A stretch of DNA of 64,000 nucleotides from an uncultured Chitinophagaceae bacterium (GTDB taxonomy: Bacteria; Bacteroidota; Bacteroidia; Chitinophagales; Chitinophagaceae): NCBI GenBank assembly GCA_964478125.1, contig CAYZGR010000005.1, positions 22,573 through 86,572 on the forward strand, written 5' to 3'. The notes below the pieces were generated by a model. That model was not told where the DNA came from. It made no database searches and saw only the letters and a program-made list of their open reading frames with translations. Both the position numbers and the translations under genes were made by a program. Of the stretch, positions 1 through 64,000 are shown in pieces (position 1 is the first letter of the stretch; each line of letters begins with the position of its first letter).

Positions 1-1
1 G

Positions 2-223
2 AGTATTATTTCGCTGATCTTTATTTTCGGTGGGATGATTATGGCTGTTGGATGGGGCTTTTCCGTTATTTCGGTGGCTTTTACCATATTTATGTATTTC
101 GTGGAATTACTTGTAGGACTTATTCAGGCCTTCATTTTTGCCAATTTGTCTGCCCTGTTCATTGCCCAGGCCTTTGAGCATGGTCCGCATCAAAGACTTG
201 AGGACGAAGAAGTTATTTTGTAA
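2..223 (+). CDS. atpB: F0F1 ATP synthase subunit a, C-terminal fragment (gene begins upstream of the window)
   Basis: The frame is open from the window edge to TAA at 221-223. The hydrophobic C-terminus (VELLVGLIQAFIFANLSALFIAQAF) is typical of subunit a, and atpE-F-H-A follow directly. Confidence 0.85.
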   Translation, partial: SIISLIFIFGGMIMAVGWGFSVISVAFTIFMYFVELLVGLIQAFIFANLSALFIAQAFEHGPHQRLEDEEVIL

Positions 224-271
224 ATCGTTAATATTTCAAATTCGGATTTTTTTAATCATCATATAAAATAA

Positions 272-529
<258 letters not shown>

Positions 530-546
530 GAAACAAACCGGATTTT

Positions 547-592
547 CTTACTGCATTCAGAGCGCAGGGCCGAGAATGCAGTAAGTTTTTTT
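547..592 (+). terminator. Intrinsic-terminator-like hairpin between atpE and atpF, inside the operon
   Basis: CTTACTGCATTC (547-558) pairs perfectly with GAATGCAGTAAG (574-585) across a 15-nt loop. TTTTTTT follows at 586-592. Confidence 0.5.
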
Positions 593-664
593 AAGTTTGA
601 AATAATAATTTTGACCGTATCCGATATAAATAAATATCCTGATCATTTTTTAAATTAACAAAGT

Positions 665-1159
665 ATGGATTTACTGAGCCCCGGTTTTGGACTGATTTTC
701 TGGATGGCCGTCATCTTTCTTTTGACCCTTATTATCTTACGGAAGTTCGCATGGAAGCCCATACTGAAAATGCTTGATGAGCGGGAGAAAGGGATCGCCG
801 ATTCCATCGAAACAGCAGACCGCATAAAAGCTGAAATGGCACAGATGAAGTACGAGCACGAAGAAATGCTGAAGGAAGCTAAAATAGAGCGTAGCCGTAT
901 TCTCAAAGAAGCCAAAGAGGCTAAAGATCAGATCGTTAACGACGCGAAAGAACAAGCCAAGGCCGAAGCGAAGAAAATTATTGAGAGTGCCCAGGTGGCT
1001 ATAAACAATCAAAAAATGGCTGCGCTTACCGATGTTAAAAACCAGGTGGGCAACCTGGCCGTGGAAGTAGCTGAAAAGATCTTGCGGAAACAGTTAAGTG
1101 AAGGAGCCGCCCAGCAGGATTATATCCGTCAATTGGCCGGTGAAATTGAACTGAATTAA
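665..1159 (+). CDS. atpF: F0F1 ATP synthase subunit b
   Basis: 164 aa with a single N-terminal TM helix followed by a long charged helix rich in K, E and A. Its position in the operon fits. Confidence 0.85.
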   Translation: MDLLSPGFGLIFWMAVIFLLTLIILRKFAWKPILKMLDEREKGIADSIETADRIKAEMAQMKYEHEEMLKEAKIERSRILKEAKEAKDQIVNDAKEQAKAEAKKIIESAQVAINNQKMAALTDVKNQVGNLAVEVAEKILRKQLSEGAAQQDYIRQLAGEIELN

Positions 1160-1208
1160 TAAATAGAGATAGATTCCGAATACTACCTATCGTTAAATAA
1201 TAGCTGCT

Positions 1209-1769
1209 ATGCCTAATCCCCGTTTGGCTGAACGTTATGCAAAATCTGTTGTTGATCTGGCTGTTGAAACCGACCGGCTGGAAGCCGTTTTTCAGGATAT
1301 GATCCTGATGAATGATTCCTGTGGGACCAATCCCGATCTGGTTCGCTTTTTGAAGAGCCCGGTTATTAATGCGGAAAAAAAAGAAAAGATCTTTGTAGCT
1401 ATTTTTGGGGACAGGATTTCGGAGATCAGCAGGAAATTTGCGATACTGCTGATCAAAAAAGGACGAGAGGGCTATTTACCTGAGATTGCGCGTGCTGCTA
1501 TTCATCAGTATAGGATCCTTAAAAATATCCGTCAGGTAAAAATGATCACCGCCGTACCTTTGTCGGACGAGCTGAAAGCCGATATTATAAAGAAAATAAA
1601 GGCCGAGATCACGAACCAGCAGATTGAGTTGATTACGGATGTAAAAGAAGATCTGATCGGTGGTTTTATCCTGGAAACAAACAATACGATTTTTGATGCC
1701 AGCATTGCCCGTGATCTGAAAGACATTAAAAAGCAGTTTAATAAAAATATTTACATATCCGACCTTTAA
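1209..1769 (+). CDS. atpH: F0F1 ATP synthase subunit delta (OSCP)
   Basis: 186 aa lying between atpF and atpA. The N-terminus (AERYAKSVVDLA) and the LIGGFILE motif are OSCP-like. Confidence 0.85.
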   Translation: MPNPRLAERYAKSVVDLAVETDRLEAVFQDMILMNDSCGTNPDLVRFLKSPVINAEKKEKIFVAIFGDRISEISRKFAILLIKKGREGYLPEIARAAIHQYRILKNIRQVKMITAVPLSDELKADIIKKIKAEITNQQIELITDVKEDLIGGFILETNNTIFDASIARDLKDIKKQFNKNIYISDL

Positions 1770-1812
1770 AAGAAAGCAGAATATACACTTAATCATATTA
1801 ACAAACTGAGTT

Positions 1813-3396
1813 ATGCCTGAGATAAAACCTGATGAAATATCTGCGATATTACGTCAACAATTAAGCAATTTTAATGCATCTGCTGACCTGGAAGAAGTAG
1901 GTACTGTTCTTCAGGTGGGCGATGGTATTGCTCGTATTTATGGCCTGAATAATATCCGTTCCGGGGAACTGGTTGAATTTGAAAATGGCCTTAAGGCGAT
2001 AGCCCTGAACCTGGAAGAGGATAACGTGGGGGTGGTTTTGATGGGAGAGTACAATGAAATTAAAGAAGGCGCTACTGTACGTCGTACGGGTCAGATCGCT
2101 TCTATAAAGGTAGGAGAGGGGATGATCGGCCGTGTTGTAAATACGCTCGGAGAACCGATTGACGGACAGGGACCCCTTTCCGGTGAATTATATGAAATGC
2201 CGATAGAAAGAAAGGCGCCCGGGGTTATTTTCCGGGAACCCGTAAAGGAACCTCTGCAAACCGGCATTAAATCTATTGACGCCATGATCCCTATAGGCCG
2301 TGGCCAGCGTGAATTGATCATTGGCGACCGCCAAACCGGGAAGACGGCTATTGCTATCGATACCATTCTGAACCAGAAAGAATTTTTTGAAGCGGGAAAT
2401 CCGGTATATTGTATTTACGTAGCAGTCGGTCAAAAGGCTTCTACTGTTGCTCAGGTACGAAAAACCCTGGAAGCTAATGGCGCTTTGGAATACACCACTA
2501 TTGTGGCAGCTTCTGCTTCTGATCCGGCCCCCTTACAATTCTACGCTCCCTTTGCCGGGGCGGCTATTGGGGAATATTTTCGTGATACCGGACGTCCTGC
2601 GCTGATCGTATATGACGACTTATCCAAACAGGCCGTGGCTTATCGCGAAGTATCGCTATTATTGCGTCGTCCTCCGGGGCGCGAGGCATATCCCGGGGAT
2701 GTGTTTTATTTGCACTCCCGCCTGCTGGAGCGCGCTGCAAAGATCATCACCAATGATGAAATCGCGGGCCGGATGAATGACCTTCCGGAATCCCTCCGGG
2801 GAAAAGTAAAAGGAGGCGGATCCTTGACAGCGTTACCTATTATTGAAACACAGGCAGGTGACGTTTCTGCTTATATTCCTACAAATGTGATCTCTATTAC
2901 CGATGGACAGATCTTCCTGGAATCCGATTTGTTTAACTCCGGTATTCGTCCCGCTATCAACGTAGGTATTTCGGTGAGCCGTGTGGGAGGAAATGCACAG
3001 ATCAAGTCCATGAAAAAAGTAGCCGGTACGCTGAAGCTGGATCAGGCTCAATATCGGGAAATGGAGGCCTTTGCCAAGTTTGGCAGCGATATGGACGCGG
3101 CTACAAAAGCGATACTTGACAAGGGCGCACGGAATGTACAAATCCTGATCCAGGACCAGTTTTCCCCGTTCCCGGTGGAAAAGCAGGTGGCGATCATTTA
3201 TCTGGGAACAAATGGCCTGATCTCTGAGGTTCCGGTGGACAAAGTGCGCGATTTTGAAAACACCTTCCTTAATGAGATGGAGGCGCAACTTCCGGAGGTG
3301 CTGGAAGAATTCAAAAAAGGAAAACTTCCAGAAGAAGGAATCCGTAAAATGAAAGACCTGGCTAATGGGATCATCCCACAGTTTAAGGAGCAATAA
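1813..3396 (+). CDS. atpA: F0F1 ATP synthase subunit alpha
   Basis: 527 aa with Walker A GDRQTGKT. Other conserved alpha-subunit blocks are present ([34 protein letters not shown]). Confidence 0.97.
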
Positions 3397-3427
3397 TTTT
3401 TCTCAAAAAGAATACGGGATTTTGTTT

Positions 3428-3458
3428 GGGTTGAGGGCTTGGGCTCTCAACCCTTTTT
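3428..3458 (+). terminator. Rho-independent terminator after atpA
   Basis: GGGTTGAGGGC / GCTCTCAACCC form an 11-bp stem (one G-U pair) with a TTGG loop. TTTTT follows. Confidence 0.75.
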
Positions 3459-3532
3459 ACTAATGGCATAATACACATGATCCGGGGCACATCCGCTCAT
3501 TGATTATTTCCATATATTAGCCCAAAGTTTTC

Positions 3533-3540
3533 TATTTTTG
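3533..3540 (+). promoter_or_regulatory. Candidate Bacteroidota -7 promoter box (TAnnTTTG) for the ferritin gene
   Basis: TATTTTTG lies 32 nt upstream of the ATG at 3572. Confidence 0.35.
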
Positions 3541-3571
3541 TTTGTTTTTCTTTATTTAAAAAAGCACCTGT

Positions 3572-4123
3572 ATGAATACCAAACGCATATCGAAATCTAT
3601 AGAAGACATCCTGAACCGGCAAGTAAAGAAGGAAGCCGAGGCTGCACAAATTTTTTTATCCTACGCCGTATGGGCAGACGACCTCGGATACAGTGGGGTT
3701 GCCAATCTTTTATTCCGGCATTCCGGTGAGGAAAGGGAGCACATGCAGAAGGTGATTGAATATATTCTTGGACGTGGAGGAAAACCAAAGATCACTGCGC
3801 TGGCGGCCCCTCCTAAAGATCCTAAGAATCTTCAGGATTGCCTGAATAGCCTGTTCAAACATGAAGTGGATAATACCTCATCCATATATGAAATTGTTAA
3901 TCTTGCTCAAAAGGAAAAGGACTGGGCCACCTGGAATTTTGGCCAGTGGTTTGTGAAAGAACAGATAGAGGAAGAGACTTTGATCATGGATTTGCTGGAT
4001 AAGCTCAAAATTGCCGGTGGAGATCGGGCTACAGATGAGTCTTTATTGCTGCTGGATACCGAATTGAGACAGCATGATGATGAAGCGGATCTGGCCAGGG
4101 AGGCAAGTGTGGAAAACCCATAG
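3572..4123 (+). CDS. Non-heme ferritin (Ftn family)
   Basis: 183 aa. The ferroxidase-centre context EAEAAQIF...GEEREHMQKVIEYI is typical of bacterial ferritins. Confidence 0.85.
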   Translation: MNTKRISKSIEDILNRQVKKEAEAAQIFLSYAVWADDLGYSGVANLLFRHSGEEREHMQKVIEYILGRGGKPKITALAAPPKDPKNLQDCLNSLFKHEVDNTSSIYEIVNLAQKEKDWATWNFGQWFVKEQIEEETLIMDLLDKLKIAGGDRATDESLLLLDTELRQHDDEADLAREASVENP

Positions 4124-4239
4124 CCATATTTCTTTGGGTTCAGAATGATATTTTAGAGCGGTTATCTGGTGTAAATTCTCCAAACCGAATAAATTCGATA
4201 TTCAGCCTGTAGAAAACGGAGGGATGAAGTGGAGATCCA

Positions 4240-4881
4240 TTAGGGGCTGACAAAAGGATTATGCTGTTTTTCATGCCCAATAGTAGTTTCGGGCCCATGT
4301 CCCGGATATACGATCGTATGATCCGGGAGCTTGAAGAGTTTGTCCCGGATGGAATTTAGGAGAAATTCCGCATTGCCGCCCGGCAGATCGGTACGCCCTA
4401 TACTTTCATTGAAAAGCACGTCCCCGCCGATCAGGAAATTTTGTTCCTCACAATAAAAACAAATGCTACCCGGGGAATGTCCGGGGGCCCAGATGACCGA
4501 AAACCGGTTATTTCCCAGAAACAGGTTGTCTCTCTCCTCGATATATTGTTCGGGTTTTGGAGAAGTTTCGAAAGGAAGGTTATAACGCATTCCCGCCTCT
4601 TTCGTCTGGTCTAAGACTGATTTTTCCGATTTATGCATTTCGGGTCTGAGGCCGAAATGGTCAAAAATGAGCTTATTACTGAAGATATGGTCCAGATGGC
4701 AATGGGTATTGAGCAGTCTTAGAGGGGATAAGTGGCGGGATCTCAAATAGTCCAAAAGCAATTCTTGTTCCTTTTTAAAATAAGCCCCCGGGTCAATAAT
4801 GAAACAGTCCTTTTTTTCGTTAATTAACAAAAATGTATTTTCCTGGAACGGATTAAATGTAAACGACTTAACTTCGAGCAT
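4240..4881 (-). CDS. MBL-fold metallo-hydrolase (glyoxalase II-like)
   Basis: 213 aa with the HxHxDH motif (HCHLDH) and later His/Asp ligands (PGHSPGS, GDVLF, PGHG). Confidence 0.85.
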   Translation of the reverse strand: MLEVKSFTFNPFQENTFLLINEKKDCFIIDPGAYFKKEQELLLDYLRSRHLSPLRLLNTHCHLDHIFSNKLIFDHFGLRPEMHKSEKSVLDQTKEAGMRYNLPFETSPKPEQYIEERDNLFLGNNRFSVIWAPGHSPGSICFYCEEQNFLIGGDVLFNESIGRTDLPGGNAEFLLNSIRDKLFKLPDHTIVYPGHGPETTIGHEKQHNPFVSP

Positions 4882-4942
4882 AATGCGGTTTTTTTGTACC
4901 TTTATTTGCTCAAAAATACGTGAATAACCTTAGTATCTTTTT

Positions 4943-7900
4943 ATGATGCGAAAATATTTAAGATTCTTCCTGCTGTTAAGCCTTTGTGGTGCAAGCTTTG
5001 ATGGATTCTCACAGACAAATACGGTTCGGTTTGGTAAAAACAGACTTCAATATAAAAAGTTTGACTGGCGCTATTTTAAGACAGATCATTTTAACACCTA
5101 TTTTAGCCAGGGAGGATTGGAATTAGGGAAGTATGTTGCACAAACGGCCGAGCAGGAATTGACCGATCTGGAAAAGATCATGGACTTTAGTACCCGGGAC
5201 CTGATCAATATCATTGTTTACAACAGTTATGGGGACATGAAGCAGTCCAATATTGGAATTGGGTTGGAATGGCAAAATACAGGAGGCGTTACCAAGCTGG
5301 TGGGTAATAAAATGATTATTTATTTTGATGGCAACCACAATAAGCTGAAAGTCCAGATCAGAGAAGGGATTGCCAAGGTTATCCTGAATAACATTATGTT
5401 TGGCAGTTCCGTGGGAGAGTTCGCGGGTAATGCAGTGCTGCTGAATTTGCCAAATTGGTATACGGATGGTTTTATTGCATTTGTTGCCGAAAACTGGAAT
5501 TCGGAACTGGATAACCAGCTCAAGCAATTGATCCGGACAGGACGTTACCAGACGTTTAACCAACTCGCCAATGAATTTCCTACTCTTGCCGGACATGCTT
5601 TCTGGTATTATGTTTCCAGCGTGTATGGTATGGATGCGCCTTCTTACCTGTTGTATATTTCACGGATTGACCGGAATATGAAGAAGGCGTTTCAACAAGT
5701 ATTGCATAAGAAGTACAAAGAGGTTATGCGGGAGTTTATCACTTATAGCTTCCGTCGCTATCAGGATGATAACCGGGGCCGCCGCCAGATCACCAGGGGG
5801 AGGGTGACAACCACGCAGTCCGATATAAAATCCCAACATTACCGAATCCATCCCAACCCGCGTAATCGGAATTATGCGATGGTGGAATTTAAACACGGGA
5901 TTTATGAGGTTCAGCTTTTTCAGGGCTTCTATAAACCAAAAGTATTATTGAAAAGCGGTGTTCGTGAATTAAAATCGCAGGTTAATCCGGACTATCCCCT
6001 GCTTGGTTGGGATGCGCAGGGCACCCGCCTGGCCATTATTTATCCCAAAAAAGGAAAATTGAAGTTAATGGTCTATGACCTCATCTCTAAGACAAAAATA
6101 AAAGAAGACCTGCCTGAAGATTTTCAGATGATTCAGAGTTTTCAGTACCTGCCCACTCAGCAAAACCTGTTGCTTTTGTCTGCCACCAAAAACGGCCATA
6201 CCGATTTATTTACTTATAACATCGGCACTTTCAAAACCACGCAGCTGACGAATGATGTTTTTGATGATGTGGATCCTTCTTATGTAGGTTTTTCTAAAAA
6301 GAGCGGGATCATTTTTTCCTCCAATCGTCCTGCTCCCCATGCAGTAAGTGCGGATACGGTATTGCCGCATCATCGCTACAATATATTTCTACTCAGTAAT
6401 TGGGATCAGCCGGAAGGCAGACAGATCACGCAGCTTACCGATCTAAAAATGGGAAATGCTCGTATGCCCATGCAGTATACCGACCGTTATTTCACCTTTG
6501 TGGGAGACCAAAATGGAATTAATAATCGCTATGCCGGTTTTTTTCAGTCTCAAAGTAATGGAATAGACACCCTTTATTATATTGGGGCCAATGTATTAAG
6601 AAATCCGGATCAGCCGGAATTGGATTCCATGCTGCAGAGCTATGGAAGTTCTCAACCGGATTCGGTAAAAATGGCGGCTATTACTTCCGACTCTACTTAT
6701 GTATTTCCATTGACCAATTATGCCGACGGGATAACCGAGTCTTATAGCGCCGGGCAGAAACAAATTGTTTCGGAAACCGTGAAGCGCGGTGATTTTACAA
6801 GGACTTACGAGCTGCAGGAAGATACCCGGACACTGGATCGACGGAATATCAGTACGCCTCTTACTACGTACAGAAGATATCAATTGCATCAGGATAGCGT
6901 GCGACGGGGCTTACCCATGTATTATGAGCAAACTACTCCCGATACTACGATGAACCCGGAAAATTATTTCCAGAGCGAATTTGGATATATTCCGCCGGAC
7001 AGTACCAATATTATACGCCAAAACCTGAAGCTGGAACAACAATTACAACGAAATAACGTATTGGGAAACGCCCGTTTATTTCCTTATCACCTGAAGTTTT
7101 CTACCGATTATTTAATTACGCAACTGGATAACTCCGTTTTGATTGATCGTTATCAGCCTTTTACCGGAGGCGGGGGCCCGATATACCTTCAACAGCCCTT
7201 TAATGGTTTGATCCAGGTGGGCGTCAGTGATCTGTTTGAGGATATTAAATTTACGGGCGGATTCCGTTTCCCCTCCAACTTCAATGGCAGCGAATATTAT
7301 TTCTCTTATAACAACTTGCGTCATTTCGTAGATTATAAATTATTATACTACCGTAAGGTAAACCGGGTGGGGTATAGTAATCTTCCTTACGAGGCCAAGA
7401 GAAGAACCAATTTATACCAGGTAGAGGTGACGCTTCCCATTGACGTCGTTCGAAGTGTAAGACTGACCCTTGGTTATAGAAGAGACCAGCTTACCACATT
7501 GGCCAGCGATGCCAATACGCTACCCAAAAATACGTTGGATAATGATCAGAAATTTGGTGTAACCCGTGCAGAATATGTATATGATAACACGATTAATCCG
7601 GCCATTAATATCTGGAACGGGTTGCGTTGGAAGGCTTATATAGAAATGTTACCACAACTAAATAAGCCTGCCGGAGTGAAGGAGCGGAATTTTACTTTTA
7701 ATGCCGGTCTGGACGCACGTTATTATTTACCCATCTATAAAAACTTTATCTGGGCTACCCGCTTTGCAGCTGATTTTAGTTGGGGAAACCGGAAGGTATT
7801 GTATTATCTCGGAGGAGTGGATAATTGGCTGGCCCCTAAATATAACAACAATACGCCCATTGATTTTTCAGCCAATTATGCATACCAGACGCTGGCAGAA

Positions 7901-8296
7901 AATCTGAGAGGATATAAACAGAATGTGAAGAATGGAAATAACGTGATGTTGTTGAATACAGAACTTCGTCTACCGGTGTTTGCCACTTTTATTAACCAGC
8001 CTATTAATTCCGATTTTATTCGCAATTTCCAGATCACCTCTTTCCTGGATATGGGAACTGCCTGGCATGGCGGTTTTTCTGATCTCAACAACAGCAGCCA
8101 GCCATCGTATGGCAATCAGCATGTTATCGTTAAGATAAAGAATAACAGCCTTGGCCCGTTTGTAGGGGGATATGGTTTCGGAGCACGTACGACCATCGCG
8201 GGTTATTTCCTGAGGGTGGATGCAGGCTGGCCCATGCAGAGCGGATTCTTTTATGGGAAGCCCCGCTGGTATTTTGCACTGGGTGTAGATTTTTAA
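4943..8296 (+). CDS. Large secreted outer-membrane protein with a central TolB/WD40-like propeller-like region and a C-terminal Omp85/D15-like beta-barrel
   Basis: 1117 aa with a signal peptide (MMRKYLRFFLLLSLCGASFDGFSQ). The C-terminal third shows alternating hydrophobic strands and ends in an aromatic residue (YFALGVDF). Confidence 0.6.
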   Translation: MMRKYLRFFLLLSLCGASFDGFSQTNTVRFGKNRLQYKKFDWRYFKTDHFNTYFSQGGLELGKYVAQTAEQELTDLEKIMDFSTRDLINIIVYNSYGDMKQSNIGIGLEWQNTGGVTKLVGNKMIIYFDGNHNKLKVQIREGIAKVILNNIMFGSSVGEFAGNAVLLNLPNWYTDGFIAFVAENWNSELDNQLKQLIRTGRYQTFNQLANEFPTLAGHAFWYYVSSVYGMDAPSYLLYISRIDRNMKKAFQQVLHKKYKEVMREFITYSFRRYQDDNRGRRQITRGRVTTTQSDIKSQHYRIHPNPRNRNYAMVEFKHGIYEVQLFQGFYKPKVLLKSGVRELKSQVNPDYPLLGWDAQGTRLAIIYPKKGKLKLMVYDLISKTKIKEDLPEDFQMIQSFQYLPTQQNLLLLSATKNGHTDLFTYNIGTFKTTQLTNDVFDDVDPSYVGFSKKSGIIFSSNRPAPHAVSADTVLPHHRYNIFLLSNWDQPEGRQITQLTDLKMGNARMPMQYTDRYFTFVGDQNGINNRYAGFFQSQSNGIDTLYYIGANVLRNPDQPELDSMLQSYGSSQPDSVKMAAITSDSTYVFPLTNYADGITESYSAGQKQIVSETVKRGDFTRTYELQEDTRTLDRRNISTPLTTYRRYQLHQDSVRRGLPMYYEQTTPDTTMNPENYFQSEFGYIPPDSTNIIRQNLKLEQQLQRNNVLGNARLFPYHLKFSTDYLITQLDNSVLIDRYQPFTGGGGPIYLQQPFNGLIQVGVSDLFEDIKFTGGFRFPSNFNGSEYYFSYNNLRHFVDYKLLYYRKVNRVGYSNLPYEAKRRTNLYQVEVTLPIDVVRSVRLTLGYRRDQLTTLASDANTLPKNTLDNDQKFGVTRAEYVYDNTINPAINIWNGLRWKAYIEMLPQLNKPAGVKERNFTFNAGLDARYYLPIYKNFIWATRFAADFSWGNRKVLYYLGGVDNWLAPKYNNNTPIDFSANYAYQTLAENLRGYKQNVKNGNNVMLLNTELRLPVFATFINQPINSDFIRNFQITSFLDMGTAWHGGFSDLNNSSQPSYGNQHVIVKIKNNSLGPFVGGYGFGARTTIAGYFLRVDAGWPMQSGFFYGKPRWYFALGVDF

Positions 8297-8334
8297 TTTT
8301 TTTAATTTCCGAAGCAACGTTTGCGTAACTTTCA

Positions 8335-8937
8335 TTGTCTAATAGCGGTAAAGTGTTAACTGGAAAAAAAGGTTTATCCGATGATTCCAGGCTCGTCAAA
8401 GAATGTCTACGTGGAAATGGCAAAGCGCAGAAAGCGCTTTATGACCGTTTCAGCACCAAAATGATGGGCCTTTGTTATCGGTATGTTCGCAACCGGGCAG
8501 ATGCGGAGGATATTCTCCAGGAGGGGTTCATAAAGGTGTTTACCTCCCTGAAGCAATTCCAGTCAACAGGATCATTAGAAGGATGGATTCGCAGGATCAT
8601 GGTGAATACGGCAATTAATTTTTTAAACAAAAACAAACGGCTACAGTATCGTATTGAAATTGAGGATCATACGCAGCCTGCAGGCCCTGAGGCAGCGGAT
8701 GCCGGTGTACATCAGGCAGATATCCTTTCCATGCTCCACCAACTGCCGACAGGTTACCGGACCATTATCAACCTGTATGCAATAGAAGGATATTCCCATA
8801 AAGAAATAGGAGAGAAACTGGGAATCGCAGAAGTGACTTCGCGGTCACAATATTCCAGAGGGAAAGAGATGTTGAAGAAAATACAGGCACAACAGGAAAA
8901 AGTACATATTCCGTATCCCAAAGAGGAGGAAAGATGA
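8335..8937 (+). CDS. ECF-type RNA polymerase sigma-70 family factor
   Basis: Region 2 (ADAEDILQEGFIKVF) and region 4 (YRTIINLYAIEGYSHKEIGEKLGIAEVTSRSQYSRGKEML) are present. No in-frame ATG lies upstream of region 2, so the start must be TTG 8335 or GTG 8353. Confidence 0.9.
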   Translation: MSNSGKVLTGKKGLSDDSRLVKECLRGNGKAQKALYDRFSTKMMGLCYRYVRNRADAEDILQEGFIKVFTSLKQFQSTGSLEGWIRRIMVNTAINFLNKNKRLQYRIEIEDHTQPAGPEAADAGVHQADILSMLHQLPTGYRTIINLYAIEGYSHKEIGEKLGIAEVTSRSQYSRGKEMLKKIQAQQEKVHIPYPKEEER

Positions 8938-10388
8938 AGGAAGATTTGAATAAACAATCTTGGGAAGAGCGGCTTAGGGAGGCTGCCGGTAAGGTGGAAG
9001 TGCAACCTTCAGGATTGGTATGGAATAAAGTGAAAGAGCAGTTGCCTGCTTCGCACGGGAAAATTTATTTCTACCGATGGGCGGCTGCTGCAGCGCTTTT
9101 GATCCTGATCGGACTTGGAGCCTACTTCTGGTTACTCCCTGGCCAGCAATCCCATCAAAGCGTAAGATCATTAACCTCAAGGGATCGCCTGCAGGAAAAA
9201 GCTGCCCCAAAGATACCTAAGCACAGACCATCTGCTCAGCGATCTGCACACCCACAAGCCTCCAGGCCGGTGAAGCAATCAATTGCGGCAAATACTTCGA
9301 GTCTTTCTCCCTCAGGGATATTGGAGGATTCCGGGAAGAATGCAAAATCCTCAAAGTCTATTTCTTCCCCGCGGATCCTGTCTCAGGAGCATCCAAAGGA
9401 ACGGCCCGTGATCTCCGGGCTTCCTCATTTGTCAAAAATCAGGTGGCAAGATATCGCGAAGGAAGAGTCCCGCGTAGCCGGTACACCTTCTTTGCAATCT
9501 TTGCAATACTCGGAAAGAATTATTCAACTTTTGCTCCCATCCGCTGAACTTTCTGCTCATCCGGATGCGGAAGCTGAAAGACCGGTTGGTAAATCGGGGG
9601 AGAACCGGGAAGGGAAGTTAGCCGTTGGTTTGTTTTTTACTCCCGGCATGAGCTATAGAACGCTCAAAACCCCAGGTAAATCTCATTCTCCGATTATGAA
9701 TGCCGCACCGGCTCCTTCCGGAGGAGGTTACAGCCTGATGTCTCCCCTGTCGACGGAAACAAACCGTATGAATCGAAGTGATAAACCCATGCAACAAAAA
9801 GAAAGCTGGGGATGGGAGTCTGGTTTGCGAGTGACTCTGAACCTTTCCAAGGGTTGGATTTTGCAATCCGGTTTATCTCTAAGAGAGACCAATTATAAAG
9901 TCACGGCTTACAAAGGATCCCCTGCCTACGTCAACCAAAGCGGGAACTCCATGGCTACCGCACGTCCCATGGCTAACTCCATGTACGCGTTATATGTCAG
10001 CAGGTTACCCGAAAATAACCTGCCGGTTACACTTCAAAACAAATACCTGAATACCGAGTTGCCCCTGTTAATCGGCAGAAGCTTTGGAAATCCGGATAAA
10101 CTCTCTTTTTCTATTCTGGCGGGCGCCGGGATTACCTACCTGCTGAGAGCGGATGCGGTAATGTATGCCCCGAAATCCCGGCGTTATTTTTCGGATAAGG
10201 ACTATCTCCATCCGTTTAACAGCAGCCTGATCCTGGAAACCAACCTGGATATTCCTTTAAGCCGGAACTTCCATTTTTCCATTGGCCCGGTGCTACAATA
10301 TCAGATATCTTCAAGTTACAAGGATTACAAAGCCGTGAAAGAATTCCCCTATTTAATTGGGCTAAAGACGGCTTTTCACCTCAAATGA
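8934..10388 (+). CDS. Anti-sigma-like membrane protein with a low-complexity linker and a C-terminal beta-barrel-like domain
   Basis: Its start overlaps the sigma gene stop in ATGA. It has one TM helix (WAAAAALLILIGLGAYFWLL), an S/P/K/Q-rich linker, and about 200 aa of amphipathic strand pattern at the C-terminus. Confidence 0.55.
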   Translation: MKEDLNKQSWEERLREAAGKVEVQPSGLVWNKVKEQLPASHGKIYFYRWAAAAALLILIGLGAYFWLLPGQQSHQSVRSLTSRDRLQEKAAPKIPKHRPSAQRSAHPQASRPVKQSIAANTSSLSPSGILEDSGKNAKSSKSISSPRILSQEHPKERPVISGLPHLSKIRWQDIAKEESRVAGTPSLQSLQYSERIIQLLLPSAELSAHPDAEAERPVGKSGENREGKLAVGLFFTPGMSYRTLKTPGKSHSPIMNAAPAPSGGGYSLMSPLSTETNRMNRSDKPMQQKESWGWESGLRVTLNLSKGWILQSGLSLRETNYKVTAYKGSPAYVNQSGNSMATARPMANSMYALYVSRLPENNLPVTLQNKYLNTELPLLIGRSFGNPDKLSFSILAGAGITYLLRADAVMYAPKSRRYFSDKDYLHPFNSSLILETNLDIPLSRNFHFSIGPVLQYQISSSYKDYKAVKEFPYLIGLKTAFHLK

Positions 10389-10403
10389 TTAAGATGTGGA
10401 ACC

Positions 10404-10973
10404 TTAAAGACCTACATTGGATTTGAAAATACGGATGGCAATGGCCAGCAGGATGATCCCAAAAAATTGACGGATAACCATAAGCCCGGATTTCCCAAGC
10501 AGCCTTTCAATACGGTCAAGGCTTCTGATCACAATATAAACAATAAGAATATTTATCAGGATGCCGATCAGGATATTGAAATATCCAAAATCGGCTTTTA
10601 GCGAAATGATAGTGGTGAGAGAACCTGATCCGGCAATGAGTGGAAAAGCAATAGGAACATAACTTCCCGATGTACCGGCCTCACTATTGCTTTTGAAAAA
10701 TTCCATACCCAGCAGCATCTCCAATCCCAATAGAAAAATAACGACGGATCCGGCAACCGCGAAGGAACTGATATCCACACTCATGATATGCAACAGTTTT
10801 TCCCCCACCAGGAAGAAAAGGATCATTATAAACCCCGAAGCCAGAGAAGCTTTGATAGCGCTGATACCCCCCATTTTCTCCTTTAAGGAAATAAGGATGG
10901 GTATGGATCCTAAAATATCTATAATTGCAAATAACGTAAAGGTTACGGTTAATATCTGCTTAATGCTGAGCAT
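10404..10973 (-). CDS. MarC family (UPF0056) integral membrane protein
   Basis: 189 aa and multi-pass. The N-terminus (FTLFAIIDILGSIPI) is typical of MarC. Confidence 0.75.
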   Translation of the reverse strand: MLSIKQILTVTFTLFAIIDILGSIPILISLKEKMGGISAIKASLASGFIMILFFLVGEKLLHIMSVDISSFAVAGSVVIFLLGLEMLLGMEFFKSNSEAGTSGSYVPIAFPLIAGSGSLTTIISLKADFGYFNILIGILINILIVYIVIRSLDRIERLLGKSGLMVIRQFFGIILLAIAIRIFKSNVGL

Positions 10974-11002
10974 GGATTTTTTTGCAAATATAGAAAGATT
11001 CC

Positions 11003-11797
11003 TTATTCGTTATAAGGTTTTCCTAGGGTGGCCAGCATGCCTCCGTCTACATAAAGTACTTGTCCATTGACGAAATTAGCGGCTTCGGAAGCTAAAAATA
11101 CAATGGGACCGCCCAGTTCATCCGGAGCTCCCCAGCGGCCTGCAGGTGTGCGGTTGATAATAAATTCATGGAAAGGGTTGCCCGCAACCCGCAAAGGAGC
11201 GGTCTGGCTCGTGGCAAAATACCCGGGTCCTATACCATTGACCTGTATATTATATTGCGCCCATTCTGTGGCCATATTGCGGGTCAGCATTTTCAATCCC
11301 CCTTTGGCAGCGGCATAAGCGGCTACCGTTTCCCTGCCCAGTTCACTCATCATGCTGCAAACGTGAATAATCTTGCCGTATTTCCTTTCGATCATTCCAG
11401 GCGCTACCGCTTTCGAAACGATAAAGGGGGAAGTCAGATCCGTACGGATCACTTCTTCCCATTCCGTAACGGTCATCTCTGTAATAGGAATGCGTTTGAT
11501 AATCCCGGCATTATTCACCAGGATGTCAATAACACCGACCTCCTTTTCTATTTTTTGAATATAGGTCGTTACCTCTTCTTCTTTGGTGACATCAAACAGG
11601 TAGCCGCGGGCTTTGATCCCGTGAGCTTCATATTCTTTTATAGCCTTATCCACTTTTTCCTGTGAAGAATGACCGTTAATGACAATAGTGGCACCGGCTT
11701 GTCCGAGTGCTTTGGCCATGGCCATTCCCAGGCCATGGGTGGCACCGGTTACGAGGGCCGTTTTTCCTTTTAAACTAAAGGCCGTTTTTATGTCCAT
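11003..11797 (-). CDS. SDR oxidoreductase, KduD / gluconate 5-dehydrogenase-like
   Basis: 264 aa with TGATHGLG (TGxxxGxG), NNAG and a YxxxK site (YAAAKGG). It is co-oriented with kduI and the GH88 gene. Confidence 0.8.
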   Translation of the reverse strand: MDIKTAFSLKGKTALVTGATHGLGMAMAKALGQAGATIVINGHSSQEKVDKAIKEYEAHGIKARGYLFDVTKEEEVTTYIQKIEKEVGVIDILVNNAGIIKRIPITEMTVTEWEEVIRTDLTSPFIVSKAVAPGMIERKYGKIIHVCSMMSELGRETVAAYAAAKGGLKMLTRNMATEWAQYNIQVNGIGPGYFATSQTAPLRVAGNPFHEFIINRTPAGRWGAPDELGGPIVFLASEAANFVNGQVLYVDGGMLATLGKPYNE

Positions 11798-12003
11798 TTT
11801 ATAATTTTTTATGTTTATTTAAATATTGATTTTTTAGATATAGAACTTTAAACTCTATATGAGCTGTGCTCCGGCAGAAAGGTGCAAAGCATTTGCCATC
11901 CAGTGGGCTTTGTGGATTCTTCGCGGGCTTTGCAGTTCAAACTCATTCTTATACTTTTTTATTAAGTTTTGCATTTTTCCGTATTACTATATAATGACCG
12001 TGA

Positions 12004-12618
12004 TTATCTGATTAATGATTCATTTTTTTGACTTTTTTTGGCCAGAACGACAAGCGCACGATGGGTGTCCTTTTCTGTGAAATCTTTATAGGTATATTCG
12101 ATCTTAAACCCAATATTAGTAAGGATATTAGAAACTTTCTCCTTTGGTAAACAACTATAATAAAAAGATTCACCCATCATTTTGTCTATATGCTCATCAT
12201 CGGCGTCTCCGTGTGTAAATAGCAGATAGCCGTTCATGTTCAAAAGGCTTTCTACTTTATAATAAATATCCTCCTGCTTACTTTTTGGAAAGTGGAAAAA
12301 AGAATCCCATGCAATAACACCATCAAACTTTTTAGGAGAAACGAAATCAAAGAAGTCAGAAGTTATGAAATCAGCATGAGCCATTTTTTGCGACTTCGCT
12401 ATTTCAATCATTTTTTCCGAAGCGTCAATTCCTCTCACCTGAAAATTTCTTTCAACCAAATATTTTGACAGGTAACCTGAGCCACAACCAATATCCAATA
12501 TCTTTCCTTTGGGACTTACCTTATCGGCAAAGTCCATGACTAATTTACTCACGAATGATTTATTCCTCTCGTCAGTCCATTCGTGGGCAATTCTATCATA
12601 GGGACAATCGTTCATCAT
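12004..12618 (-). CDS. Class I SAM-dependent methyltransferase
   Basis: Motif I is ILDIGCGSGY. The tracked ORF begins at a TTG (12633), but the ATG-ATG pair at 12618 is the more likely start. The gene looks visibly more AT-rich than its neighbours. Confidence 0.75.
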   Translation of the reverse strand: MMNDCPYDRIAHEWTDERNKSFVSKLVMDFADKVSPKGKILDIGCGSGYLSKYLVERNFQVRGIDASEKMIEIAKSQKMAHADFITSDFFDFVSPKKFDGVIAWDSFFHFPKSKQEDIYYKVESLLNMNGYLLFTHGDADDEHIDKMMGESFYYSCLPKEKVSNILTNIGFKIEYTYKDFTEKDTHRALVVLAKKSQKNESLIR

Positions 12619-12715
12619 GACTTTTGAACTCAATTTAAAGCATGTAAGACGTAGAACTCAATTTTATACCTTCGATCTGTGGTTTAAAGAATACCGAAAG
12701 TTACAGGATGTTTTC

Positions 12716-13558
12716 TCATTTCAGATCCTTGATAGCCCATTTATCCATGTCGTCATAGTCCAAATTTTCTCCTCCCATGCCCCATATAAAAGTATAGTTA
12801 GAGGTTCCTGACCCGGCGTGGATCGACCATGGAGGTGAAATTACCGCTTCGTCATTTTGCATCCATATGTGGCGGGTTTCTTCCGGCTGGCCCATAAAAT
12901 GACTGACCGATTGTCCTTCATTGACTTCAAAATAGAAATAAGCTTCCATACGGCGATCATGGACGTGCGCGGGCATGGTATTCCATACACTGCCTGTTTT
13001 TAATTCTGTCATGCCCATTTGCAACTGGCAGGTTTGTACTACGCTGTTCACCAATAATTTATTAATAATGCGATGGTTCGCTGTTTCAAGGGAGCCCAAT
13101 TCTACAGTTTCGGCTTCTTTTTTGGTTACCTTTTTAGTAGGATAAGAGTGGTGTGCAGGAGCGGAGTTTATGTAAAATTTTGCAGGGCTGTCGGCCTGGA
13201 CGCTACTGAAGATGACTTCTTTTACCCCCTTTCCTATATATAATGCTTCTTTAAAATGAAGATCATATTTTTCTCCGTCAACGGAGACACTACCGATCCC
13301 TCCTACGTTGATAATGCCCAGTTCCCGGCGTTCCAGAAAATAGTCGGCTTTTAGAGGATCGATGGTCTCCAGCGTAACCGATTCTTTCACCGGGTTGATT
13401 CCCCCGACGATCAGCCGGTCATAATGGGTATAGGTCAACTTTATCCGGTCGGCTTCAAAAAGGTTTTCTATTAAGAAAGATTTCCTGAGGCGGGCGGTAT
13501 CCATTCCTTTTACCTCTGCAGGGCTGTTGGCATACCTGACTTCAAACTGTGTCTTCAT
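12716..13558 (-). CDS. kduI: 5-dehydro-4-deoxy-D-glucuronate isomerase
   Basis: 280 aa with a KduI-typical N-terminus (EVRYANSPAEVKGMDTARLRKSFLIENLF) and cupin His residues (PAHVHDR). Confidence 0.9.
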   Translation of the reverse strand: MKTQFEVRYANSPAEVKGMDTARLRKSFLIENLFEADRIKLTYTHYDRLIVGGINPVKESVTLETIDPLKADYFLERRELGIINVGGIGSVSVDGEKYDLHFKEALYIGKGVKEVIFSSVQADSPAKFYINSAPAHHSYPTKKVTKKEAETVELGSLETANHRIINKLLVNSVVQTCQLQMGMTELKTGSVWNTMPAHVHDRRMEAYFYFEVNEGQSVSHFMGQPEETRHIWMQNDEAVISPPWSIHAGSGTSNYTFIWGMGGENLDYDDMDKWAIKDLK

Positions 13559-13573
13559 ATTAAGTTTATTTTA

Positions 13574-14791
13574 CTATTTATTCAAATACAAATTTTTGTA
13601 CCTCAATAAGGCTTCTACAAAATAATAGTCGGCATAGTTCAGCGGAACATCTATTTCTACGTTTCCCGGAAGCGAACCCACGCTGTGTTTGAGCAGGAAG
13701 CCCGTGCCCTGTCCCTCGCTGAATCTGTATTCAGGACTGCTGAGACTTACCAGGATTCTTTCCGCCGACTTTTTATATTTTTCTTTCTTTTGATTATTGG
13801 GGGTAAGCGTACTCAATTCCAAAAAACCCGAAGCCATGATCGCGGCTGCGGATACATCGCGATAGGTATTGGGGATTTTAGGGGCATCGTAATCCCAATA
13901 GGGAATCATATCTTCCGGTAAGTTGGGGTTATTAAGGATAAAATGGGCAATATGCTCTGCCTGTTTCAGATAGGCAGAATCTTTGGTTTCCCGGAACATC
14001 ATCGTGTATCCATAGAGCCCCCAGCTTTGCCCGCGTGCCCATGCCGAAGAGTCGGAATATCCCTGTGCGGTTTGCTTTTTTACCACCTCTCCCGTATGCG
14101 GGTTGTAAAGTACAACGTGCCAGGAACTGTAATCCGGACGGAAATGATTTTTCATAGTTACGTTTGCATGCGATTCGGCCTCTTGCATAAATTTGGGGTT
14201 TCCGCCATTCTTTGTTGCCCAACATAATAATTCCAGGTTCATCATGTTATCAATAATGACCGGAAACTGTCCTTTCATCCAATCCCATGATTTTATACAG
14301 CCAACGGTATCATTAAAACGTGTAGACAGAGAAGCCGCTGATGTTAAAAGAACTTCCTTATAATGCGGGTTGTGTGTAAGACGGTATCCGTTTCCAAAGC
14401 TGCAATACATCATAAATCCCAGATCATGAGTGCCTTTATAGTTTTCCAAAGGCTCAATGAGCTTCATCTTGCGTTCCGCTTCTTCTTTAAAAGCGGAATC
14501 TCCGGAGTACTGGTATAAATACCAAAGCGTACCCGGATAAAAACCAATGGTCCAATCATGCTGACTGCAGGTGACCAGCGCGCCTCCTGTAGAATCAAGC
14601 GTCCGTGGGATCTTTCCTTCCGGAACGTTTTTCATGAACATCTTGTACTGATCGACCGCGAACTGCAGATCCTTCTTTACCAGTTTTCCCATTCTTTTTG
14701 AATCGTTGTGCTGACTGCTACAGCCTAAAAGAGAGAATAGAGAAATCCCGGCAAGGATCAACGCTGGGAGAAAAGTGTATTTTTGTCTCAT
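13574..14791 (-). CDS. Glycoside hydrolase family 88-like unsaturated glucuronyl hydrolase (lipoprotein)
   Basis: 405 aa with a lipobox (LLGC). GH88-like blocks are present (HDLGFMMYCSFGNGY, ARGQSWGLYG), and the gene lies upstream of kduI. Confidence 0.8.
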   Translation of the reverse strand: MRQKYTFLPALILAGISLFSLLGCSSQHNDSKRMGKLVKKDLQFAVDQYKMFMKNVPEGKIPRTLDSTGGALVTCSQHDWTIGFYPGTLWYLYQYSGDSAFKEEAERKMKLIEPLENYKGTHDLGFMMYCSFGNGYRLTHNPHYKEVLLTSAASLSTRFNDTVGCIKSWDWMKGQFPVIIDNMMNLELLCWATKNGGNPKFMQEAESHANVTMKNHFRPDYSSWHVVLYNPHTGEVVKKQTAQGYSDSSAWARGQSWGLYGYTMMFRETKDSAYLKQAEHIAHFILNNPNLPEDMIPYWDYDAPKIPNTYRDVSAAAIMASGFLELSTLTPNNQKKEKYKKSAERILVSLSSPEYRFSEGQGTGFLLKHSVGSLPGNVEIDVPLNYADYYFVEALLRYKNLYLNK

Positions 14792-14836
14792 ATCAGATGA
14801 TTTAGAAAGGTAAAGGTAAGGAGTATTTTAAACAAA

Positions 14837-14850
14837 TGCAAACGTTTGCT
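14837..14850. promoter_or_regulatory. LacI-family-type palindromic operator upstream of the GH88-kduI operon
   Basis: The sequence tGCAAACGTTTGCt contains a perfect 12-bp palindrome, GCAAACGTTTGC (14838-14849), with a central CG. It lies 46 nt upstream of the GH88 start. Confidence 0.5.
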
Positions 14851-15025
14851 ATTTAGACCCTTCCCGCAACTTTTTTCATTCGTGGCTGTTAAATTTACCG
14901 GTAATAAGGGCATTATGACAAATTAGGAAGGGTGAAGCGCGGCATTTGTCAAAAAGTTTTTATTATTTTGTAAAAAATGGAAAGGCAAAAGAATTTATTA
15001 ATTAAAGTTGAGAAAAATTAAAAAA

Positions 15026-16123
15026 ATGAATCGAGTAAAGCAAATTCATGAATTGGGACAAAGCATCTGGTTGGATTTTCTGAACAGAGAAATTATGAAC
15101 AATGGCCAATTGCAGAAGCTTATAGATGAAGATGGTGTTTGCGGTGTGACGTCCAATCCCTCTATTTTCGCCAAAGCTTTTAATGGGAGCACAGATTATG
15201 ACGATGATATAGCTGCTTTTTCTAAAGAGAGAAACAGCAATGATGATATCTTTTTTAGTCTGGCAATCAAAGACATCAAACGGGCCGCCGATCTTTTTAA
15301 ATCTACTTTTGAACAAGCAAAAGGAGGAGACGGATTTGTCAGTCTTGAAGTCAATCCTTATCTGGCCCGCGATACGGAAGGCACCATAAAACAGGCCAAA
15401 GAATTATGGGAATCGGTAGATCGCGAGAATGTAATGATCAAGATCCCCGGCACGGCACAGGGACTGGAAGCTATTCGCCAAAGCATCGCCTCGGGCATAA
15501 ATATTAATGTGACCTTGTTGTTTGGCCTTCCCCGTTACAGAGAAGTTACCGAAGCGTACCTCTCCGGACTCGAAGATCGGGTAAAAGCTGGTCAATCTAT
15601 TGATCAAATTTCTTCTGTAGCAAGTTTTTTCCTCAGCCGTATTGATGTTTTGGTAGATCCCATGCTGGAGGAAAAAGGCATGACGGATCTAAAAGGAGCG
15701 GTAGCCATTGCTTCTGCCAAAAAAGCCTATGAAATTTATAAAGAGGTATTCGGCAGTGATCGTTTTAAAGCGTTGGAAGCTAAAGGTGCGAAGCCTCAAC
15801 GGGTTCTCTGGGCAAGTACGAGTACCAAAAATCCGGATTATAGCGATGTTAAATATGTAGAAGCCCTTATTGGCAATCATACCATCAATACCCTGCCGTT
15901 GGAAACCATAGAAGCGTTTCGTGACCATGGAAATGCAACGGCCCGTCTTGAAGAAGATATGGACAAAGCCAATAAGGTGTTGGAAAGCCTTAAAGAAAAA
16001 GGGATTGATATTGATCAAGTAACCCAACAGCTTGAGAATGAGGGTATTGATAAATTTAATAAGTCTTATGACGAGCTAATGGAGGCTGTTGAAAATCAGA
16101 AGAGGCAAACGGTAACTGAATGA
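15026..16123 (+). CDS. tal: Transaldolase
   Basis: Transaldolase blocks are present (GQSIWLDFL, GVTSNPSIF, MIKIPGT). The tracked ORF starts at TTG 15008, but ATG 15026 is more likely. Confidence 0.9.
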   Translation: MNRVKQIHELGQSIWLDFLNREIMNNGQLQKLIDEDGVCGVTSNPSIFAKAFNGSTDYDDDIAAFSKERNSNDDIFFSLAIKDIKRAADLFKSTFEQAKGGDGFVSLEVNPYLARDTEGTIKQAKELWESVDRENVMIKIPGTAQGLEAIRQSIASGININVTLLFGLPRYREVTEAYLSGLEDRVKAGQSIDQISSVASFFLSRIDVLVDPMLEEKGMTDLKGAVAIASAKKAYEIYKEVFGSDRFKALEAKGAKPQRVLWASTSTKNPDYSDVKYVEALIGNHTINTLPLETIEAFRDHGNATARLEEDMDKANKVLESLKEKGIDIDQVTQQLENEGIDKFNKSYDELMEAVENQKRQTVTE

Positions 16124-16518
16124 ATTTTCATACCAGAAAGTGGATCTTACCCGAAGATCTGAATCCTAATGGTACATTATTTGGAGGCAGCCTCCTCCGG
16201 TGGATAGACGAGGAAGCTGCCATTTATTCCATCATCCAGCTGGACAACAACCGGGTGGTTACCAAATTTATTTCCGAGATCAATTTTGTCAGTTCCGCCC
16301 GACAGGGAGATATAATAGAAATGGGGATGGAGGTAGTGGAATTTGGCCATACTTCTCTTACGCTACGTTGTGAGGTAAGAAATAAACTTACCCGAAAACG
16401 CATTTTGAATATTGAAAAAATGGTATTCGTTAACATGGGAGAAGAGGGCAAGCCCAAAGCCCATGGAAAGACACAAGTAACTTTTATAAGCGATCGTTTC
16501 CATGATCAGGATCAATAG
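16120..16518 (+). CDS. Hotdog-fold acyl-CoA thioesterase
   Basis: 132 aa with LFGGSLLRWIDEEA. Its start overlaps the tal stop in ATGA. Confidence 0.75.
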   Translation: MNFHTRKWILPEDLNPNGTLFGGSLLRWIDEEAAIYSIIQLDNNRVVTKFISEINFVSSARQGDIIEMGMEVVEFGHTSLTLRCEVRNKLTRKRILNIEKMVFVNMGEEGKPKAHGKTQVTFISDRFHDQDQ

Positions 16519-16532
16519 AATTAAGATCTCTA

Positions 16533-16563
16533 CTGTTTCCTCATTTGCCAAATGAAAAAACAG
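16533..16563. terminator. Nested hairpin between convergent genes, a possible terminator
   Basis: CTGTTT...AAACAG encloses the palindrome CATTTGcCAAATG. There is no clean U-tract. Confidence 0.3.
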
Positions 16564-16663
16564 GGCGCAAATCTTCCCTACCGGATGGCATTTTTTGAGA
16601 TCTGCGTCCTATCCTATATAAATGGCTTCATCCTGAATAAGGATGTATGTTTGTTTTCCTGCG

Positions 16664-17044
16664 TTAACTGCCTGTCTCTGTATTTTCAACTACCAGGGCC
16701 TGTACACCATTCTTGTTTACCACATTCCCGGTAATTTTAACCTGATCGGCGGCATGTTTAATAGCTGTTTTGTAGGCTTTGGATTTATCATGATCTTCTA
16801 CCAGGAGATAGACTTGTCCGTCGCTGGTTAATAAGCCTGCGGGCAGTCCTTTGTCTAAACACATTTGTGCACATTGTTTGTGTCCTTTGCCTTTGGCGCC
16901 ATGCCCCATATAGCAGGACATGTCTAATACCTCTCCGCTGATTGTCTTCTGGCTTTGCCCGAAGGCGCTCATTGAAAGTACGGTAAGTCCGCCTACCAGC
17001 AGGGAACCGAATACCTTCGGCAATTTCATTTTTAAACCTTTCAT
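16664..17044 (-). CDS. Small secreted Cys/His-containing protein of unknown function
   Basis: 126 aa with a signal peptide (LLVGGLTVLSMSAFGQ) and the cluster DMSCYMGHGAKGKGHKQCAQMC. Confidence 0.6.
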   Translation of the reverse strand: MKGLKMKLPKVFGSLLVGGLTVLSMSAFGQSQKTISGEVLDMSCYMGHGAKGKGHKQCAQMCLDKGLPAGLLTSDGQVYLLVEDHDKSKAYKTAIKHAADQVKITGNVVNKNGVQALVVENTETGS

Positions 17045-17196
17045 AATAAAGCTGTTTTTACTACATTACAAATATGACCTGTACTTTTAACTACAATTGA
17101 GGTTTTATTATTGTTTAGCTTCCATTAGAATTAATGAATTATTATGATAGGTTTGTTGAAAGATCTAATTTTGAGGCGTCAGGAATTCTCTATTTT

Positions 17197-18240
17197 ATGG
17201 CAGTTATCGAATGTGTTCCCAACTTTAGCGAGGGCAGGGATTTGAAAATTATCGGGCAAATTGTAGATGCTATCAGATCTGTTGCAGGGCTAAAGGTTTT
17301 GCATGTAGACGTAGGGATATCGGCAAACCGGACTGTGGTAACCTTTGCCGGCAAGCCGGAGGCTGTTGTGGAGGGTGCTTTTAATGGGATCCATCAGGCG
17401 GCGAAGTTGATTAATATGGAAAAACATCGGGGGGTGCATCCCCGGATAGGGGCAACAGATGTTTGCCCATTGGTTCCTGTCTCGGATATTTCAATGGAAG
17501 AGACGGCAGCCTATGCCAGACAACTGGGTAAAAGAGTAGGAGAAGAACTGGGTATTCCGGTATATTTATATGAAAAAGCGGCCATGGATCCTACCAGAGT
17601 GAATCTGGCAGATGTACGGGCCGGTGGCTATGAGAGTCTTTTTTTCCGGCTTCAGGACAACACCTGGAGACCTGATTTTGGAACAGCCGCCTTCAATAAA
17701 CGATCCGGCGCTACCATTATTGGCGCGCGAGATTTTTTATTGGCCTACAATGTGAACCTGGATACCGGTTCCCTAAGCATCGCCAAATCTATTGCGGCAG
17801 AAATACGTACTTCCGGACGAATAAAGAAGGTCAGCGGTCAGATAGAATATGATAAGGAGAAAAAACCGCTTCGTATGCCCGGACTGCTGCCTTTTACGAA
17901 GGCCATTGGCTGGTACATGGAGGAATATAAAATAGCACAGGTTTCCATGAACCTGACCAACCTGGACCGGACTCCCATGCATGTGGCATTCGAAGCGGTA
18001 AGAAAAAGCGCCTTAAAACTTGGGTCAAAAGTGACGGGGAGTGAAATAATAGGACTTGTTCCGTTAAAGAGTATGTTGGACGCAGGCAGGTATTTTATGG
18101 GAAAGAAAACAGGAAACCGGTCTGAGGACGAGACCCTGTTGGTAGGTGAAGCTGTAAGCTCATTAGGCCTGGATGAACTAAAACCTTTTGATCCGCAAGA
18201 GAAAATCTTGGAATATGTGCTGACAGCAACAACCAAATGA
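17197..18240 (+). CDS. ftcD: Glutamate formimidoyltransferase (transferase domain only)
   Basis: The N-terminus IECVPNFSEGRD is diagnostic. The tracked ORF starts at 17134, but ATG 17197 gives the canonical N-terminus. Confidence 0.85.
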   Translation: MAVIECVPNFSEGRDLKIIGQIVDAIRSVAGLKVLHVDVGISANRTVVTFAGKPEAVVEGAFNGIHQAAKLINMEKHRGVHPRIGATDVCPLVPVSDISMEETAAYARQLGKRVGEELGIPVYLYEKAAMDPTRVNLADVRAGGYESLFFRLQDNTWRPDFGTAAFNKRSGATIIGARDFLLAYNVNLDTGSLSIAKSIAAEIRTSGRIKKVSGQIEYDKEKKPLRMPGLLPFTKAIGWYMEEYKIAQVSMNLTNLDRTPMHVAFEAVRKSALKLGSKVTGSEIIGLVPLKSMLDAGRYFMGKKTGNRSEDETLLVGEAVSSLGLDELKPFDPQEKILEYVLTATTK

Positions 18241-19337
18241 TGATGAAACCCTTTGCACAATATATGAACCGTTTTTTACGCCTGCTGTTGTATCCCTTAT
18301 CCGTTTTATACGGGTTGATAACCTGGTTGAGAAACCGGCTATATGACCGGGGTATCCTTTCTGAAATAGAATTTGATATTCCTACTATTGCCGTGGGGAA
18401 CCTTTCTGTAGGAGGTACGGGCAAGACGCCTCATGTAGAATACCTTATCCGGCTGTTGGAATATGAATATTATGTGGCTACTTTAAGCAGGGGATATAAT
18501 CGGAAAACCAAGGGCTATCTTCTGGCAAATGAAGATGCCACAGCCTATACCATTGGGGACGAGCCTTTGCAGTTTTTCAAAAAATTCCCGGATATTGCCA
18601 TTAGCGTAGGAGAAGAACGCGCCCTGGCACTACCACAATTGTTAATGGATGTGCCCGATACCGAAGTGGTTATTCTGGATGATGCTTTTCAGCACCGTTC
18701 CATAAGGCCGGGAATCAATATCATGGTTACCGATTATAATCATTTGTTTACCCGCGACCATATTGTTCCTTTTGGCCGTTTGAGGGAAAGCCGAAAGGGG
18801 TATGAACGGGCCGATTGTATAATTGTTTCCAAATGCCCCAAGAACTTAACAGTAAAGGAGAAGAAAAAGATTATAGCTGAAATAAAGCCGCTTCCACATC
18901 AGAAAATTTTCTTTACCGCTATTAAATATGGCAGATGTTATCATTTTATGAATGGAGAGACGGAATACCTGCTGCCGGATACGGGGGTAGTAGTGGCATG
19001 CGGAATTGCGGACCCGCAACCTTTATTGGAAGAACTAAAGAGGAGGGTGGGGGAATTGAAATGGTTGCGTTTTCCTGATCATTATTTTTATTCCGAAGGG
19101 GATCTGGATAAAATTGAAAATGCGGTATCCCAGCTGGAGTCTGATTATAAAGTCATAGTTACTACTGAAAAGGACGCTGCCCGCCTGGATCTTTTTAAAG
19201 ATAAAATTGAAAAAATGCGATTGCCGCTCACGGTTATTTCCCTGAATATTTATTTTCTTTTTAAAGAGGGCGCCCGATTTGATCAGTATGTAATGGACTA
19301 TATGTCGGATGCATTGGCGGAACAATTTAATGCCTGA
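18237..19337 (+). CDS. lpxK: Tetraacyldisaccharide 4'-kinase
   Basis: The P-loop is GNLSVGGTGKTP. Its start overlaps the ftcD stop in ATGA. Confidence 0.9.
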   Translation: MMMKPFAQYMNRFLRLLLYPLSVLYGLITWLRNRLYDRGILSEIEFDIPTIAVGNLSVGGTGKTPHVEYLIRLLEYEYYVATLSRGYNRKTKGYLLANEDATAYTIGDEPLQFFKKFPDIAISVGEERALALPQLLMDVPDTEVVILDDAFQHRSIRPGINIMVTDYNHLFTRDHIVPFGRLRESRKGYERADCIIVSKCPKNLTVKEKKKIIAEIKPLPHQKIFFTAIKYGRCYHFMNGETEYLLPDTGVVVACGIADPQPLLEELKRRVGELKWLRFPDHYFYSEGDLDKIENAVSQLESDYKVIVTTEKDAARLDLFKDKIEKMRLPLTVISLNIYFLFKEGARFDQYVMDYMSDALAEQFNA

Positions 19338-19377
19338 AGCCTTCTAAAAGAAGACTTGTGGAGCAGAAAAAACACGT

Positions 19378-19385
19378 TACCTTTG
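19378..19385 (+). promoter_or_regulatory. Candidate -7 promoter box (TAnnTTTG)
   Basis: TACCTTTG lies 22 nt upstream of the ATG at 19408. A TTG sits about 18 nt further upstream. Confidence 0.4.
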
Positions 19386-19407
19386 CATTTTAATAGCGGA
19401 AAATTTC

Positions 19408-21255
19408 ATGAGCGATCCAATTAAGCATGAATGTGGCTTGATCTTCATACGTTTACGTAAGCCCTTTTCGTACTTTCAGAAAAAATATGGCACTGTCTTT
19501 TACGGCCTGAACAAACTGTATCTCCTGATGGAGAAACAACATAACCGCGGGCAGGATGGGGCGGGAATTGCCACGCTGAAACTACATACCGAGCCGGGTT
19601 ACCCTTTTTTGCACCGTATACGAAGCAATGCCAACCAGCCTATTCCCGAATTGTTTGGAAAGATCTTCTCGGAAGTGGGAGAAATTGAGAAATATCAACC
19701 GGATATGTTCAAGTATCCCGGGCTGATGAAGGGCAATATTCGTTTCCTGGGGGAATTGATCTTAGGACATCTTCGTTATGGTACCCAGGGGAAGAATAAT
19801 ATAGAACTTTGCCATCCTTTTGTTCGTTATGATCCGATACCTGCGAGGAATCTGACCCTGGCCGGTAATTTTAATATTGTAAATGTGCGGGAATTGTTTG
19901 ATTTTGTTCATGTAAAGCCCGGGCAATTGCATGCCGAGTCGGATCTGGCAGCCATGCTGGAAGTACTTTCTCACTTTATTACGCTGGAAGATAGAGCTAC
20001 TCCGGAGCAATTGGATCTGGTAAAAGTATTACGGCAGGCAGCGCCCATGTTTGACGGAGGGTATCACGTGGGGGGACTGGTAGGAAACGGAGACGGCTTT
20101 GTAATGCGCGACCCCAACGGCATCCGCCCGTCTTATTATTATGTGAACGATGAGATCGTTGTGGCAGCATCTGAACGGCCCGCCATCCAGACCGCCTTTG
20201 ACGTGCCTTTTGAGGAGATTAAAGAACTGGGTCCCGGTCATGCGCTGATCGCTAAAGAGAATGGAGAAGTGGCGGAAGAAGAAATTATGGAGCCGGGTGA
20301 AAAACGTTCCTGTAGTTTTGAACGCATCTATTTTTCCAGAGGTAATGATAAAGAAATCTATAAAGAACGACTCTCATTGGGGTATACTTTATCGGAGAAG
20401 GTGTTGGATGCCATTGACAATGATCTGAGGAACACGGTTTTTTCGTTTATTCCCAATACGGCGGAAGTGGCTTTTTATGGGTTAACAAAAGGGCTGGAGC
20501 ATTACCTGAATGAAATTAAAGTAAAACGCATCCTGGATTGGAAAAAAGCATATAAGGAAGAGCAGCTGGCAGAAATGATCAACCGCAGCGTTCGTATGGA
20601 GAAGATCGCTATAAAGGATGTAAAAATGCGTACTTTTATCGCTGCAGATTCCGGACGGGATGAGATGGTACAGCATGTTTATGATGTAACTTATGGTACG
20701 GTTCGCCCGGGGAAGGATACCCTTGTAGTTATTGATGATTCTATTGTCCGGGGGACCACCCTGAGAGAAAGTATTATTAAGATGCTGGACCGGCTCGGTC
20801 CGAAACGCATTATTGTGTTGTCTTCCGCTCCCCAGATCCGCTATCCGGATTGCTATGGTATTGATATGAGCAAAATGGGCGATTTCGTTGCCTTTCGTGC
20901 GGCCATCGCTTTATTGCGGGAGCGGGGAAAACAACATATACTGGAAAGCACCTATGGCTTATGTAAGGAACTGGCCAAGACGGATACGCTGGATGCACAA
21001 AATGCCGTGCGACATATATATAAGCCGCTGTCGGTAGAAGATATTTCTAAAAAAATTGCGGAGATCATCACGCCGGAAGGTACAAATGCGAGGGTAGAAG
21101 TGATCTACCAGTCTATCGAAAATTTGCACCAATCCTGTCCGAATAATCTGGGAGACTGGTATTTTACAGGAAATTATCCCACCCCCGGCGGTAATAAGGT
21201 AGTGAATCGTGCTTTTATGAACTTTATTGAAGGGAAAGACCAACGAGGATATTAA
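19408..21255 (+). CDS. purF: Amidophosphoribosyltransferase (long Bacteroidota form, class II glutamine amidotransferase)
   Basis: 615 aa with an Ntn Cys in KHECGL and a PRPP-binding loop (LVVIDDSIVRGTT). Confidence 0.8.
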   Translation: MSDPIKHECGLIFIRLRKPFSYFQKKYGTVFYGLNKLYLLMEKQHNRGQDGAGIATLKLHTEPGYPFLHRIRSNANQPIPELFGKIFSEVGEIEKYQPDMFKYPGLMKGNIRFLGELILGHLRYGTQGKNNIELCHPFVRYDPIPARNLTLAGNFNIVNVRELFDFVHVKPGQLHAESDLAAMLEVLSHFITLEDRATPEQLDLVKVLRQAAPMFDGGYHVGGLVGNGDGFVMRDPNGIRPSYYYVNDEIVVAASERPAIQTAFDVPFEEIKELGPGHALIAKENGEVAEEEIMEPGEKRSCSFERIYFSRGNDKEIYKERLSLGYTLSEKVLDAIDNDLRNTVFSFIPNTAEVAFYGLTKGLEHYLNEIKVKRILDWKKAYKEEQLAEMINRSVRMEKIAIKDVKMRTFIAADSGRDEMVQHVYDVTYGTVRPGKDTLVVIDDSIVRGTTLRESIIKMLDRLGPKRIIVLSSAPQIRYPDCYGIDMSKMGDFVAFRAAIALLRERGKQHILESTYGLCKELAKTDTLDAQNAVRHIYKPLSVEDISKKIAEIITPEGTNARVEVIYQSIENLHQSCPNNLGDWYFTGNYPTPGGNKVVNRAFMNFIEGKDQRGY

Positions 21256-22433
21256 AAGGAAGGGGCCGGGATCATTTTTAAACAAACTGCGTGAGCGACC
21301 GGTATCCTTTCATCAGTTAAAGTGAGCATACCGTTTTTCTCGTCCCTTTTGAAGATAGTGATTGCATTGCCGTTTTTATGTCCTATTAATGCATAGCTTC
21401 CGTCGGGAGAAAGTGTAAAATTCCTTGGAGTTTTGCCGCCGGTTGGCAGGCGGTCTAAAGGTTGTATTTTCCCACTCTGCCGGTCCACTTTATAAGTGAC
21501 AATATCATTCAGATCATCCCGGTTGGCCGCATATAGAAATTGCCCATCGGGAGACAGATGGACATCGGCTGCCCATATTTTTCCCTTGTAATGGTCCGGA
21601 AGATTGGATATTTCCTGAACCTGATGAAGTTTGCCGGGCTGATAGTGAAAAGCCATTATTTGCCCGCCCATTTCACAAATAAGATAAAGATATTTCCCAT
21701 CCGGCGCGAATTCCATTAACCGGGGACCGGAACCCGGGCTGACATCTGTAGTGGGAGGATTGCCGGGGGATAACCGCCCCGATCTTTCATCAAAGGAGTA
21801 AGTGAATATCTTATCCATGCCCAGATCGGTGACGAAAAGATCCCGGTTGTTGGGCGCCATTACCGCACAGTGTACATGGGCTGCATCCTGTCTTCCGGGA
21901 ACAATACCGTGTCCGTGGTGAGGAATGTTTTGGCTTACTTTACCTACCGAGCCGTCAGCCTTTATAGGTAAAACGGATAGGCTGCCACTGGTATAATTAG
22001 CTACAAACAGCCACTTTCCGGATGTGTCTGTAATGATATTGCAGGGGTCGGCGCCCCCGGTAAGTTGTTTATTAATGAATGCAAGCCGCCCTTTATCCGC
22101 ATTAAATGAATAGGCGTACACTTTCCCGTCGTTATGATCATGCGTTTCGCTTACTGCATATAAATATTTCCGGTTGGGACTTATAGTTAGAAAAGATGGA
22201 TTTTCTATACCGGAAACTGCACTGACTAATGTGGCCTTGCCTGAATCGGTATTAAATTTATAAACAAAAATTCCATTACTGTCGGCGGGACTATAGGTCC
22301 CAATAAAGAGAAAATACGTTTTGCTATTTTGTTGTTTTTTTGAATCTGACATGGTACAACCGGTTATGAACGTTCCTGCGATGAGCAGGAAAGCTGTTAA
22401 GGATACGATCTGGCGTAATGACTTATCGATCAA
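21252..22433 (-). CDS. Lactonase-family 7-bladed beta-propeller lipoprotein (6-phosphogluconolactonase-like)
   Basis: 393 aa with a lipobox (FITGC). YLYAV, FLYAAN and LFV blade motifs repeat. The only available start is TTG 22433. Confidence 0.8.
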   Translation of the reverse strand: MIDKSLRQIVSLTAFLLIAGTFITGCTMSDSKKQQNSKTYFLFIGTYSPADSNGIFVYKFNTDSGKATLVSAVSGIENPSFLTISPNRKYLYAVSETHDHNDGKVYAYSFNADKGRLAFINKQLTGGADPCNIITDTSGKWLFVANYTSGSLSVLPIKADGSVGKVSQNIPHHGHGIVPGRQDAAHVHCAVMAPNNRDLFVTDLGMDKIFTYSFDERSGRLSPGNPPTTDVSPGSGPRLMEFAPDGKYLYLICEMGGQIMAFHYQPGKLHQVQEISNLPDHYKGKIWAADVHLSPDGQFLYAANRDDLNDIVTYKVDRQSGKIQPLDRLPTGGKTPRNFTLSPDGSYALIGHKNGNAITIFKRDEKNGMLTLTDERIPVAHAVCLKMIPAPSF

Positions 22434-22623
22434 TTGTTAATGGTTGATTTTTCAAAGGTTTGAAATTTTCACCTGGTAGTTTCCGGCGTTTCCTCTTTTT
22501 CTGTCTTCTTATTCGTGTCTTGTTGGCCGGGGACGAATTTACAAAAAAGAAAATAACTGAAGATACAATATTCGGGGGCGCGGGATTCGTTTTCCCGGGA
22601 GCGTATTATCTTTGCATCCCAAT

Positions 22624-24474
22624 ATGCGGCGCAAAAACCTTCGAAAATATTATCGTCTTTTCAGGAATCTTCATGAATTGGAGGAAAAAGGCGCCGAATT
22701 TATTCATTTTCACGAGGTTCCGCTTAAATGGTTACACGATAAGCTTACCCCTGCGCAATTCTTAGTGCTTTCAGGTATTCTGGTCGGCTGTACGGCAGGA
22801 CTGGCCGGAGTGTTACTGAAAGCGGTGGTACATTATATTCAGAAATTTATTACGCAGGATTATCATCTTTCCTACCAGATGATCTTTTATTTCATTTTTC
22901 CGATCATGGGTATTGTCGGAACGGTAGCGATAGTCCGGTATTTCTTTAAAGGGGACTCCGGAGAGGGAATCCCCTCGGTATTATACGAGATCGCCCGCAA
23001 GTCGAGCATCGTCCGGTTTTCAAAAACGTATTCCCAACTTATTCAAAGTGGGATCACAGTAGGTTTTGGGGGTTCGGCAGGGCTGGAGAGCCCGATTGCG
23101 GTGACCGGGGCCGCTATCGGTTCAAACTATGCACGGATTTATCAAATGAATTATAAAGACCGGACTCTCTTGCTGGCAGCGGGAGCGGCAGCCGGTATCG
23201 CTTCGGCTTTTGACGCGCCTATTGCGGGAGTGATGTTCGCGGTAGAAATGCTGCTGACGGGCATGGCTTTTTCAGATTTTATTCCCCTCATCATAGCCGC
23301 TGTATGTGGAGCTTTATTGTCCAATATTATCCTCGGCAATGATCTTACCCTGCACTTTCGCTTAAAAGAAGCTTTTGATTACCGTAATGTGCCTTTGTAC
23401 GTCCTGTTAGGAATTATTTCCGGCCTGTATTGCCATTATTATGCGGTTATCGTAGGGAAAATCGAAGACCTGTTACATAAGAGGATTAAGAAAAAGTTTC
23501 GCATAGCTTTATTTAGCGGGATGGTTTTAGGGCTGTTGTGTTTTTTGTTCCCTCCCCTTTTTGGCGAGGGATATACCAGTGTAAAAGTATTGGTAGATAA
23601 TGGGGGCGCAACACTCATGCAAACCGGTATTTTTAGTTCTTTGGCGGGCAATAAATGGATGATTCTTGCTTTTGTAGGATTGGTTGGGCTTCTTAAGGTA
23701 TTTGCTACCACTTTTACCATATCCGGAGGCGGAAACGGTGGAAATTTTGCTCCTTCGCTGGTGGCAGGAGCTTTTGTTGGCTATTTTTTTGCTTTGGTAT
23801 GCCAGATAACGGGTATGGATAATGTTCCGCTGGCCAATTTTGCCATTGTTGGTATGGCGGGAGCCATGAGCGGTATTCTTTATGTGCCGTTAACCAGTAT
23901 TTTCCTGATCGCAGAGGCTACCGGCGGATATGAGTTGTTTATTCCCCTCATGATCGTTTCCACCGCCTCCTACCTGATTGTCCGTCGCTTTTCTCCTTAT
24001 TCTATAAATGTGAAAAAATGGGTGGAAGAAGGAAAGGTATTCGGCAGGAAGACCGATCAAAACCTTTTGTCACTTTTACGCGCACGGGATATTATTGAAA
24101 AGGATATTCTTACGATTTCTCCGGATGCTTCTTTACGGGATCTGATTAATCTGATAAAAATAAACAAGAGGAATATGTTTGGCGTGGTTAATGAAGATCA
24201 GGAATTGGAAGGCGTTGTTATGCTGGATGATATAAGACATATCATGTTTAAGGAGGCGCTTTATGACAGTACGGCTATCCGGCAACTGATGAAGAGTCCG
24301 CCTGCCTTTGTAGATGTAACAGAACCTATGTGGAAGGTGATGAAAAAATTTGATGAAACAAATGCCTGGAATCTGCCGGTCGTGAGCGGAAAGAGATTTA
24401 TTGGCTTTATTTCGAAATCTACCCTTTTGCAAAACTATCGCAAGATGTTACTTACCCATTCTTCAGGGGAATAA
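22624..24474 (+). CDS. ClC-type voltage-gated chloride channel/antiporter with a C-terminal CBS pair
   Basis: Selectivity-filter-like motifs are present (GEGIPS, GLESP, GGNFAPS), followed by CBS-like repeats. The ATG at 22624 is preferred over TTG 22612. Confidence 0.9.
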   Translation: MRRKNLRKYYRLFRNLHELEEKGAEFIHFHEVPLKWLHDKLTPAQFLVLSGILVGCTAGLAGVLLKAVVHYIQKFITQDYHLSYQMIFYFIFPIMGIVGTVAIVRYFFKGDSGEGIPSVLYEIARKSSIVRFSKTYSQLIQSGITVGFGGSAGLESPIAVTGAAIGSNYARIYQMNYKDRTLLLAAGAAAGIASAFDAPIAGVMFAVEMLLTGMAFSDFIPLIIAAVCGALLSNIILGNDLTLHFRLKEAFDYRNVPLYVLLGIISGLYCHYYAVIVGKIEDLLHKRIKKKFRIALFSGMVLGLLCFLFPPLFGEGYTSVKVLVDNGGATLMQTGIFSSLAGNKWMILAFVGLVGLLKVFATTFTISGGGNGGNFAPSLVAGAFVGYFFALVCQITGMDNVPLANFAIVGMAGAMSGILYVPLTSIFLIAEATGGYELFIPLMIVSTASYLIVRRFSPYSINVKKWVEEGKVFGRKTDQNLLSLLRARDIIEKDILTISPDASLRDLINLIKINKRNMFGVVNEDQELEGVVMLDDIRHIMFKEALYDSTAIRQLMKSPPAFVDVTEPMWKVMKKFDETNAWNLPVVSGKRFIGFISKSTLLQNYRKMLLTHSSGE

Positions 24475-24552
24475 GCGTACTACATGGAGGAACATATCCC
24501 TGAAGTTGAAGTCAGAGTCGTCGGTTTTCGGTAAGCACATGTCCCGTTATTC

Positions 24553-25590
24553 CTACAAACGGGCGTAACGATAGGTATATTTAAACCATGAGCGTAAATT
24601 AGCCGGCCGTTCCATATCAATAATAAGCTTTTTACGTTCAATTTGGCGCATATCCGGCATCCGGATTTCGGTACCCTGTATTTTTTTAAGTTGATGAAGC
24701 GCTATCAGTCCGAAGGCGTAAATACCGGCCATAGATAAGGAAAGATCCTGCCTGCGATGGAGCGATTCCGGAAGCTGCCGGATCTGTTCCTTCATCTTGT
24801 TGATTTCACCCATGAAAAATTGTTCGAACGCATATACATCCTGCATGGTGTTAGGCAAGGTGGAAATCTCATCTTGCAGGTCTTTGTATATGTCATACAG
24901 GTCATTTGTCAACTGGATTAAGGTACCTAATCGATACCAACATTCTCTAACGGCGGTCGTGCGGGGGTGGTCCATATAAAAGCTGCAAAGCAAGACCGCA
25001 TATCCGCCTTTGTCAAAGGTGACTTTGCGGAGCGTTTCGGCAGAAAGCGTGCTGCGGTATTGCTCTTTGGATTGCTTTTGTGCCTCAAAAAGCTTTACGG
25101 ATACCTCATCGTACAGGTTTTCCTCTTTTACAAAACTCCTTAATAGTTTATGAGATTCTTTAAAAACAATTTCGTCAAAATTCCGGCAGTTGTATTGGTC
25201 ATAGTGAAATGATATATTATATAGTTGTTTTTCATCCAGCAGGTCATAGTCCGTGAAGTCGTCAAAAAGAGAACTGCATATAAAATAATGGATGAAACGC
25301 AATTTTTCTGATTTATTCATTCTTCGGTCTGCCAGTCGGGCAAAGGGTTGACATACCATCGGCAGGTAGATCCCGTAGCTAATGGCGATCTTTTTTCGGG
25401 TGGTCACCCTGAACCGGCCTTTATACTTTTTCTCGATTTTATCCAACAGCTTGTAAGCCCGTTTGGTCTCTTTTCGGCGCGTGAAGATAATGAAGAAGGC
25501 CCTTCTTATTACTGTCAGCCAAAACCAGAAGAAATATTGCATGCCATTAGGGTTGTTTTTTAAAGTATTGTGCAGAGGTTTAAGAACCAT
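24553..25590 (-). CDS. Membrane-anchored protein with squalene/phytoene-synthase-like (class I isoprenoid enzyme) Asp-rich motifs
   Basis: It has an N-terminal TM helix, DDFTDYD (nt 25243-25263) and LGTLIQLTNDLYDIYKDLQDE (motif core nt 24868-24906). An alternative start is ATG 25542. Confidence 0.45.
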   Translation of the reverse strand: MVLKPLHNTLKNNPNGMQYFFWFWLTVIRRAFFIIFTRRKETKRAYKLLDKIEKKYKGRFRVTTRKKIAISYGIYLPMVCQPFARLADRRMNKSEKLRFIHYFICSSLFDDFTDYDLLDEKQLYNISFHYDQYNCRNFDEIVFKESHKLLRSFVKEENLYDEVSVKLFEAQKQSKEQYRSTLSAETLRKVTFDKGGYAVLLCSFYMDHPRTTAVRECWYRLGTLIQLTNDLYDIYKDLQDEISTLPNTMQDVYAFEQFFMGEINKMKEQIRQLPESLHRRQDLSLSMAGIYAFGLIALHQLKKIQGTEIRMPDMRQIERKKLIIDMERPANLRSWFKYTYRYARL

Positions 25591-26855
25591 ACAAAGGAAT
25601 CATTGACCGATAAGCGGTTCTCCCGGCCATGGACCTGCACTCTTAATAATTGGTTTTCAAGATATAGCGTTTGCCGGTAAGCCGGGCAGATAAAATAATA
25701 TTTGATCCATTGGCTGAACAGCAAAAGTTTTTTCCAGAACCGGGGTAGTATACTGGAAAAACTGGCTACAAAAAAAGTGTTATCGCCTGCATTCAGATCA
25801 TGGGCCCCTGGCAGAGACACCGGTAAAGGATCGCCACCCAGGCGTATTATGGTGGTGGAAAGCAATATGCTGTCCAGCCAGTTATCAGATTGGCGGTATT
25901 GCATGCGGGCAGTTTGCAGCAGTTGGGGTTTTAAACTATCCAATGCAGGAAGGGAAGTAGCAGCCAGCAAGCGGGATATATGATATAATAGTATCGGAGT
26001 CCTTCCGTAATGGGGAGAAATGAAAGCGGGACGGGTCAGATAAGAGCTGTCTGTGATCATCTTGTGCAAAAGTTTAACAGAAGCGCTGTCCTGCCTGTTG
26101 AAGGGCAAATTGAAATAATGAACGAAGTATAACACATTGCAAAGGACGCAAAAATCAAAGTCAATGGGCATTTTTACTCCAAACCAGGTGGAATAAGCGG
26201 GCAGATCCCGGTATGCCGGCCGGGTATTGCGTATAAGGTTAAGGGAGCCGTTGGCATGCTCGGCCATGAGTCTTTTTACCAGATGAATGATACTGTCTGA
26301 CGGGTTTTGACTCAGCCAGAGGATGGCCGTATCATCCAGGTCGTCCGGCAGCTGCTGAGACTTATTGAATAGATTCAAAAAACCGGAATTGGGGAAAACC
26401 AGAGGAGGATGTGTTCGCCAGAAATTATACGTGGGAAGTCCGGAGGTGTTCCGGAAGTGCGGGTAAGCAGCCTGTGCCCTTTGGATAATGGAATCGCTTT
26501 GTACTTGTTGTCGCGGGCTCATATAAGGTTGAAGGTATTTCAGGGTAAAAGCAATTAAACCGGTAAAGAAAATATTGTTGTCCGGTTTTAGTTTATCACC
26601 CCGGCCATAACGTCGAAAGGAAGGGAAACTGCCTTTATAGAAAAAATCGGTTTGCTGCATTTGCCGGTCGGCGATCGTGGCTAATAATGAATCGATGCGA
26701 TGGGTATCCTGGGCATAACAGGAAGGATAGGAGATCATCAGGCTGCTCCATAACAGGGGAATCATCCACAACAACCTTTTGTAGACGTCCTTTTTACGTG
26801 TCGGAAGAGAAGAAGATATATTCTTAATACGATCCATCCGGGCAAAAATAAACAT
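25560..26855 (-). CDS. Signal/anchor-bearing alpha/alpha-toroid-like protein with a class II terpene-cyclase DxDDTA motif
   Basis: 431 aa. DLDDTA occupies aa 172-177 (nt 26325-26342). Helix-hairpin patterns repeat along the sequence. The gene starts 8 nt downstream of gldB. Confidence 0.4.
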   Translation of the reverse strand: MFIFARMDRIKNISSSLPTRKKDVYKRLLWMIPLLWSSLMISYPSCYAQDTHRIDSLLATIADRQMQQTDFFYKGSFPSFRRYGRGDKLKPDNNIFFTGLIAFTLKYLQPYMSPRQQVQSDSIIQRAQAAYPHFRNTSGLPTYNFWRTHPPLVFPNSGFLNLFNKSQQLPDDLDDTAILWLSQNPSDSIIHLVKRLMAEHANGSLNLIRNTRPAYRDLPAYSTWFGVKMPIDFDFCVLCNVLYFVHYFNLPFNRQDSASVKLLHKMITDSSYLTRPAFISPHYGRTPILLYHISRLLAATSLPALDSLKPQLLQTARMQYRQSDNWLDSILLSTTIIRLGGDPLPVSLPGAHDLNAGDNTFFVASFSSILPRFWKKLLLFSQWIKYYFICPAYRQTLYLENQLLRVQVHGRENRLSVNDSFVWFLNLCTIL

Positions 26856-26863
26856 GTTTCGGT

Positions 26864-27895
26864 TTAGTGCGGCCTGTATCCCGATTTGCTCAGGAGCTTT
26901 TGTCCGTCAGGTAGTTTCATAAGCTCTGGAAGAGAAGTTCCCGGATATTTTTCCATATACTTACGGATGATCTGCCAGCCTATCCAACTGCCGATATTTC
27001 CGGGGGCCTCCAGGGGCATACCCCGTGAAGAGGGGCCGGGCCCTATATAATAGCGAATGGTCAGTGGATCATTTTCATATAATAAGTTTTTTCTGATAAA
27101 ATATTGCCAGATAAACTGCTCGTTCTTTTTGCACCACTGCAGTTGTTTTTCCGAATAACCTATTTTAAGAGCATCTTTTGTTTCGGGCAATATTTTATCT
27201 AAGAAGTAAAGTTGTTTCCCGTATGCGGTCATTTGGTCCAGGAGCGTTCCCTTTTCCTCTATCGGAAACAGCTGTTGTTCGATAACCTTAATACAACTGA
27301 CCACTAATTGGTTTGCAGAAAAACTTTTTAGAATATAAGCCGGATAAGGATTTACCACCTGCCTGTATAATGGGAAACCGGCTCCTAAGAACATATCCAG
27401 TCCAATTCCCAATACGGAGTCAACGGTAATGGCGCCGTAATTCGCCAAGGCAGACATGAAAGTGACCACGCGAGGGGGATGAAAAGAAGGCAGGTAATAT
27501 TTGATGTACCGAAAGCTTTGATCGAGCTGCCTGTTGATCTGTTGGATCTTTCTTGGAGGGAAATGTGCATCTATGGTATCTTGCAGTTTCTGTATATCTT
27601 TACTGGTTATGAAAGCTTTTATATCTCTTTTGGACCATCCGCTATCCGTAGGAGAAACAAAATTCATGATCTGGTTCATATAGACCGGGAAAAACTCGGG
27701 ATAGTTTTTTTCCAAATGGGATAGACCGCTATCAAGATGGTCCGGGTTGAGTCTCATAAACTCCTGATCAAATCTTTCTATATGGACTGAAATGGGGATA
27801 TGGCTGACATCAGGAGCCTTTTTGCCCGAATGGCATCCTTCAATCAGTAAAAACGAAAGGATCCATAAGGCAGGATATGATCTTTTTCGGAGCAT
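26864..27895 (-). CDS. gldB: Gliding motility lipoprotein GldB
   Basis: 343 aa with a lipobox (LLIEGC) and the GldB-like block SVHIERFDQEF. Size is consistent with GldB. Confidence 0.75.
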   Translation of the reverse strand: MLRKRSYPALWILSFLLIEGCHSGKKAPDVSHIPISVHIERFDQEFMRLNPDHLDSGLSHLEKNYPEFFPVYMNQIMNFVSPTDSGWSKRDIKAFITSKDIQKLQDTIDAHFPPRKIQQINRQLDQSFRYIKYYLPSFHPPRVVTFMSALANYGAITVDSVLGIGLDMFLGAGFPLYRQVVNPYPAYILKSFSANQLVVSCIKVIEQQLFPIEEKGTLLDQMTAYGKQLYFLDKILPETKDALKIGYSEKQLQWCKKNEQFIWQYFIRKNLLYENDPLTIRYYIGPGPSSRGMPLEAPGNIGSWIGWQIIRKYMEKYPGTSLPELMKLPDGQKLLSKSGYRPH

Positions 27896-27916
27896 TATTC
27901 AACAAGAGTACTTTTT

Positions 27917-29419
27917 TTATTTTACTTTGGGATAAACGATTTTGCTCCAAAACCGGGGTTGGTGGGTGCCTAAATCGTCCATAGCCGCATTACTCAACTT
28001 AATGATAAGGTTATAATTCTCCTTTTGTTGCGGGATAGAGGCGAGTACCTTCACGTATACATATTTATTATTGATGGGGTTGATCACCTTTACAATCGTA
28101 CCCCGGGGCAAGTCATTGCAGAGGGCATAATATTTTTTTGATCCGGGTTTTACATTACTTTTGAACCATCCGGCTGCTCCCTTTTTGGTACTGATGATCT
28201 TTTCGTTTTGTGTTTGTGCCAGGTAGAGCTCCTGGAACTCGCTTTTTTGCGCAAGCTCCAAAGTGGAAGAATCGGTCGCGTCAAGAGGACTTGAATCGGG
28301 AAGGGCTATCGGACTGTCCTTCTTTGTCGTTGATGGCGTCTTTTGAATGTGAGGCAATGAAGTCGTTTCATGTGCTGGGGGCATTGGCTCCGAAGAGGAG
28401 GTCTGGCCTTGAGTTTTAGGTTGGGGTTCTGCTTTGGACGCAGTCGTTTTCTCAGGGGATTTTTTTGAATCCGGACGTGATTTATGAGTTAATTTGTTCA
28501 GCATCTCCTCGAAAGGATTTTCTTTTTTTGCAGCGCTGATACCGGAAGGCTCCTGTGGAGCCTCCTCGGAAGAGGCGGTTTGCTCTTTCTGGCTTACGGG
28601 AGGGGCGGGTGAAGTGGTTTTTTGTATAGTTTCCACATTGTTATTATGTATTAACGGCTGAGAAAGGGGGCCGGGATGCTTTTCATTCTCCTGAGAGGAC
28701 GACTTGTCCGGCGTCTCTTCCGTTTGTACGGTAGCCAGCAAAGGTTTGGATACCGGTTCGCTGCTTGTCCGTTTGTCTTCTATTTGGCTGACTCTTTGGC
28801 GTTCGGAGGCAATTACTTCTTTTAAGAAGCGATCTCCTCCCCGGCTGTGTGGGGCAACATCTGCTGCGGGCTTTGATGCCGCCGGTTGGGATGGCTCTTC
28901 GGGATTGGCGGCAATAGATTTGTTTTGCTGTCCGGGCGGTGTCGCAGGAAGGTTTCCGGCGTCAGGAAGTTTCTTTAACCATCCAATAATGAGATACTGG
29001 CCTACCTGAATGGTATTCCCATTTAAATCGTTCCATTCCCGTAATGAAGCGAGCGGCAGGTCTCCGTATATTTTACTTACTCTGAAGAGCGTCTCTCCTT
29101 TTAAAACCTTGTGATATAAAGGAGTGAGTCCTGAATGCGCATTGCTATTCTGAATAATATTGTTTTTGGAAAGCGGTATTTTAACAAGGGTATAGATTTT
29201 CAAGGGATGGGAATTATTGATGTTATTGAGCTTCTTCAGTCGCTCTTCCGAAACGCCGAATGTTTGGGAGAGGGATTGAAGGGTTTCTCCTTTTTCCACT
29301 ACATGATAGAAATACATGCCGGAGGTTCCAGGTGCAACCACGATCGTATCTTTTGAAGTCTGTCCGAATGCGGTAACGGTTAACCACAGAAATGAAAAAA
29401 AAATGAATAGTGCTTTCAT
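27917..29419 (-). CDS. Secreted protein with two LysM domains, a long disordered linker and a C-terminal RlpA/DPBB-like region
   Basis: Two LysM repeats are present (YHVVEKGETLQSLS..., YHKVLKGETLFRVS...). A linker of about 250 aa is rich in P, S, Q, T and K. Confidence 0.8.
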   Translation of the reverse strand: MKALFIFFSFLWLTVTAFGQTSKDTIVVAPGTSGMYFYHVVEKGETLQSLSQTFGVSEERLKKLNNINNSHPLKIYTLVKIPLSKNNIIQNSNAHSGLTPLYHKVLKGETLFRVSKIYGDLPLASLREWNDLNGNTIQVGQYLIIGWLKKLPDAGNLPATPPGQQNKSIAANPEEPSQPAASKPAADVAPHSRGGDRFLKEVIASERQRVSQIEDKRTSSEPVSKPLLATVQTEETPDKSSSQENEKHPGPLSQPLIHNNNVETIQKTTSPAPPVSQKEQTASSEEAPQEPSGISAAKKENPFEEMLNKLTHKSRPDSKKSPEKTTASKAEPQPKTQGQTSSSEPMPPAHETTSLPHIQKTPSTTKKDSPIALPDSSPLDATDSSTLELAQKSEFQELYLAQTQNEKIISTKKGAAGWFKSNVKPGSKKYYALCNDLPRGTIVKVINPINNKYVYVKVLASIPQQKENYNLIIKLSNAAMDDLGTHQPRFWSKIVYPKVK

Positions 29420-29528
29420 AACGCCTCAATTGACCAGGCCGATTTTATATCCGGGAGCTTGTGATACAAGAATCCCGCCAATAACCTGCAATATTAGCAA
29501 ATTATTGAAGGAAAAGTGCATAGGATAG

Positions 29529-30725
29529 CTAATTGTTTTCTGCCTTTTCTCTTTTTCTTCGTAGAATTTCTTTCTTTAGCAGGCGTTGTTCACGGCCCAT
29601 TTGCCCGGAAATAGAACTGTTCTCCCGGGAGCGTCTGATAAGATAGGGCAATACATGCTTTACGGGCCCGTAAGGCAAATATTTGGAAACGCTGAATCCT
29701 GCGCGTGCAAGGTTAAAGGTAATGTTATCGCTCATGCCATAAAGCTGCGAAAAATGCACATGCGGATGGTCGTATGGAATTTGGTGATCATGCATAAATT
29801 GGGCTGCCCGCATACAGCTTTCTTCGTTATGAGTTCCGATAAACAGAGCCAGTCCGTCAAGATGTTTCAGGCTCCATCTGACGGCCTTGTTGAATTCCCT
29901 GTCGGTGGCCGCCTTATCCGGCTGGATGGGAGAAGGATCGTTTTTTTCTTTGGCTCGCTTTCGTTCTTTTTCCATATAGGCGCCGCGAACCAGTTTCGCA
30001 CCCGGCAGATATCCCTCTTCCCGGCTTTGTTGCCATTGCTGCATTAAGGCTTTGAAGCGACCCTGCCGGTAAAGCTGGAAGGTGTTATAAATGATTGCTT
30101 CTCTTTTATTGAACTGTTGCATCATTTGACGGGCAAGCAGATCTATAGGTCCCTGAATCCAACTTTCTTCTGCATCAATTAACAGACCCGTATGGTGCTG
30201 GTATGCCGTTTGGCAAATTGTTTTTATCCGCTCATATACCTTTTGCCATTCTGCCTCTTCTTTTTTGGTCAGGGGAAGACCGCTATGATATTTTTCCAGC
30301 AATTGAAAACGGGCAAACCCCGTTATTTTTAGACTGATCATGGGAATATCTTCCTGGCTTCCGGCATAACGAATGGCTTTTTGAAACTCAGAGACTGCCA
30401 GATCATAATTTTTTTCTCCTTCTGACCGCTCCACCCCATAGTCCAGGGTACATTTTACCGCATAGGCATGCAGTCCTGCAGCAGTTGTGGCAGCCTCTTC
30501 AAGAGTCTCTCCCCCGCAGAACAACTCAAAGATGGTATTGCGGATCAACCCTTTTATGGGGAGATGTAATTTTAATGCAAGGGGTGCAAGAAAGGAGCCC
30601 GCCCGTACCAGAAAACCATAGCGCATTAGTGAATATAAACGGTATGACTTTCGCAGGGACCGATCTGATTTATAGGCGAAGGCGTGTTGTGTATTTTCAA
30701 AAGAAATGGACAAAGGCTTTCCCAT
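29529..30725 (-). CDS. Proline dehydrogenase (monofunctional)
   Basis: 398 aa with PRODH blocks (LVRGAYMEKERKRA, FSQLYGMSD). Confidence 0.85.
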   Translation of the reverse strand: MGKPLSISFENTQHAFAYKSDRSLRKSYRLYSLMRYGFLVRAGSFLAPLALKLHLPIKGLIRNTIFELFCGGETLEEAATTAAGLHAYAVKCTLDYGVERSEGEKNYDLAVSEFQKAIRYAGSQEDIPMISLKITGFARFQLLEKYHSGLPLTKKEEAEWQKVYERIKTICQTAYQHHTGLLIDAEESWIQGPIDLLARQMMQQFNKREAIIYNTFQLYRQGRFKALMQQWQQSREEGYLPGAKLVRGAYMEKERKRAKEKNDPSPIQPDKAATDREFNKAVRWSLKHLDGLALFIGTHNEESCMRAAQFMHDHQIPYDHPHVHFSQLYGMSDNITFNLARAGFSVSKYLPYGPVKHVLPYLIRRSRENSSISGQMGREQRLLKKEILRRKREKAENN

Positions 30726-30868
30726 TCATTTGATAATTTTATAATAATTATAACATTTAACCGCCAAAATTAAGGGGATTTGAATTAATAGAATAAAACT
30801 AAATTTTATATTCGCCTTATGTGAGAGACATGGGGTGAAGCACCGGGTTATTTCATGTGAACTTAATG

Positions 30869-30876
30869 TATCTTTG
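30869..30876 (+). promoter_or_regulatory. Candidate -7 promoter box (TAnnTTTG)
   Basis: TATCTTTG lies 14 nt upstream of the ATG at 30891. Confidence 0.4.
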
Positions 30877-30890
30877 TACTGTTTTTATTT

Positions 30891-31628
30891 ATGACTGGTA
30901 TGCAATTGCAATTTCTTTCTGACACCTTCCAATTTGAAACAGAAGCTACCGTCACGGGTAGCGGAGAAGATGACGATGGCTCGTACGTCGTCACAAATCA
31001 GACTGTCTTTTATCCCGGAGGAGGAGGACAGGAACCCGATAAAGGGCTGATAACCAATGGAGCTGGCACCCCTTTCCCTATTAAAAAAGGGAAGGTGAAG
31101 AATGGCGAACCCTGCCACTATATTGATATGCTCTTACCGGTAAACAGTGCGGTTAAAATAACTATTGACCGCGGTTACCGTTTGCAAAATGCCCGTTTGC
31201 ATACGGCTGGACATCTGCTCTCCTCCGTTATTTCTGAAAAGTTGCATTGGCCTTTACGACCGGTAAAAGGGTTTCATTATCAAAAAGGGGCTTACATGGA
31301 ATTTGAGCCTGATGATGAAATTGACGAAATACCTGAAGAGACGTTGCACCGGGCTATGGAAGATGATATAAAGAATTGTCTTCCCGTATCGACTGCTTTT
31401 GTTGATGTTGAAGATTTGAATGCTCCTTCCGTATTTGTGCCCGAAGGTTTCGCCCCCTCTAAAAACCGGGGCCTTCGCCTGGTTACAATAAAAGGATATC
31501 GATCTATTCCCTGTGGGGGGACTCATCTTCATCATACGGGAGAAATCGGTAGTTTTGCCATCAAGCAGATCCGACATAAAAAAGGGCGTGTTAGAATAAG
31601 TTACCGGGCCGGTGAGGAACGGGACTAA
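30891..31628 (+). CDS. alaX: Alanyl-tRNA editing protein (AlaX-type)
   Basis: The zinc motifs of the AlaRS editing domain are present (HTAGHLL and CGGTHL). Confidence 0.8.
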   Translation: MTGMQLQFLSDTFQFETEATVTGSGEDDDGSYVVTNQTVFYPGGGGQEPDKGLITNGAGTPFPIKKGKVKNGEPCHYIDMLLPVNSAVKITIDRGYRLQNARLHTAGHLLSSVISEKLHWPLRPVKGFHYQKGAYMEFEPDDEIDEIPEETLHRAMEDDIKNCLPVSTAFVDVEDLNAPSVFVPEGFAPSKNRGLRLVTIKGYRSIPCGGTHLHHTGEIGSFAIKQIRHKKGRVRISYRAGEERD

Positions 31629-31666
31629 ACCTTATCAGGGAGGCACATGTTAAGAATTTTAAAACA

Positions 31667-32677
31667 ATGAATAAGAATAAAGAACCGGATATAATCATTA
31701 TAGGAGGAGGACCCATTGGGCTTGCCTGTGCGCTGGCAGCAGAAGAAAAAGGCCTTTCCTACCTCATTTTGGAAAAGGGATGTTTGGTTAATTCTTTATA
31801 TCATTACCCTGCAAACATGACTTTTTTTTCGACTTCTGAATTATTGGAGATCGGGAGCGTTCCGTTTGTTTCAATCAATCCCAAGCCTACCAGACCCGAG
31901 GCGTTGGAGTATTATCGCCGGGTAGCCGCTTCCCGGAAGCTCCATATCCATTTATTTGAAAAAGTAGAGCATATTATTAAGCAAGACGAGCCCGGTAAAT
32001 ATACAGTGGAAACTACTAGGGCCGTTTATCATGCAAAATATGTAATTATCGCCACCGGCTTTTATGATATACCCAATAAGCTAAATATCTCCGGAGAAGA
32101 GCTCCACAAGGTAAAACATTATTATGATGATCCCCATTACTATGCCATGCAAAAGGTGATCGTCGTGGGAGCCAATAATTCTTCGGTGGACGCCGCCTTA
32201 CAAACTTGGCGCAAAGGAGCCGATGTAACGATGGTCATTCGTGGCGACGGTATTGGCAAACGGGTAAAATATTGGAAAAAGCCGGATATAGAAAACCGTA
32301 TAAAAGAAGGGTCAATAAAGGCGTATTACCACTCTTATTTGACAGAAATACGGGAAGATGCTGTTGATATTCAAACCCCTGAAGGCCGGATAACCCTTCC
32401 CAATGATTATGTATTGGCCATGACCGGATATCATCCGAATTTTTCTTTTTTGAAAAAAGCAGGCGTTCATATCGATGATAATGAACTGAGACATCCTTAT
32501 TATGATCCGGAGACGATGGAAACCAACAGGAATAACCTGTTTCTTGCCGGGGTGGTATGTGGCGGGCTGGAGACACACATCTGGTTCATAGAGAACTCGC
32601 GCCAGCATGCAGACAAGATCCTTTCTTGTATTGAAAAAAGAGAAAGAGCGGCATCTGAAGTGACGGCTGCAGGATAA
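31667..32677 (+). CDS. ypdA: YpdA-family FAD-dependent (putative bacillithiol) disulfide reductase
   Basis: It has a Rossmann motif (IIIIGGGPIGLACA) and the block NSLYHYPANMTFFSTSELLEIG, typical of YpdA. Confidence 0.8.
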   Translation: MNKNKEPDIIIIGGGPIGLACALAAEEKGLSYLILEKGCLVNSLYHYPANMTFFSTSELLEIGSVPFVSINPKPTRPEALEYYRRVAASRKLHIHLFEKVEHIIKQDEPGKYTVETTRAVYHAKYVIIATGFYDIPNKLNISGEELHKVKHYYDDPHYYAMQKVIVVGANNSSVDAALQTWRKGADVTMVIRGDGIGKRVKYWKKPDIENRIKEGSIKAYYHSYLTEIREDAVDIQTPEGRITLPNDYVLAMTGYHPNFSFLKKAGVHIDDNELRHPYYDPETMETNRNNLFLAGVVCGGLETHIWFIENSRQHADKILSCIEKRERAASEVTAAG

Positions 32678-32683
32678 TAGAAA

Positions 32684-33298
32684 TCAGGCGATCAAAGCCA
32701 GATGTCCGGCCCCTTTACGCAATACCACGGGTTCGCCTTTGGTACAGTCTACCACCGTGGAAGGTACGGTGCCCCCTATACCGCCATTCACTACAATATC
32801 TACGAGATGTCCGAATTTTTCATGAATAACTTCAGGATCAGAGATTTCTTCCACATGGCCTTCGGGAAGTGAGGTATTCATAATGGGATTGCCCAGTTCC
32901 CGTATGATACTCTGACAGATGACATTATCGGGCACACGAATGCCGATAGTATCTTTTTTGGTTTTCAACAGCTTGGGTACCCGTTTGCTGGCCGGCAGGA
33001 TAAATGTAAAAGGTCCCGGCAGGGAGCGTTTTAACATCCTGAACAAGGGGGTGTCCACACTTTTGGTATAATAAGACAAATGGCTCAGGTCGTGGCATAT
33101 AAAAGACAATTGGGCCTTTTCCGGGTTGATCCCCTTGATTTGACATATTTTCTCAATCGCCTTAGGCTGCGTAATATCACAACCCATCCCATATACGGAA
33201 TCGGTGGGATAAATAATAATTCCTCCCTTTTTCAGGCACTGAACTAGTTTTTTAAGATTACGAGAGGAGGGATTTTTGGGATGAAGGTCTAACAGCAT
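32684..33298 (-). CDS. tsaC: L-threonylcarbamoyladenylate synthase (YrdC/TsaC)
   Basis: 204 aa with YrdC-domain blocks (IIIYPTDSVYGMGCD, IGIRVPD). Confidence 0.9.
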   Translation of the reverse strand: MLLDLHPKNPSSRNLKKLVQCLKKGGIIIYPTDSVYGMGCDITQPKAIEKICQIKGINPEKAQLSFICHDLSHLSYYTKSVDTPLFRMLKRSLPGPFTFILPASKRVPKLLKTKKDTIGIRVPDNVICQSIIRELGNPIMNTSLPEGHVEEISDPEVIHEKFGHLVDIVVNGGIGGTVPSTVVDCTKGEPVVLRKGAGHLALIA

Positions 33299-33456
33299 GA
33301 TAAATGAATAATTTATACTTAGTTTACAACTCTAAAGTAATCTATTTTGTTTAAAAAATCAAAAAAATATTTAAAGGGATCAAAGGCCGTCCGTTAAGGC
33401 GGAAAATACCTTTTTATGCACTTCTTTTTGTATTTTCGTTAACATAATCAGGGCTC

Positions 33457-34179
33457 ATGAGCAAAAAAAGTACCGGGAAAAAAAGAAGAAAAAGATTCCG
33501 TTTTCTGAAACGTTTTATTCTTTATGTTTTTATCATTCAGTTGTTGTACATCATTGCTCTTAAATGGATCAATCCTCCTTTCACGCTGACTACTTTAGGG
33601 AGCAGAATCGCACTTATCGGTACCGATCGTTCTTTCCATCGGGAATGGGCGTCTTACGGCGATATTGCATTATATGCAAAGCTTGCCGTTATCGCAGGTG
33701 AGGATCAGAGATTCCCCTCGCATCATGGTTTTGACATGAAGTCTATTCGTAAGGCCTGGGAGCATAATCATGAAGGGGGACGGCGCAGGGGGGCAAGTAC
33801 CATTAGTCAACAAACGGCAAAAAATGTTTTCCTCTGGCAGGGAGGAGGGTGGTTTCGTAAGGGACTGGAAGTCTATTTTACATTTATGATAGAACATATC
33901 TGGGGGAAAAAGCGTATTCTTGAGGTCTATTTGAATGTAGCCCAGATGGGTAAAGGTATTTTTGGAGTGGAAGCGGCCTCAGAATATTATTTTCATGTTC
34001 AAGCCAAGAAGCTTTCCCGTGTGCAAGCCGCAATGCTGGCCGCTAGTTTGCCGAATCCCTTATATTATACCATCAAACCGCTGGCGGGTCGTACACGCTA
34101 CCGGCAGCGATGGATCTTGTCGCAGATGAGGAATCTACGGGGTAACCCGGAATTGGAAAAGTTGTTGCATGAACCATAA
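33457..34179 (+). CDS. mtgA: Monofunctional peptidoglycan glycosyltransferase
   Basis: GT51 motifs are present (GEDQRFPSHHGFD, GASTISQQTAKN) along with an N-terminal TM helix. Confidence 0.9.
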   Translation: MSKKSTGKKRRKRFRFLKRFILYVFIIQLLYIIALKWINPPFTLTTLGSRIALIGTDRSFHREWASYGDIALYAKLAVIAGEDQRFPSHHGFDMKSIRKAWEHNHEGGRRRGASTISQQTAKNVFLWQGGGWFRKGLEVYFTFMIEHIWGKKRILEVYLNVAQMGKGIFGVEAASEYYFHVQAKKLSRVQAAMLAASLPNPLYYTIKPLAGRTRYRQRWILSQMRNLRGNPELEKLLHEP

Positions 34180-34213
34180 AAAAGCACGCTCAATAGGATT
34201 GAAGCGTGCTTTT
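34180..34213. terminator. Bidirectional rho-independent terminator between convergent mtgA and a lipoprotein gene
   Basis: AAAAAGCACGCT / AGCGTGCTTTT form the stem across a 12-nt loop. An A-run and a T-run flank it. Confidence 0.75.
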
Positions 34214-34252
34214 AGCGGCTTTAATTATTCCTTTTGATATCCTGCAATAGGA

Positions 34253-34654
34253 TTAACGATTACAGTTTGCGGTCCATACCTTATTGTCTTTGGTGTAAGC
34301 GATGATCAGATTGTCTTCGTCAATCTTGATTAAATGGGATTCATCAGAGCCTACATTAATAACCGTATGTTCTCCCTCCTTATTAAATTTTACCCCTGTT
34401 ATATTCGGGATGCCGTCGGAGAATATAAAGTTGTAGTTTCCGCCTACTTTAACGACTTCTACAGTACCGTTCTCTTTGTCGATCTTTGTCTGATCATCAG
34501 CATTGTTGTCTACATAAGAGATATGTCCGCTATACTTCCCGACGAAGAAATCTTTGTCGGCAGGGTCCGTATCTTTACTACAGGAGGTAAAGATCAGAGT
34601 GGATACAATTGCAACGCCCAAGAGGGCAATAATTGCTTTCAATGGATTTTTCAT
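34253..34654 (-). CDS. Small lipoprotein of unknown function
   Basis: It has a lipobox (IFTSC). The ATG at 34654 (MKNPLK...) is preferred over the TTG at 34675. Confidence 0.6.
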   Translation of the reverse strand: MKNPLKAIIALLGVAIVSTLIFTSCSKDTDPADKDFFVGKYSGHISYVDNNADDQTKIDKENGTVEVVKVGGNYNFIFSDGIPNITGVKFNKEGEHTVINVGSDESHLIKIDEDNLIIAYTKDNKVWTANCNR

Positions 34655-34854
34655 AAGATATAAGGTTTTGTTCAACTCGTGTAGAACAAACCATGTGCCA
34701 ATCCATTATAAGCATCTGTAACCCGGTATCCCCTTTGAGCTCCCGGGGCTCTTGCAGCATACATTGGAGCAATTATTTATGCTTCGTCGCTTAAGATCTG
34801 AATTCCGGATCCGCGATGATTCCGAGGCGGAAAAGGTGGAATGGGAAACGGCTT

Positions 34855-35649
34855 CTACAACCATCCACTTTGCACCAAAACGATAATGATGACCCCTATG
34901 ATGATCCGGTACACGCCAAACCATTTGAAACCATGTTTTTGTAAGTAGGAAATGAAAGATTTGATCGCAATCATGGCGATCACAAAAGCCACTACATTGC
35001 CGATAAGCAGGATGGTGATATTCCGGCCGTTGGATAATATTTCCGGGCTATCCAGGAAGGCCTTGAGCAATTTGTAACCGGTAGCCGCGGCCATGGTTGG
35101 AACTGCAAGGAAGAAAGAAAATTCTGCAGCTACCTTTCGCGTCAGCTTCTGTTGCATTCCGCCAATAATGGTGGCTGCGCTCCGGCTGACCCCCGGAATC
35201 ATGGCAATACATTGCCAGAAACCCACCCGTAATGCCTGGAAAATAGTCATGTCCTTTTCGTGAGAAACTTTAGGGCTTTGGAACCATTGATCTACAAAAA
35301 GAAGTACCACTCCTCCAACGGCTAACATGATGCCTACGATTAAAGGGCTTTCCAGTAACAGGTCAATTTTGTCGGCAAACAGATAACCCAGGATCAGGGC
35401 GGGGATAACACCGATAATAATCTTTTTATAAAAATCCATGCGGCTGAAATCAAAGAATTTCCGCCAGTACAAAACGACTACGGCTAATATGGCACCCAAC
35501 TGGATTACGATTTCAAACAACTTGGTAAATTCCAGGGTATCAATACCCATCCAGGAGCTGACAACGATCATGTGGCCGGTGGAGGATACGGGTAAAAATT
35601 CGGTAAGTCCTTCAACAATGCCAAGAATAATGGCCTGAATAATGCTCAT
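34855..35649 (-). CDS. uppP: Undecaprenyl-diphosphate phosphatase
   Basis: 264 aa with BacA motifs (GIVEGLTEFLPVSSTGH, PGVSRSAATI). Confidence 0.95.
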   Translation of the reverse strand: MSIIQAIILGIVEGLTEFLPVSSTGHMIVVSSWMGIDTLEFTKLFEIVIQLGAILAVVVLYWRKFFDFSRMDFYKKIIIGVIPALILGYLFADKIDLLLESPLIVGIMLAVGGVVLLFVDQWFQSPKVSHEKDMTIFQALRVGFWQCIAMIPGVSRSAATIIGGMQQKLTRKVAAEFSFFLAVPTMAAATGYKLLKAFLDSPEILSNGRNITILLIGNVVAFVIAMIAIKSFISYLQKHGFKWFGVYRIIIGVIIIVLVQSGWL

Positions 35650-35683
35650 AGAGTAAAAAAATCGCTACAACTGGAATGAAAGA

Positions 35684-35983
35684 TTATTGGTCTGCCTGTT
35701 CTTTTTTAGGCTTTTTCATGATGGCATAGATTTCAATCAAGAAACCGAGAATTATAACAATCGGAGCCAGGGTAATGCGTCTGAAGCTATAGACCTGATC
35801 CGCATGAAATTGGTTGGGATCGGAACTCCCACCCCCGATCATCAGGAGATATCCGATAAAGACCACTGCCAGCCCGATGATCATAAAAACGAAATTCTCT
35901 CTCGTAAAAGGGAATAACCGCTCCTGCCTGTTTTTTGAGGAAGCATCGCTTTTTCGTGTTGATCTTACCGTTTTTGCAGACAT
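35684..35983 (-). CDS. DUF3098-like small two-TM membrane protein
   Basis: 99 aa lying between ftsX and uppP, as in many Bacteroidota. Confidence 0.65.
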   Translation of the reverse strand: MSAKTVRSTRKSDASSKNRQERLFPFTRENFVFMIIGLAVVFIGYLLMIGGGSSDPNQFHADQVYSFRRITLAPIVIILGFLIEIYAIMKKPKKEQADQ

Positions 35984-36018
35984 AATGGCTTTTTATTTAA
36001 AAAATGTTTGATTCCTCC

Positions 36019-36891
36019 TTAGTACAATTCGTCTAATTTCATTTTCAGATATCGAACCACAGAACGATGGGTACTCAGCAAAGATATGCAAATGCCGAGG
36101 ATTATCATACCGATAAACAATAAAATAGTCAATTGCATATCGGCGATTAACTTTAATTGCGGCAATTGCTGCCGTGCATAGTACATAACCGCTATCAGTC
36201 CCCCGATAGCGAGTAATGCGCTGATTGTTCCGTTGCCGATGCTGCGCAGGTCAAAAGGCTTTGCAATAAACCAGCGGGTAGCTCCCACCATTTGCATGGT
36301 TTTTATTAAAAAGCGGTTGCTGAACATGGCCAGCCGGATGGTATTATCTATTAATACGATGACCACCACACCCAGTAAAATGCTCACGGCCAGCACGATG
36401 GCGCCGATCTTTTCTACGTTTTTGTCTAATTTCCCTACCAGTGTGCGCTGATAATATACCTCCTTAACAATATGATCTTTCATCAGCCTGTTTTCAATGA
36501 CCTTAAGGCTGTCTTCATTTACATAATTGGCTTTGGCCTTTAAATTGATGCTGCTGTATAGAGGATTAAATTTTAATATGGAGATAAAATCTTCTCCAAA
36601 ATCTTTTTTGAACTGTTCGGCTGCCTGATCTTTGCTGACATATTCTACCGATTTGGCATAGGTGCTTTGGCCAATAGAATCACGTAATGCCAGCGCTTCT
36701 TTTTTGGGGGTATTGTTATGAAGAATTACCTGAATCTCTATGTGTTCTCTGAAATAGGAGCTAAGCCGCTCGGCATGAATAATAACCATACCCAGAATAC
36801 CGAGAAGAAACAGTACCAGCGCCACGCCTATGATGGACATGAGGTAGGAGGGCTTTGATCTTTTAGAGGACATTCTGTTTCGACTGGACAT
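36019..36891 (-). CDS. ftsX: FtsX-like cell division permease
   Basis: 290 aa with one N-terminal TM helix, a periplasmic loop and three C-terminal TM helices. No ftsE is adjacent. Confidence 0.85.
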   Translation of the reverse strand: MSSRNRMSSKRSKPSYLMSIIGVALVLFLLGILGMVIIHAERLSSYFREHIEIQVILHNNTPKKEALALRDSIGQSTYAKSVEYVSKDQAAEQFKKDFGEDFISILKFNPLYSSINLKAKANYVNEDSLKVIENRLMKDHIVKEVYYQRTLVGKLDKNVEKIGAIVLAVSILLGVVVIVLIDNTIRLAMFSNRFLIKTMQMVGATRWFIAKPFDLRSIGNGTISALLAIGGLIAVMYYARQQLPQLKLIADMQLTILLFIGMIILGICISLLSTHRSVVRYLKMKLDELY

Positions 36892-37040
36892 AGATGAATT
36901 TGAGTGCGAAAGTAAAAAAAATTAAGTTTTTTGATCCCATTTGTTCTTTTCAACGTTTTCTTGAATGTTTTATTTCTGAAAAAGCAGCTCTTTTCCACCT
37001 TTTTCTGAAAAAAGAGTTATTATTGTATCAAACAATAAGG

Positions 37041-37283
37041 ATGGGGTGGTTCCTGACCATAAAACACAGGCTCTTTTTGCGCTGGACTATCCGGAGGATT
37101 TTATATTCTCTGGTAGGCGGATGGATCATGATCCAATCTATTATAGAACATAGATGGTGGCTGGCCGTTGCCGGCCCTTATTTCTTTTTTATGGGTCTGT
37201 TTGCCTATGGATGTGGGGGAGGAGCCTGTAATGCACCACAATATGAAACAGGAAAAGCTGATTTTACTCCCGATCAGGAGTAA
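37041..37283 (+). CDS. Small two-TM membrane protein, possibly DUF2892/YgaP-like
   Basis: Starting at the internal ATG 37041 gives 80 aa. Two hydrophobic helices are followed by YGCGGGACNAP. Confidence 0.35.
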   Translation: MGWFLTIKHRLFLRWTIRRILYSLVGGWIMIQSIIEHRWWLAVAGPYFFFMGLFAYGCGGGACNAPQYETGKADFTPDQE

Positions 37284-37432
37284 ATACGAAAAAGTCTTGT
37301 AGGATTGCTGAAAAGAAAACGTAAAATCATTTTTTGAATATTAAATTCCCTTATTCCCGTTTTGGATTTGGTATTTCGTAATACGGCATCCTCTCTACTG
37401 TTCTTGTCCCCCTGATTTCCCCTACGCTATCT

Positions 37433-39088
37433 TTACCTCTCCATCAGTTCTTTTGCATTTTCTAAGGCTGCGGCTGTGGGGCTGTCGCCGCTGAGCATAC
37501 CGGCAATAACTTCTATGCGTTCCTCTTTTGTCAGGCGCCGGATGCCTGTTATTACGCGCTCCTTTTTCATCGTTTTATATACTTGAAAATGGGTATTTGC
37601 TTTCCCGGCAATCTGTGGTTGATGAGAAATGCAGATCACCTGATGATCAGAGGCCAATCCTGCAAGAATAAGCCCTACCTGGCGGGCGGCCTCACCGGAA
37701 ATACCGCTTTCGATCTCATCGAAAATGAGCGTAGGCAGCATGCCTTTGTCTGCTATAAGCGACTTGATGCACAACATTAATCTGCTCAACTCTCCCCCGG
37801 AAGCTACTTTACGAACGGGCAGGAAGCGTCCACTCTTGTTGGCGTCAAATTCAAATGAAACGACATCCTGTCCGGATGCTTTTAAGTCGGCCCGATCGAG
37901 CTGAACCCTCATCCGGGCATTGGGCATTCCCACCCGCCGCAGCAGTTTTTGCAGATCATTGATAAAGGGCCGTACCTGCTTCTCCCGTACTTCGGAAAGC
38001 TTGTTAGCCTGTTTTTGGGAGGCTTCTTTTTGTTGGTTCCTTATTTTGATGGCCTCTTTTAGCTGTTCGTCCGTATTTTCAGCTTCCCCAAGTTTTTGCT
38101 GCAAGCTTTCTTTCAATTTCAATAATTCGGTTGTCGTTTGAAGGCGGTGTTTCTTCAATAGTTTGTAACCCGTGCTTATACGTTCCTGAATAAAAGCGAT
38201 GCGCTCCTCATCGTATTCCGTATGGTCATTGATCTGTTGTAGTTCGTCGGCAATATCCTGCAGCTCAATCCGGGATGAAGCAAGCCGGTTAAGCAATTCG
38301 GGGATTTTTTTGTGGAAAGGAGCCAGCCTTTCCAGCTGGTTTTGTGCAGTATGTAGTTGAGACAATACGGCCGCGTCGTTGAGTTCCAGAAGTTCGTTTG
38401 TAACTTCCAGCCCTCTTTTCAGGTCTTCTGTATGGGTGAGTACCTGAAGTTCGTCTTCGAGTTCCTCCAGTTCATTTTCCGAGAAGCGGGCTTCTTTTAG
38501 TTCTTCATATAAGAAGCGGTCATAATCCTGTTCTCTGGAAAGCTGCTCCGATTTTTCAGTCAACGTTTCGCAGAGGTGTTTGCTTTCGAGATATTGTTGA
38601 TATTGTTTTTGATAGGCATGCACCTCTTTTTTTTGTCCGGCAAGCAGATCAAGGACCTGTAATTGGAAATCTGCTTGTCCGAGTTGCAACGTATCAAATT
38701 GTTGATGAAGATCCACCAGCAGGCCGGTAAAGGCGGAAAGTTGTTGCAGATTGACAGGTGTGTCGTTTATAAAAGAGCGTGATTTTCCGGCAGGGCTGAT
38801 TTCCCTGCGTATAAGGGTTTCGGCAGCGTAATCCAGTTCGTGTCTTAGAAAAAACCGTCGGATCTCGGGATCTTCCGGAAGTCTGAAAAGGCCTTCAATG
38901 ATGGCTTTTTTGCCTTTTTCACGAAGGGCCCCCCTGTCTGCCCTTACTCCCAAGATGAGGGACAATGCTCCCAGAAGGATAGATTTTCCCGCACCCGTTT
39001 CTCCTGTTATTACGTTCAGGTTATCGGAAAAACGAACGGTCACCTCGTCAATAATGGCATAATTTTTTATGTCAAGCTGTAATAACAT
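37433..39088 (-). CDS. recN: DNA repair protein RecN
   Basis: 551 aa with Walker A (GETGAGKS), a long coiled coil, the SMC signature SGGELSR and Walker B (LIFDEIESG). Confidence 0.95.
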   Translation of the reverse strand: MLLQLDIKNYAIIDEVTVRFSDNLNVITGETGAGKSILLGALSLILGVRADRGALREKGKKAIIEGLFRLPEDPEIRRFFLRHELDYAAETLIRREISPAGKSRSFINDTPVNLQQLSAFTGLLVDLHQQFDTLQLGQADFQLQVLDLLAGQKKEVHAYQKQYQQYLESKHLCETLTEKSEQLSREQDYDRFLYEELKEARFSENELEELEDELQVLTHTEDLKRGLEVTNELLELNDAAVLSQLHTAQNQLERLAPFHKKIPELLNRLASSRIELQDIADELQQINDHTEYDEERIAFIQERISTGYKLLKKHRLQTTTELLKLKESLQQKLGEAENTDEQLKEAIKIRNQQKEASQKQANKLSEVREKQVRPFINDLQKLLRRVGMPNARMRVQLDRADLKASGQDVVSFEFDANKSGRFLPVRKVASGGELSRLMLCIKSLIADKGMLPTLIFDEIESGISGEAARQVGLILAGLASDHQVICISHQPQIAGKANTHFQVYKTMKKERVITGIRRLTKEERIEVIAGMLSGDSPTAAALENAKELMER

Positions 39089-39096
39089 AAATTGGA

Positions 39097-39690
39097 TTAG
39101 AAATCCCCCCGGCGAAATTTTTCATGCAGGCCATGGGCAGGTAAAAATATCTGGAACCCCACGTTAAGTCCCAGGCGGTTAATCGTTGTTGCATTCCCAA
39201 AACCAAGGACCAGGTTATAATCCAAAGAAGCATCCAGGGATATGCCCCGTGTAATGAAGTAGGAAATGCCGGGGCCTACTTTAATTCCCAGCCCATTGGT
39301 ACTTCCTCCTCCTTTACTGTGAGAAACGCCCTGGAAGCCTACGAATCCATCCACAAAAAAAGCGGCATGGGATGAAAAATTCAATTCTTCAGGGGTGGAA
39401 AAGTAATATCTGACCCAGGGCCCGATGCCATAAGAGAAAGTAGTTGGTGCATTTTTGGTGGCGGTCAACCCTAAATCTACCATGGCGCCCAAAGCCAGAT
39501 TATTTTCAATAAAATAAGCCGCACCCGGAGTCAGTTCAAAATTAAAAACATTGCTGTGATTTTGAAAGGCGGCGCCTATATTGGCTACTTGTGCACCTAT
39601 CATAAGGCTCCCTTTCTCTGTTTGAGCGGTGGCCTGCTGAAAGCCGATGAGCAGGATCAGCAGGGGAAGTACAAAACATATTTTTTTCAT
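39097..39690 (-). CDS. Small outer-membrane beta-barrel (OmpW/porin-like) protein
   Basis: It has a signal peptide (MKKICFVLPLLILLIGFQQATAQ) and a Gly/aromatic-rich strand pattern. The ATG at 39690 is preferred over the TTG at 39714. Confidence 0.6.
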   Translation of the reverse strand: MKKICFVLPLLILLIGFQQATAQTEKGSLMIGAQVANIGAAFQNHSNVFNFELTPGAAYFIENNLALGAMVDLGLTATKNAPTTFSYGIGPWVRYYFSTPEELNFSSHAAFFVDGFVGFQGVSHSKGGGSTNGLGIKVGPGISYFITRGISLDASLDYNLVLGFGNATTINRLGLNVGFQIFLPAHGLHEKFRRGDF

Positions 39691-39829
39691 CTTTCGCAAT
39701 TTATAAAGTTTCAAAATTATAGGGTCTTGCGTAAAGAAACAAAATTAGTAAATCTGGAGTGGGAAGTGGAGCCTCAAACAATTTTGATCAATGGATGTTA
39801 GAATTCCATTAACCTTTTAATTTGATCTT

Positions 39830-40318
39830 ATGTTTTGTTCTGTCGAAGATTTTGCCAATACCTGGACTGTTGAAGCGCAGAAGACCAAAAAGTTGTTTAG
39901 CGCTTTATCCGATGATAGTTTGAATAAAGAATTACTTCCTGAGTATAAAACCATTGGCAGGCTGGCATTGCACATGATCAACAACCTTTGCAATACCGCT
40001 CCCCGATTAGGTTTTAATGAAATTGAAAAACCGGAATCCGGAGATACGGCCAAAGGCCTGGCCGCGGATTATAAAAGGGTCTCTGATGATTTCCTGAGGC
40101 AGATACAATCTAACTGGACAGATCATATGCTTAAGGAAAAGATATCCCTCTTTGGGGCAATGTTCACGCGCTCCGAAGCCCTGGGCGTGATACTGCTTCA
40201 TCAAATTCACCACAGAGCCCAAATTACCGTATTAATGAGGCTTGCAGGACTGGGCGAGATACCCGGAATGTACGGACCTTCCGCCTCCGATCAAAGAAAG
40301 GAAAAGGAAACTCCTTAG
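39830..40318 (+). CDS. DinB-family (four-helix bundle, metal-binding) protein
   Basis: 162 aa with the His triad context (LALHMIN ... HQIHHRAQI). Confidence 0.7.
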   Translation: MFCSVEDFANTWTVEAQKTKKLFSALSDDSLNKELLPEYKTIGRLALHMINNLCNTAPRLGFNEIEKPESGDTAKGLAADYKRVSDDFLRQIQSNWTDHMLKEKISLFGAMFTRSEALGVILLHQIHHRAQITVLMRLAGLGEIPGMYGPSASDQRKEKETP

Positions 40319-40470
40319 GCGCGTGGCCCTAATTTTTAGTTTCTTTTGACCAAAATCACAAAATATCAATAGCCAGATAAGAATCAGTTTCTAAACTTCA
40401 ACTTTCAAGTTATCCCACTTAAAATAGGCGCTTTCGGATTAGATTGGTTTCCGGATCCGCCAAATTGAAT

Positions 40471-41982
40471 TTATATTTCATAAATATGCTCGAATTTTTC
40501 CCGCACATACTCCATATAGAAATTAAAGCTCAGGGGTTGTCCGGTTACTTTTTTACAGAGTTCTTCAGATAGATAGATCCTCCCCTTGCGGTGGATGTTT
40601 GTTCGAAGCCATTCGAGTAGCCCGGATAAATTTCCCATCTCGATTTGCCCTTTTAGATCGGGCAGTTGCTTTTGAACGGTATTAAAAAACTGTGTCGCAT
40701 AAAAACTACCGAGTGAATAAGTGGGGAAATAACCAAAACTGCCGTGGCTCCAGTGAACGTCCTGTAGCACGCCATTTCGATCATCCGGCACCGTAATGTC
40801 CAGGTAGGTTTTATACATTTCATTCCAGGCCTGTCTTAAATCCCGGGTTTGCAGATCTCCCGAAATCAATCTTTTTTCCAATTCATAACGGATCATGATG
40901 TGAAAATGATAGGTCAGTTCGTCTGATTCTGTACGGATCAGCGAAGGTTGTACTTTATTGATGCCTTTATAAAATTTTTCCAGACTGATGTCCGAAAGTT
41001 GTGCTTTGAAAACATTCTTTAATTCGGGATAAAAATGTTTCCAATAGGCGAAGCTTCTGCCCACGTTGTTTTCCCAGAGCCGGGATTGAGATTCATGGAT
41101 GGAAAGAGAGGCTGCCGCGCCTGCCGGCAATCCGTATTGCTCTTCAGGAAGACCTTGTTCATAGAGTGCATGTCCCCCTTCGTGTATACAACTCCAGGTC
41201 ATATTCCCAAGATCATTTTCATCAATGCGGGTGGTCACGCGGACATCTTTCGGATTAAAACTCGTAGTGAAAGGGTGCTCGGAAATATCCTGTCTCCCGG
41301 CGTTAAAATCGTATCCCATTTTGCTCAACAACATCAGTCCGAATTGCCATTGTTGATCTTTATCAAAATATTGATATAGAAAATCATTGTCTACTTGGGG
41401 CTTTCCCAGGAGTTTGTCCAGAAAGGGTTTGAGCTCTTTTTTTACCTGTTTAAAGAGGATATCTAACATTTCAACCGTTGCTCCTTTTTCGTAATCGTCC
41501 AAAAGTGCATTGTAAGGATGTTCGGTGTAGCCCAGCAGTTCAGCTTCTTGTCGTTTGAGCGCCACCATCTTATGCAGTGCCGGTTCGAAAACCTGGAAGT
41601 CGTTTCTCTTTCTGGCTGCTATCCATGAATGATAACACTCGGAAGTAGCCATAGACAGTTGGTGTACAAAGCCGGAAGAATACTTTTTTCCTTTTTCATA
41701 ATCTTCTAAAATTCGTTTCACGTTTTCTCTTTGCAGGGGGCTGAGCGTGCCGTCTCCTTTCAATTGATGTAGCAGATCTCCCAGCGAATCATCAGTAAAG
41801 AGATCATGGGCGATGGTAGATAGGGTGGCCAGCTGTCTGCCTCTGAACCCGGCGCCTTTCTCCGGAAGGTAAGTTTCTTCATCCCAGTTGAGTACCGCAG
41901 CCGCGTTATTGAGGTCCGCTATTTTTTGCATTTTGGTAGTGAAAGCCTCATACAATGTATTTGTACCTTGTGTGGTGGACAT
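40471..41982 (-). CDS. M32 carboxypeptidase (Taq-like)
   Basis: 503 aa with HEGGHALYEQG (HExxH), plus the blocks HESQSRLWEN and DVHW. Confidence 0.9.
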   Translation of the reverse strand: MSTTQGTNTLYEAFTTKMQKIADLNNAAAVLNWDEETYLPEKGAGFRGRQLATLSTIAHDLFTDDSLGDLLHQLKGDGTLSPLQRENVKRILEDYEKGKKYSSGFVHQLSMATSECYHSWIAARKRNDFQVFEPALHKMVALKRQEAELLGYTEHPYNALLDDYEKGATVEMLDILFKQVKKELKPFLDKLLGKPQVDNDFLYQYFDKDQQWQFGLMLLSKMGYDFNAGRQDISEHPFTTSFNPKDVRVTTRIDENDLGNMTWSCIHEGGHALYEQGLPEEQYGLPAGAAASLSIHESQSRLWENNVGRSFAYWKHFYPELKNVFKAQLSDISLEKFYKGINKVQPSLIRTESDELTYHFHIMIRYELEKRLISGDLQTRDLRQAWNEMYKTYLDITVPDDRNGVLQDVHWSHGSFGYFPTYSLGSFYATQFFNTVQKQLPDLKGQIEMGNLSGLLEWLRTNIHRKGRIYLSEELCKKVTGQPLSFNFYMEYVREKFEHIYEI

Positions 41983-42117
41983 GATCCGTTTGTTTAAGTG
42001 TTTTTATATGCAATTGGAATGCAAAAATGAGAAAAAATTGGCATGATCCTCCTCATTATGGATGTTTTGAAAGATTTTTCAGAGATCCCAAAGTTGAAAG
42101 TTTTAACTATGAAGTAT

Positions 42118-42125
42118 TACATTTG
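42118..42125 (+). promoter_or_regulatory. Candidate -7 promoter box (TAnnTTTG) ending 5 nt before the Nif3 start codon
   Basis: TACATTTG at 42118-42125, with the ATG at 42131. Confidence 0.4.
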
Positions 42126-42130
42126 CTTTT

Positions 42131-43228
42131 ATGAAAATACAACAGATCATTAATTGTATTGCACAGTCCGCTCCTTTAATCTATCAGGAATCCTATGATA
42201 ATTCAGGTCTGTTGACCGGAAGCCCGGATTGGGAGGTTTCTAACGCTTTGATCACCCTGGATGTTACTGAAGCCGTGGTAGAGGAGGCGGTTGAAAATAA
42301 CAGCAATCTGATCATCGCCCATCATCCCATCATTTTTAAGGGGTTGAAAAGATTAACCGGGGAAAATTATGTGGAACGGACTGTCATTAAAGCGATTAAG
42401 AACGATGTTGCCATTTATGCTGCGCATACCAACCTGGATAATGTGAAATGGGGCGTCAACAACATAATCTGTGAGAAACTCGGACTTATCAATCGGCGGA
42501 TTCTTTCCCCTGCGGCTACCGGTTTACGCAAGCTTTATACTTTTGCCCCGGTAAAAGATGCTGAAAAGGTCAGGGATGCACTGTTTGAAGCAGGGGCCGG
42601 CCATATTGGCAATTACAGCGAAGCCAGCTTTAATTCAGAGGGTATTGGAACTTTTAAAGGGGAGGAAGGCGCCCATCCGCATGTTGGAGAAAAGGGCAAG
42701 CGACATCGGGAAACGGAGATGAAAATTGAGGTGATTTTTCCCCGGCATTTGGAAAAGCAGCTTATAAATGCCCTGATAGCGACGCACCCTTATGAGGAGG
42801 TTGCTTATGATGTGGTAAGCCTTGAAAATGTGAATGCAAATATAGGCAATGGGATGATAGGGGAATTTGCGGAACCTGTTGACGAGGAAGACTTCTTGCA
42901 ATATCTGAAAGAGCAGATGCAAACGGGATGTATCCGGTATACTTCTCTAAGGAATAAATTGGTGAAAAAAGTGGCCGTATGCGGGGGGGCGGGAAGTTTT
43001 CTGCTGAAGGATGCCATTCGGGCGGGCGCCGATGTATTCGTGAGTGCCGATTTTAAATACCATGAATTCTTTGATGCTGATAACCAGATTGTTATAGCTG
43101 ACGTGGGCCATTATGAAAGCGAACAATATACCCTGGATATTTTTCATAAATTAATAACGGAAAAATTTCCTACCTTTGCACCCTTGAAATCCAATATTCG
43201 CACGAATCCAATAAATTATCTTCACTAA
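42131..43228 (+). CDS. Nif3-like dinuclear metal centre protein (GTP cyclohydrolase I type 2 family)
   Basis: 365 aa with NIF3 blocks (SYDNSGL, LIIAHHPIIFKG, IAIYAAHTNLD). Confidence 0.9.
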   Translation: MKIQQIINCIAQSAPLIYQESYDNSGLLTGSPDWEVSNALITLDVTEAVVEEAVENNSNLIIAHHPIIFKGLKRLTGENYVERTVIKAIKNDVAIYAAHTNLDNVKWGVNNIICEKLGLINRRILSPAATGLRKLYTFAPVKDAEKVRDALFEAGAGHIGNYSEASFNSEGIGTFKGEEGAHPHVGEKGKRHRETEMKIEVIFPRHLEKQLINALIATHPYEEVAYDVVSLENVNANIGNGMIGEFAEPVDEEDFLQYLKEQMQTGCIRYTSLRNKLVKKVAVCGGAGSFLLKDAIRAGADVFVSADFKYHEFFDADNQIVIADVGHYESEQYTLDIFHKLITEKFPTFAPLKSNIRTNPINYLH

Positions 43229-43234
43229 TAAGGT

Positions 43235-43999
43235 ATGGCAAAAGAGACAACAAAAGCAAAAGAATTTTCAGTAGAAGAAAAGCTGGCCGCCCTTTTAAGA
43301 CTTCAGAAAATTGATTCCAAACTGGATGAAATTACCATACTGCGGGGAGAGCTGCCTATGGAAGTTAATGACCTGGAAGATGAGCTGGAGGGACTCAATA
43401 CGCGTTTGGCCAATATTGATGCTGAAATTGAAGGTATTGAAGCTTTTATTGTAGAAAAGACGAACGCCATTAAAGATTCTGAAGCGCTCATCAAGAGATA
43501 TGAAAAACAGCAGGATAATGTAAAGAATAACCGGGAATTTGAAGCCATTTCCAAAGAAATTGAGCATCAGGGACTGGAAGTACAATATAGCGAGAAGCAG
43601 ATCCGTGAAGCCAAGGCCAAAATAAAACAGAAGGAAGAAGCTAAAATGCTGGCTCAGAAGGGGTTAAAAAATCGCCAAAGTGATTTTAAGCATAAAAAAG
43701 TGGAACTGGAGAAAATTATTGGTGAAACGGAAGAGGAAGAAAAGAAGCTGGAAGACCATTCTGAAGAAGCGCGTCAGGAGGTGGTTCCCCGTTTGCTTAC
43801 CGCTTATGAGAAGATCCGCCGTACTTATCGCAATGGTTTGGCTATCGTGAGCATTGAGCGGGAATCCTGCGGAGGCTGTTTTAACGCGATACCTCCCCAG
43901 GTACAGGCCGAGATCCGCCAACGCAAGAAGATCATTGCCTGTGAAAATTGCGGACGGATACTTGTAGACCCGGAGTTATACGAATCTGTAGCGGTTTGA
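43235..43999 (+). CDS. Coiled-coil protein with a C-terminal C4 zinc ribbon (DUF164-type, the usual Nif3 partner)
   Basis: 254 aa with CGGC...CENCGRIL at the C-terminus. Confidence 0.8.
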   Translation: MAKETTKAKEFSVEEKLAALLRLQKIDSKLDEITILRGELPMEVNDLEDELEGLNTRLANIDAEIEGIEAFIVEKTNAIKDSEALIKRYEKQQDNVKNNREFEAISKEIEHQGLEVQYSEKQIREAKAKIKQKEEAKMLAQKGLKNRQSDFKHKKVELEKIIGETEEEEKKLEDHSEEARQEVVPRLLTAYEKIRRTYRNGLAIVSIERESCGGCFNAIPPQVQAEIRQRKKIIACENCGRILVDPELYESVAV

Positions 44000-44084
44000 T
44001 CGCGAACGGCACAAATTTTGAACAGGACACTCAACCGGGGTGTCCTTTTTTTTATGCTAAATATTAACTGCTGAAAATTCCTAT

Positions 44085-45590
44085 ATGCTTTGGTCCGGAA
44101 AATTACGATTCTTGTTGTTGCTTGCATTACTGGCGCCTTGTATAGCGTTGGCCGCGCGGCCTGTCTTTGACTTTAATGAAAATTGTAAAGAAGCCTACCA
44201 TGAAATTATTCAGCTTCGAGTGGACGATGCCCGGCAACTTATTGAGCAGGAAAAAAAAATAAATCCTGAAAATCTTACTCCTTATTTCCTGGAGAATTAT
44301 ATCGGTACTTTTAAACTGTTATTCAATGGAGACAGATCGGATTATGAAAAGTACCTGAATCTGAGTGATAAACGCTTGTCGCGAATTAAAAAGGGCTCTT
44401 CTGATTCTCCGTATTATCTGTTTTTTCAGTCTGTGATGAACCTCCAGACGGCAGCCTGTAAGTTTAAATTTGGGGACAAGGTCAGTTCTTTCTGGTACAT
44501 TCGGCGTGCCTATTTACAGATCATTGAAAACAAAAGTAAATACCCCCATTTTGGACCGAATAAAATCATTATGGGTCCCATGCAAGCCCTTATTGGAAGT
44601 ATCCCTTCCAATTACCGCTGGGCCATACGTTTGCTGGGCTTTAAGGAGGGAAGTATTGCCAGGGGGCTGAAGCTCATGCATGCTTTTCTGACGGAAGATC
44701 AGGGTGAAGAAAATTTTTTTAAACAGGAAGCCGTATTTTATTACGTATACATGGTATTTTATCTAAAACACCAGCCTGATAGCGCTATCGCGATCATCAA
44801 AAGACGGGGACTGGATCTGAAAAACAATGCACTGTATGCATTTATGGCGGCTAACCTCTATATGAACGATCATGCCGCTGCAGAGGCGATGAAAATACTG
44901 AAGGAACGACAACATAGCAGCGCTTATTTGGATATTCCCGTTATGCATTATGAGCTGGCCACCGCTTATTTATATCATCTGGAACTGGATAATGCACTGA
45001 AAGAATATAAAAATTTTCTTAAGGATTACAAAGGAGGCCTGTATGCAAAAGACGCCCTGTTCAAGATAAGCTGGATTTATTTTTTGAAGGGGAATAAGGC
45101 GGAATCCATAAAATATCGGGATCTGGTTCTCTCCAAAGGAAGTAGCGTTACGGATGCTGACAAGGTGGCAGTAAGAACGGTAAAGAACAACCAGTGGCCG
45201 GATAAAACCATTTTGAAGGCCCGGCTGCTATTCAGTGGCGGATATTTTGAAGAGGCATTGCATCAACTTTTGAGTAGGTCCGTAGAAGATTATAAAAGTC
45301 TGGTAGACAAGGTAGAATATACTTATTTTCTTGCCCGTATCAGGGATGAAATGGGGATGGACGATCAGGCGCTTCTGCTTTATAAAGCTACGATTGAAGG
45401 GGGGCAGAGCCTTCCTGAATATTTTGCAGCGCGCGCGGCTTTACAAACGGGTTTTATCTATGAAAAAAGGGGAGAGGTGCAAAAAGCCATAACGTATTTT
45501 CAGAAATGCCTGGATATGCCCAATAAGGAATATAAAGAATCATTGGATCAACGGGCGAAATCGGGGATAAACCGCCTGAAAACAAAATGA
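44085..45590 (+). CDS. Secreted TPR-like repeat protein
   Basis: 501 aa with a signal peptide and repeated helical A/Y/L patterns. Confidence 0.5.
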   Translation: MLWSGKLRFLLLLALLAPCIALAARPVFDFNENCKEAYHEIIQLRVDDARQLIEQEKKINPENLTPYFLENYIGTFKLLFNGDRSDYEKYLNLSDKRLSRIKKGSSDSPYYLFFQSVMNLQTAACKFKFGDKVSSFWYIRRAYLQIIENKSKYPHFGPNKIIMGPMQALIGSIPSNYRWAIRLLGFKEGSIARGLKLMHAFLTEDQGEENFFKQEAVFYYVYMVFYLKHQPDSAIAIIKRRGLDLKNNALYAFMAANLYMNDHAAAEAMKILKERQHSSAYLDIPVMHYELATAYLYHLELDNALKEYKNFLKDYKGGLYAKDALFKISWIYFLKGNKAESIKYRDLVLSKGSSVTDADKVAVRTVKNNQWPDKTILKARLLFSGGYFEEALHQLLSRSVEDYKSLVDKVEYTYFLARIRDEMGMDDQALLLYKATIEGGQSLPEYFAARAALQTGFIYEKRGEVQKAITYFQKCLDMPNKEYKESLDQRAKSGINRLKTK

Positions 45591-45657
45591 TACGTTAAAA
45601 ACTGTTAAAATTTATGAAAATCAGAAAGCACCCTATTTCCTGGTGCATATTTTGTTA

Positions 45658-45665
45658 TACTTTTG
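45658..45665 (+). promoter_or_regulatory. Candidate -7 promoter box (TAnnTTTG)
   Basis: TACTTTTG lies 70 nt upstream of the ATG at 45735. Confidence 0.3.
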
Positions 45666-45734
45666 TATTAAGCGTTGAACTAAATCGGGTTTCTATTGTA
45701 AAATTGTTAAAGTTTTCTTATATTTGAGCGTACC

Positions 45735-46106
45735 ATGTACAAGAAATTGACCACACTACTTCTTCTATTACTTTGCAGTGCATCTTATGTCAGCGCTCAA
45801 AGTAAGTATACGCATGGAAACTTTACTTCACACGAAAAGGAACAACAAAAGGAAAAAATTTTAAAAGTTTATCCCGTTCCGGCGACCACCCAGATTCATT
45901 TTCAGATCCAGCATAGTAATAACGCAGGTACCTATGAAATTATTGTATATAATTTTCTGGGGAAAACTGTAGATAAGATAACGGGCTTTCAGAACCAAAA
46001 AACACTGAGCCTGAAAGATTATTACAGCGGTATTTATATTTATCAACTGCGTGATAAAAAAGGGCATCTTATAGAATCGGGTAAGTTTAATGTGGTGAAG
46101 CAGTAA
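45735..46106 (+). CDS. Small secreted protein made up almost entirely of a T9SS type A C-terminal sorting domain
   Basis: 123 aa. A signal peptide and a linker of about 20 aa precede KVYPVPATTQIHF...GIYIYQLRDKKGHLIESGKFNVVKQ, the Por secretion tail pattern. Confidence 0.7.
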   Translation: MYKKLTTLLLLLLCSASYVSAQSKYTHGNFTSHEKEQQKEKILKVYPVPATTQIHFQIQHSNNAGTYEIIVYNFLGKTVDKITGFQNQKTLSLKDYYSGIYIYQLRDKKGHLIESGKFNVVKQ

Positions 46107-46287
46107 AAGCTTACTCATGCGATATAATATATCAGGCCCTTCTCCGGGTTTGATCTTTTGACTTTTCTTCTCTGTCATTTTGTCCTGGATATGGTTTTTG
46201 GCAATAAAATTGCCCTTCCCCTATGCCTGAAGTAGTCCCTTATGGAATCTCAAAGGGCTTTATAATGATATTAATAATGGTTTATTT

Positions 46288-46869
46288 ATGAAAAAGGATA
46301 AAAGCAATGCTATGGAGGATAAAGAACAGTATACCCAGAACGAGGCAGAAGATCATGAAATGATCGGAAATGCACAGGAAGAAGAGAAAGAAGAGACTCC
46401 TGAAGAAGAAACGGAATCTTCCGAAGAAAAATCTGAAAAGGGAGAGCTGGAAGAATTGCGTAATAAATACCTGCGTCTGGTGGCAGAGTTTGATAATTAT
46501 AGAAAGCGGGTCGCCCGCGAAAGAATTGAACTGACGCAAACCGCGGAAAAAGATGTAGTGGTATCCCTTTTGGATATTTTGGATGATGCCGACCGGGCAG
46601 AGGGGCAGATGGAGAAGACCGATGATATAGGTGCGGTTCATGAAGGAGCGCTATTGATATTCAATAAACTACGTAAGACATTGAAGTCTAAGGGTTTGAA
46701 AGAGATGGAAAGTCTCCATGGTGATTTTGATGCCGAGCTGCAAGAGGCTATTGCAGAAGTACCTGCTCCTTCAAAAGACCTGAAAGGAAAAGTAATAGAT
46801 ATTATTCAAAAGGGGTATTACCTGAACGATAAAATCATTAGGCATGCCAAGGTAGTAGTTGGCAAATGA
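46288..46869 (+). CDS. grpE: Nucleotide exchange factor GrpE
   Basis: 193 aa with an acidic N-terminus and the block LRLVAEFDNYRKR. Confidence 0.95.
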   Translation: MKKDKSNAMEDKEQYTQNEAEDHEMIGNAQEEEKEETPEEETESSEEKSEKGELEELRNKYLRLVAEFDNYRKRVARERIELTQTAEKDVVVSLLDILDDADRAEGQMEKTDDIGAVHEGALLIFNKLRKTLKSKGLKEMESLHGDFDAELQEAIAEVPAPSKDLKGKVIDIIQKGYYLNDKIIRHAKVVVGK

Positions 46870-46884
46870 GGAAATTTTTGAAGT

Positions 46885-48039
46885 ATGACAAAAAGAGATT
46901 ATTACGAAGTTTTGGGCATCTCTAAAGGAGCCAACCAAACGGAAATTAAAAAAGCTTACCGTAAGGTGGCCATGAAGTATCACCCTGACCGTAACCCGGG
47001 GGATAAAGAGGCAGAAGAAAAATTCAAGGAAGCAGCCGAAGCTTATGAAGTGTTGAGTAATCCTGATAAACGCAGTCAGTATGATCGTTTTGGTCATGCA
47101 GGGATGAGCGGTGCAGGTGGTTTTGGAGATGGCGGAATGCGTATGGAAGACATCTTCTCCAATTTTGGAGATATTTTTGGAGATGACATCTTTAGCAGCT
47201 TTTTTGGAGGAGGCCGCTCTGCCGGGGGACAACGTTCGGCGAGAGGGATGAGAGGGTCCAATCTTCGCATAAGATTGAAATTGAATTACCAGGAAATTGC
47301 GAAAGGCGTAACCAAAAAGATCAAAGTAAAAAAGTATTCCCACTGTTCCCAATGTGGTGGAAATGGAGCAAAAGATCGCTCTTCTTTCCAGACTTGCGGC
47401 ACTTGTGGCGGGACGGGACAGGTACGCAAGGTGTCTCAAACCTTTTTAGGGCAGATGCAGACCGTAGTCACCTGTTCTGCCTGTAATGGGCAGGGAACGA
47501 TCATTACTGCCAAGTGTGGCAATTGCCATGGATCCGGAAGGACTTACGGCGAAGAGACCGTTTCTATAGATATTCCTGCCGGAGTAGAAGAGGGCATGCA
47601 ATTGAGCCTCAGCGGCAAGGGGAATGCCGGAGAAAGAGGCGGGATGAATGGAGACCTGATCGTTTTGATAGAGGAAGATCCGCATCCTCTTCTTCAAAGG
47701 GAGGGCATGAACGTGGCTTATGATCTCCATATCTCCATCCCCGACGCCATTTTTGGCAATAAAATAGAAGTCCCTACTATTGAAGGGCATGCTAAAATTA
47801 ATGTACCTGCAGGTACCCAGAGTGGAAAGATCTTTCGTCTGAAAGGGAAAGGTTTTCCGGCGGTTCAAAGTTATGAGAAGGGAGATGAATTGATCCGGGT
47901 GAACGTGTGGACTCCCCAAAACCTGGATGCGGAAGAGAAAGAAGCCATTGAGAAGTTGAGGACCTCTGAAAACTTTAAGCCCAGGCCGGGAAAATCTGAA
48001 AAGAATTTTTTTGATAAAATAAAGGATGTTTTCAGCTAA
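46885..48039 (+). CDS. dnaJ: Molecular chaperone DnaJ
   Basis: It has a J domain (YHPDRNPGD), a G/F-rich region and four CxxCxGxG zinc motifs. Confidence 0.97.
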
Positions 48040-48083
48040 AGGTTGTTGCGGACGTCCTGTTATATGATTTGATGGGATAAGCC

Positions 48084-49841
48084 TTATCTCTTGTGTTGTT
48101 TTTTTGCCTGCCGGAGCATTTTTAGGTAGTCTTCATAGACGGCGGGAATTATACTTTCTTTAGCCCTTCTCGCGATTTTTTTTGATAAGGCAAAGTTTCC
48201 TTGACCGACATACTTGGACTGCTGGAGGAGCATACCAAAAAGTGCCACCGAAGCCCCAAATCGCCAGTCGGCATTTTTATTTTTAAAGGCCGAGACTTTT
48301 TTTCGAACCGGGTATATCTGGATATATTTATTTTGATCTTTAAGTCCTTTGTACTGTAAGATGAATGTACAAAGCAGACTGTCTTGTAAGGCCTGATCAT
48401 TCCGGGGGATGAGTTCATAATAGGCGGTCATGCGTTCCGATGCATGCACTTCTTTTCCGGGAATCAAAAAATGATCAGTGAAATAAGATAAGGTTTTATT
48501 TCCGCCCGAATCATAACCGATGAGCCGGAAGGCTTTTATGCGGTTGGGATTAAAAATTGTTTTGAGGATGGCATCTCTTGCAGTAATGAACTTCTTCTGA
48601 TCATAATTCTTTCCAAATAGGCGAAATGCAGCTTCCTTGTTATCCAGGTAGGCAAAGGTTCCTTGTCCCCAGTGTGCCAGTGTCTCAAGTTTTGAATCTT
48701 TATAATTGCCGCTTCCAACCCCTATACAGGTGATACTTATACCCCATTTCCGGTAGCGGGTGATCATGGACTCCATTTCCCTGTCGCTTGTTTTCCCGAC
48801 ATTGAAATCACCATCGGTGGCCAGGATAACCCGGTTGTTTCCATTGGGAATATAATGTTCTTTAGCAATCTTAAAAGCTTTTTCAATGCCCCGGCTGCCT
48901 GCAGTAGTGCCGCCCGCCTGTAAGTGATTAATGACTTCCCGTATCTTTTGCTTTTCTGTCCCCGGCGTTGGAGAAAGTACCAGACGGGCCTTTTCGGTAT
49001 AAGCTACAATGGCCAATGTGTCTTTACGGGTGAGTTGTTCCACCAATTGATTAAAAGCTATTTTTAACAACGGAAGTCTGTCGGGTTGGCTCATGGATCC
49101 TGAAATATCAATAAGCAACACCATATTTCCCGGGCGAGATAACGAATCCGGTTTTTTTTCAGATTGTACGGCTACCCGCATGAGCCAATGACCCGGATGC
49201 CACGGACAGGTAGCAAGATCGGCATAGGCATCAAGGGGACGACCGGGATAGATCGCCGGTAGGGAATCATGAAAAGAGAAGTGGTTTAATAGCTCGCCTA
49301 TACGAACACTTGATGGAGGGACCTTTTTATTTTGATTCATGAACCTCCGGAGGTTGTTGTAAGAGGCCTGACTGCTGTTTAAGGTAAAAGCGGAATAAGG
49401 GATTTTCAAGGTTTCAATGAATCGATGTTCTTCTTTCTTTTTATAGGTTTCCTCTTTGTATGCTTTAATGGCATTTGAGAAGAAAGATGAGGTGAGGTTT
49501 CTGCTTTGGTACGAGTTGGAAACGGTGTCAGGAGCGGAACCTTGGTCAGGCTGCAGAAAAAGGGTGAGGAATTCCTGCCGGGAGGGAATGTGCAAATGAA
49601 GACTTTTGTATAAGGGATGTATAATCTGTAGTACTGTATCCTCCGGTCTGGTTTTAATGAGAAATTGACCGTCTGAATGGCTTGATGTGGAATCTGAGGA
49701 AGTGCGAAGCAGCACATCAGAGATTGCAGTAGCCGTATTTTTGTTGAGGATGATCCCTTTTAGCAGTTGTGCCTGCCCTGTAGCGCTGAAGCTCGAAAAA
49801 AGCAACAGAAGAATAAGTTGATATAGAAGTGGCGACTTCAA
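48084..49841 (-). CDS. von Willebrand factor type A domain protein (YfbK-like) with an N-terminal CarboxypepD_reg-like domain
   Basis: 585 aa with the MIDAS motif DISGSM. The only available start is TTG 49841. Confidence 0.8.
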   Translation of the reverse strand: MKSPLLYQLILLLLFSSFSATGQAQLLKGIILNKNTATAISDVLLRTSSDSTSSHSDGQFLIKTRPEDTVLQIIHPLYKSLHLHIPSRQEFLTLFLQPDQGSAPDTVSNSYQSRNLTSSFFSNAIKAYKEETYKKKEEHRFIETLKIPYSAFTLNSSQASYNNLRRFMNQNKKVPPSSVRIGELLNHFSFHDSLPAIYPGRPLDAYADLATCPWHPGHWLMRVAVQSEKKPDSLSRPGNMVLLIDISGSMSQPDRLPLLKIAFNQLVEQLTRKDTLAIVAYTEKARLVLSPTPGTEKQKIREVINHLQAGGTTAGSRGIEKAFKIAKEHYIPNGNNRVILATDGDFNVGKTSDREMESMITRYRKWGISITCIGVGSGNYKDSKLETLAHWGQGTFAYLDNKEAAFRLFGKNYDQKKFITARDAILKTIFNPNRIKAFRLIGYDSGGNKTLSYFTDHFLIPGKEVHASERMTAYYELIPRNDQALQDSLLCTFILQYKGLKDQNKYIQIYPVRKKVSAFKNKNADWRFGASVALFGMLLQQSKYVGQGNFALSKKIARRAKESIIPAVYEDYLKMLRQAKKQHKR

Positions 49842-50026
49842 GGGATACTTTAATTAATCTAAAAAAATAAAAATACGTATTTAGGCAAGTAAAATGAAAT
49901 ATTGATAGCTTTTTTGAACCGGAGGAGATGGGTTATTCAGCAGTAAAAGATAAGACTGCGGAAGAACGCTGAGTAGGGAATGACCGGAGGAATACGTGTA
50001 AAATGTTGAATATCAAGGAAAAGCTG

Positions 50027-50098
50027 TACCGCGTACGGGAGTCGAACCCGTCCTTCCTCCGTGAAAGAGAGGCGTCTTAGCCGATTGACCAACGCGGC
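50027..50098 (-). tRNA. tRNA-Glu (anticodon UUC)
   Basis: I folded the cloverleaf by hand. The acceptor stem is GCCGCGT/ACGCGGT, the anticodon loop is CTTTCAC, and the T arm is ACGGG-TTCGACT-CCCGT. The sequence is close to the canonical bacterial tRNA-Glu, and no CCA is encoded. Confidence 0.9.
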
Positions 50099-50187
50099 AG
50101 ACCTTATTTTGAGGGTGCAAATTTAAGCACTAACTCTTTACCCGCAAAAAAAAGTTTAAAAGAAAGGGAATTTCCGTGGTGAAGTAT

Positions 50188-50195
50188 TAAATTTG
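50188..50195 (+). promoter_or_regulatory. Candidate -7 promoter box (TAnnTTTG) for gap-pgk
   Basis: TAAATTTG lies 35 nt upstream of the ATG at 50231. Confidence 0.4.
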
Positions 50196-50230
50196 CAACT
50201 TTAGTACAATTAAAATGTTCATTTAATACT

Positions 50231-51241
50231 ATGGGAGATTTAAATATAGCCATTAATGGCTTTGGCCGTATAGGAAGGCTTTCCTTCCGGGCCCTGCAAG
50301 AAAAAGAAGGTGTACGGGTTGTTGCAATTAACGATTTAACGGATACAACCACCTTAGCTCATTTATTGAAGCATGATTCCGCACATGGAAAATTTGACGC
50401 CGAGGTTTCTCATGATGAAAATAATATAATCGTAAACGGTCATTCAATTAGAATATTAAAAGAAAAGGATCCTGCACAGCTTCCCTGGGAAGAGTTGAAA
50501 GTAGATGTGGTTTTAGAGTCTACCGGATTATTCAGAGATAAAGAAAAAGCCGGTCTTCATCTGAAAGCCGGAGCCAAAAAAGTGATCATTTCTGCTCCCG
50601 GAAAAGGAGTAAAAACGGTTGTTCTGGGAGTGAATGAGGAGGATCTAAAACCGGAAGATACTATTGTATCCAATGCCTCCTGTACCACAAATTGCCTGGC
50701 TCCAATGGTGAAAGTTTTGGATGATGCCTTTGGCATTGAGAGCGGATTGATGGCTACCATCCATGCCTATACTGCGGATCAGCGGTTGCAGGATGCTCCC
50801 CATAAGGATTTGCGACGCGCCAGAGCTGCCGCAGTGAATATTATCCCTACTACCACCGGCGCTGCAGAGGCCGTTACACAGGTCATGCCTCATTTGAAAG
50901 GGAAGTTGACGGGAATTGCCTACAGAGTTCCCGTAATCACCGGTTCTATCACCGATTTTACCATTAAAGTAAAAAGAGGCGTTACGGTAGAAGAAGTAAA
51001 TGCAGCTCTTAAAAAGGCAGCGGAGGGTTCCATGAAGCATGTTTTACAGTATTCTGAGGAGCCGCTCGTTTCTACGGATATTGTTTCCAATCCGCATTCC
51101 TGTATTTTTGATGCCGGAATGACTACCATCAACGATGAGGATAACACGCTGGTAAAAGTAGTAGGATGGTATGATAATGAAAGTGGTTATTCCAATAGAA
51201 TCGCCGATCTGTTAGAAAAGATCGGGAAAATTTCTCATTAA
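50231..51241 (+). CDS. gap: Type I glyceraldehyde-3-phosphate dehydrogenase
   Basis: It has NGFGRIGR and the active site [12 protein letters not shown]. Confidence 0.95.
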
Positions 51242-51257
51242 CCCCTCATATCTGTTT

Positions 51258-52460
51258 ATGGCTGAAATACATTCTTTCTCCTTTGCAGGGAAAAAGGCGT
51301 TGATACGCGTAGACTTTAATGTTCCTCTTGATGACGAGCTGAATATTACCGATGATACCCGTATCCGGGCAGCGCTTCCGACGATCAGGCTCATTTTGTC
51401 TGAAAATGGATCGGTTATTTTGATGTCTCATCTGGGACGGCCCAAATCCGGACCGGAGGACCGTTTTTCTTTAAAACATGTGGTCCCTCATTTATCGGAA
51501 TTGCTTGGCCTGCAGGTGAAGTTCTGTCCGGATTGCATAGGCCCAAAAGCTGAAAAGGCAGTTGCCGAGCTACAATCCGGCGAGGTACTTTTACTAGAGA
51601 ATTTGCGTTTTCATCCCGAAGAAAAGAAAGGGGATACGCATTTTGCCAAAGCCCTCTCCAGGCTTGGAGACGTATATATAAATGATGCCTTTGGCACCGC
51701 CCATCGCGCCCATGCTTCTACAGCTGTAGTTGCGCAGTATTTTGAGCCATCACAAAAGATGTTTGGTTTATTGATGGAGAAAGAGATTAAAAATGCCGGT
51801 AAAGTATTAAATCATTCTGAAAAGCCGTTTACCGCTATCCTGGGGGGGGCCAAGGTATCGGATAAGATCCTGATCATTGAGAATCTTTTGGATAAGGTGC
51901 AAAACATGATCATTGGAGGAGGGATGGCTTATACCTTTTTGAAAGCAAAGGGTAAAGAAATAGGAAGCTCACTTTGCGAAGATGATAAGCTGGATCTGGC
52001 CCGGAACCTTCTTAAAAAGGCCGGGGAGAAGAATGTGAACCTTTTATTGCCGGTTGATTCGGTTATTGCGGATGCCTTCTCAGCAGATGCCAATACCCGG
52101 CAGGTAAGTAATGATGAGATCCCTGCCGAAGGAGGCTGGATGGGATTGGATATTGGCGATAAATCTGTGGAACTCTTTAAAAGCGTGATTGAAGATTCCA
52201 AGACCATCTTATGGAACGGCCCTATGGGAGTATTTGAAATAAAGACTTTTCAGGAAGGGACAATAGCCGTTGCCCGGTCGGTAGCCGTGGCTACGGACTC
52301 GGGGGCCTTTTCGCTCATCGGAGGAGGAGACTCCGTTGCGGCGGTTAACCGGTTCAATCTGGCCGATCGCATCAGTTATGTTTCTACCGGAGGGGGGGCT
52401 TTACTGGAATATTTTGAGGGAAAGAAGCTACCGGGAATTGCAGCCATAAAGGAAGGATGA
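51258..52460 (+). CDS. pgk: Phosphoglycerate kinase
   Basis: 400 aa with the blocks [15 protein letters not shown] and STGGGA. Confidence 0.95.
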
Positions 52461-52505
52461 TGCTTTTTGCTCTTCCTTTATAATTATAGTAAGGCATATG
52501 GATAT

Positions 52506-52542
52506 AAAAAAGCACCCCACTTAATAAAGGGGGTGCTTTTTT
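52506..52542. terminator. Bidirectional rho-independent terminator between convergent pgk and a transglycosylase gene
   Basis: AAAAAGCACCCC / GGGGTGCTTTTTT form the stem across a 10-nt loop. Confidence 0.8.
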
Positions 52543-52577
52543 ATAGAATAGGAAAGATTTGCATCTATCCTGAGCCC

Positions 52578-53750
52578 TTATTCCTGATTCAAATTTTCTT
52601 TTTGATTATTATTCTGGGCCATAAGTGATATGGATTCATTCAATATCTTGTTTTGATTGGCCTTGAATAAGATCATTTTGTCTGCAGGAAGGAATAAATT
52701 GTGTGTTTTACTGAAATCGTTGGATAATTTGTCGATCAGCCCCGGATTAAGTTGCTCCAGCTGCATCAGATCCATGGAAATATATTTTGCGACAACTGCC
52801 AGGCTGTATTTTCCGGAAATAGAGATATTGGCCAGGGGTTGGTCAATAGGAGCGAAATTATGATTTTCGATTAATCCCAGCTGTATATCATTTTTGTCTA
52901 CGCCAAAGAAATTGGCAAAGCGATCCATAATATAGGATGTCGCCAGGAATTTCATCACATGCTTTTGAGATTCATGTGGAAGGTAGCTTTTCAGATCCCA
53001 GAAGTTATTGCTGCCACTTGAAGTAATGGCTTGCTGTACTTTACCCGGACCGCAATTATAAGCTGCTATCACAAGCATCCAATTGCCGAACATGGCATGC
53101 AGCTCTGAGAGGTATTTAGCTGCGGCTACTGTCGATTTATACAGATCTTTCCGATCATCCTGATGTGAATTTACTTTCAAACCAAGCAATCTGGCTGTGG
53201 AAGCCATGAATTGCCATGTTCCTACGGCACCTACCCGGGAACGTGCATGGCTATTGAGTCCTGATTCGATTACCGCCAGGTATTTGAGATTTTCGGGGAG
53301 TCCGAATTGATCAAATACCTTTGCCATTACAGAGAAATAAGGCGAAGATTTAGCCTGGATGTGGTGTAAATGCTTGTTATTGGCCAGATAATAGTTCCGG
53401 ATGAAGGTTTCTACCTGTGCTTTTATTTCTCCTGATAGTTTCTGTGATCCCAAACCTGATAATAAGGGAGACTGCAGACGTGAATAATGGGGTACAGAAG
53501 CATATTTGTTAGCATGATATGCAACCGGAACAGCAACGGGAGATAATTCTATAACGGTACTGTCTTTATTATTGGCGCTGAAATGAGAAGAATCTTTTCG
53601 GCCCATCTGTGTGGCCTGCATTTTTTTCATCTTTGGACCTTGAGCCCGGCTTTGCTGAACTTGTCCTAAAAGAGAGCCCAGCACAGTTAGAGCAACGAGG
53701 GTTCTTTGCATGCGTCTTTTGTTTAATTCAGAATTAGAAGGACATACCAT
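52578..53750 (-). CDS. Lytic transglycosylase (SLT domain, MltD-like)
   Basis: The catalytic block is AVIESGLNSHARSRVGAVGTWQFM. An alternative start is ATG 53711. Confidence 0.8.
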   Translation of the reverse strand: MVCPSNSELNKRRMQRTLVALTVLGSLLGQVQQSRAQGPKMKKMQATQMGRKDSSHFSANNKDSTVIELSPVAVPVAYHANKYASVPHYSRLQSPLLSGLGSQKLSGEIKAQVETFIRNYYLANNKHLHHIQAKSSPYFSVMAKVFDQFGLPENLKYLAVIESGLNSHARSRVGAVGTWQFMASTARLLGLKVNSHQDDRKDLYKSTVAAAKYLSELHAMFGNWMLVIAAYNCGPGKVQQAITSSGSNNFWDLKSYLPHESQKHVMKFLATSYIMDRFANFFGVDKNDIQLGLIENHNFAPIDQPLANISISGKYSLAVVAKYISMDLMQLEQLNPGLIDKLSNDFSKTHNLFLPADKMILFKANQNKILNESISLMAQNNNQKENLNQE

Positions 53751-53904
53751 TCCTTCTCGTTAGTTAACACCTGTTTTCAAATATTTTGCAAAGGTATTAT
53801 AAATTTTAAGAATACTTCTTAAAAAGACCCTAAAATACGTCAGGATTTTGTTAAATAACGTTCATCAAAGACTTTTATGATAGAAAAAATGCTTTTTCTG
53901 TTAT

Positions 53905-54168
53905 TTATGCGCTCTCTTTTTGTGAGATGTGTTGAGGAGAAGCGGCAGTTCCCTGGTTTTGTCTGGATTCTTTCATTCCTTCTTCTATTTCTTTCTTTAC
54001 GTTGGTCTTGGCATCATTAAATTCTCTGATGCCGCGTCCCATTCCCCGCATTAACTCGGGAATCTTTTTACCTCCGAATAGAAGTACAACAACTGCAATT
54101 ATAACTATCCACTCAAATCCTCCCGGCAATTCGAATAGGAAAACCGGACTTAAAAATGCTGATGCCAT
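53905..54168 (-). CDS. tatA: Twin-arginine translocase TatA/TatE family subunit
   Basis: 87 aa with an N-terminal TM helix followed by [20 protein letters not shown]. Confidence 0.9.
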
Positions 54169-54273
54169 GATTCAATTAGTTTTAAAATGATAACTTATCT
54201 CAAACAAAGATACGTAGAAATTGGAAAAACAATAGGGATTTAGAAAATTTATTTGGTATTTAAAAAGTTTTAA

Positions 54274-54308
54274 CAAAAAACGGAAACCGGAGCGATCCGG
54301 TTTCCGTT
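54274..54308 (-). terminator. Rho-independent terminator after rplS
   Basis: AACGGAAACCGG / CCGGTTTCCGTT form a 12-bp stem. A T6 run follows on the minus strand. Confidence 0.8.
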
Positions 54309-54336
54309 TACCTGAAAAGTGTCACCTGTACTATAA

Positions 54337-54693
54337 TTAAACTCTTTTTTCTCTGATTCTTGCAGATTTTCCCGAACGTTCACGCAGGTAATATAGCTTG
54401 GCGCGACGTACTTTCCCTATTTTATTGACTTTTATGGCATCGATATGTGGCGAATACAGTGGGAATACACGTTCCACCCCTATGCCGTTTGATATTTTTC
54501 TAACGGTAAAGGTAGCGGTGCGTCCCCTGCCCTGTCGTTTGATAACGTCTCCACGGAAAGACTGGATCCTTTCTTTATTTCCTTCTACAATCTTATAATC
54601 AACGGTGACATTATCGCCTGCTTTAAAGGTGGGAATATCTTTTTGCCGCTGATTCTCATGGAATTGATCCTGAACAAATGAAATCGGGTCCAT
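54337..54693 (-). CDS. rplS: 50S ribosomal protein L19
   Basis: 118 aa containing [29 protein letters not shown]. Confidence 0.95.
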
Positions 54694-54752
54694 TGGTATT
54701 TAAATTTTCGGCGGCAAAGTTAAGAAATAAAAACGGAACAAGAAATAAATTT

Positions 54753-55544
54753 TTAACGTGATTCCCCGGCGATGAGGACTTGTAGGCCTCTTTCCTCAAG
54801 CTGGCGGACTGTTTTAGGTGAAATTCGGCTATCGGTAACCAGGTATTGTACTTCTTCCAAATTGCATACTTTACCGAGACCGCGTCGTCCTATTTTTGTA
54901 CTGTCGGCCAGAACAACTACTTTTTGGGCACATTCGATCATCTTTTTATCAAGCGTGGCTTCCTGAAGATTGGTAATGGAAAAGCCAAATTGAAGATCGA
55001 TGCCATCTACTCCAAGAAACAGGATGCCACAGGAAATATCGGATAAGGTGCGTTCTGCATTCTCGCCTGCTACGGAAGAAGAATTAGGCCGGATCAATCC
55101 GCCCAACTGAAATACCGTTAGATTGGGACGATTAGAAAGTTCCAGTGTGACCTTTACCGCCGGTGTAATAACGGTTAGCGGGCGGGCGGGATGCAGGGCC
55201 TGCGCCATTGTAAAGGCTGTTGTACCGGAACCTATAATAATGGAGTCGTTGTCTCCAATAAGAGAAAGTGCGGCCCGGGCAATTTGAGACTTTTCGGCGG
55301 AATGTATTAACTCTTTTTCATTAATGGGCCTTTCTATAATATAGGGGTTGGTTAAGGAGGCTCCGCCTTTCGTTCTGAACAACAGGCTTTTTTCTTCTAA
55401 TAATTTGAGGTCTTTACGTATGGTTACACCGGAGACCCCGGTAAGGTGGCTTAAGTCATCTATCATCAACCGTTCATTTTCCTGAAGCTCTTTTAGGATG
55501 AGTTCGTGGCGAATGGTGCTGTTTTTTATGGGCTTTTTGGGCAT
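54753..55544 (-). CDS. DeoR/GlpR family transcriptional regulator
   Basis: An N-terminal wHTH (RHELILKELQENERLMIDDLSHLTGVSGVTIRKDL) is followed by a DeoR C-terminal sugar-phosphate sensor domain. Confidence 0.9.
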   Translation of the reverse strand: MPKKPIKNSTIRHELILKELQENERLMIDDLSHLTGVSGVTIRKDLKLLEEKSLLFRTKGGASLTNPYIIERPINEKELIHSAEKSQIARAALSLIGDNDSIIIGSGTTAFTMAQALHPARPLTVITPAVKVTLELSNRPNLTVFQLGGLIRPNSSSVAGENAERTLSDISCGILFLGVDGIDLQFGFSITNLQEATLDKKMIECAQKVVVLADSTKIGRRGLGKVCNLEEVQYLVTDSRISPKTVRQLEERGLQVLIAGESR

Positions 55545-55647
55545 AAGAGCAAAATTAATTTAAAATAGAATTAAAGATAAGATAAAAAGATGAAAGCAGA
55601 TATTCTCGTAATGTAAAAAATTCAATACCGAGTTTTTCCGCAATTAT

Positions 55648-55665
55648 TTGATTACCAGTTGATTA
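55648..55665. promoter_or_regulatory. Direct repeat TTGATTA-N4-TTGATTA in the divergent DeoR/PUL intergenic region, a candidate operator
   Basis: The two 7-mers start at 55648 and 55659, 11 bp apart. An ATCTTT repeat at 55723 and 55733 overlaps a near -7 box, TATCTTTA. Confidence 0.25.
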
Positions 55666-55779
55666 ATTAAAATAAAGAGAAAAATTTAAAATAAATTATA
55701 AAAAGTTTATGATAATTAAAAAATCTTTCATTATCTTTACACCTTATTGTTTTGTGGATTTAAAACCTTCCAATTGAAT

Positions 55780-57159
55780 ATGTATCCCAAATTATACTTT
55801 TTTTTAATCCTGTATTCCTTTTGTTTTTTTTCATGTAAGAAGGAGGGAAATAATTCTTCACAATCTGTAAAGTTAAAGAAACACGAGCTTGAACTTCATA
55901 TTGGGGGGAAAGAGCAGCTTTATGTTTTGTTGCAGGATGCGAGTGCGGAAATCCTTAATCAGTTAAATTGGAGTTCCTCAAATCCGGAAGTGGCTACGGT
56001 AACAGATAAAGGAGAGGTCAATGCTATAAAAGTTGGAGTTTCTGTAATTACCGTTAAATACAAAGCCTCTTCTGATACCTGCCGGGTAAAGGTGAGTAAT
56101 ACAGACGTTGTTCATCCGGTGGATTTATCCGTATTAGGGCAACCGCTTTCTCAGAATATGATATATAGTAAGAATGTTCCGTTAATTGCCCCATTCAGAG
56201 TAATGCAATGTTTTGGTCTGGATAATAAAGGGAATATTTATTATGCTCAGATTGGTACTGCAAGTGGATTTGCACAGGGGAAAACGAAAGCACACGAGTT
56301 ATATATTGCCAGAGGGACGCCCAATAGACCGGTAGGGAATGATTATATGACGTTAAAATATTTTGGGCATGGAGGACAGATTGATGTTGAAAATGAGGGG
56401 GAGGACGTCTATATATGGGTAAGTAGTAATGCAACAAAATATTCTTCGGGGGAATACTGGGATTCCAGATCGGTCTCTCGTATAAAGTATGAATCAGGAA
56501 AGGTATATAATAATGGATATGGGGGTGATACCTATTTTTTAAATAATGGGATATATAGAATTGAGGCAGCTGTAAGTAAGGAGAAAGATCTGATCTGTAT
56601 TAATGCATCGAAAGACGGGGTGCGGTATTTCTATACTTATAAACTAAGTGAGGTTATGGCATTGCCGCTTACGGATCATACGGTTACCGTTAAGATTGGC
56701 GGAGAGGAGTATGGAACAAGTGAGCATACCGTTACCCGTACAGAGAAAGGGCATGATTTGAGTGCCTTAACTCCTTTGGGGGCATTTCATCTCCCTAAAG
56801 GGAATAATGAAGCGACGGAGCCCAACACGTTAAACTTTCAAGGTTATGATATAGATGCGAGCGGCCACATTTATTTCTTTGAAGGTACCGGGAATGATAA
56901 TAATGTAACAACAGGCTCATCGCATGCTTACGTAACTATTTTTGATATTGATGGTCAAATGCTTAAACGGGCAGAGGTCTCTGCTATTGAGGATATTGGC
57001 AGTCTCACTAATGAAGGACTTACGAATTCCTCAGGGTATATGGAGGCAGAAGGTATTAAGGTGATAGGTAACCATATTTATTTGGGATTTGCATCACATC
57101 AGGAGTCGGAAGATTATCGAAGAGCTAATATATTGAAATATGAGAGTAAAAGAGATTAA
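55780..57159 (+). CDS. Surface lipoprotein with a BIG2 (Ig-like) domain followed by a predicted beta-propeller-like domain
   Basis: It has a lipobox (FFSC) and a BIG2 block (VATVTDKGEVNAIKVGVSVITVKY). A motif repeats as MQCFGLDNKGNIYY, FQGYDIDASGHIYFF and EAEGIKVIGNHIYLG. The ATG at 55780 is preferred over TTG 55747. Confidence 0.6.
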   Translation: MYPKLYFFLILYSFCFFSCKKEGNNSSQSVKLKKHELELHIGGKEQLYVLLQDASAEILNQLNWSSSNPEVATVTDKGEVNAIKVGVSVITVKYKASSDTCRVKVSNTDVVHPVDLSVLGQPLSQNMIYSKNVPLIAPFRVMQCFGLDNKGNIYYAQIGTASGFAQGKTKAHELYIARGTPNRPVGNDYMTLKYFGHGGQIDVENEGEDVYIWVSSNATKYSSGEYWDSRSVSRIKYESGKVYNNGYGGDTYFLNNGIYRIEAAVSKEKDLICINASKDGVRYFYTYKLSEVMALPLTDHTVTVKIGGEEYGTSEHTVTRTEKGHDLSALTPLGAFHLPKGNNEATEPNTLNFQGYDIDASGHIYFFEGTGNDNNVTTGSSHAYVTIFDIDGQMLKRAEVSAIEDIGSLTNEGLTNSSGYMEAEGIKVIGNHIYLGFASHQESEDYRRANILKYESKRD

Positions 57160-57192
57160 TGATTGAAAACTTATAAGGTAAATAAAATTTGT

Positions 57193-60100
57193 ATGAATAA
57201 GATTTATATGACTTTCCGGACAAAGGCAATTATGATTGTCAGCTTGGTTACGTTGTTTTGTATTTCTCCATTTATATTAATGGGAAATAATGCTTTAACT
57301 GTTTCAGACGAATTATCCTTACAAAGGATAGATGTTGTGAAAGGTGTAGTATCAGGTCCTTCGGGGAAGCCTCTTATCGGTGTTTCAGTGGCTGTGAAGG
57401 GTACTGATAAAGGAACGGTTACCGATGCTAATGGTGCATATGAAATCCATAGTATTTCTGATGATGCGGTTCTGGTCTTTTCCTACATTGGTTATGAAAA
57501 AAAAGAGGTAGAAGTGAATGGGAGGTCTGTCATTGATGTTACATTAACTTCTTCTGCGACTACCTTGGATCAGTTGGTGGTTGTAGGGTACGGGACGGAA
57601 AAAAAAGAGAATCTGACAGGCGCAATTACTACTGTAAATATGTCTTCAAAAGAAGGACAGCCTGTTACAAATGCCGAAAATGTATTGTATGGAGTCCCCG
57701 GTGTGTATGCGAATTTAAATGCAAGTCAGCCCGGTGTGGATAGAGCAATGATTAGAATAAGAGGAGTGGGTACTTTGAATAATAATAACCCCTTGGTATT
57801 AGTAGATGGTATAGAATATCCGATGTCGGAACTTGATCCTAATGATATAGAGAGTATTACTATTTTGAAAGATGCCTCTGCCGCAATTTATGGATCAAAA
57901 GCTGCCAATGGAGTGATTTTAGTGACGACAAAAAAAGGGGCTGGTAAAGCGAAGGTGAATTATAGCTATTATTATGGTATTCAAAACCCTACTATACTTC
58001 CCGATCTGGTATGGAATTCTGTTGCTTATATGAAGGCGTTAAATCAGGCAGAATTGAATGAAGGTAAGGCTTTACAAACCTTTTCTAAGGAGGATATAGG
58101 GGGATATCAATTGGGAATGCTGCACGATCCTTTTACGTATCCTTCAAATAACTGGTTTGATATAGCCGGTAAAGACGGTTTAATCCGTAAGCATAATTTG
58201 AGTGTGTCGGGCGGAACTGATAAGTATAAGTATAGGTTTTCCATCGGGCTGCTTGATAGAAATGGTATTTATATAGGAAAAGGAAATCATGAGAATAAAT
58301 ATTCATTAGGCATAAATACATCTGCTCAGGTAAGTAAGAAGTTGAAGATAGGATTGTCTATGCATGGCTACTTTAGAAATTACACCCAACCGGTTTATGA
58401 GGTTGGTACTTTTATGAGCCAGTTAATGAGGTCTTTGCCTATTCAGAATGATACGTTGGAAGATGGTAATAATGGATATACTTTTTTAAGGATCCCGGGG
58501 CACAATAACTGGACCTCTTCCAGGCAATATATGGATGACGGATTTATGAAAAAAAGAATTGTTCGTTATCTGACCAACATTCATGCATCTTACAAGCTAC
58601 CTTTTGGTATAGAATATAAGATTAAATTTGGCGCGGACAAATATGATGGATTGCAAACAAGGTTTGTTCCTGTTCAGTTTCAGCTACAGGCAAAAACCAG
58701 AGATACATTGTATAATAATAGCAGGGCTACCGCACCCAGGTCTTATAGTTATGATTATAACGACCTTAATTTACATTTTTACAATACCTTAAATTGGGAT
58801 AAACAATTTGACCAGGGGCATCATTTAGCTGTAATGATAGGAAGTAGTTATGATTATTATGAAAATGCAAATGCTGCGGCTCAAATGCAGGGATATGCCG
58901 ATGATATCCTTACGGATCTTAACGCCGGTACCATTTATGCGGATATAACCGGCAATACTACTCAGGAAGCACTGGCCTCCTATTTTGGAAGATTAAATTA
59001 TAGTTATAAAAATAAATATATTCTTGAAGGTATTTTTAGATATGATGGTTCTTCCAGATTTGCACCCGGATATCGGTGGGGCTTTTTCCCGGGGATATCT
59101 GCCGGATGGAAAATAAACAAAGAACCTTTTTTAAGGAATGCTGCTTACATTGATTTGCTTAAACTTAGAGCATCTGTCGGACAATTGGGGAACCAGGCGG
59201 TAGCTTTATACAGTTATGAGAATACCGTAACCCTTGGACACAATTATAGCTTTGGAGGAACAGGAGGTACGCTGGCTTCAGGAGCGGCAGCGACGGCAGC
59301 TACAGATCCGACTATTTCCTGGGAGACTACTACAGATTATGATATTGGTGTGGATCTTTCCCTGTTCAATAATAAAATTAGTTTTACGGGTGATGTATAT
59401 AAAAAACTGACTAAGGGAATTCTTAGAACGGTTAATCTTCCTTCGCAGGTTGGCGATCTAACAGGTCCCAAGGAGAATGTGGGGAGTGTGAGCAATATAG
59501 GGTATGAATTGGTTCTCAGTTATCAAAATACCTTAAAAAGTGGATTCGGTTACAGGATCTTCGGTAATATGTCTTATAATAAAAATGAGGTTGTTGATTT
59601 AAATGGCGAAGTCTTATATGATTTTGGAACCAATCTGCCCACTATCACCAAAGAAGGGTATCCTATTAATTCTTTTTATGTCTTACAGGCGGATGGAATT
59701 TTTCAGAGTGATGCCGAAGTTCAAAATAGTGCCTTTCAAAACAATGATACCAGAGCAGGTTATTTGAAGTACAAAGATGTGGATGGTAACGGAATAATAA
59801 ATGAGGATGACAGAATAATTATCAATACATCTTCAATAATGCCAAAATATACATTTGCATTTGGTTTTGATGTAAGTTATAAAGGGATATCTCTTTCTGC
59901 GCAATTTCAGGGCGTATCAGATATAAAAACTGCTCCGGTTACCCGGCCTTCGACACCATTGAACAATGGTGCGGGTCTTACATGGGATTGGCTTACGGAT
60001 AGTTGGACGCCCGATCGTCCGAATGCGAAGCTGCCCATATTAACTGAAGCAAATTATAGCGATAATTTCAGGGCGTCTACCTTCTTGATCAGAGATGCCT

Positions 60101-60321
60101 CTTATGTAAGGCTTAAAACGGTTCAGCTACGCTATCGTATACCTGAAGCAATATTGTCAAAAGCAAAAATTAGTGCTTTAAGCGTCTTTGTTAATGCTGA
60201 GAATTGGCTGACTTTTACGGAGTTTGATCTAAGTGATCCGGAAGCCATATATAATGCGCAGGGGCTTAGTCATTATCCAATGTTAAAAACGGTAAGCGCA
60301 GGGATCAATGTGACGTTCTAA
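57193..60321 (+). CDS. SusC/RagA-family TonB-dependent outer-membrane transporter
   Basis: It has a CarboxypepD_reg-like N-terminal domain, a TonB box (DQLVVVGYGT), a plug block (IESITILKDASAAIYGSKAANGVILVTTKKG) and a terminal aromatic residue (GINVTF). Confidence 0.9.
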   Translation: MNKIYMTFRTKAIMIVSLVTLFCISPFILMGNNALTVSDELSLQRIDVVKGVVSGPSGKPLIGVSVAVKGTDKGTVTDANGAYEIHSISDDAVLVFSYIGYEKKEVEVNGRSVIDVTLTSSATTLDQLVVVGYGTEKKENLTGAITTVNMSSKEGQPVTNAENVLYGVPGVYANLNASQPGVDRAMIRIRGVGTLNNNNPLVLVDGIEYPMSELDPNDIESITILKDASAAIYGSKAANGVILVTTKKGAGKAKVNYSYYYGIQNPTILPDLVWNSVAYMKALNQAELNEGKALQTFSKEDIGGYQLGMLHDPFTYPSNNWFDIAGKDGLIRKHNLSVSGGTDKYKYRFSIGLLDRNGIYIGKGNHENKYSLGINTSAQVSKKLKIGLSMHGYFRNYTQPVYEVGTFMSQLMRSLPIQNDTLEDGNNGYTFLRIPGHNNWTSSRQYMDDGFMKKRIVRYLTNIHASYKLPFGIEYKIKFGADKYDGLQTRFVPVQFQLQAKTRDTLYNNSRATAPRSYSYDYNDLNLHFYNTLNWDKQFDQGHHLAVMIGSSYDYYENANAAAQMQGYADDILTDLNAGTIYADITGNTTQEALASYFGRLNYSYKNKYILEGIFRYDGSSRFAPGYRWGFFPGISAGWKINKEPFLRNAAYIDLLKLRASVGQLGNQAVALYSYENTVTLGHNYSFGGTGGTLASGAAATAATDPTISWETTTDYDIGVDLSLFNNKISFTGDVYKKLTKGILRTVNLPSQVGDLTGPKENVGSVSNIGYELVLSYQNTLKSGFGYRIFGNMSYNKNEVVDLNGEVLYDFGTNLPTITKEGYPINSFYVLQADGIFQSDAEVQNSAFQNNDTRAGYLKYKDVDGNGIINEDDRIIINTSSIMPKYTFAFGFDVSYKGISLSAQFQGVSDIKTAPVTRPSTPLNNGAGLTWDWLTDSWTPDRPNAKLPILTEANYSDNFRASTFLIRDASYVRLKTVQLRYRIPEAILSKAKISALSVFVNAENWLTFTEFDLSDPEAIYNAQGLSHYPMLKTVSAGINVTF

Positions 60322-60361
60322 AGGAATTAAATATATTTTGAATGAGAAAAGTGAAATAATT

Positions 60362-61933
60362 ATGAAAAATAGATATTTTATATGGGTTGTTACAGGTCTC
60401 GCTATATGCTTCAGTGCGTGTAATGATAACCTTTTAAATTTTCAGCCCCACGATAGATATACGGAAGGTAATTATTGGACAGACGCTACTTCAGCCAATA
60501 GGTATCTTACGGCATGCTATGCTGTATTACGTTCTTCCGGATTGTATGGAGGAGATGCAACCCCTTTATGGGAAGAAACGGCTTCCCCCAATGCTTATAA
60601 CAAGGATAATACTGATTCGTGGAATGCTATTGCCAAAGGAACGCAGACTTCCGGTAGTGGGGGGATAATAGCTAAAAGATGGTCTTTATGTTATCAGGGG
60701 ATAGGGCGTTGTAACAGTTTGCTTGAGAGAATTAATAAAGTGTCTATGAATAAGGGCCTGAAGCGTAGAATGAAAGGGGAGGCCTATTTTCTTCGTGCTT
60801 TGTTCTATTTCAACCTGGAAAACTATTATGGAGATGTCCCTTTAATACTGGATCCGCCCAATCCGGCAACTCAGGCAAATTTGCCAAGAACGCCAAGAGA
60901 AGATGTGGTACATCAAATGCTTACAGACCTGGATAGCGCTGCTCATATTTTGCCCTTAAAATATAGCGGTGGGGATATTGGCAGAGCTACTAAAGGAGCA
61001 GCGTTAGCTTTAAAGGCTAAGATCTTGCTATTTGAGGCCAGCCCCTTGTTTAATCCTGATAACGATATTCAAAGATGGGGAAAGGCTGGCTCCGCAGCTA
61101 TGGATGTCATTAATTTGGCAGATAAAGCGGGATATGGTTTATTTCCCAACTATAGAAATCTCTTTTTACCCGAGAATGAGAACAATAAGGAAGTAATTTT
61201 TGATGTACAGTTTATATTTCCTGATGAAGGTAATTCCTTTGATCTTATTGACAGGCAATATAATAATAACGCACCCTTATTAGGGCTGGTAAATGCTTAT
61301 GAAATGAAGAATGGCCTTCCTATTACTGACCCTTCATCCGGATATGATCCCAATGATCCGTATAAAGACAGAGATCCCCGATTGGCTGCTACGATTGTTT
61401 ATCCAGGTGCTCAATTTATGGGTAAAACGGTATCAAATACGCATTTTGCTATGACAGGTTTTGGATTAAAGAAATATAGTGTTTATACGGAAAGCGCCCC
61501 TGATCCAAAGTTGGCAGATTTGAAGGGAGGACAATCCTATACGAATTATATTGTCTTGAGATATGCGGATATTTTGTTGATGTATGCAGAGGCAAAAAAT
61601 GAATTTTCCGGACCGGATGCTTCGGTCCTTGATGCTATAAATAAGGTTCGCGAACGAGCCGATATGCCGGATATTGCTCCAGGTTTGTCGCAAGACTCAC
61701 TGAGAGAGGTAATCAGGCATGAAAGACGTATTGAATTTGCAGGTGAAGGCTATTATTATAATGATATCAGACGTTGGAAAACAGCAGAGAAGGTTATGAA
61801 TACGCAGATCTATACCTGGAATAATAAAGCTATCGAAACCCGTAAGTTCAATCCATCCAGGGATTATTGGTGGCCTATACCACTAGAGGAAAGAGATTTG
61901 AACCCCATGCTGGATCAAAACCCACTTTATTAA
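60362..61933 (+). CDS. SusD/RagB-family nutrient-binding lipoprotein
   Basis: It has a lipobox (CFSAC) and SusD blocks (RAEAYFLRALFYFNL-like sequence, YADILLMYAEA, ERRIEFAGEGYYYNDIRRW). Confidence 0.85.
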   Translation: MKNRYFIWVVTGLAICFSACNDNLLNFQPHDRYTEGNYWTDATSANRYLTACYAVLRSSGLYGGDATPLWEETASPNAYNKDNTDSWNAIAKGTQTSGSGGIIAKRWSLCYQGIGRCNSLLERINKVSMNKGLKRRMKGEAYFLRALFYFNLENYYGDVPLILDPPNPATQANLPRTPREDVVHQMLTDLDSAAHILPLKYSGGDIGRATKGAALALKAKILLFEASPLFNPDNDIQRWGKAGSAAMDVINLADKAGYGLFPNYRNLFLPENENNKEVIFDVQFIFPDEGNSFDLIDRQYNNNAPLLGLVNAYEMKNGLPITDPSSGYDPNDPYKDRDPRLAATIVYPGAQFMGKTVSNTHFAMTGFGLKKYSVYTESAPDPKLADLKGGQSYTNYIVLRYADILLMYAEAKNEFSGPDASVLDAINKVRERADMPDIAPGLSQDSLREVIRHERRIEFAGEGYYYNDIRRWKTAEKVMNTQIYTWNNKAIETRKFNPSRDYWWPIPLEERDLNPMLDQNPLY

Positions 61934-61968
61934 TAGAGAAGATTAAGTCAAAACATAAATTCAGTACC

Positions 61969-63207
61969 ATGAACAAACCATATATAAAGAGCGGATCGCG
62001 ATTCGATATATTATTGATGCTGGTTATCCTTTTCACAACATTCTCCTGCAAGAAATTAGTTCATCCCGATTATTCCGATAAATATATATATGTTTCTATT
62101 AATGAACTTAAGAGTTTCTACAAGGGAGAAGATTTGAAGATTAATAAGAATAATAAGTTTACGAATATTATTATATCAGGAGTAATTATATCAGATCCTG
62201 TTTTAGGGAACAGCCCTTTGAAGAAAGGGTTAATAGTTCAGGAGGGAAAGGATGGTATATTAATTCCTTTGGATAATGATATTCCGGGGGCTCGTATGAA
62301 TGATTCCGTTCGCATTGATGTTGCAAATGGCGTACTTACTTCTTACAATGGGAATTTAGCGATTGAAGGCATTTCTTCAACTGATGTTTCTGTTTTAAGT
62401 AAGAAAGGAGCAATATCAGCTTCCTCTGTTGTTATTGGAGCTTTGAATAATGATTTCTCATCGTATGCCGGTTCGCTTGTGAAAGTCGTAGGCGCCCAGG
62501 TCCTTGATCATCAAAAGGGAGAAATATATAGTGGAAATAAGAATTTAGACGATGGTACCGGAGGATCAATTGAATTGCATACCGAAGGATCTGCATCTTT
62601 TGCGGAGGATACTATTCCCCCCTTCGGTACTTTTACGGGTATTGCATTGTATGGCCCTGATTCCACTATGCAGATATGGATGAGAGATAGCACCGATATA
62701 GAAGAGTTTATTCCTTCGCCTTACCCTGTAGGATTTCCGGAGAAATTTGATACAAGACTTGTAAAAGATCACTATGCTTCTGATAATTTAGAACTTTCAT
62801 CGGGAAACTGGACTTTTGACGGCGTTACCTTAGTAGTGATTACTGGTAACAGGCCTATCAACCCGGATGGAACCAAAGGAGTTCAGTTTAATCAAAAAAA
62901 TGCAGACCCTGAATATTTGCAGATGAATTTTGATGTATTTAAAGGGGCATCAAAAGTTACTATTTTATATGGATCCTACGGGTCCGACCCTCAGTGTACC
63001 TGGCATCTGGAATATTCTACGAACGAAGGCGCAAGCTGGACGCAAATAGGTCCGGATGTAATAGCTGATAATAAAACGGCAAAAACTGCTGAATTTGACA
63101 TGGATATTAAAGGGAAAGTTAGATTCAGAGTGGCAAAGCCCGGGCTGGGTGCAGATAATAATGGAAGGTTAAATATGGATGATTTTACTATATATAATAA
63201 TCAGTAA
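61969..63207 (+). CDS. PUL-associated lipoprotein of unknown function (possibly DUF5689-like, with an OB-like N-terminal part and a jelly-roll-like C-terminal part)
   Basis: It has a lipobox (TFSC). The ATG at 61969 is preferred over the tracked start at 61867. It is paralogous to the next gene. Confidence 0.5.
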   Translation: MNKPYIKSGSRFDILLMLVILFTTFSCKKLVHPDYSDKYIYVSINELKSFYKGEDLKINKNNKFTNIIISGVIISDPVLGNSPLKKGLIVQEGKDGILIPLDNDIPGARMNDSVRIDVANGVLTSYNGNLAIEGISSTDVSVLSKKGAISASSVVIGALNNDFSSYAGSLVKVVGAQVLDHQKGEIYSGNKNLDDGTGGSIELHTEGSASFAEDTIPPFGTFTGIALYGPDSTMQIWMRDSTDIEEFIPSPYPVGFPEKFDTRLVKDHYASDNLELSSGNWTFDGVTLVVITGNRPINPDGTKGVQFNQKNADPEYLQMNFDVFKGASKVTILYGSYGSDPQCTWHLEYSTNEGASWTQIGPDVIADNKTAKTAEFDMDIKGKVRFRVAKPGLGADNNGRLNMDDFTIYNNQ

Positions 63208-63228
63208 TAATTGAAATAAAGCATTATT

Positions 63229-64000
63229 ATGAATAAACTTTTGAGATTTAGATACGAAGTTAGAGGCTTATTCTTTTTCTTTCTCCTCGGAACGGCTCTT
63301 TTTTCCTGTGAAAAAATTACACATCCCGATTATTCAGACAAAGAAAGAGTAGCTACCATAGATGAGATTAAAGGCTATTATCACGGCACGGATGTCAAGC
63401 TTGCCGACAATAACTATTTTGATAAGCTTATCATATCAGGAATAGTTACCGCTGATGGTTCTTCAGGCAATATTGCGATTGATAAGGGGATCGTTATTCA
63501 GGACCATAGCGGAGTAGGTATAATAATACAATTGGACGACGGGATCTCTGATTTAAAAAAGGGGGATCTTGTAAACGTTAATGTATCTTCCGGAAGGGTA
63601 ACTTCAAGCAAAGGGAAAATTATTATAACGGGGATCTCGTCTTCAGACATTTCAGTGGTAAGCGAAGAGGATCAGAAAATTACCCCAGATGCTCTTGTGG
63701 TCGCAGAATTAACAAGAAATTTTAAAAGGCATACCGGATCTCTTGTAAAAATAGTGGGTGCCCACGCTATCCATTATTCTGCTGGGGATACCTTTGAAGG
63801 GAATAAAAAGCTTGAAGACGGAACCGGGGGAGAAGTGGTTTTACATACTGAACCTTCCGCTTCTTTTGCGAAGGAAGCCATTTCGGAGTATGGTACTTAC
63901 ACGGGTATTGCCTTTTATGGGGCTGATTCGACCATGGAGATCTGGATGCGTGATGGTTCCGATGCTGAGGAATATACTTATTCACCCTATCCTAATGGAT
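63229..64000 (+). CDS. Paralogue of the preceding lipoprotein, truncated by the window end
   Basis: This gene is not in the ORF track because no stop is reached. ATG 63229 is followed by the lipobox LFSC. Long blocks are collinear with 61969-63207 (HPDYSDK, DGTGG, LHTE.SASFA, TGIA.YG.DSTM.IWMRD). Confidence 0.55.
   Translation, partial: MNKLLRFRYEVRGLFFFFLLGTALFSCEKITHPDYSDKERVATIDEIKGYYHGTDVKLADNNYFDKLIISGIVTADGSSGNIAIDKGIVIQDHSGVGIIIQLDDGISDLKKGDLVNVNVSSGRVTSSKGKIIITGISSSDISVVSEEDQKITPDALVVAELTRNFKRHTGSLVKIVGAHAIHYSAGDTFEGNKKLEDGTGGEVVLHTEPSASFAKEAISEYGTYTGIAFYGADSTMEIWMRDGSDAEEYTYSPYPNG

Follow-up and report, generated by a model that had tools for sequence, protein, structure and literature searches.

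Two neighbouring genes from an uncultured Chitinophagaceae bacterium, referred to here as ORF1 and ORF2, constitute a real and so far uncharacterised isoprenoid module. As to what the module does, we consider the chances about evenly balanced that ORF2 and ORF1 act as enzymes of a common pathway by which the Chitinophagaceae make or modify a membrane isoprenoid, with their position beside gldB being incidental. The genes lie in a 64,000-nt stretch of assembly GCA_964478125.1 (contig CAYZGR010000005.1, positions 22,573 to 86,572), the whole of which is called the window. ORF1 occupies 25560..26855 on the minus strand and is 431 aa as the longest open reading frame, with a probable start at M7 (nt 26837). 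ORF2 occupies 24553..25542 on the same strand and encodes 329 aa, its longest open reading frame form beginning at 25590 and giving 345 aa; the 329-aa protein is the most likely form, M17 (nt 25542) being the start in the gene call of the database and in nearly every homologue. The coordinates given for both genes in a first-pass annotation of the window agree with the ORF list, as do the intergenic distances, which are 21 nt between the LysM gene and gldB, 8 nt between gldB and ORF1 and, for ORF1 and ORF2, an overlap of 31 nt or a gap of 17 nt according to the start chosen.

That ORF1 is a homologue of the class II terpene cyclase (TC-beta) domain, and a putative cyclase, is supported by its predicted structure. 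The AlphaFold2 model (mean pLDDT 90.3) forms one (alpha/alpha)6 barrel. When it was compared with the PDB by Foldseek, the best eight matches were all to AsDMS (E 3e-9 to 2e-8), the bifunctional drimenol synthase of Aquimarina spongiae (PDB 9M7D/E/F, 9MHS and 9MLO), and the next matches appeared only at E 3e-3, the E value of AsDMS being about a million-fold better than that of any other alpha/alpha barrel. The match to AsDMS has a TM-score of 0.53 over the full query and an identity of about 15%. Tpn2, which we take to be a two-domain class II cyclase, is also listed (E 9e-3). AsDMS is the best PDB match of the ORF1 profile as well, with marginal E values of 0.018 and 0.14, and the mapping of residues between the two proteins depends on this marginal alignment. 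The first-pass annotation had described ORF1 as an alpha/alpha toroid related to class II cyclases, a description borne out by the AsDMS match and by the location of the DxDD at the AsDMS catalytic Asp positions.

The motif D171-D-L-D-D-T-A177 (26325..26345, minus strand), whose DLDDTA portion lies at aa 172-177 (nt 26325-26342) as reported earlier, is of the class II general-acid type. In the family alignments D172 and D174 are invariant and conservation at D171 and D175 is 90% or higher, and in the HMM alignment the PDDLDDT of ORF1 falls on the PDDLDTT of AsDMS, which places D172 and D174 opposite D331 and D333. In AsDMS these two residues are catalytic, and Y427 is the hydrogen-bond partner of the catalytic Asp, the Y427F variant being inactive (PMC12365925). 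Opposite Y427 stands Y283 of the ORF1 segment S280-P-H-Y283 (26007..26018, minus strand), a residue that is invariant also in homologues of 32-34% identity. ORF1 also has many invariant aromatic residues (F96, F145, W146, F154, Y221, W224, Y283 and Y291), which recall those of cyclase cavities. On the model and the marginal alignment, ORF1 thus appears to match a class II beta domain in its barrel fold, its conserved acid motif and its Tyr partner. Because the Asp residues of both proteins, D172/D174 in ORF1 and D94/D98/D214/D217 in ORF2, are invariant down to 20-33% identity, their motifs are not chance occurrences.

[quoted passage not shown] It differs in carrying DxDDT where AsDMS has DxDTT, in possessing a signal peptide and in having no HAD phosphatase domain, for which there was no Pfam match, the barrel following directly after the signal peptide. 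ORF1 likewise had no match to SQHop_cyclase_N/C, Prenyltrans or a gamma domain, and its model is a single barrel. In AsDMS, diphosphate recognition involves Y373, R378, R380, R425, Y426 and R513, and the cyclisation step is Mg2+-independent (PMC12365925). Unlike AsDMS, ORF1 has W/M/D/A in place of Y373/R378/R380/R425: within the aligned stretch Y373 is opposite W224, and the three arginines, opposite M229, D232 and A277, are absent. Y426 is opposite F278 (Y in most homologues), and R513 falls outside the stretch. The absence of the diphosphate-binding residues would suit a substrate that carries no diphosphate. The merosterolic acid synthase MstE (PDB 6SBB) is a single beta domain with a DxD acid motif that uses a prenylated, diphosphate-free substrate (PMC12414744), and a mono-beta sesquiterpene synthase of Sorangium cellulosum is also a stand-alone beta domain (bioRxiv 10.1101/2025.09.20.677545). 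ORF1 is like MstE in being a stand-alone beta domain and in the proposed logic of a prenyltransferase followed by a cyclase. Unlike ORF1, however, neither MstE nor the Sorangium enzyme is reported to have a signal peptide, and MstE is absent from the top 50 structural matches of ORF1.

ORF1 is predicted to be an exported protein. Its hydrophobic N-terminus, which the first-pass annotation had read as a membrane anchor, looks like a cleavable Sec signal peptide, and anchoring is therefore not shown. The predicted signal peptide (26712..26837, minus strand; aa 7-48, MDRIKNISSSLPTRKKDVYKR-LLWMIPLLWSSLMISYPSCYA, cut before QD) has a positive n-region, a hydrophobic h-region and a ...CYA followed by QD, with the A-Q-D pattern being found family-wide in the alignment. 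The h-region reaches a 10-aa Kyte-Doolittle mean of at least 2.0 in 82 of the 87 homologues having an N-terminal extension (1.82 in the ORF1 of the window), and two homologues carry the signal peptide and a repeat linker of about 90 aa ahead of the domain. The presence of a signal peptide would also suit a reading that we regard as rather improbable, in which ORF1 is an alpha/alpha-barrel enzyme that is exported but has a non-isoprenoid as its substrate, for example as an envelope glycan hydrolase, lyase or isomerase; it would then have only ancient ancestry in common with cyclase beta domains, and its adjacency to ORF2 would be gene-order drift. The LysM protein and GldB envelope genes nearby in the window are in keeping with this, as are the GH8 xylanase and YihS-type isomerase among the second-tier fold matches, the lack of a cyclase Pfam match and the absence of the AsDMS diphosphate-binding arginines. 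However, the AsDMS cyclase domain is a roughly million-fold better match than any glycoside hydrolase or thioester domain, three AsDMS residues essential by mutagenesis lie opposite invariant residues of ORF1, and the adjacency of gldB and LysM is not conserved, whereas that of ORF1 and ORF2 recurs in five or more arrangements and, in Chitinophaga, together with UbiA, far more often than a chance estimate of about 0.25%.

The predicted structure of ORF2 supports its placement in the class I isoprenoid fold in the broad sense, and each of its two conserved acidic motifs is on a helix of its own. The AlphaFold2 model has a mean pLDDT of 94.5, and its top 50 Foldseek matches in the PDB are all class I isoprenoid-fold enzymes, most with a probability of 1.00, including CrtM, FPPS/GGPPS, a class IB terpene synthase, BjKS and Sat1646. 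The all-helical fold is like that of PF00348, PF00494/CrtM and the class IB to IF enzymes. The first Asp-rich motif, D-D-F-T-D (25249..25263, minus strand; aa 94-98 of the 329-aa form, D-[DN]-x-x-D in the family), belongs to the DDFTDYD previously placed correctly at nt 25243-25263. Its D94 and D98 are invariant in 67 sequences, down to 19% identity, and in the model it sits at the C-terminal end of helix 77-98. The second, N-D-L-Y-D-I-Y-K-D (24880..24906, minus strand; aa 213-221 of the same form), belongs to NDLYDIYKDLQDE, located, again as described, at nt 24868-24906, within a longer LGTLIQ... string that reaches nt 24930; Q210, D214 and D217 are invariant, and conservation at D221 is 90% or higher. 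Counted from first residue to first residue, the two motifs lie 119 aa from each other, in agreement with the first-pass annotation, and the DxxxD pair D94..D98 and D217..D221 is separated by 123 residues. As in class I enzymes, both motifs are at helix C-terminal ends, 119-123 residues apart; the spacing in CrtM is presumably comparable, at about 120-125 residues. The earlier claim of a class I fold with two conserved Asp-rich motifs thus stands on the Foldseek top 50 and the invariance of the residues. The same annotation saw a membrane anchor in the N-terminal helix of ORF2. Anchoring is not shown here because this helix is moderately hydrophobic (best 19-aa Kyte-Doolittle mean 1.4; family median 0.92, with 1.6 reached by only 6 of 87 members) and AlphaFold packs it inside the helical bundle, which leaves no clear transmembrane helix. 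ORF2 is predicted to be cytoplasmic.

The models thus lead ORF1 to the AsDMS cyclase domain and ORF2 to the class I isoprenoid fold, and no curated Pfam or NCBIfam family comes over its threshold for either protein, ORF1 having no match in these collections even at E up to 1. For the ORF2 family the sub-threshold Pfam matches are SQS_PSY, polyprenyl_synt and Terpene_synth_C. The proposal that ORF2 is specifically a squalene/phytoene synthase gains no support above threshold: it scores 15.6 bits against the SQS_PSY (PF00494) threshold of 26 (E 0.013, residues 199-249 only), a homologue, P0146, scores 13.1 bits, and the support is no better than that for a trans-prenyl-diphosphate synthase. The second motif aligns, in both cases below threshold, with SQS_PSY profile positions 125-176 and with the FQxxDDxxD of trans-prenyl-diphosphate synthases. 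Nor does ORF2 match the canonical class I cyclases (PF03936, PF19086), with 11.5 bits against the 26.3 of Terpene_synth_C; it has DDFTD, and in its second motif Asp takes the places of the Ser/Thr and Glu of NSE/DTE. In contrast to the known class I families, its second motif is NDxxDxxKD and not DDxxD, NSE/DTE or DxxED. Class IB to IF terpene synthases are not recognisable by standard family models (PMC11234867), and ORF2 is like them in escaping such models.

Another possibility, which we consider unlikely, is that ORF2 is a divergent trans-prenyl-diphosphate synthase feeding UbiA, with ORF1 as the cyclase of the prenylated lipid. This is a sub-variant of the shared-pathway explanation that gives ORF2 a specific chemistry, following the meroterpenoid logic of synthase, UbiA and cyclase. 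With a broad ORF2-family profile, the sub-threshold PDB matches are nearly all GGPP, FPP and octaprenyl-PP synthases, and these alignments, one of which stays in register across both Asp motifs, pair K178 of ORF2 with a conserved Lys and QLxNDxxD with FQxxDDxxD. K178 (25009..25011, minus strand, 329-aa numbering), the invariant Lys of ITxxKGG, is opposite the conserved Lys (llKtGkL) of geranyltranstransferase 3lom, and we take it to be the 'KT' box Lys of prenyl-diphosphate synthases; both this Lys and the invariant Gln of ORF2 are placed similarly to theirs. One family member matches Pfam polyprenyl_synt with E 1e-3, and ORF2 acts as the hub of the neighbourhoods, UbiA-ORF2 occurring without ORF1 and ORF2-ORF1 without UbiA. 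However, every such match is below threshold, those in the PDB having E 0.047 or weaker and one family member scoring 18.7 bits against the 27 of PF00348, and the Foldseek results favour other enzymes, CrtM giving the best E (1e-3) and the class I diterpene synthases Sat1646 and BjKS the highest TM-scores. Prenyl-diphosphate synthases bind isopentenyl diphosphate through a basic GKRxR before, and an RRG after, the first Asp motif. Unlike in those enzymes, neither was seen in the ORF2 family consensus, which has D[DN]xxD and NDxxD as its motifs and in which the DDFxDxxxL region shows no isopentenyl-diphosphate-binding basic residues.

ORF1 has 605 homologues, almost all without a name or called 'hypothetical', and genes of the ORF1 type are present in 485 or more species-level genomes, which are all, or almost all, Chitinophagaceae-like. 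The ORF2 superfamily, with 1228 uncurated clusters at 50% identity (E up to 1e-3), may extend far beyond the range of the ORF1 family. The description of the pair as unannotated was only half correct, since a number of ORF2 homologues bear names in NCBI and UniRef ('class 1 isoprenoid biosynthesis enzyme', 'phytoene/squalene synthetase'). Of 80 genome loci centred on ORF1, 9 have an ORF2 homologue within 6 kb, and of 80 metagenome loci centred on ORF2, 11 have an ORF1 homologue within 5 kb. The two are neighbours in about 12% of related loci and unlinked in about 88%, and this adjacency, which includes tandem in both orders, divergent and convergent arrangements, is far above the estimated chance expectation. 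The pair thus recurs in other genomes, but in a minority of loci and with no fixed module. In unlinked loci ORF1 is flanked by an acyl-CoA dehydrogenase gene and a YggS gene, and ORF2 adjoins an aldehyde dehydrogenase gene, and the remaining frequent neighbours are housekeeping genes. A tight UbiA-ORF2-ORF1 operon, with 11-nt gaps and 4-nt overlaps, is found in Chitinophaga niabensis, C. deserti, C. pinensis and others, UbiA-ORF2 without ORF1 at loci L093 and L094, and ORF2-ORF1 without UbiA elsewhere. The UbiA gene that precedes ORF2-ORF1 in Chitinophaga has the digeranylgeranylglyceryl phosphate (DGGGP) synthases as its nearest family (NF009512, E 7.5e-51; PDB 6m31, E 1.4e-10), although with 173 bits against the NF009512 cut-off of 278 it is not an equivalog. 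In the window, a motif scan, a tblastn search and Pfam scans that covered 27 of the 55 ORFs, between about 8.9 and 42 kb, found neither a UbiA nor a prenyl-diphosphate synthase gene; for the synthase this agrees with the first-pass annotation.

From the folds, conserved residues, signal-peptide features and recurring neighbourhoods we infer a shared pathway whose substrate, topology, catalysis and order of steps could be as follows. ORF2, on the cytoplasmic side, would bind a prenyl diphosphate via Mg2+ held by D94..D98 and N213-D214..D217..D221, with K178 also binding, and would then build the prenyl chain or ionise and transfer it. In Chitinophaga the adjoining DGGGP-synthase-like UbiA would attach the chain to an acceptor. 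The lipid product would move to the outer face of the inner membrane, where ORF1, as a Sec-exported, single-beta-domain class II-type enzyme, would use D174, helped by D172 and Y283, to protonate a C=C of the chain, leading to cyclisation or a related acid-catalysed step that would require no diphosphate, metal or ATP. In the sporulenol pathway of Bacillus subtilis, the tetraprenyl-beta-curcumene synthase YtpB is followed by the cyclase SqhC, the class I-type enzyme stripping the diphosphate first and the class II enzyme then cyclising a membrane hydrocarbon. The order proposed for ORF2 and ORF1 would, by analogy, be identical. SqhC, however, has two domains (beta-gamma) and stays in the cell, whereas ORF1 has a single domain and is predicted to be exported. 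Observations that count against the shared pathway as proposed include the predicted location of ORF1 and ORF2 on opposite sides of the inner membrane, the failure of the scans to find UbiA or a prenyl-diphosphate synthase in the window, the marginal sequence similarity of ORF1 to a cyclase, and the large share of loci in which the genes are unlinked.

Class II cyclases made of a lone beta domain, and class I enzymes that standard sequence models miss, were discovered very recently and few of either have been characterised; the present locus suggests that a large, untouched family of both kinds exists. The literature searched yielded no exported class II terpene cyclase, and none of the terpene cyclases described so far is known to be exported. 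It is a bold and, in our estimate, doubtful proposition that the ORF1 homologues are the first terpene cyclases outside the cytoplasm, cyclising the prenyl chain of a membrane lipid at the periplasmic face; the lipid could then be a prenyl ether or meroterpenoid from ORF2 and the DGGGP-synthase-like UbiA. If true, it would imply unrecognised cyclic isoprenoid lipids in Chitinophagia, possibly replacing hopanoids or sterols. Bacteroidota are able to make archaeal-type prenyl-glycerol intermediates, and cyclisation by ORF1 would be a possible fate of these. The operon in culturable Chitinophaga, including C. pinensis, offers a small testable system for a new bacterial isoprenoid lipid, and would test whether cofactor-free, acid-catalysed terpene cyclisation occurs in the periplasm.

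The first-pass annotation had also linked the pair functionally to gldB, gliding and envelope genes. The identity of GldB is strong (PF25594, E 4e-106; TIGR03514 over its cut-off), but of 80 ORF1 loci just 1 has a GldB homologue within 6 kb, of 80 ORF2 loci none has one within 5 kb, and neither gldB nor LysM adjacency is conserved across these loci. Since the gldB-ORF1-ORF2 order of the window recurs only in the closest relative (L001), a gliding link is not supported, and the position beside gldB looks like an incidental, local accident of gene order. It is very improbable, in our view, that the genes form a class II then class I pair, in which a prenyl diphosphate is cyclised and then ionised, tied to gliding or the envelope via gldB. 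The genes from LysM to ORF2 are on the same strand with short gaps, their order is repeated in that closest relative, and Sat1646 and BjKS, which head the TM-scores of the ORF2 model, are class I diterpene synthases using class II products (PMC9814573). Against this, the synteny largely refutes the gldB link, the predicted export of ORF1 would take it away from prenyl diphosphates, ORF1 has no counterparts of the diphosphate-binding arginines of AsDMS, and a candidate promoter box is present at the ORF1 start. The box, TATTTTTG (26843..26850, minus strand), matches the Bacteroidota -7 consensus (TAnnTTTG), coincides in part with codons 2-4 of ORF1 in its long form and is a weak hint that ORF1-ORF2 may have a promoter of their own; it could be due to chance because the motif is no commoner in the window (63) than in shuffles (61). 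On the minus strand of the 24.5-30.8 kb region there is just one other match, at 30765-30772, upstream of the proline dehydrogenase gene.

No Pfam or NCBIfam model matched ORF1 (25560-26855, minus strand, 431 aa) above threshold, and its 605 homologues in a large protein collection are nearly all unnamed or called 'hypothetical'. At least 485 species-representative genomes carry relatives; the best 80 of them are Chitinophagaceae-like and include Chitinophaga, Sediminibacterium, Filimonas and Deminuibacter. The very recent Pfam entry PF28380 may already cover part of the family, as PF28380.1 is precomputed on four homologues (P0067, P0071, P0072 and P0117). Chitinophagaceae-type homologues were also seen at three loci (L032, L034 and L055) of metagenome-assembled genomes labelled Brevundimonas, Caulobacter and Synechococcus, bins that are probably mislabelled or contaminated. 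The AlphaFold2 model of ORF1, a confident one (pLDDT 90.3, pTM 0.85), is a single alpha/alpha barrel. Its eight best Foldseek matches in the PDB, at E values from 3e-9 to 2e-8, are without exception AsDMS chains; AsDMS is a drimenol synthase from the flavobacterium Aquimarina spongiae (PMC12365925). A second tier, beginning at E 3e-3, consists of alpha-2-macroglobulin and complement thioester domains, Tpn2, GH8 xylanase and a YihS-type isomerase. These matches are much weaker than those to AsDMS, and the readings of ORF1 as a thioester-domain protein of the alpha-2-macroglobulin/C3 kind or as a glycoside-hydrolase protein were rejected.

AsDMS was also the best sequence when the ORF1 family profile was compared with the PDB, although the match was marginal (E 0.018) and became no stronger when distant homologues were added to the alignment (E 0.14). 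In this weak alignment, P170-D-D-L-D-D-T of ORF1 falls on P-D-D-L-D-T-T of AsDMS, and S-P-H-Y283 falls on Y427. In AsDMS the proton donor is D333, which is activated by Y427, and the D331A/N, D333N and Y427F mutants are all inactive (PMC12365925). The motif aspartates of ORF1, D172 and D174, together with Y283, are invariant even in homologues at 32-34% identity. By the same weak alignment, the diphosphate-binding residues Y373, R378, R380 and R425 of AsDMS correspond to W224, M229, D232 and A277, so that ORF1 would keep the acid machinery without the diphosphate clamp, which fits a protein predicted to be sent to a compartment free of prenyl diphosphates. AsDMS has a HAD domain and the clamp, whereas ORF1 has neither. 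The class II cyclase likeness proposed in the first-pass annotation is borne out by the fold and the invariant acid motif but not by any curated family. As ORF1 matches no curated model and lacks the AsDMS-type HAD and clamp features, we have classed it with the TC-beta domain as a divergent and exported relative, outside every named family.

The same annotation had described ORF1 as membrane-anchored. The family alignment shows a positive N-terminus, then a hydrophobic stretch, then ...A-Q-D ahead of the conserved domain, with a strong h-region in 82 of the 87 homologues that have an N-terminal extension; this is the pattern of a signal peptide and not of a membrane anchor. Two homologues, P0086 (487 aa) and P0106 (482 aa), have their signal peptide separated from the barrel by a repeat linker (...IHQ...) that is rich in His and Gln and some 90 residues long.

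ORF2 (24553-25590, minus strand, 345 aa as the longest ORF) matched only SQS_PSY among Pfam models, and that below threshold (15.6 bits vs 26); equally weak matches were obtained with other family members, to SQS_PSY again and to polyprenyl_synt and Terpene_synth_C. Nothing reached threshold when ORF2 and its distant relatives were scanned against Pfam and NCBIfam, and a narrow ORF2 profile found only noise in the PDB. Some homologues are named 'class 1 isoprenoid biosynthesis enzyme' or 'phytoene/squalene synthetase' by NCBI or UniRef. The AlphaFold2 model is very confident, with a pLDDT of 94.5, and its best 50 structural matches in the PDB are all enzymes with the class I isoprenoid fold: the lowest E (1e-3) belongs to CrtM and the top TM-scores (0.54-0.56) to Sat1646 and BjKS, and the others include FPP/GGPP synthases and class IB terpene synthases. 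An exhaustive profile search gathered a superfamily of 1228 clusters at 50% identity (E up to 1e-3; proteins of about 330 aa). Among 67 members, at identities down to 19%, there is no variation at D94, D98, K178, Q210, D214 or D217 (numbered on the 329-aa form) and almost none at D221; these positions coincide exactly with the two Asp-rich motifs noticed earlier, plus a Lys and a Gln. A broad profile gave sub-threshold PDB matches, almost all to trans-prenyl-diphosphate synthases, in which K178 lies on a conserved Lys and QLxNDxxD on the second Asp-rich motif, FQxxDDxxD. By virtue of the structural matches, the invariant motifs and these alignments, the predicted fold and metal/diphosphate-binding site are well supported, and the reaction catalysed may be one of chain elongation, of head-to-head condensation, of cyclisation or of transfer. 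The narrower likeness to squalene/phytoene synthases holds as regards the class I fold but not the SQS_PSY family itself, and ORF2 can be placed in the class I fold superfamily only if that is taken broadly. Its N-terminal helix, once taken for a transmembrane segment, is aromatic-rich and only moderately hydrophobic, and is therefore not a canonical one.

Both ORFs close a minus-strand run made up of a proline dehydrogenase gene (29529-30725), a LysM protein gene (27917-29419), gldB (26864-27895; PF25594 E 4e-106, TIGR03514 above cut-off), ORF1 and ORF2, with a plus-strand chloride-channel gene convergent on it. The ORF1 and ORF2 motifs and coordinates of the first-pass annotation were exact on re-checking. 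The start of ORF2 is almost certainly M17 (nt 25542, 329 aa), the position at which the public call begins along with almost every homologue, and this leaves a 17-nt gap downstream of ORF1. For ORF1 itself M7 is a possible start, since this is where the close relative P0003 begins (MDK...). Its C-terminal tail of about 25 residues (VQVHGRENRLSVNDSFVWFLNLCTIL, nt 25560-25640) is absent from most homologues and overlaps the upstream alternative start of ORF2. The Bacteroidota -7 box TAnnTTTG, whose count over the whole window is at chance level, has only two minus-strand matches from 24.5 to 30.8 kb. One (30765-30772) precedes the proline dehydrogenase gene; the other (26843-26850) sits right at the ORF1 start, where it overlaps codons 2-4 of the long form. 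This hints at two transcription units and at M7 as the start of ORF1. In a promoter and terminator scan the counts did not differ from those in shuffles. The LysM protein carries a pair of LysM domains at its N-terminus, a long low-complexity middle rich in Pro, Ser, Gln and Lys, and a C-terminal region with weak RlpA-like matches (TIGR00413, residues 429-486, E 0.005).

A link of the ORF1-ORF2 pair to gldB and the LysM gene, and through them to gliding and the envelope, had been suggested and is rejected on synteny. In the 80 ORF1-centred genome loci gldB adjoins ORF1 just once, in the closest relative (L001), and in the 80 ORF2-centred metagenome loci it never stands beside ORF2; this rarity and the possible -7 box at the ORF1 start leave the link unsupported. 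The pair itself recurs, with an ORF2 homologue within 6 kb of ORF1 in 9 of the 80 genome loci and an ORF1 homologue within 5 kb of ORF2 in 11 of the 80 metagenome loci, against a chance adjacency of two given genes that we estimate at about 0.25% per genome. ORF2 lies downstream of ORF1 in the window's clade and upstream in five Chitinophaga species, and the ORF2-centred loci include convergent, divergent, tandem and slightly separated arrangements, a variety which argues for repeated selection of proximity. In Filimonas lacunae and Dinghuibacter, for example, as in most of the genomes, the pair is unlinked. When the neighbourhoods of ORF1 and ORF2 were clustered, the frequent neighbours besides each other and UbiA were all housekeeping genes (acyl-CoA dehydrogenase, YggS, aldehyde dehydrogenase, uracil-DNA glycosylase, acyltransferase, LptD and triose-phosphate isomerase), which reflect shared gene-order ancestry and not function.

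Among the contextual evidence, an isoprenoid pathway is supported most strongly by UbiA, a third isoprenoid enzyme that is recognisable independently. In Chitinophaga niabensis a UbiA prenyltransferase gene, ORF2 and ORF1 follow one another in a tight operon, whose junctions are a gap of 11 nt and an overlap of 4 nt. The UbiA gene also stands ahead of ORF2 in C. deserti, C. pinensis, C. rhizosphaerae and two other Chitinophaga; the three-gene Chitinophaga operon spans 4137-7113 of locus L165 and 4012-7131 of the C. deserti locus L021, and is present at L014, L015, L027 and L040. Two metagenome contigs (L093 and L094) have UbiA ahead of ORF2, with no ORF1 homologue on the remaining 4-5 kb or so downstream of ORF2. 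The Chitinophaga UbiA is nearest to digeranylgeranylglyceryl-phosphate synthases (NF009512, E 7.5e-51, below the cut-off; PDB 6m31, 1.4e-10). In C. deserti an ABC1/UbiB-type atypical kinase gene (L021 7190-8521, minus strand) converges directly on the ORF1 homologue, and none was seen at the equivalent position in C. niabensis; kinases of this type have been linked to the metabolism of prenylquinones and lipids. The window itself holds no UbiA, no ORF1 or ORF2 paralogue and, as had been noted, no recognisable prenyl-diphosphate synthase.

What the analysis shows are the folds, the conserved residues, the signal-peptide features and the gene neighbourhoods. In the most likely scheme, which we infer as regards the substrate, product, topology and catalysis of the two proteins, ORF2, plus UbiA where present, would act on a prenyl diphosphate at the cytoplasmic side and yield a diphosphate-free membrane isoprenoid. 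Exported ORF1 would then protonate a double bond of that lipid via D174, D172 and Y283, leading to cyclisation or another rearrangement, a step that would need no cofactor and could therefore run in the periplasm. This order, ORF2/UbiA first and ORF1 second, reverses the classical diterpene order of class II then class I that the first-pass annotation had implied. In the Bacillus YtpB/SqhC pathway, too, the class I step comes first and the class II step second. The same order is followed by MstE, which cyclises a prenylated aromatic after a class I/transferase step (PMC12414744).

Our literature searches, which covered exported and Chitinophaga class II cyclases and the context of GGGP synthase in Bacteroidota, found no paper describing the ORF1 or ORF2 family and no description of an exported class II cyclase. 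The domain and fold types themselves are already known: stand-alone beta-domain class II cyclases are represented by MstE (PMC12414744) and a Sorangium enzyme (2025 preprint, bioRxiv 10.1101/2025.09.20.677545), HAD-fused TC-beta enzymes by AsDMS (PMC12365925), and class I enzymes invisible to sequence models by classes IB to IF (PMC11234867).

Elsewhere in the window, the only other gene found to act on a polyprenyl lipid encodes a BacA/UppP undecaprenyl-diphosphatase (34855-35649), which is probably unrelated housekeeping; together with a monofunctional peptidoglycan transglycosylase gene (33457-34179) it lies about 7-9 kb from ORF1. Two plus-strand ORFs, 8934-10388 (484 aa) and 19408-21255 (615 aa), are large but have no Pfam match with an E of 1e-5 or better. 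By eye, we take the 615-aa product, with its N-terminus MSDPIKHECG, to resemble an N-terminal-nucleophile glutamine amidotransferase (PurF-like).
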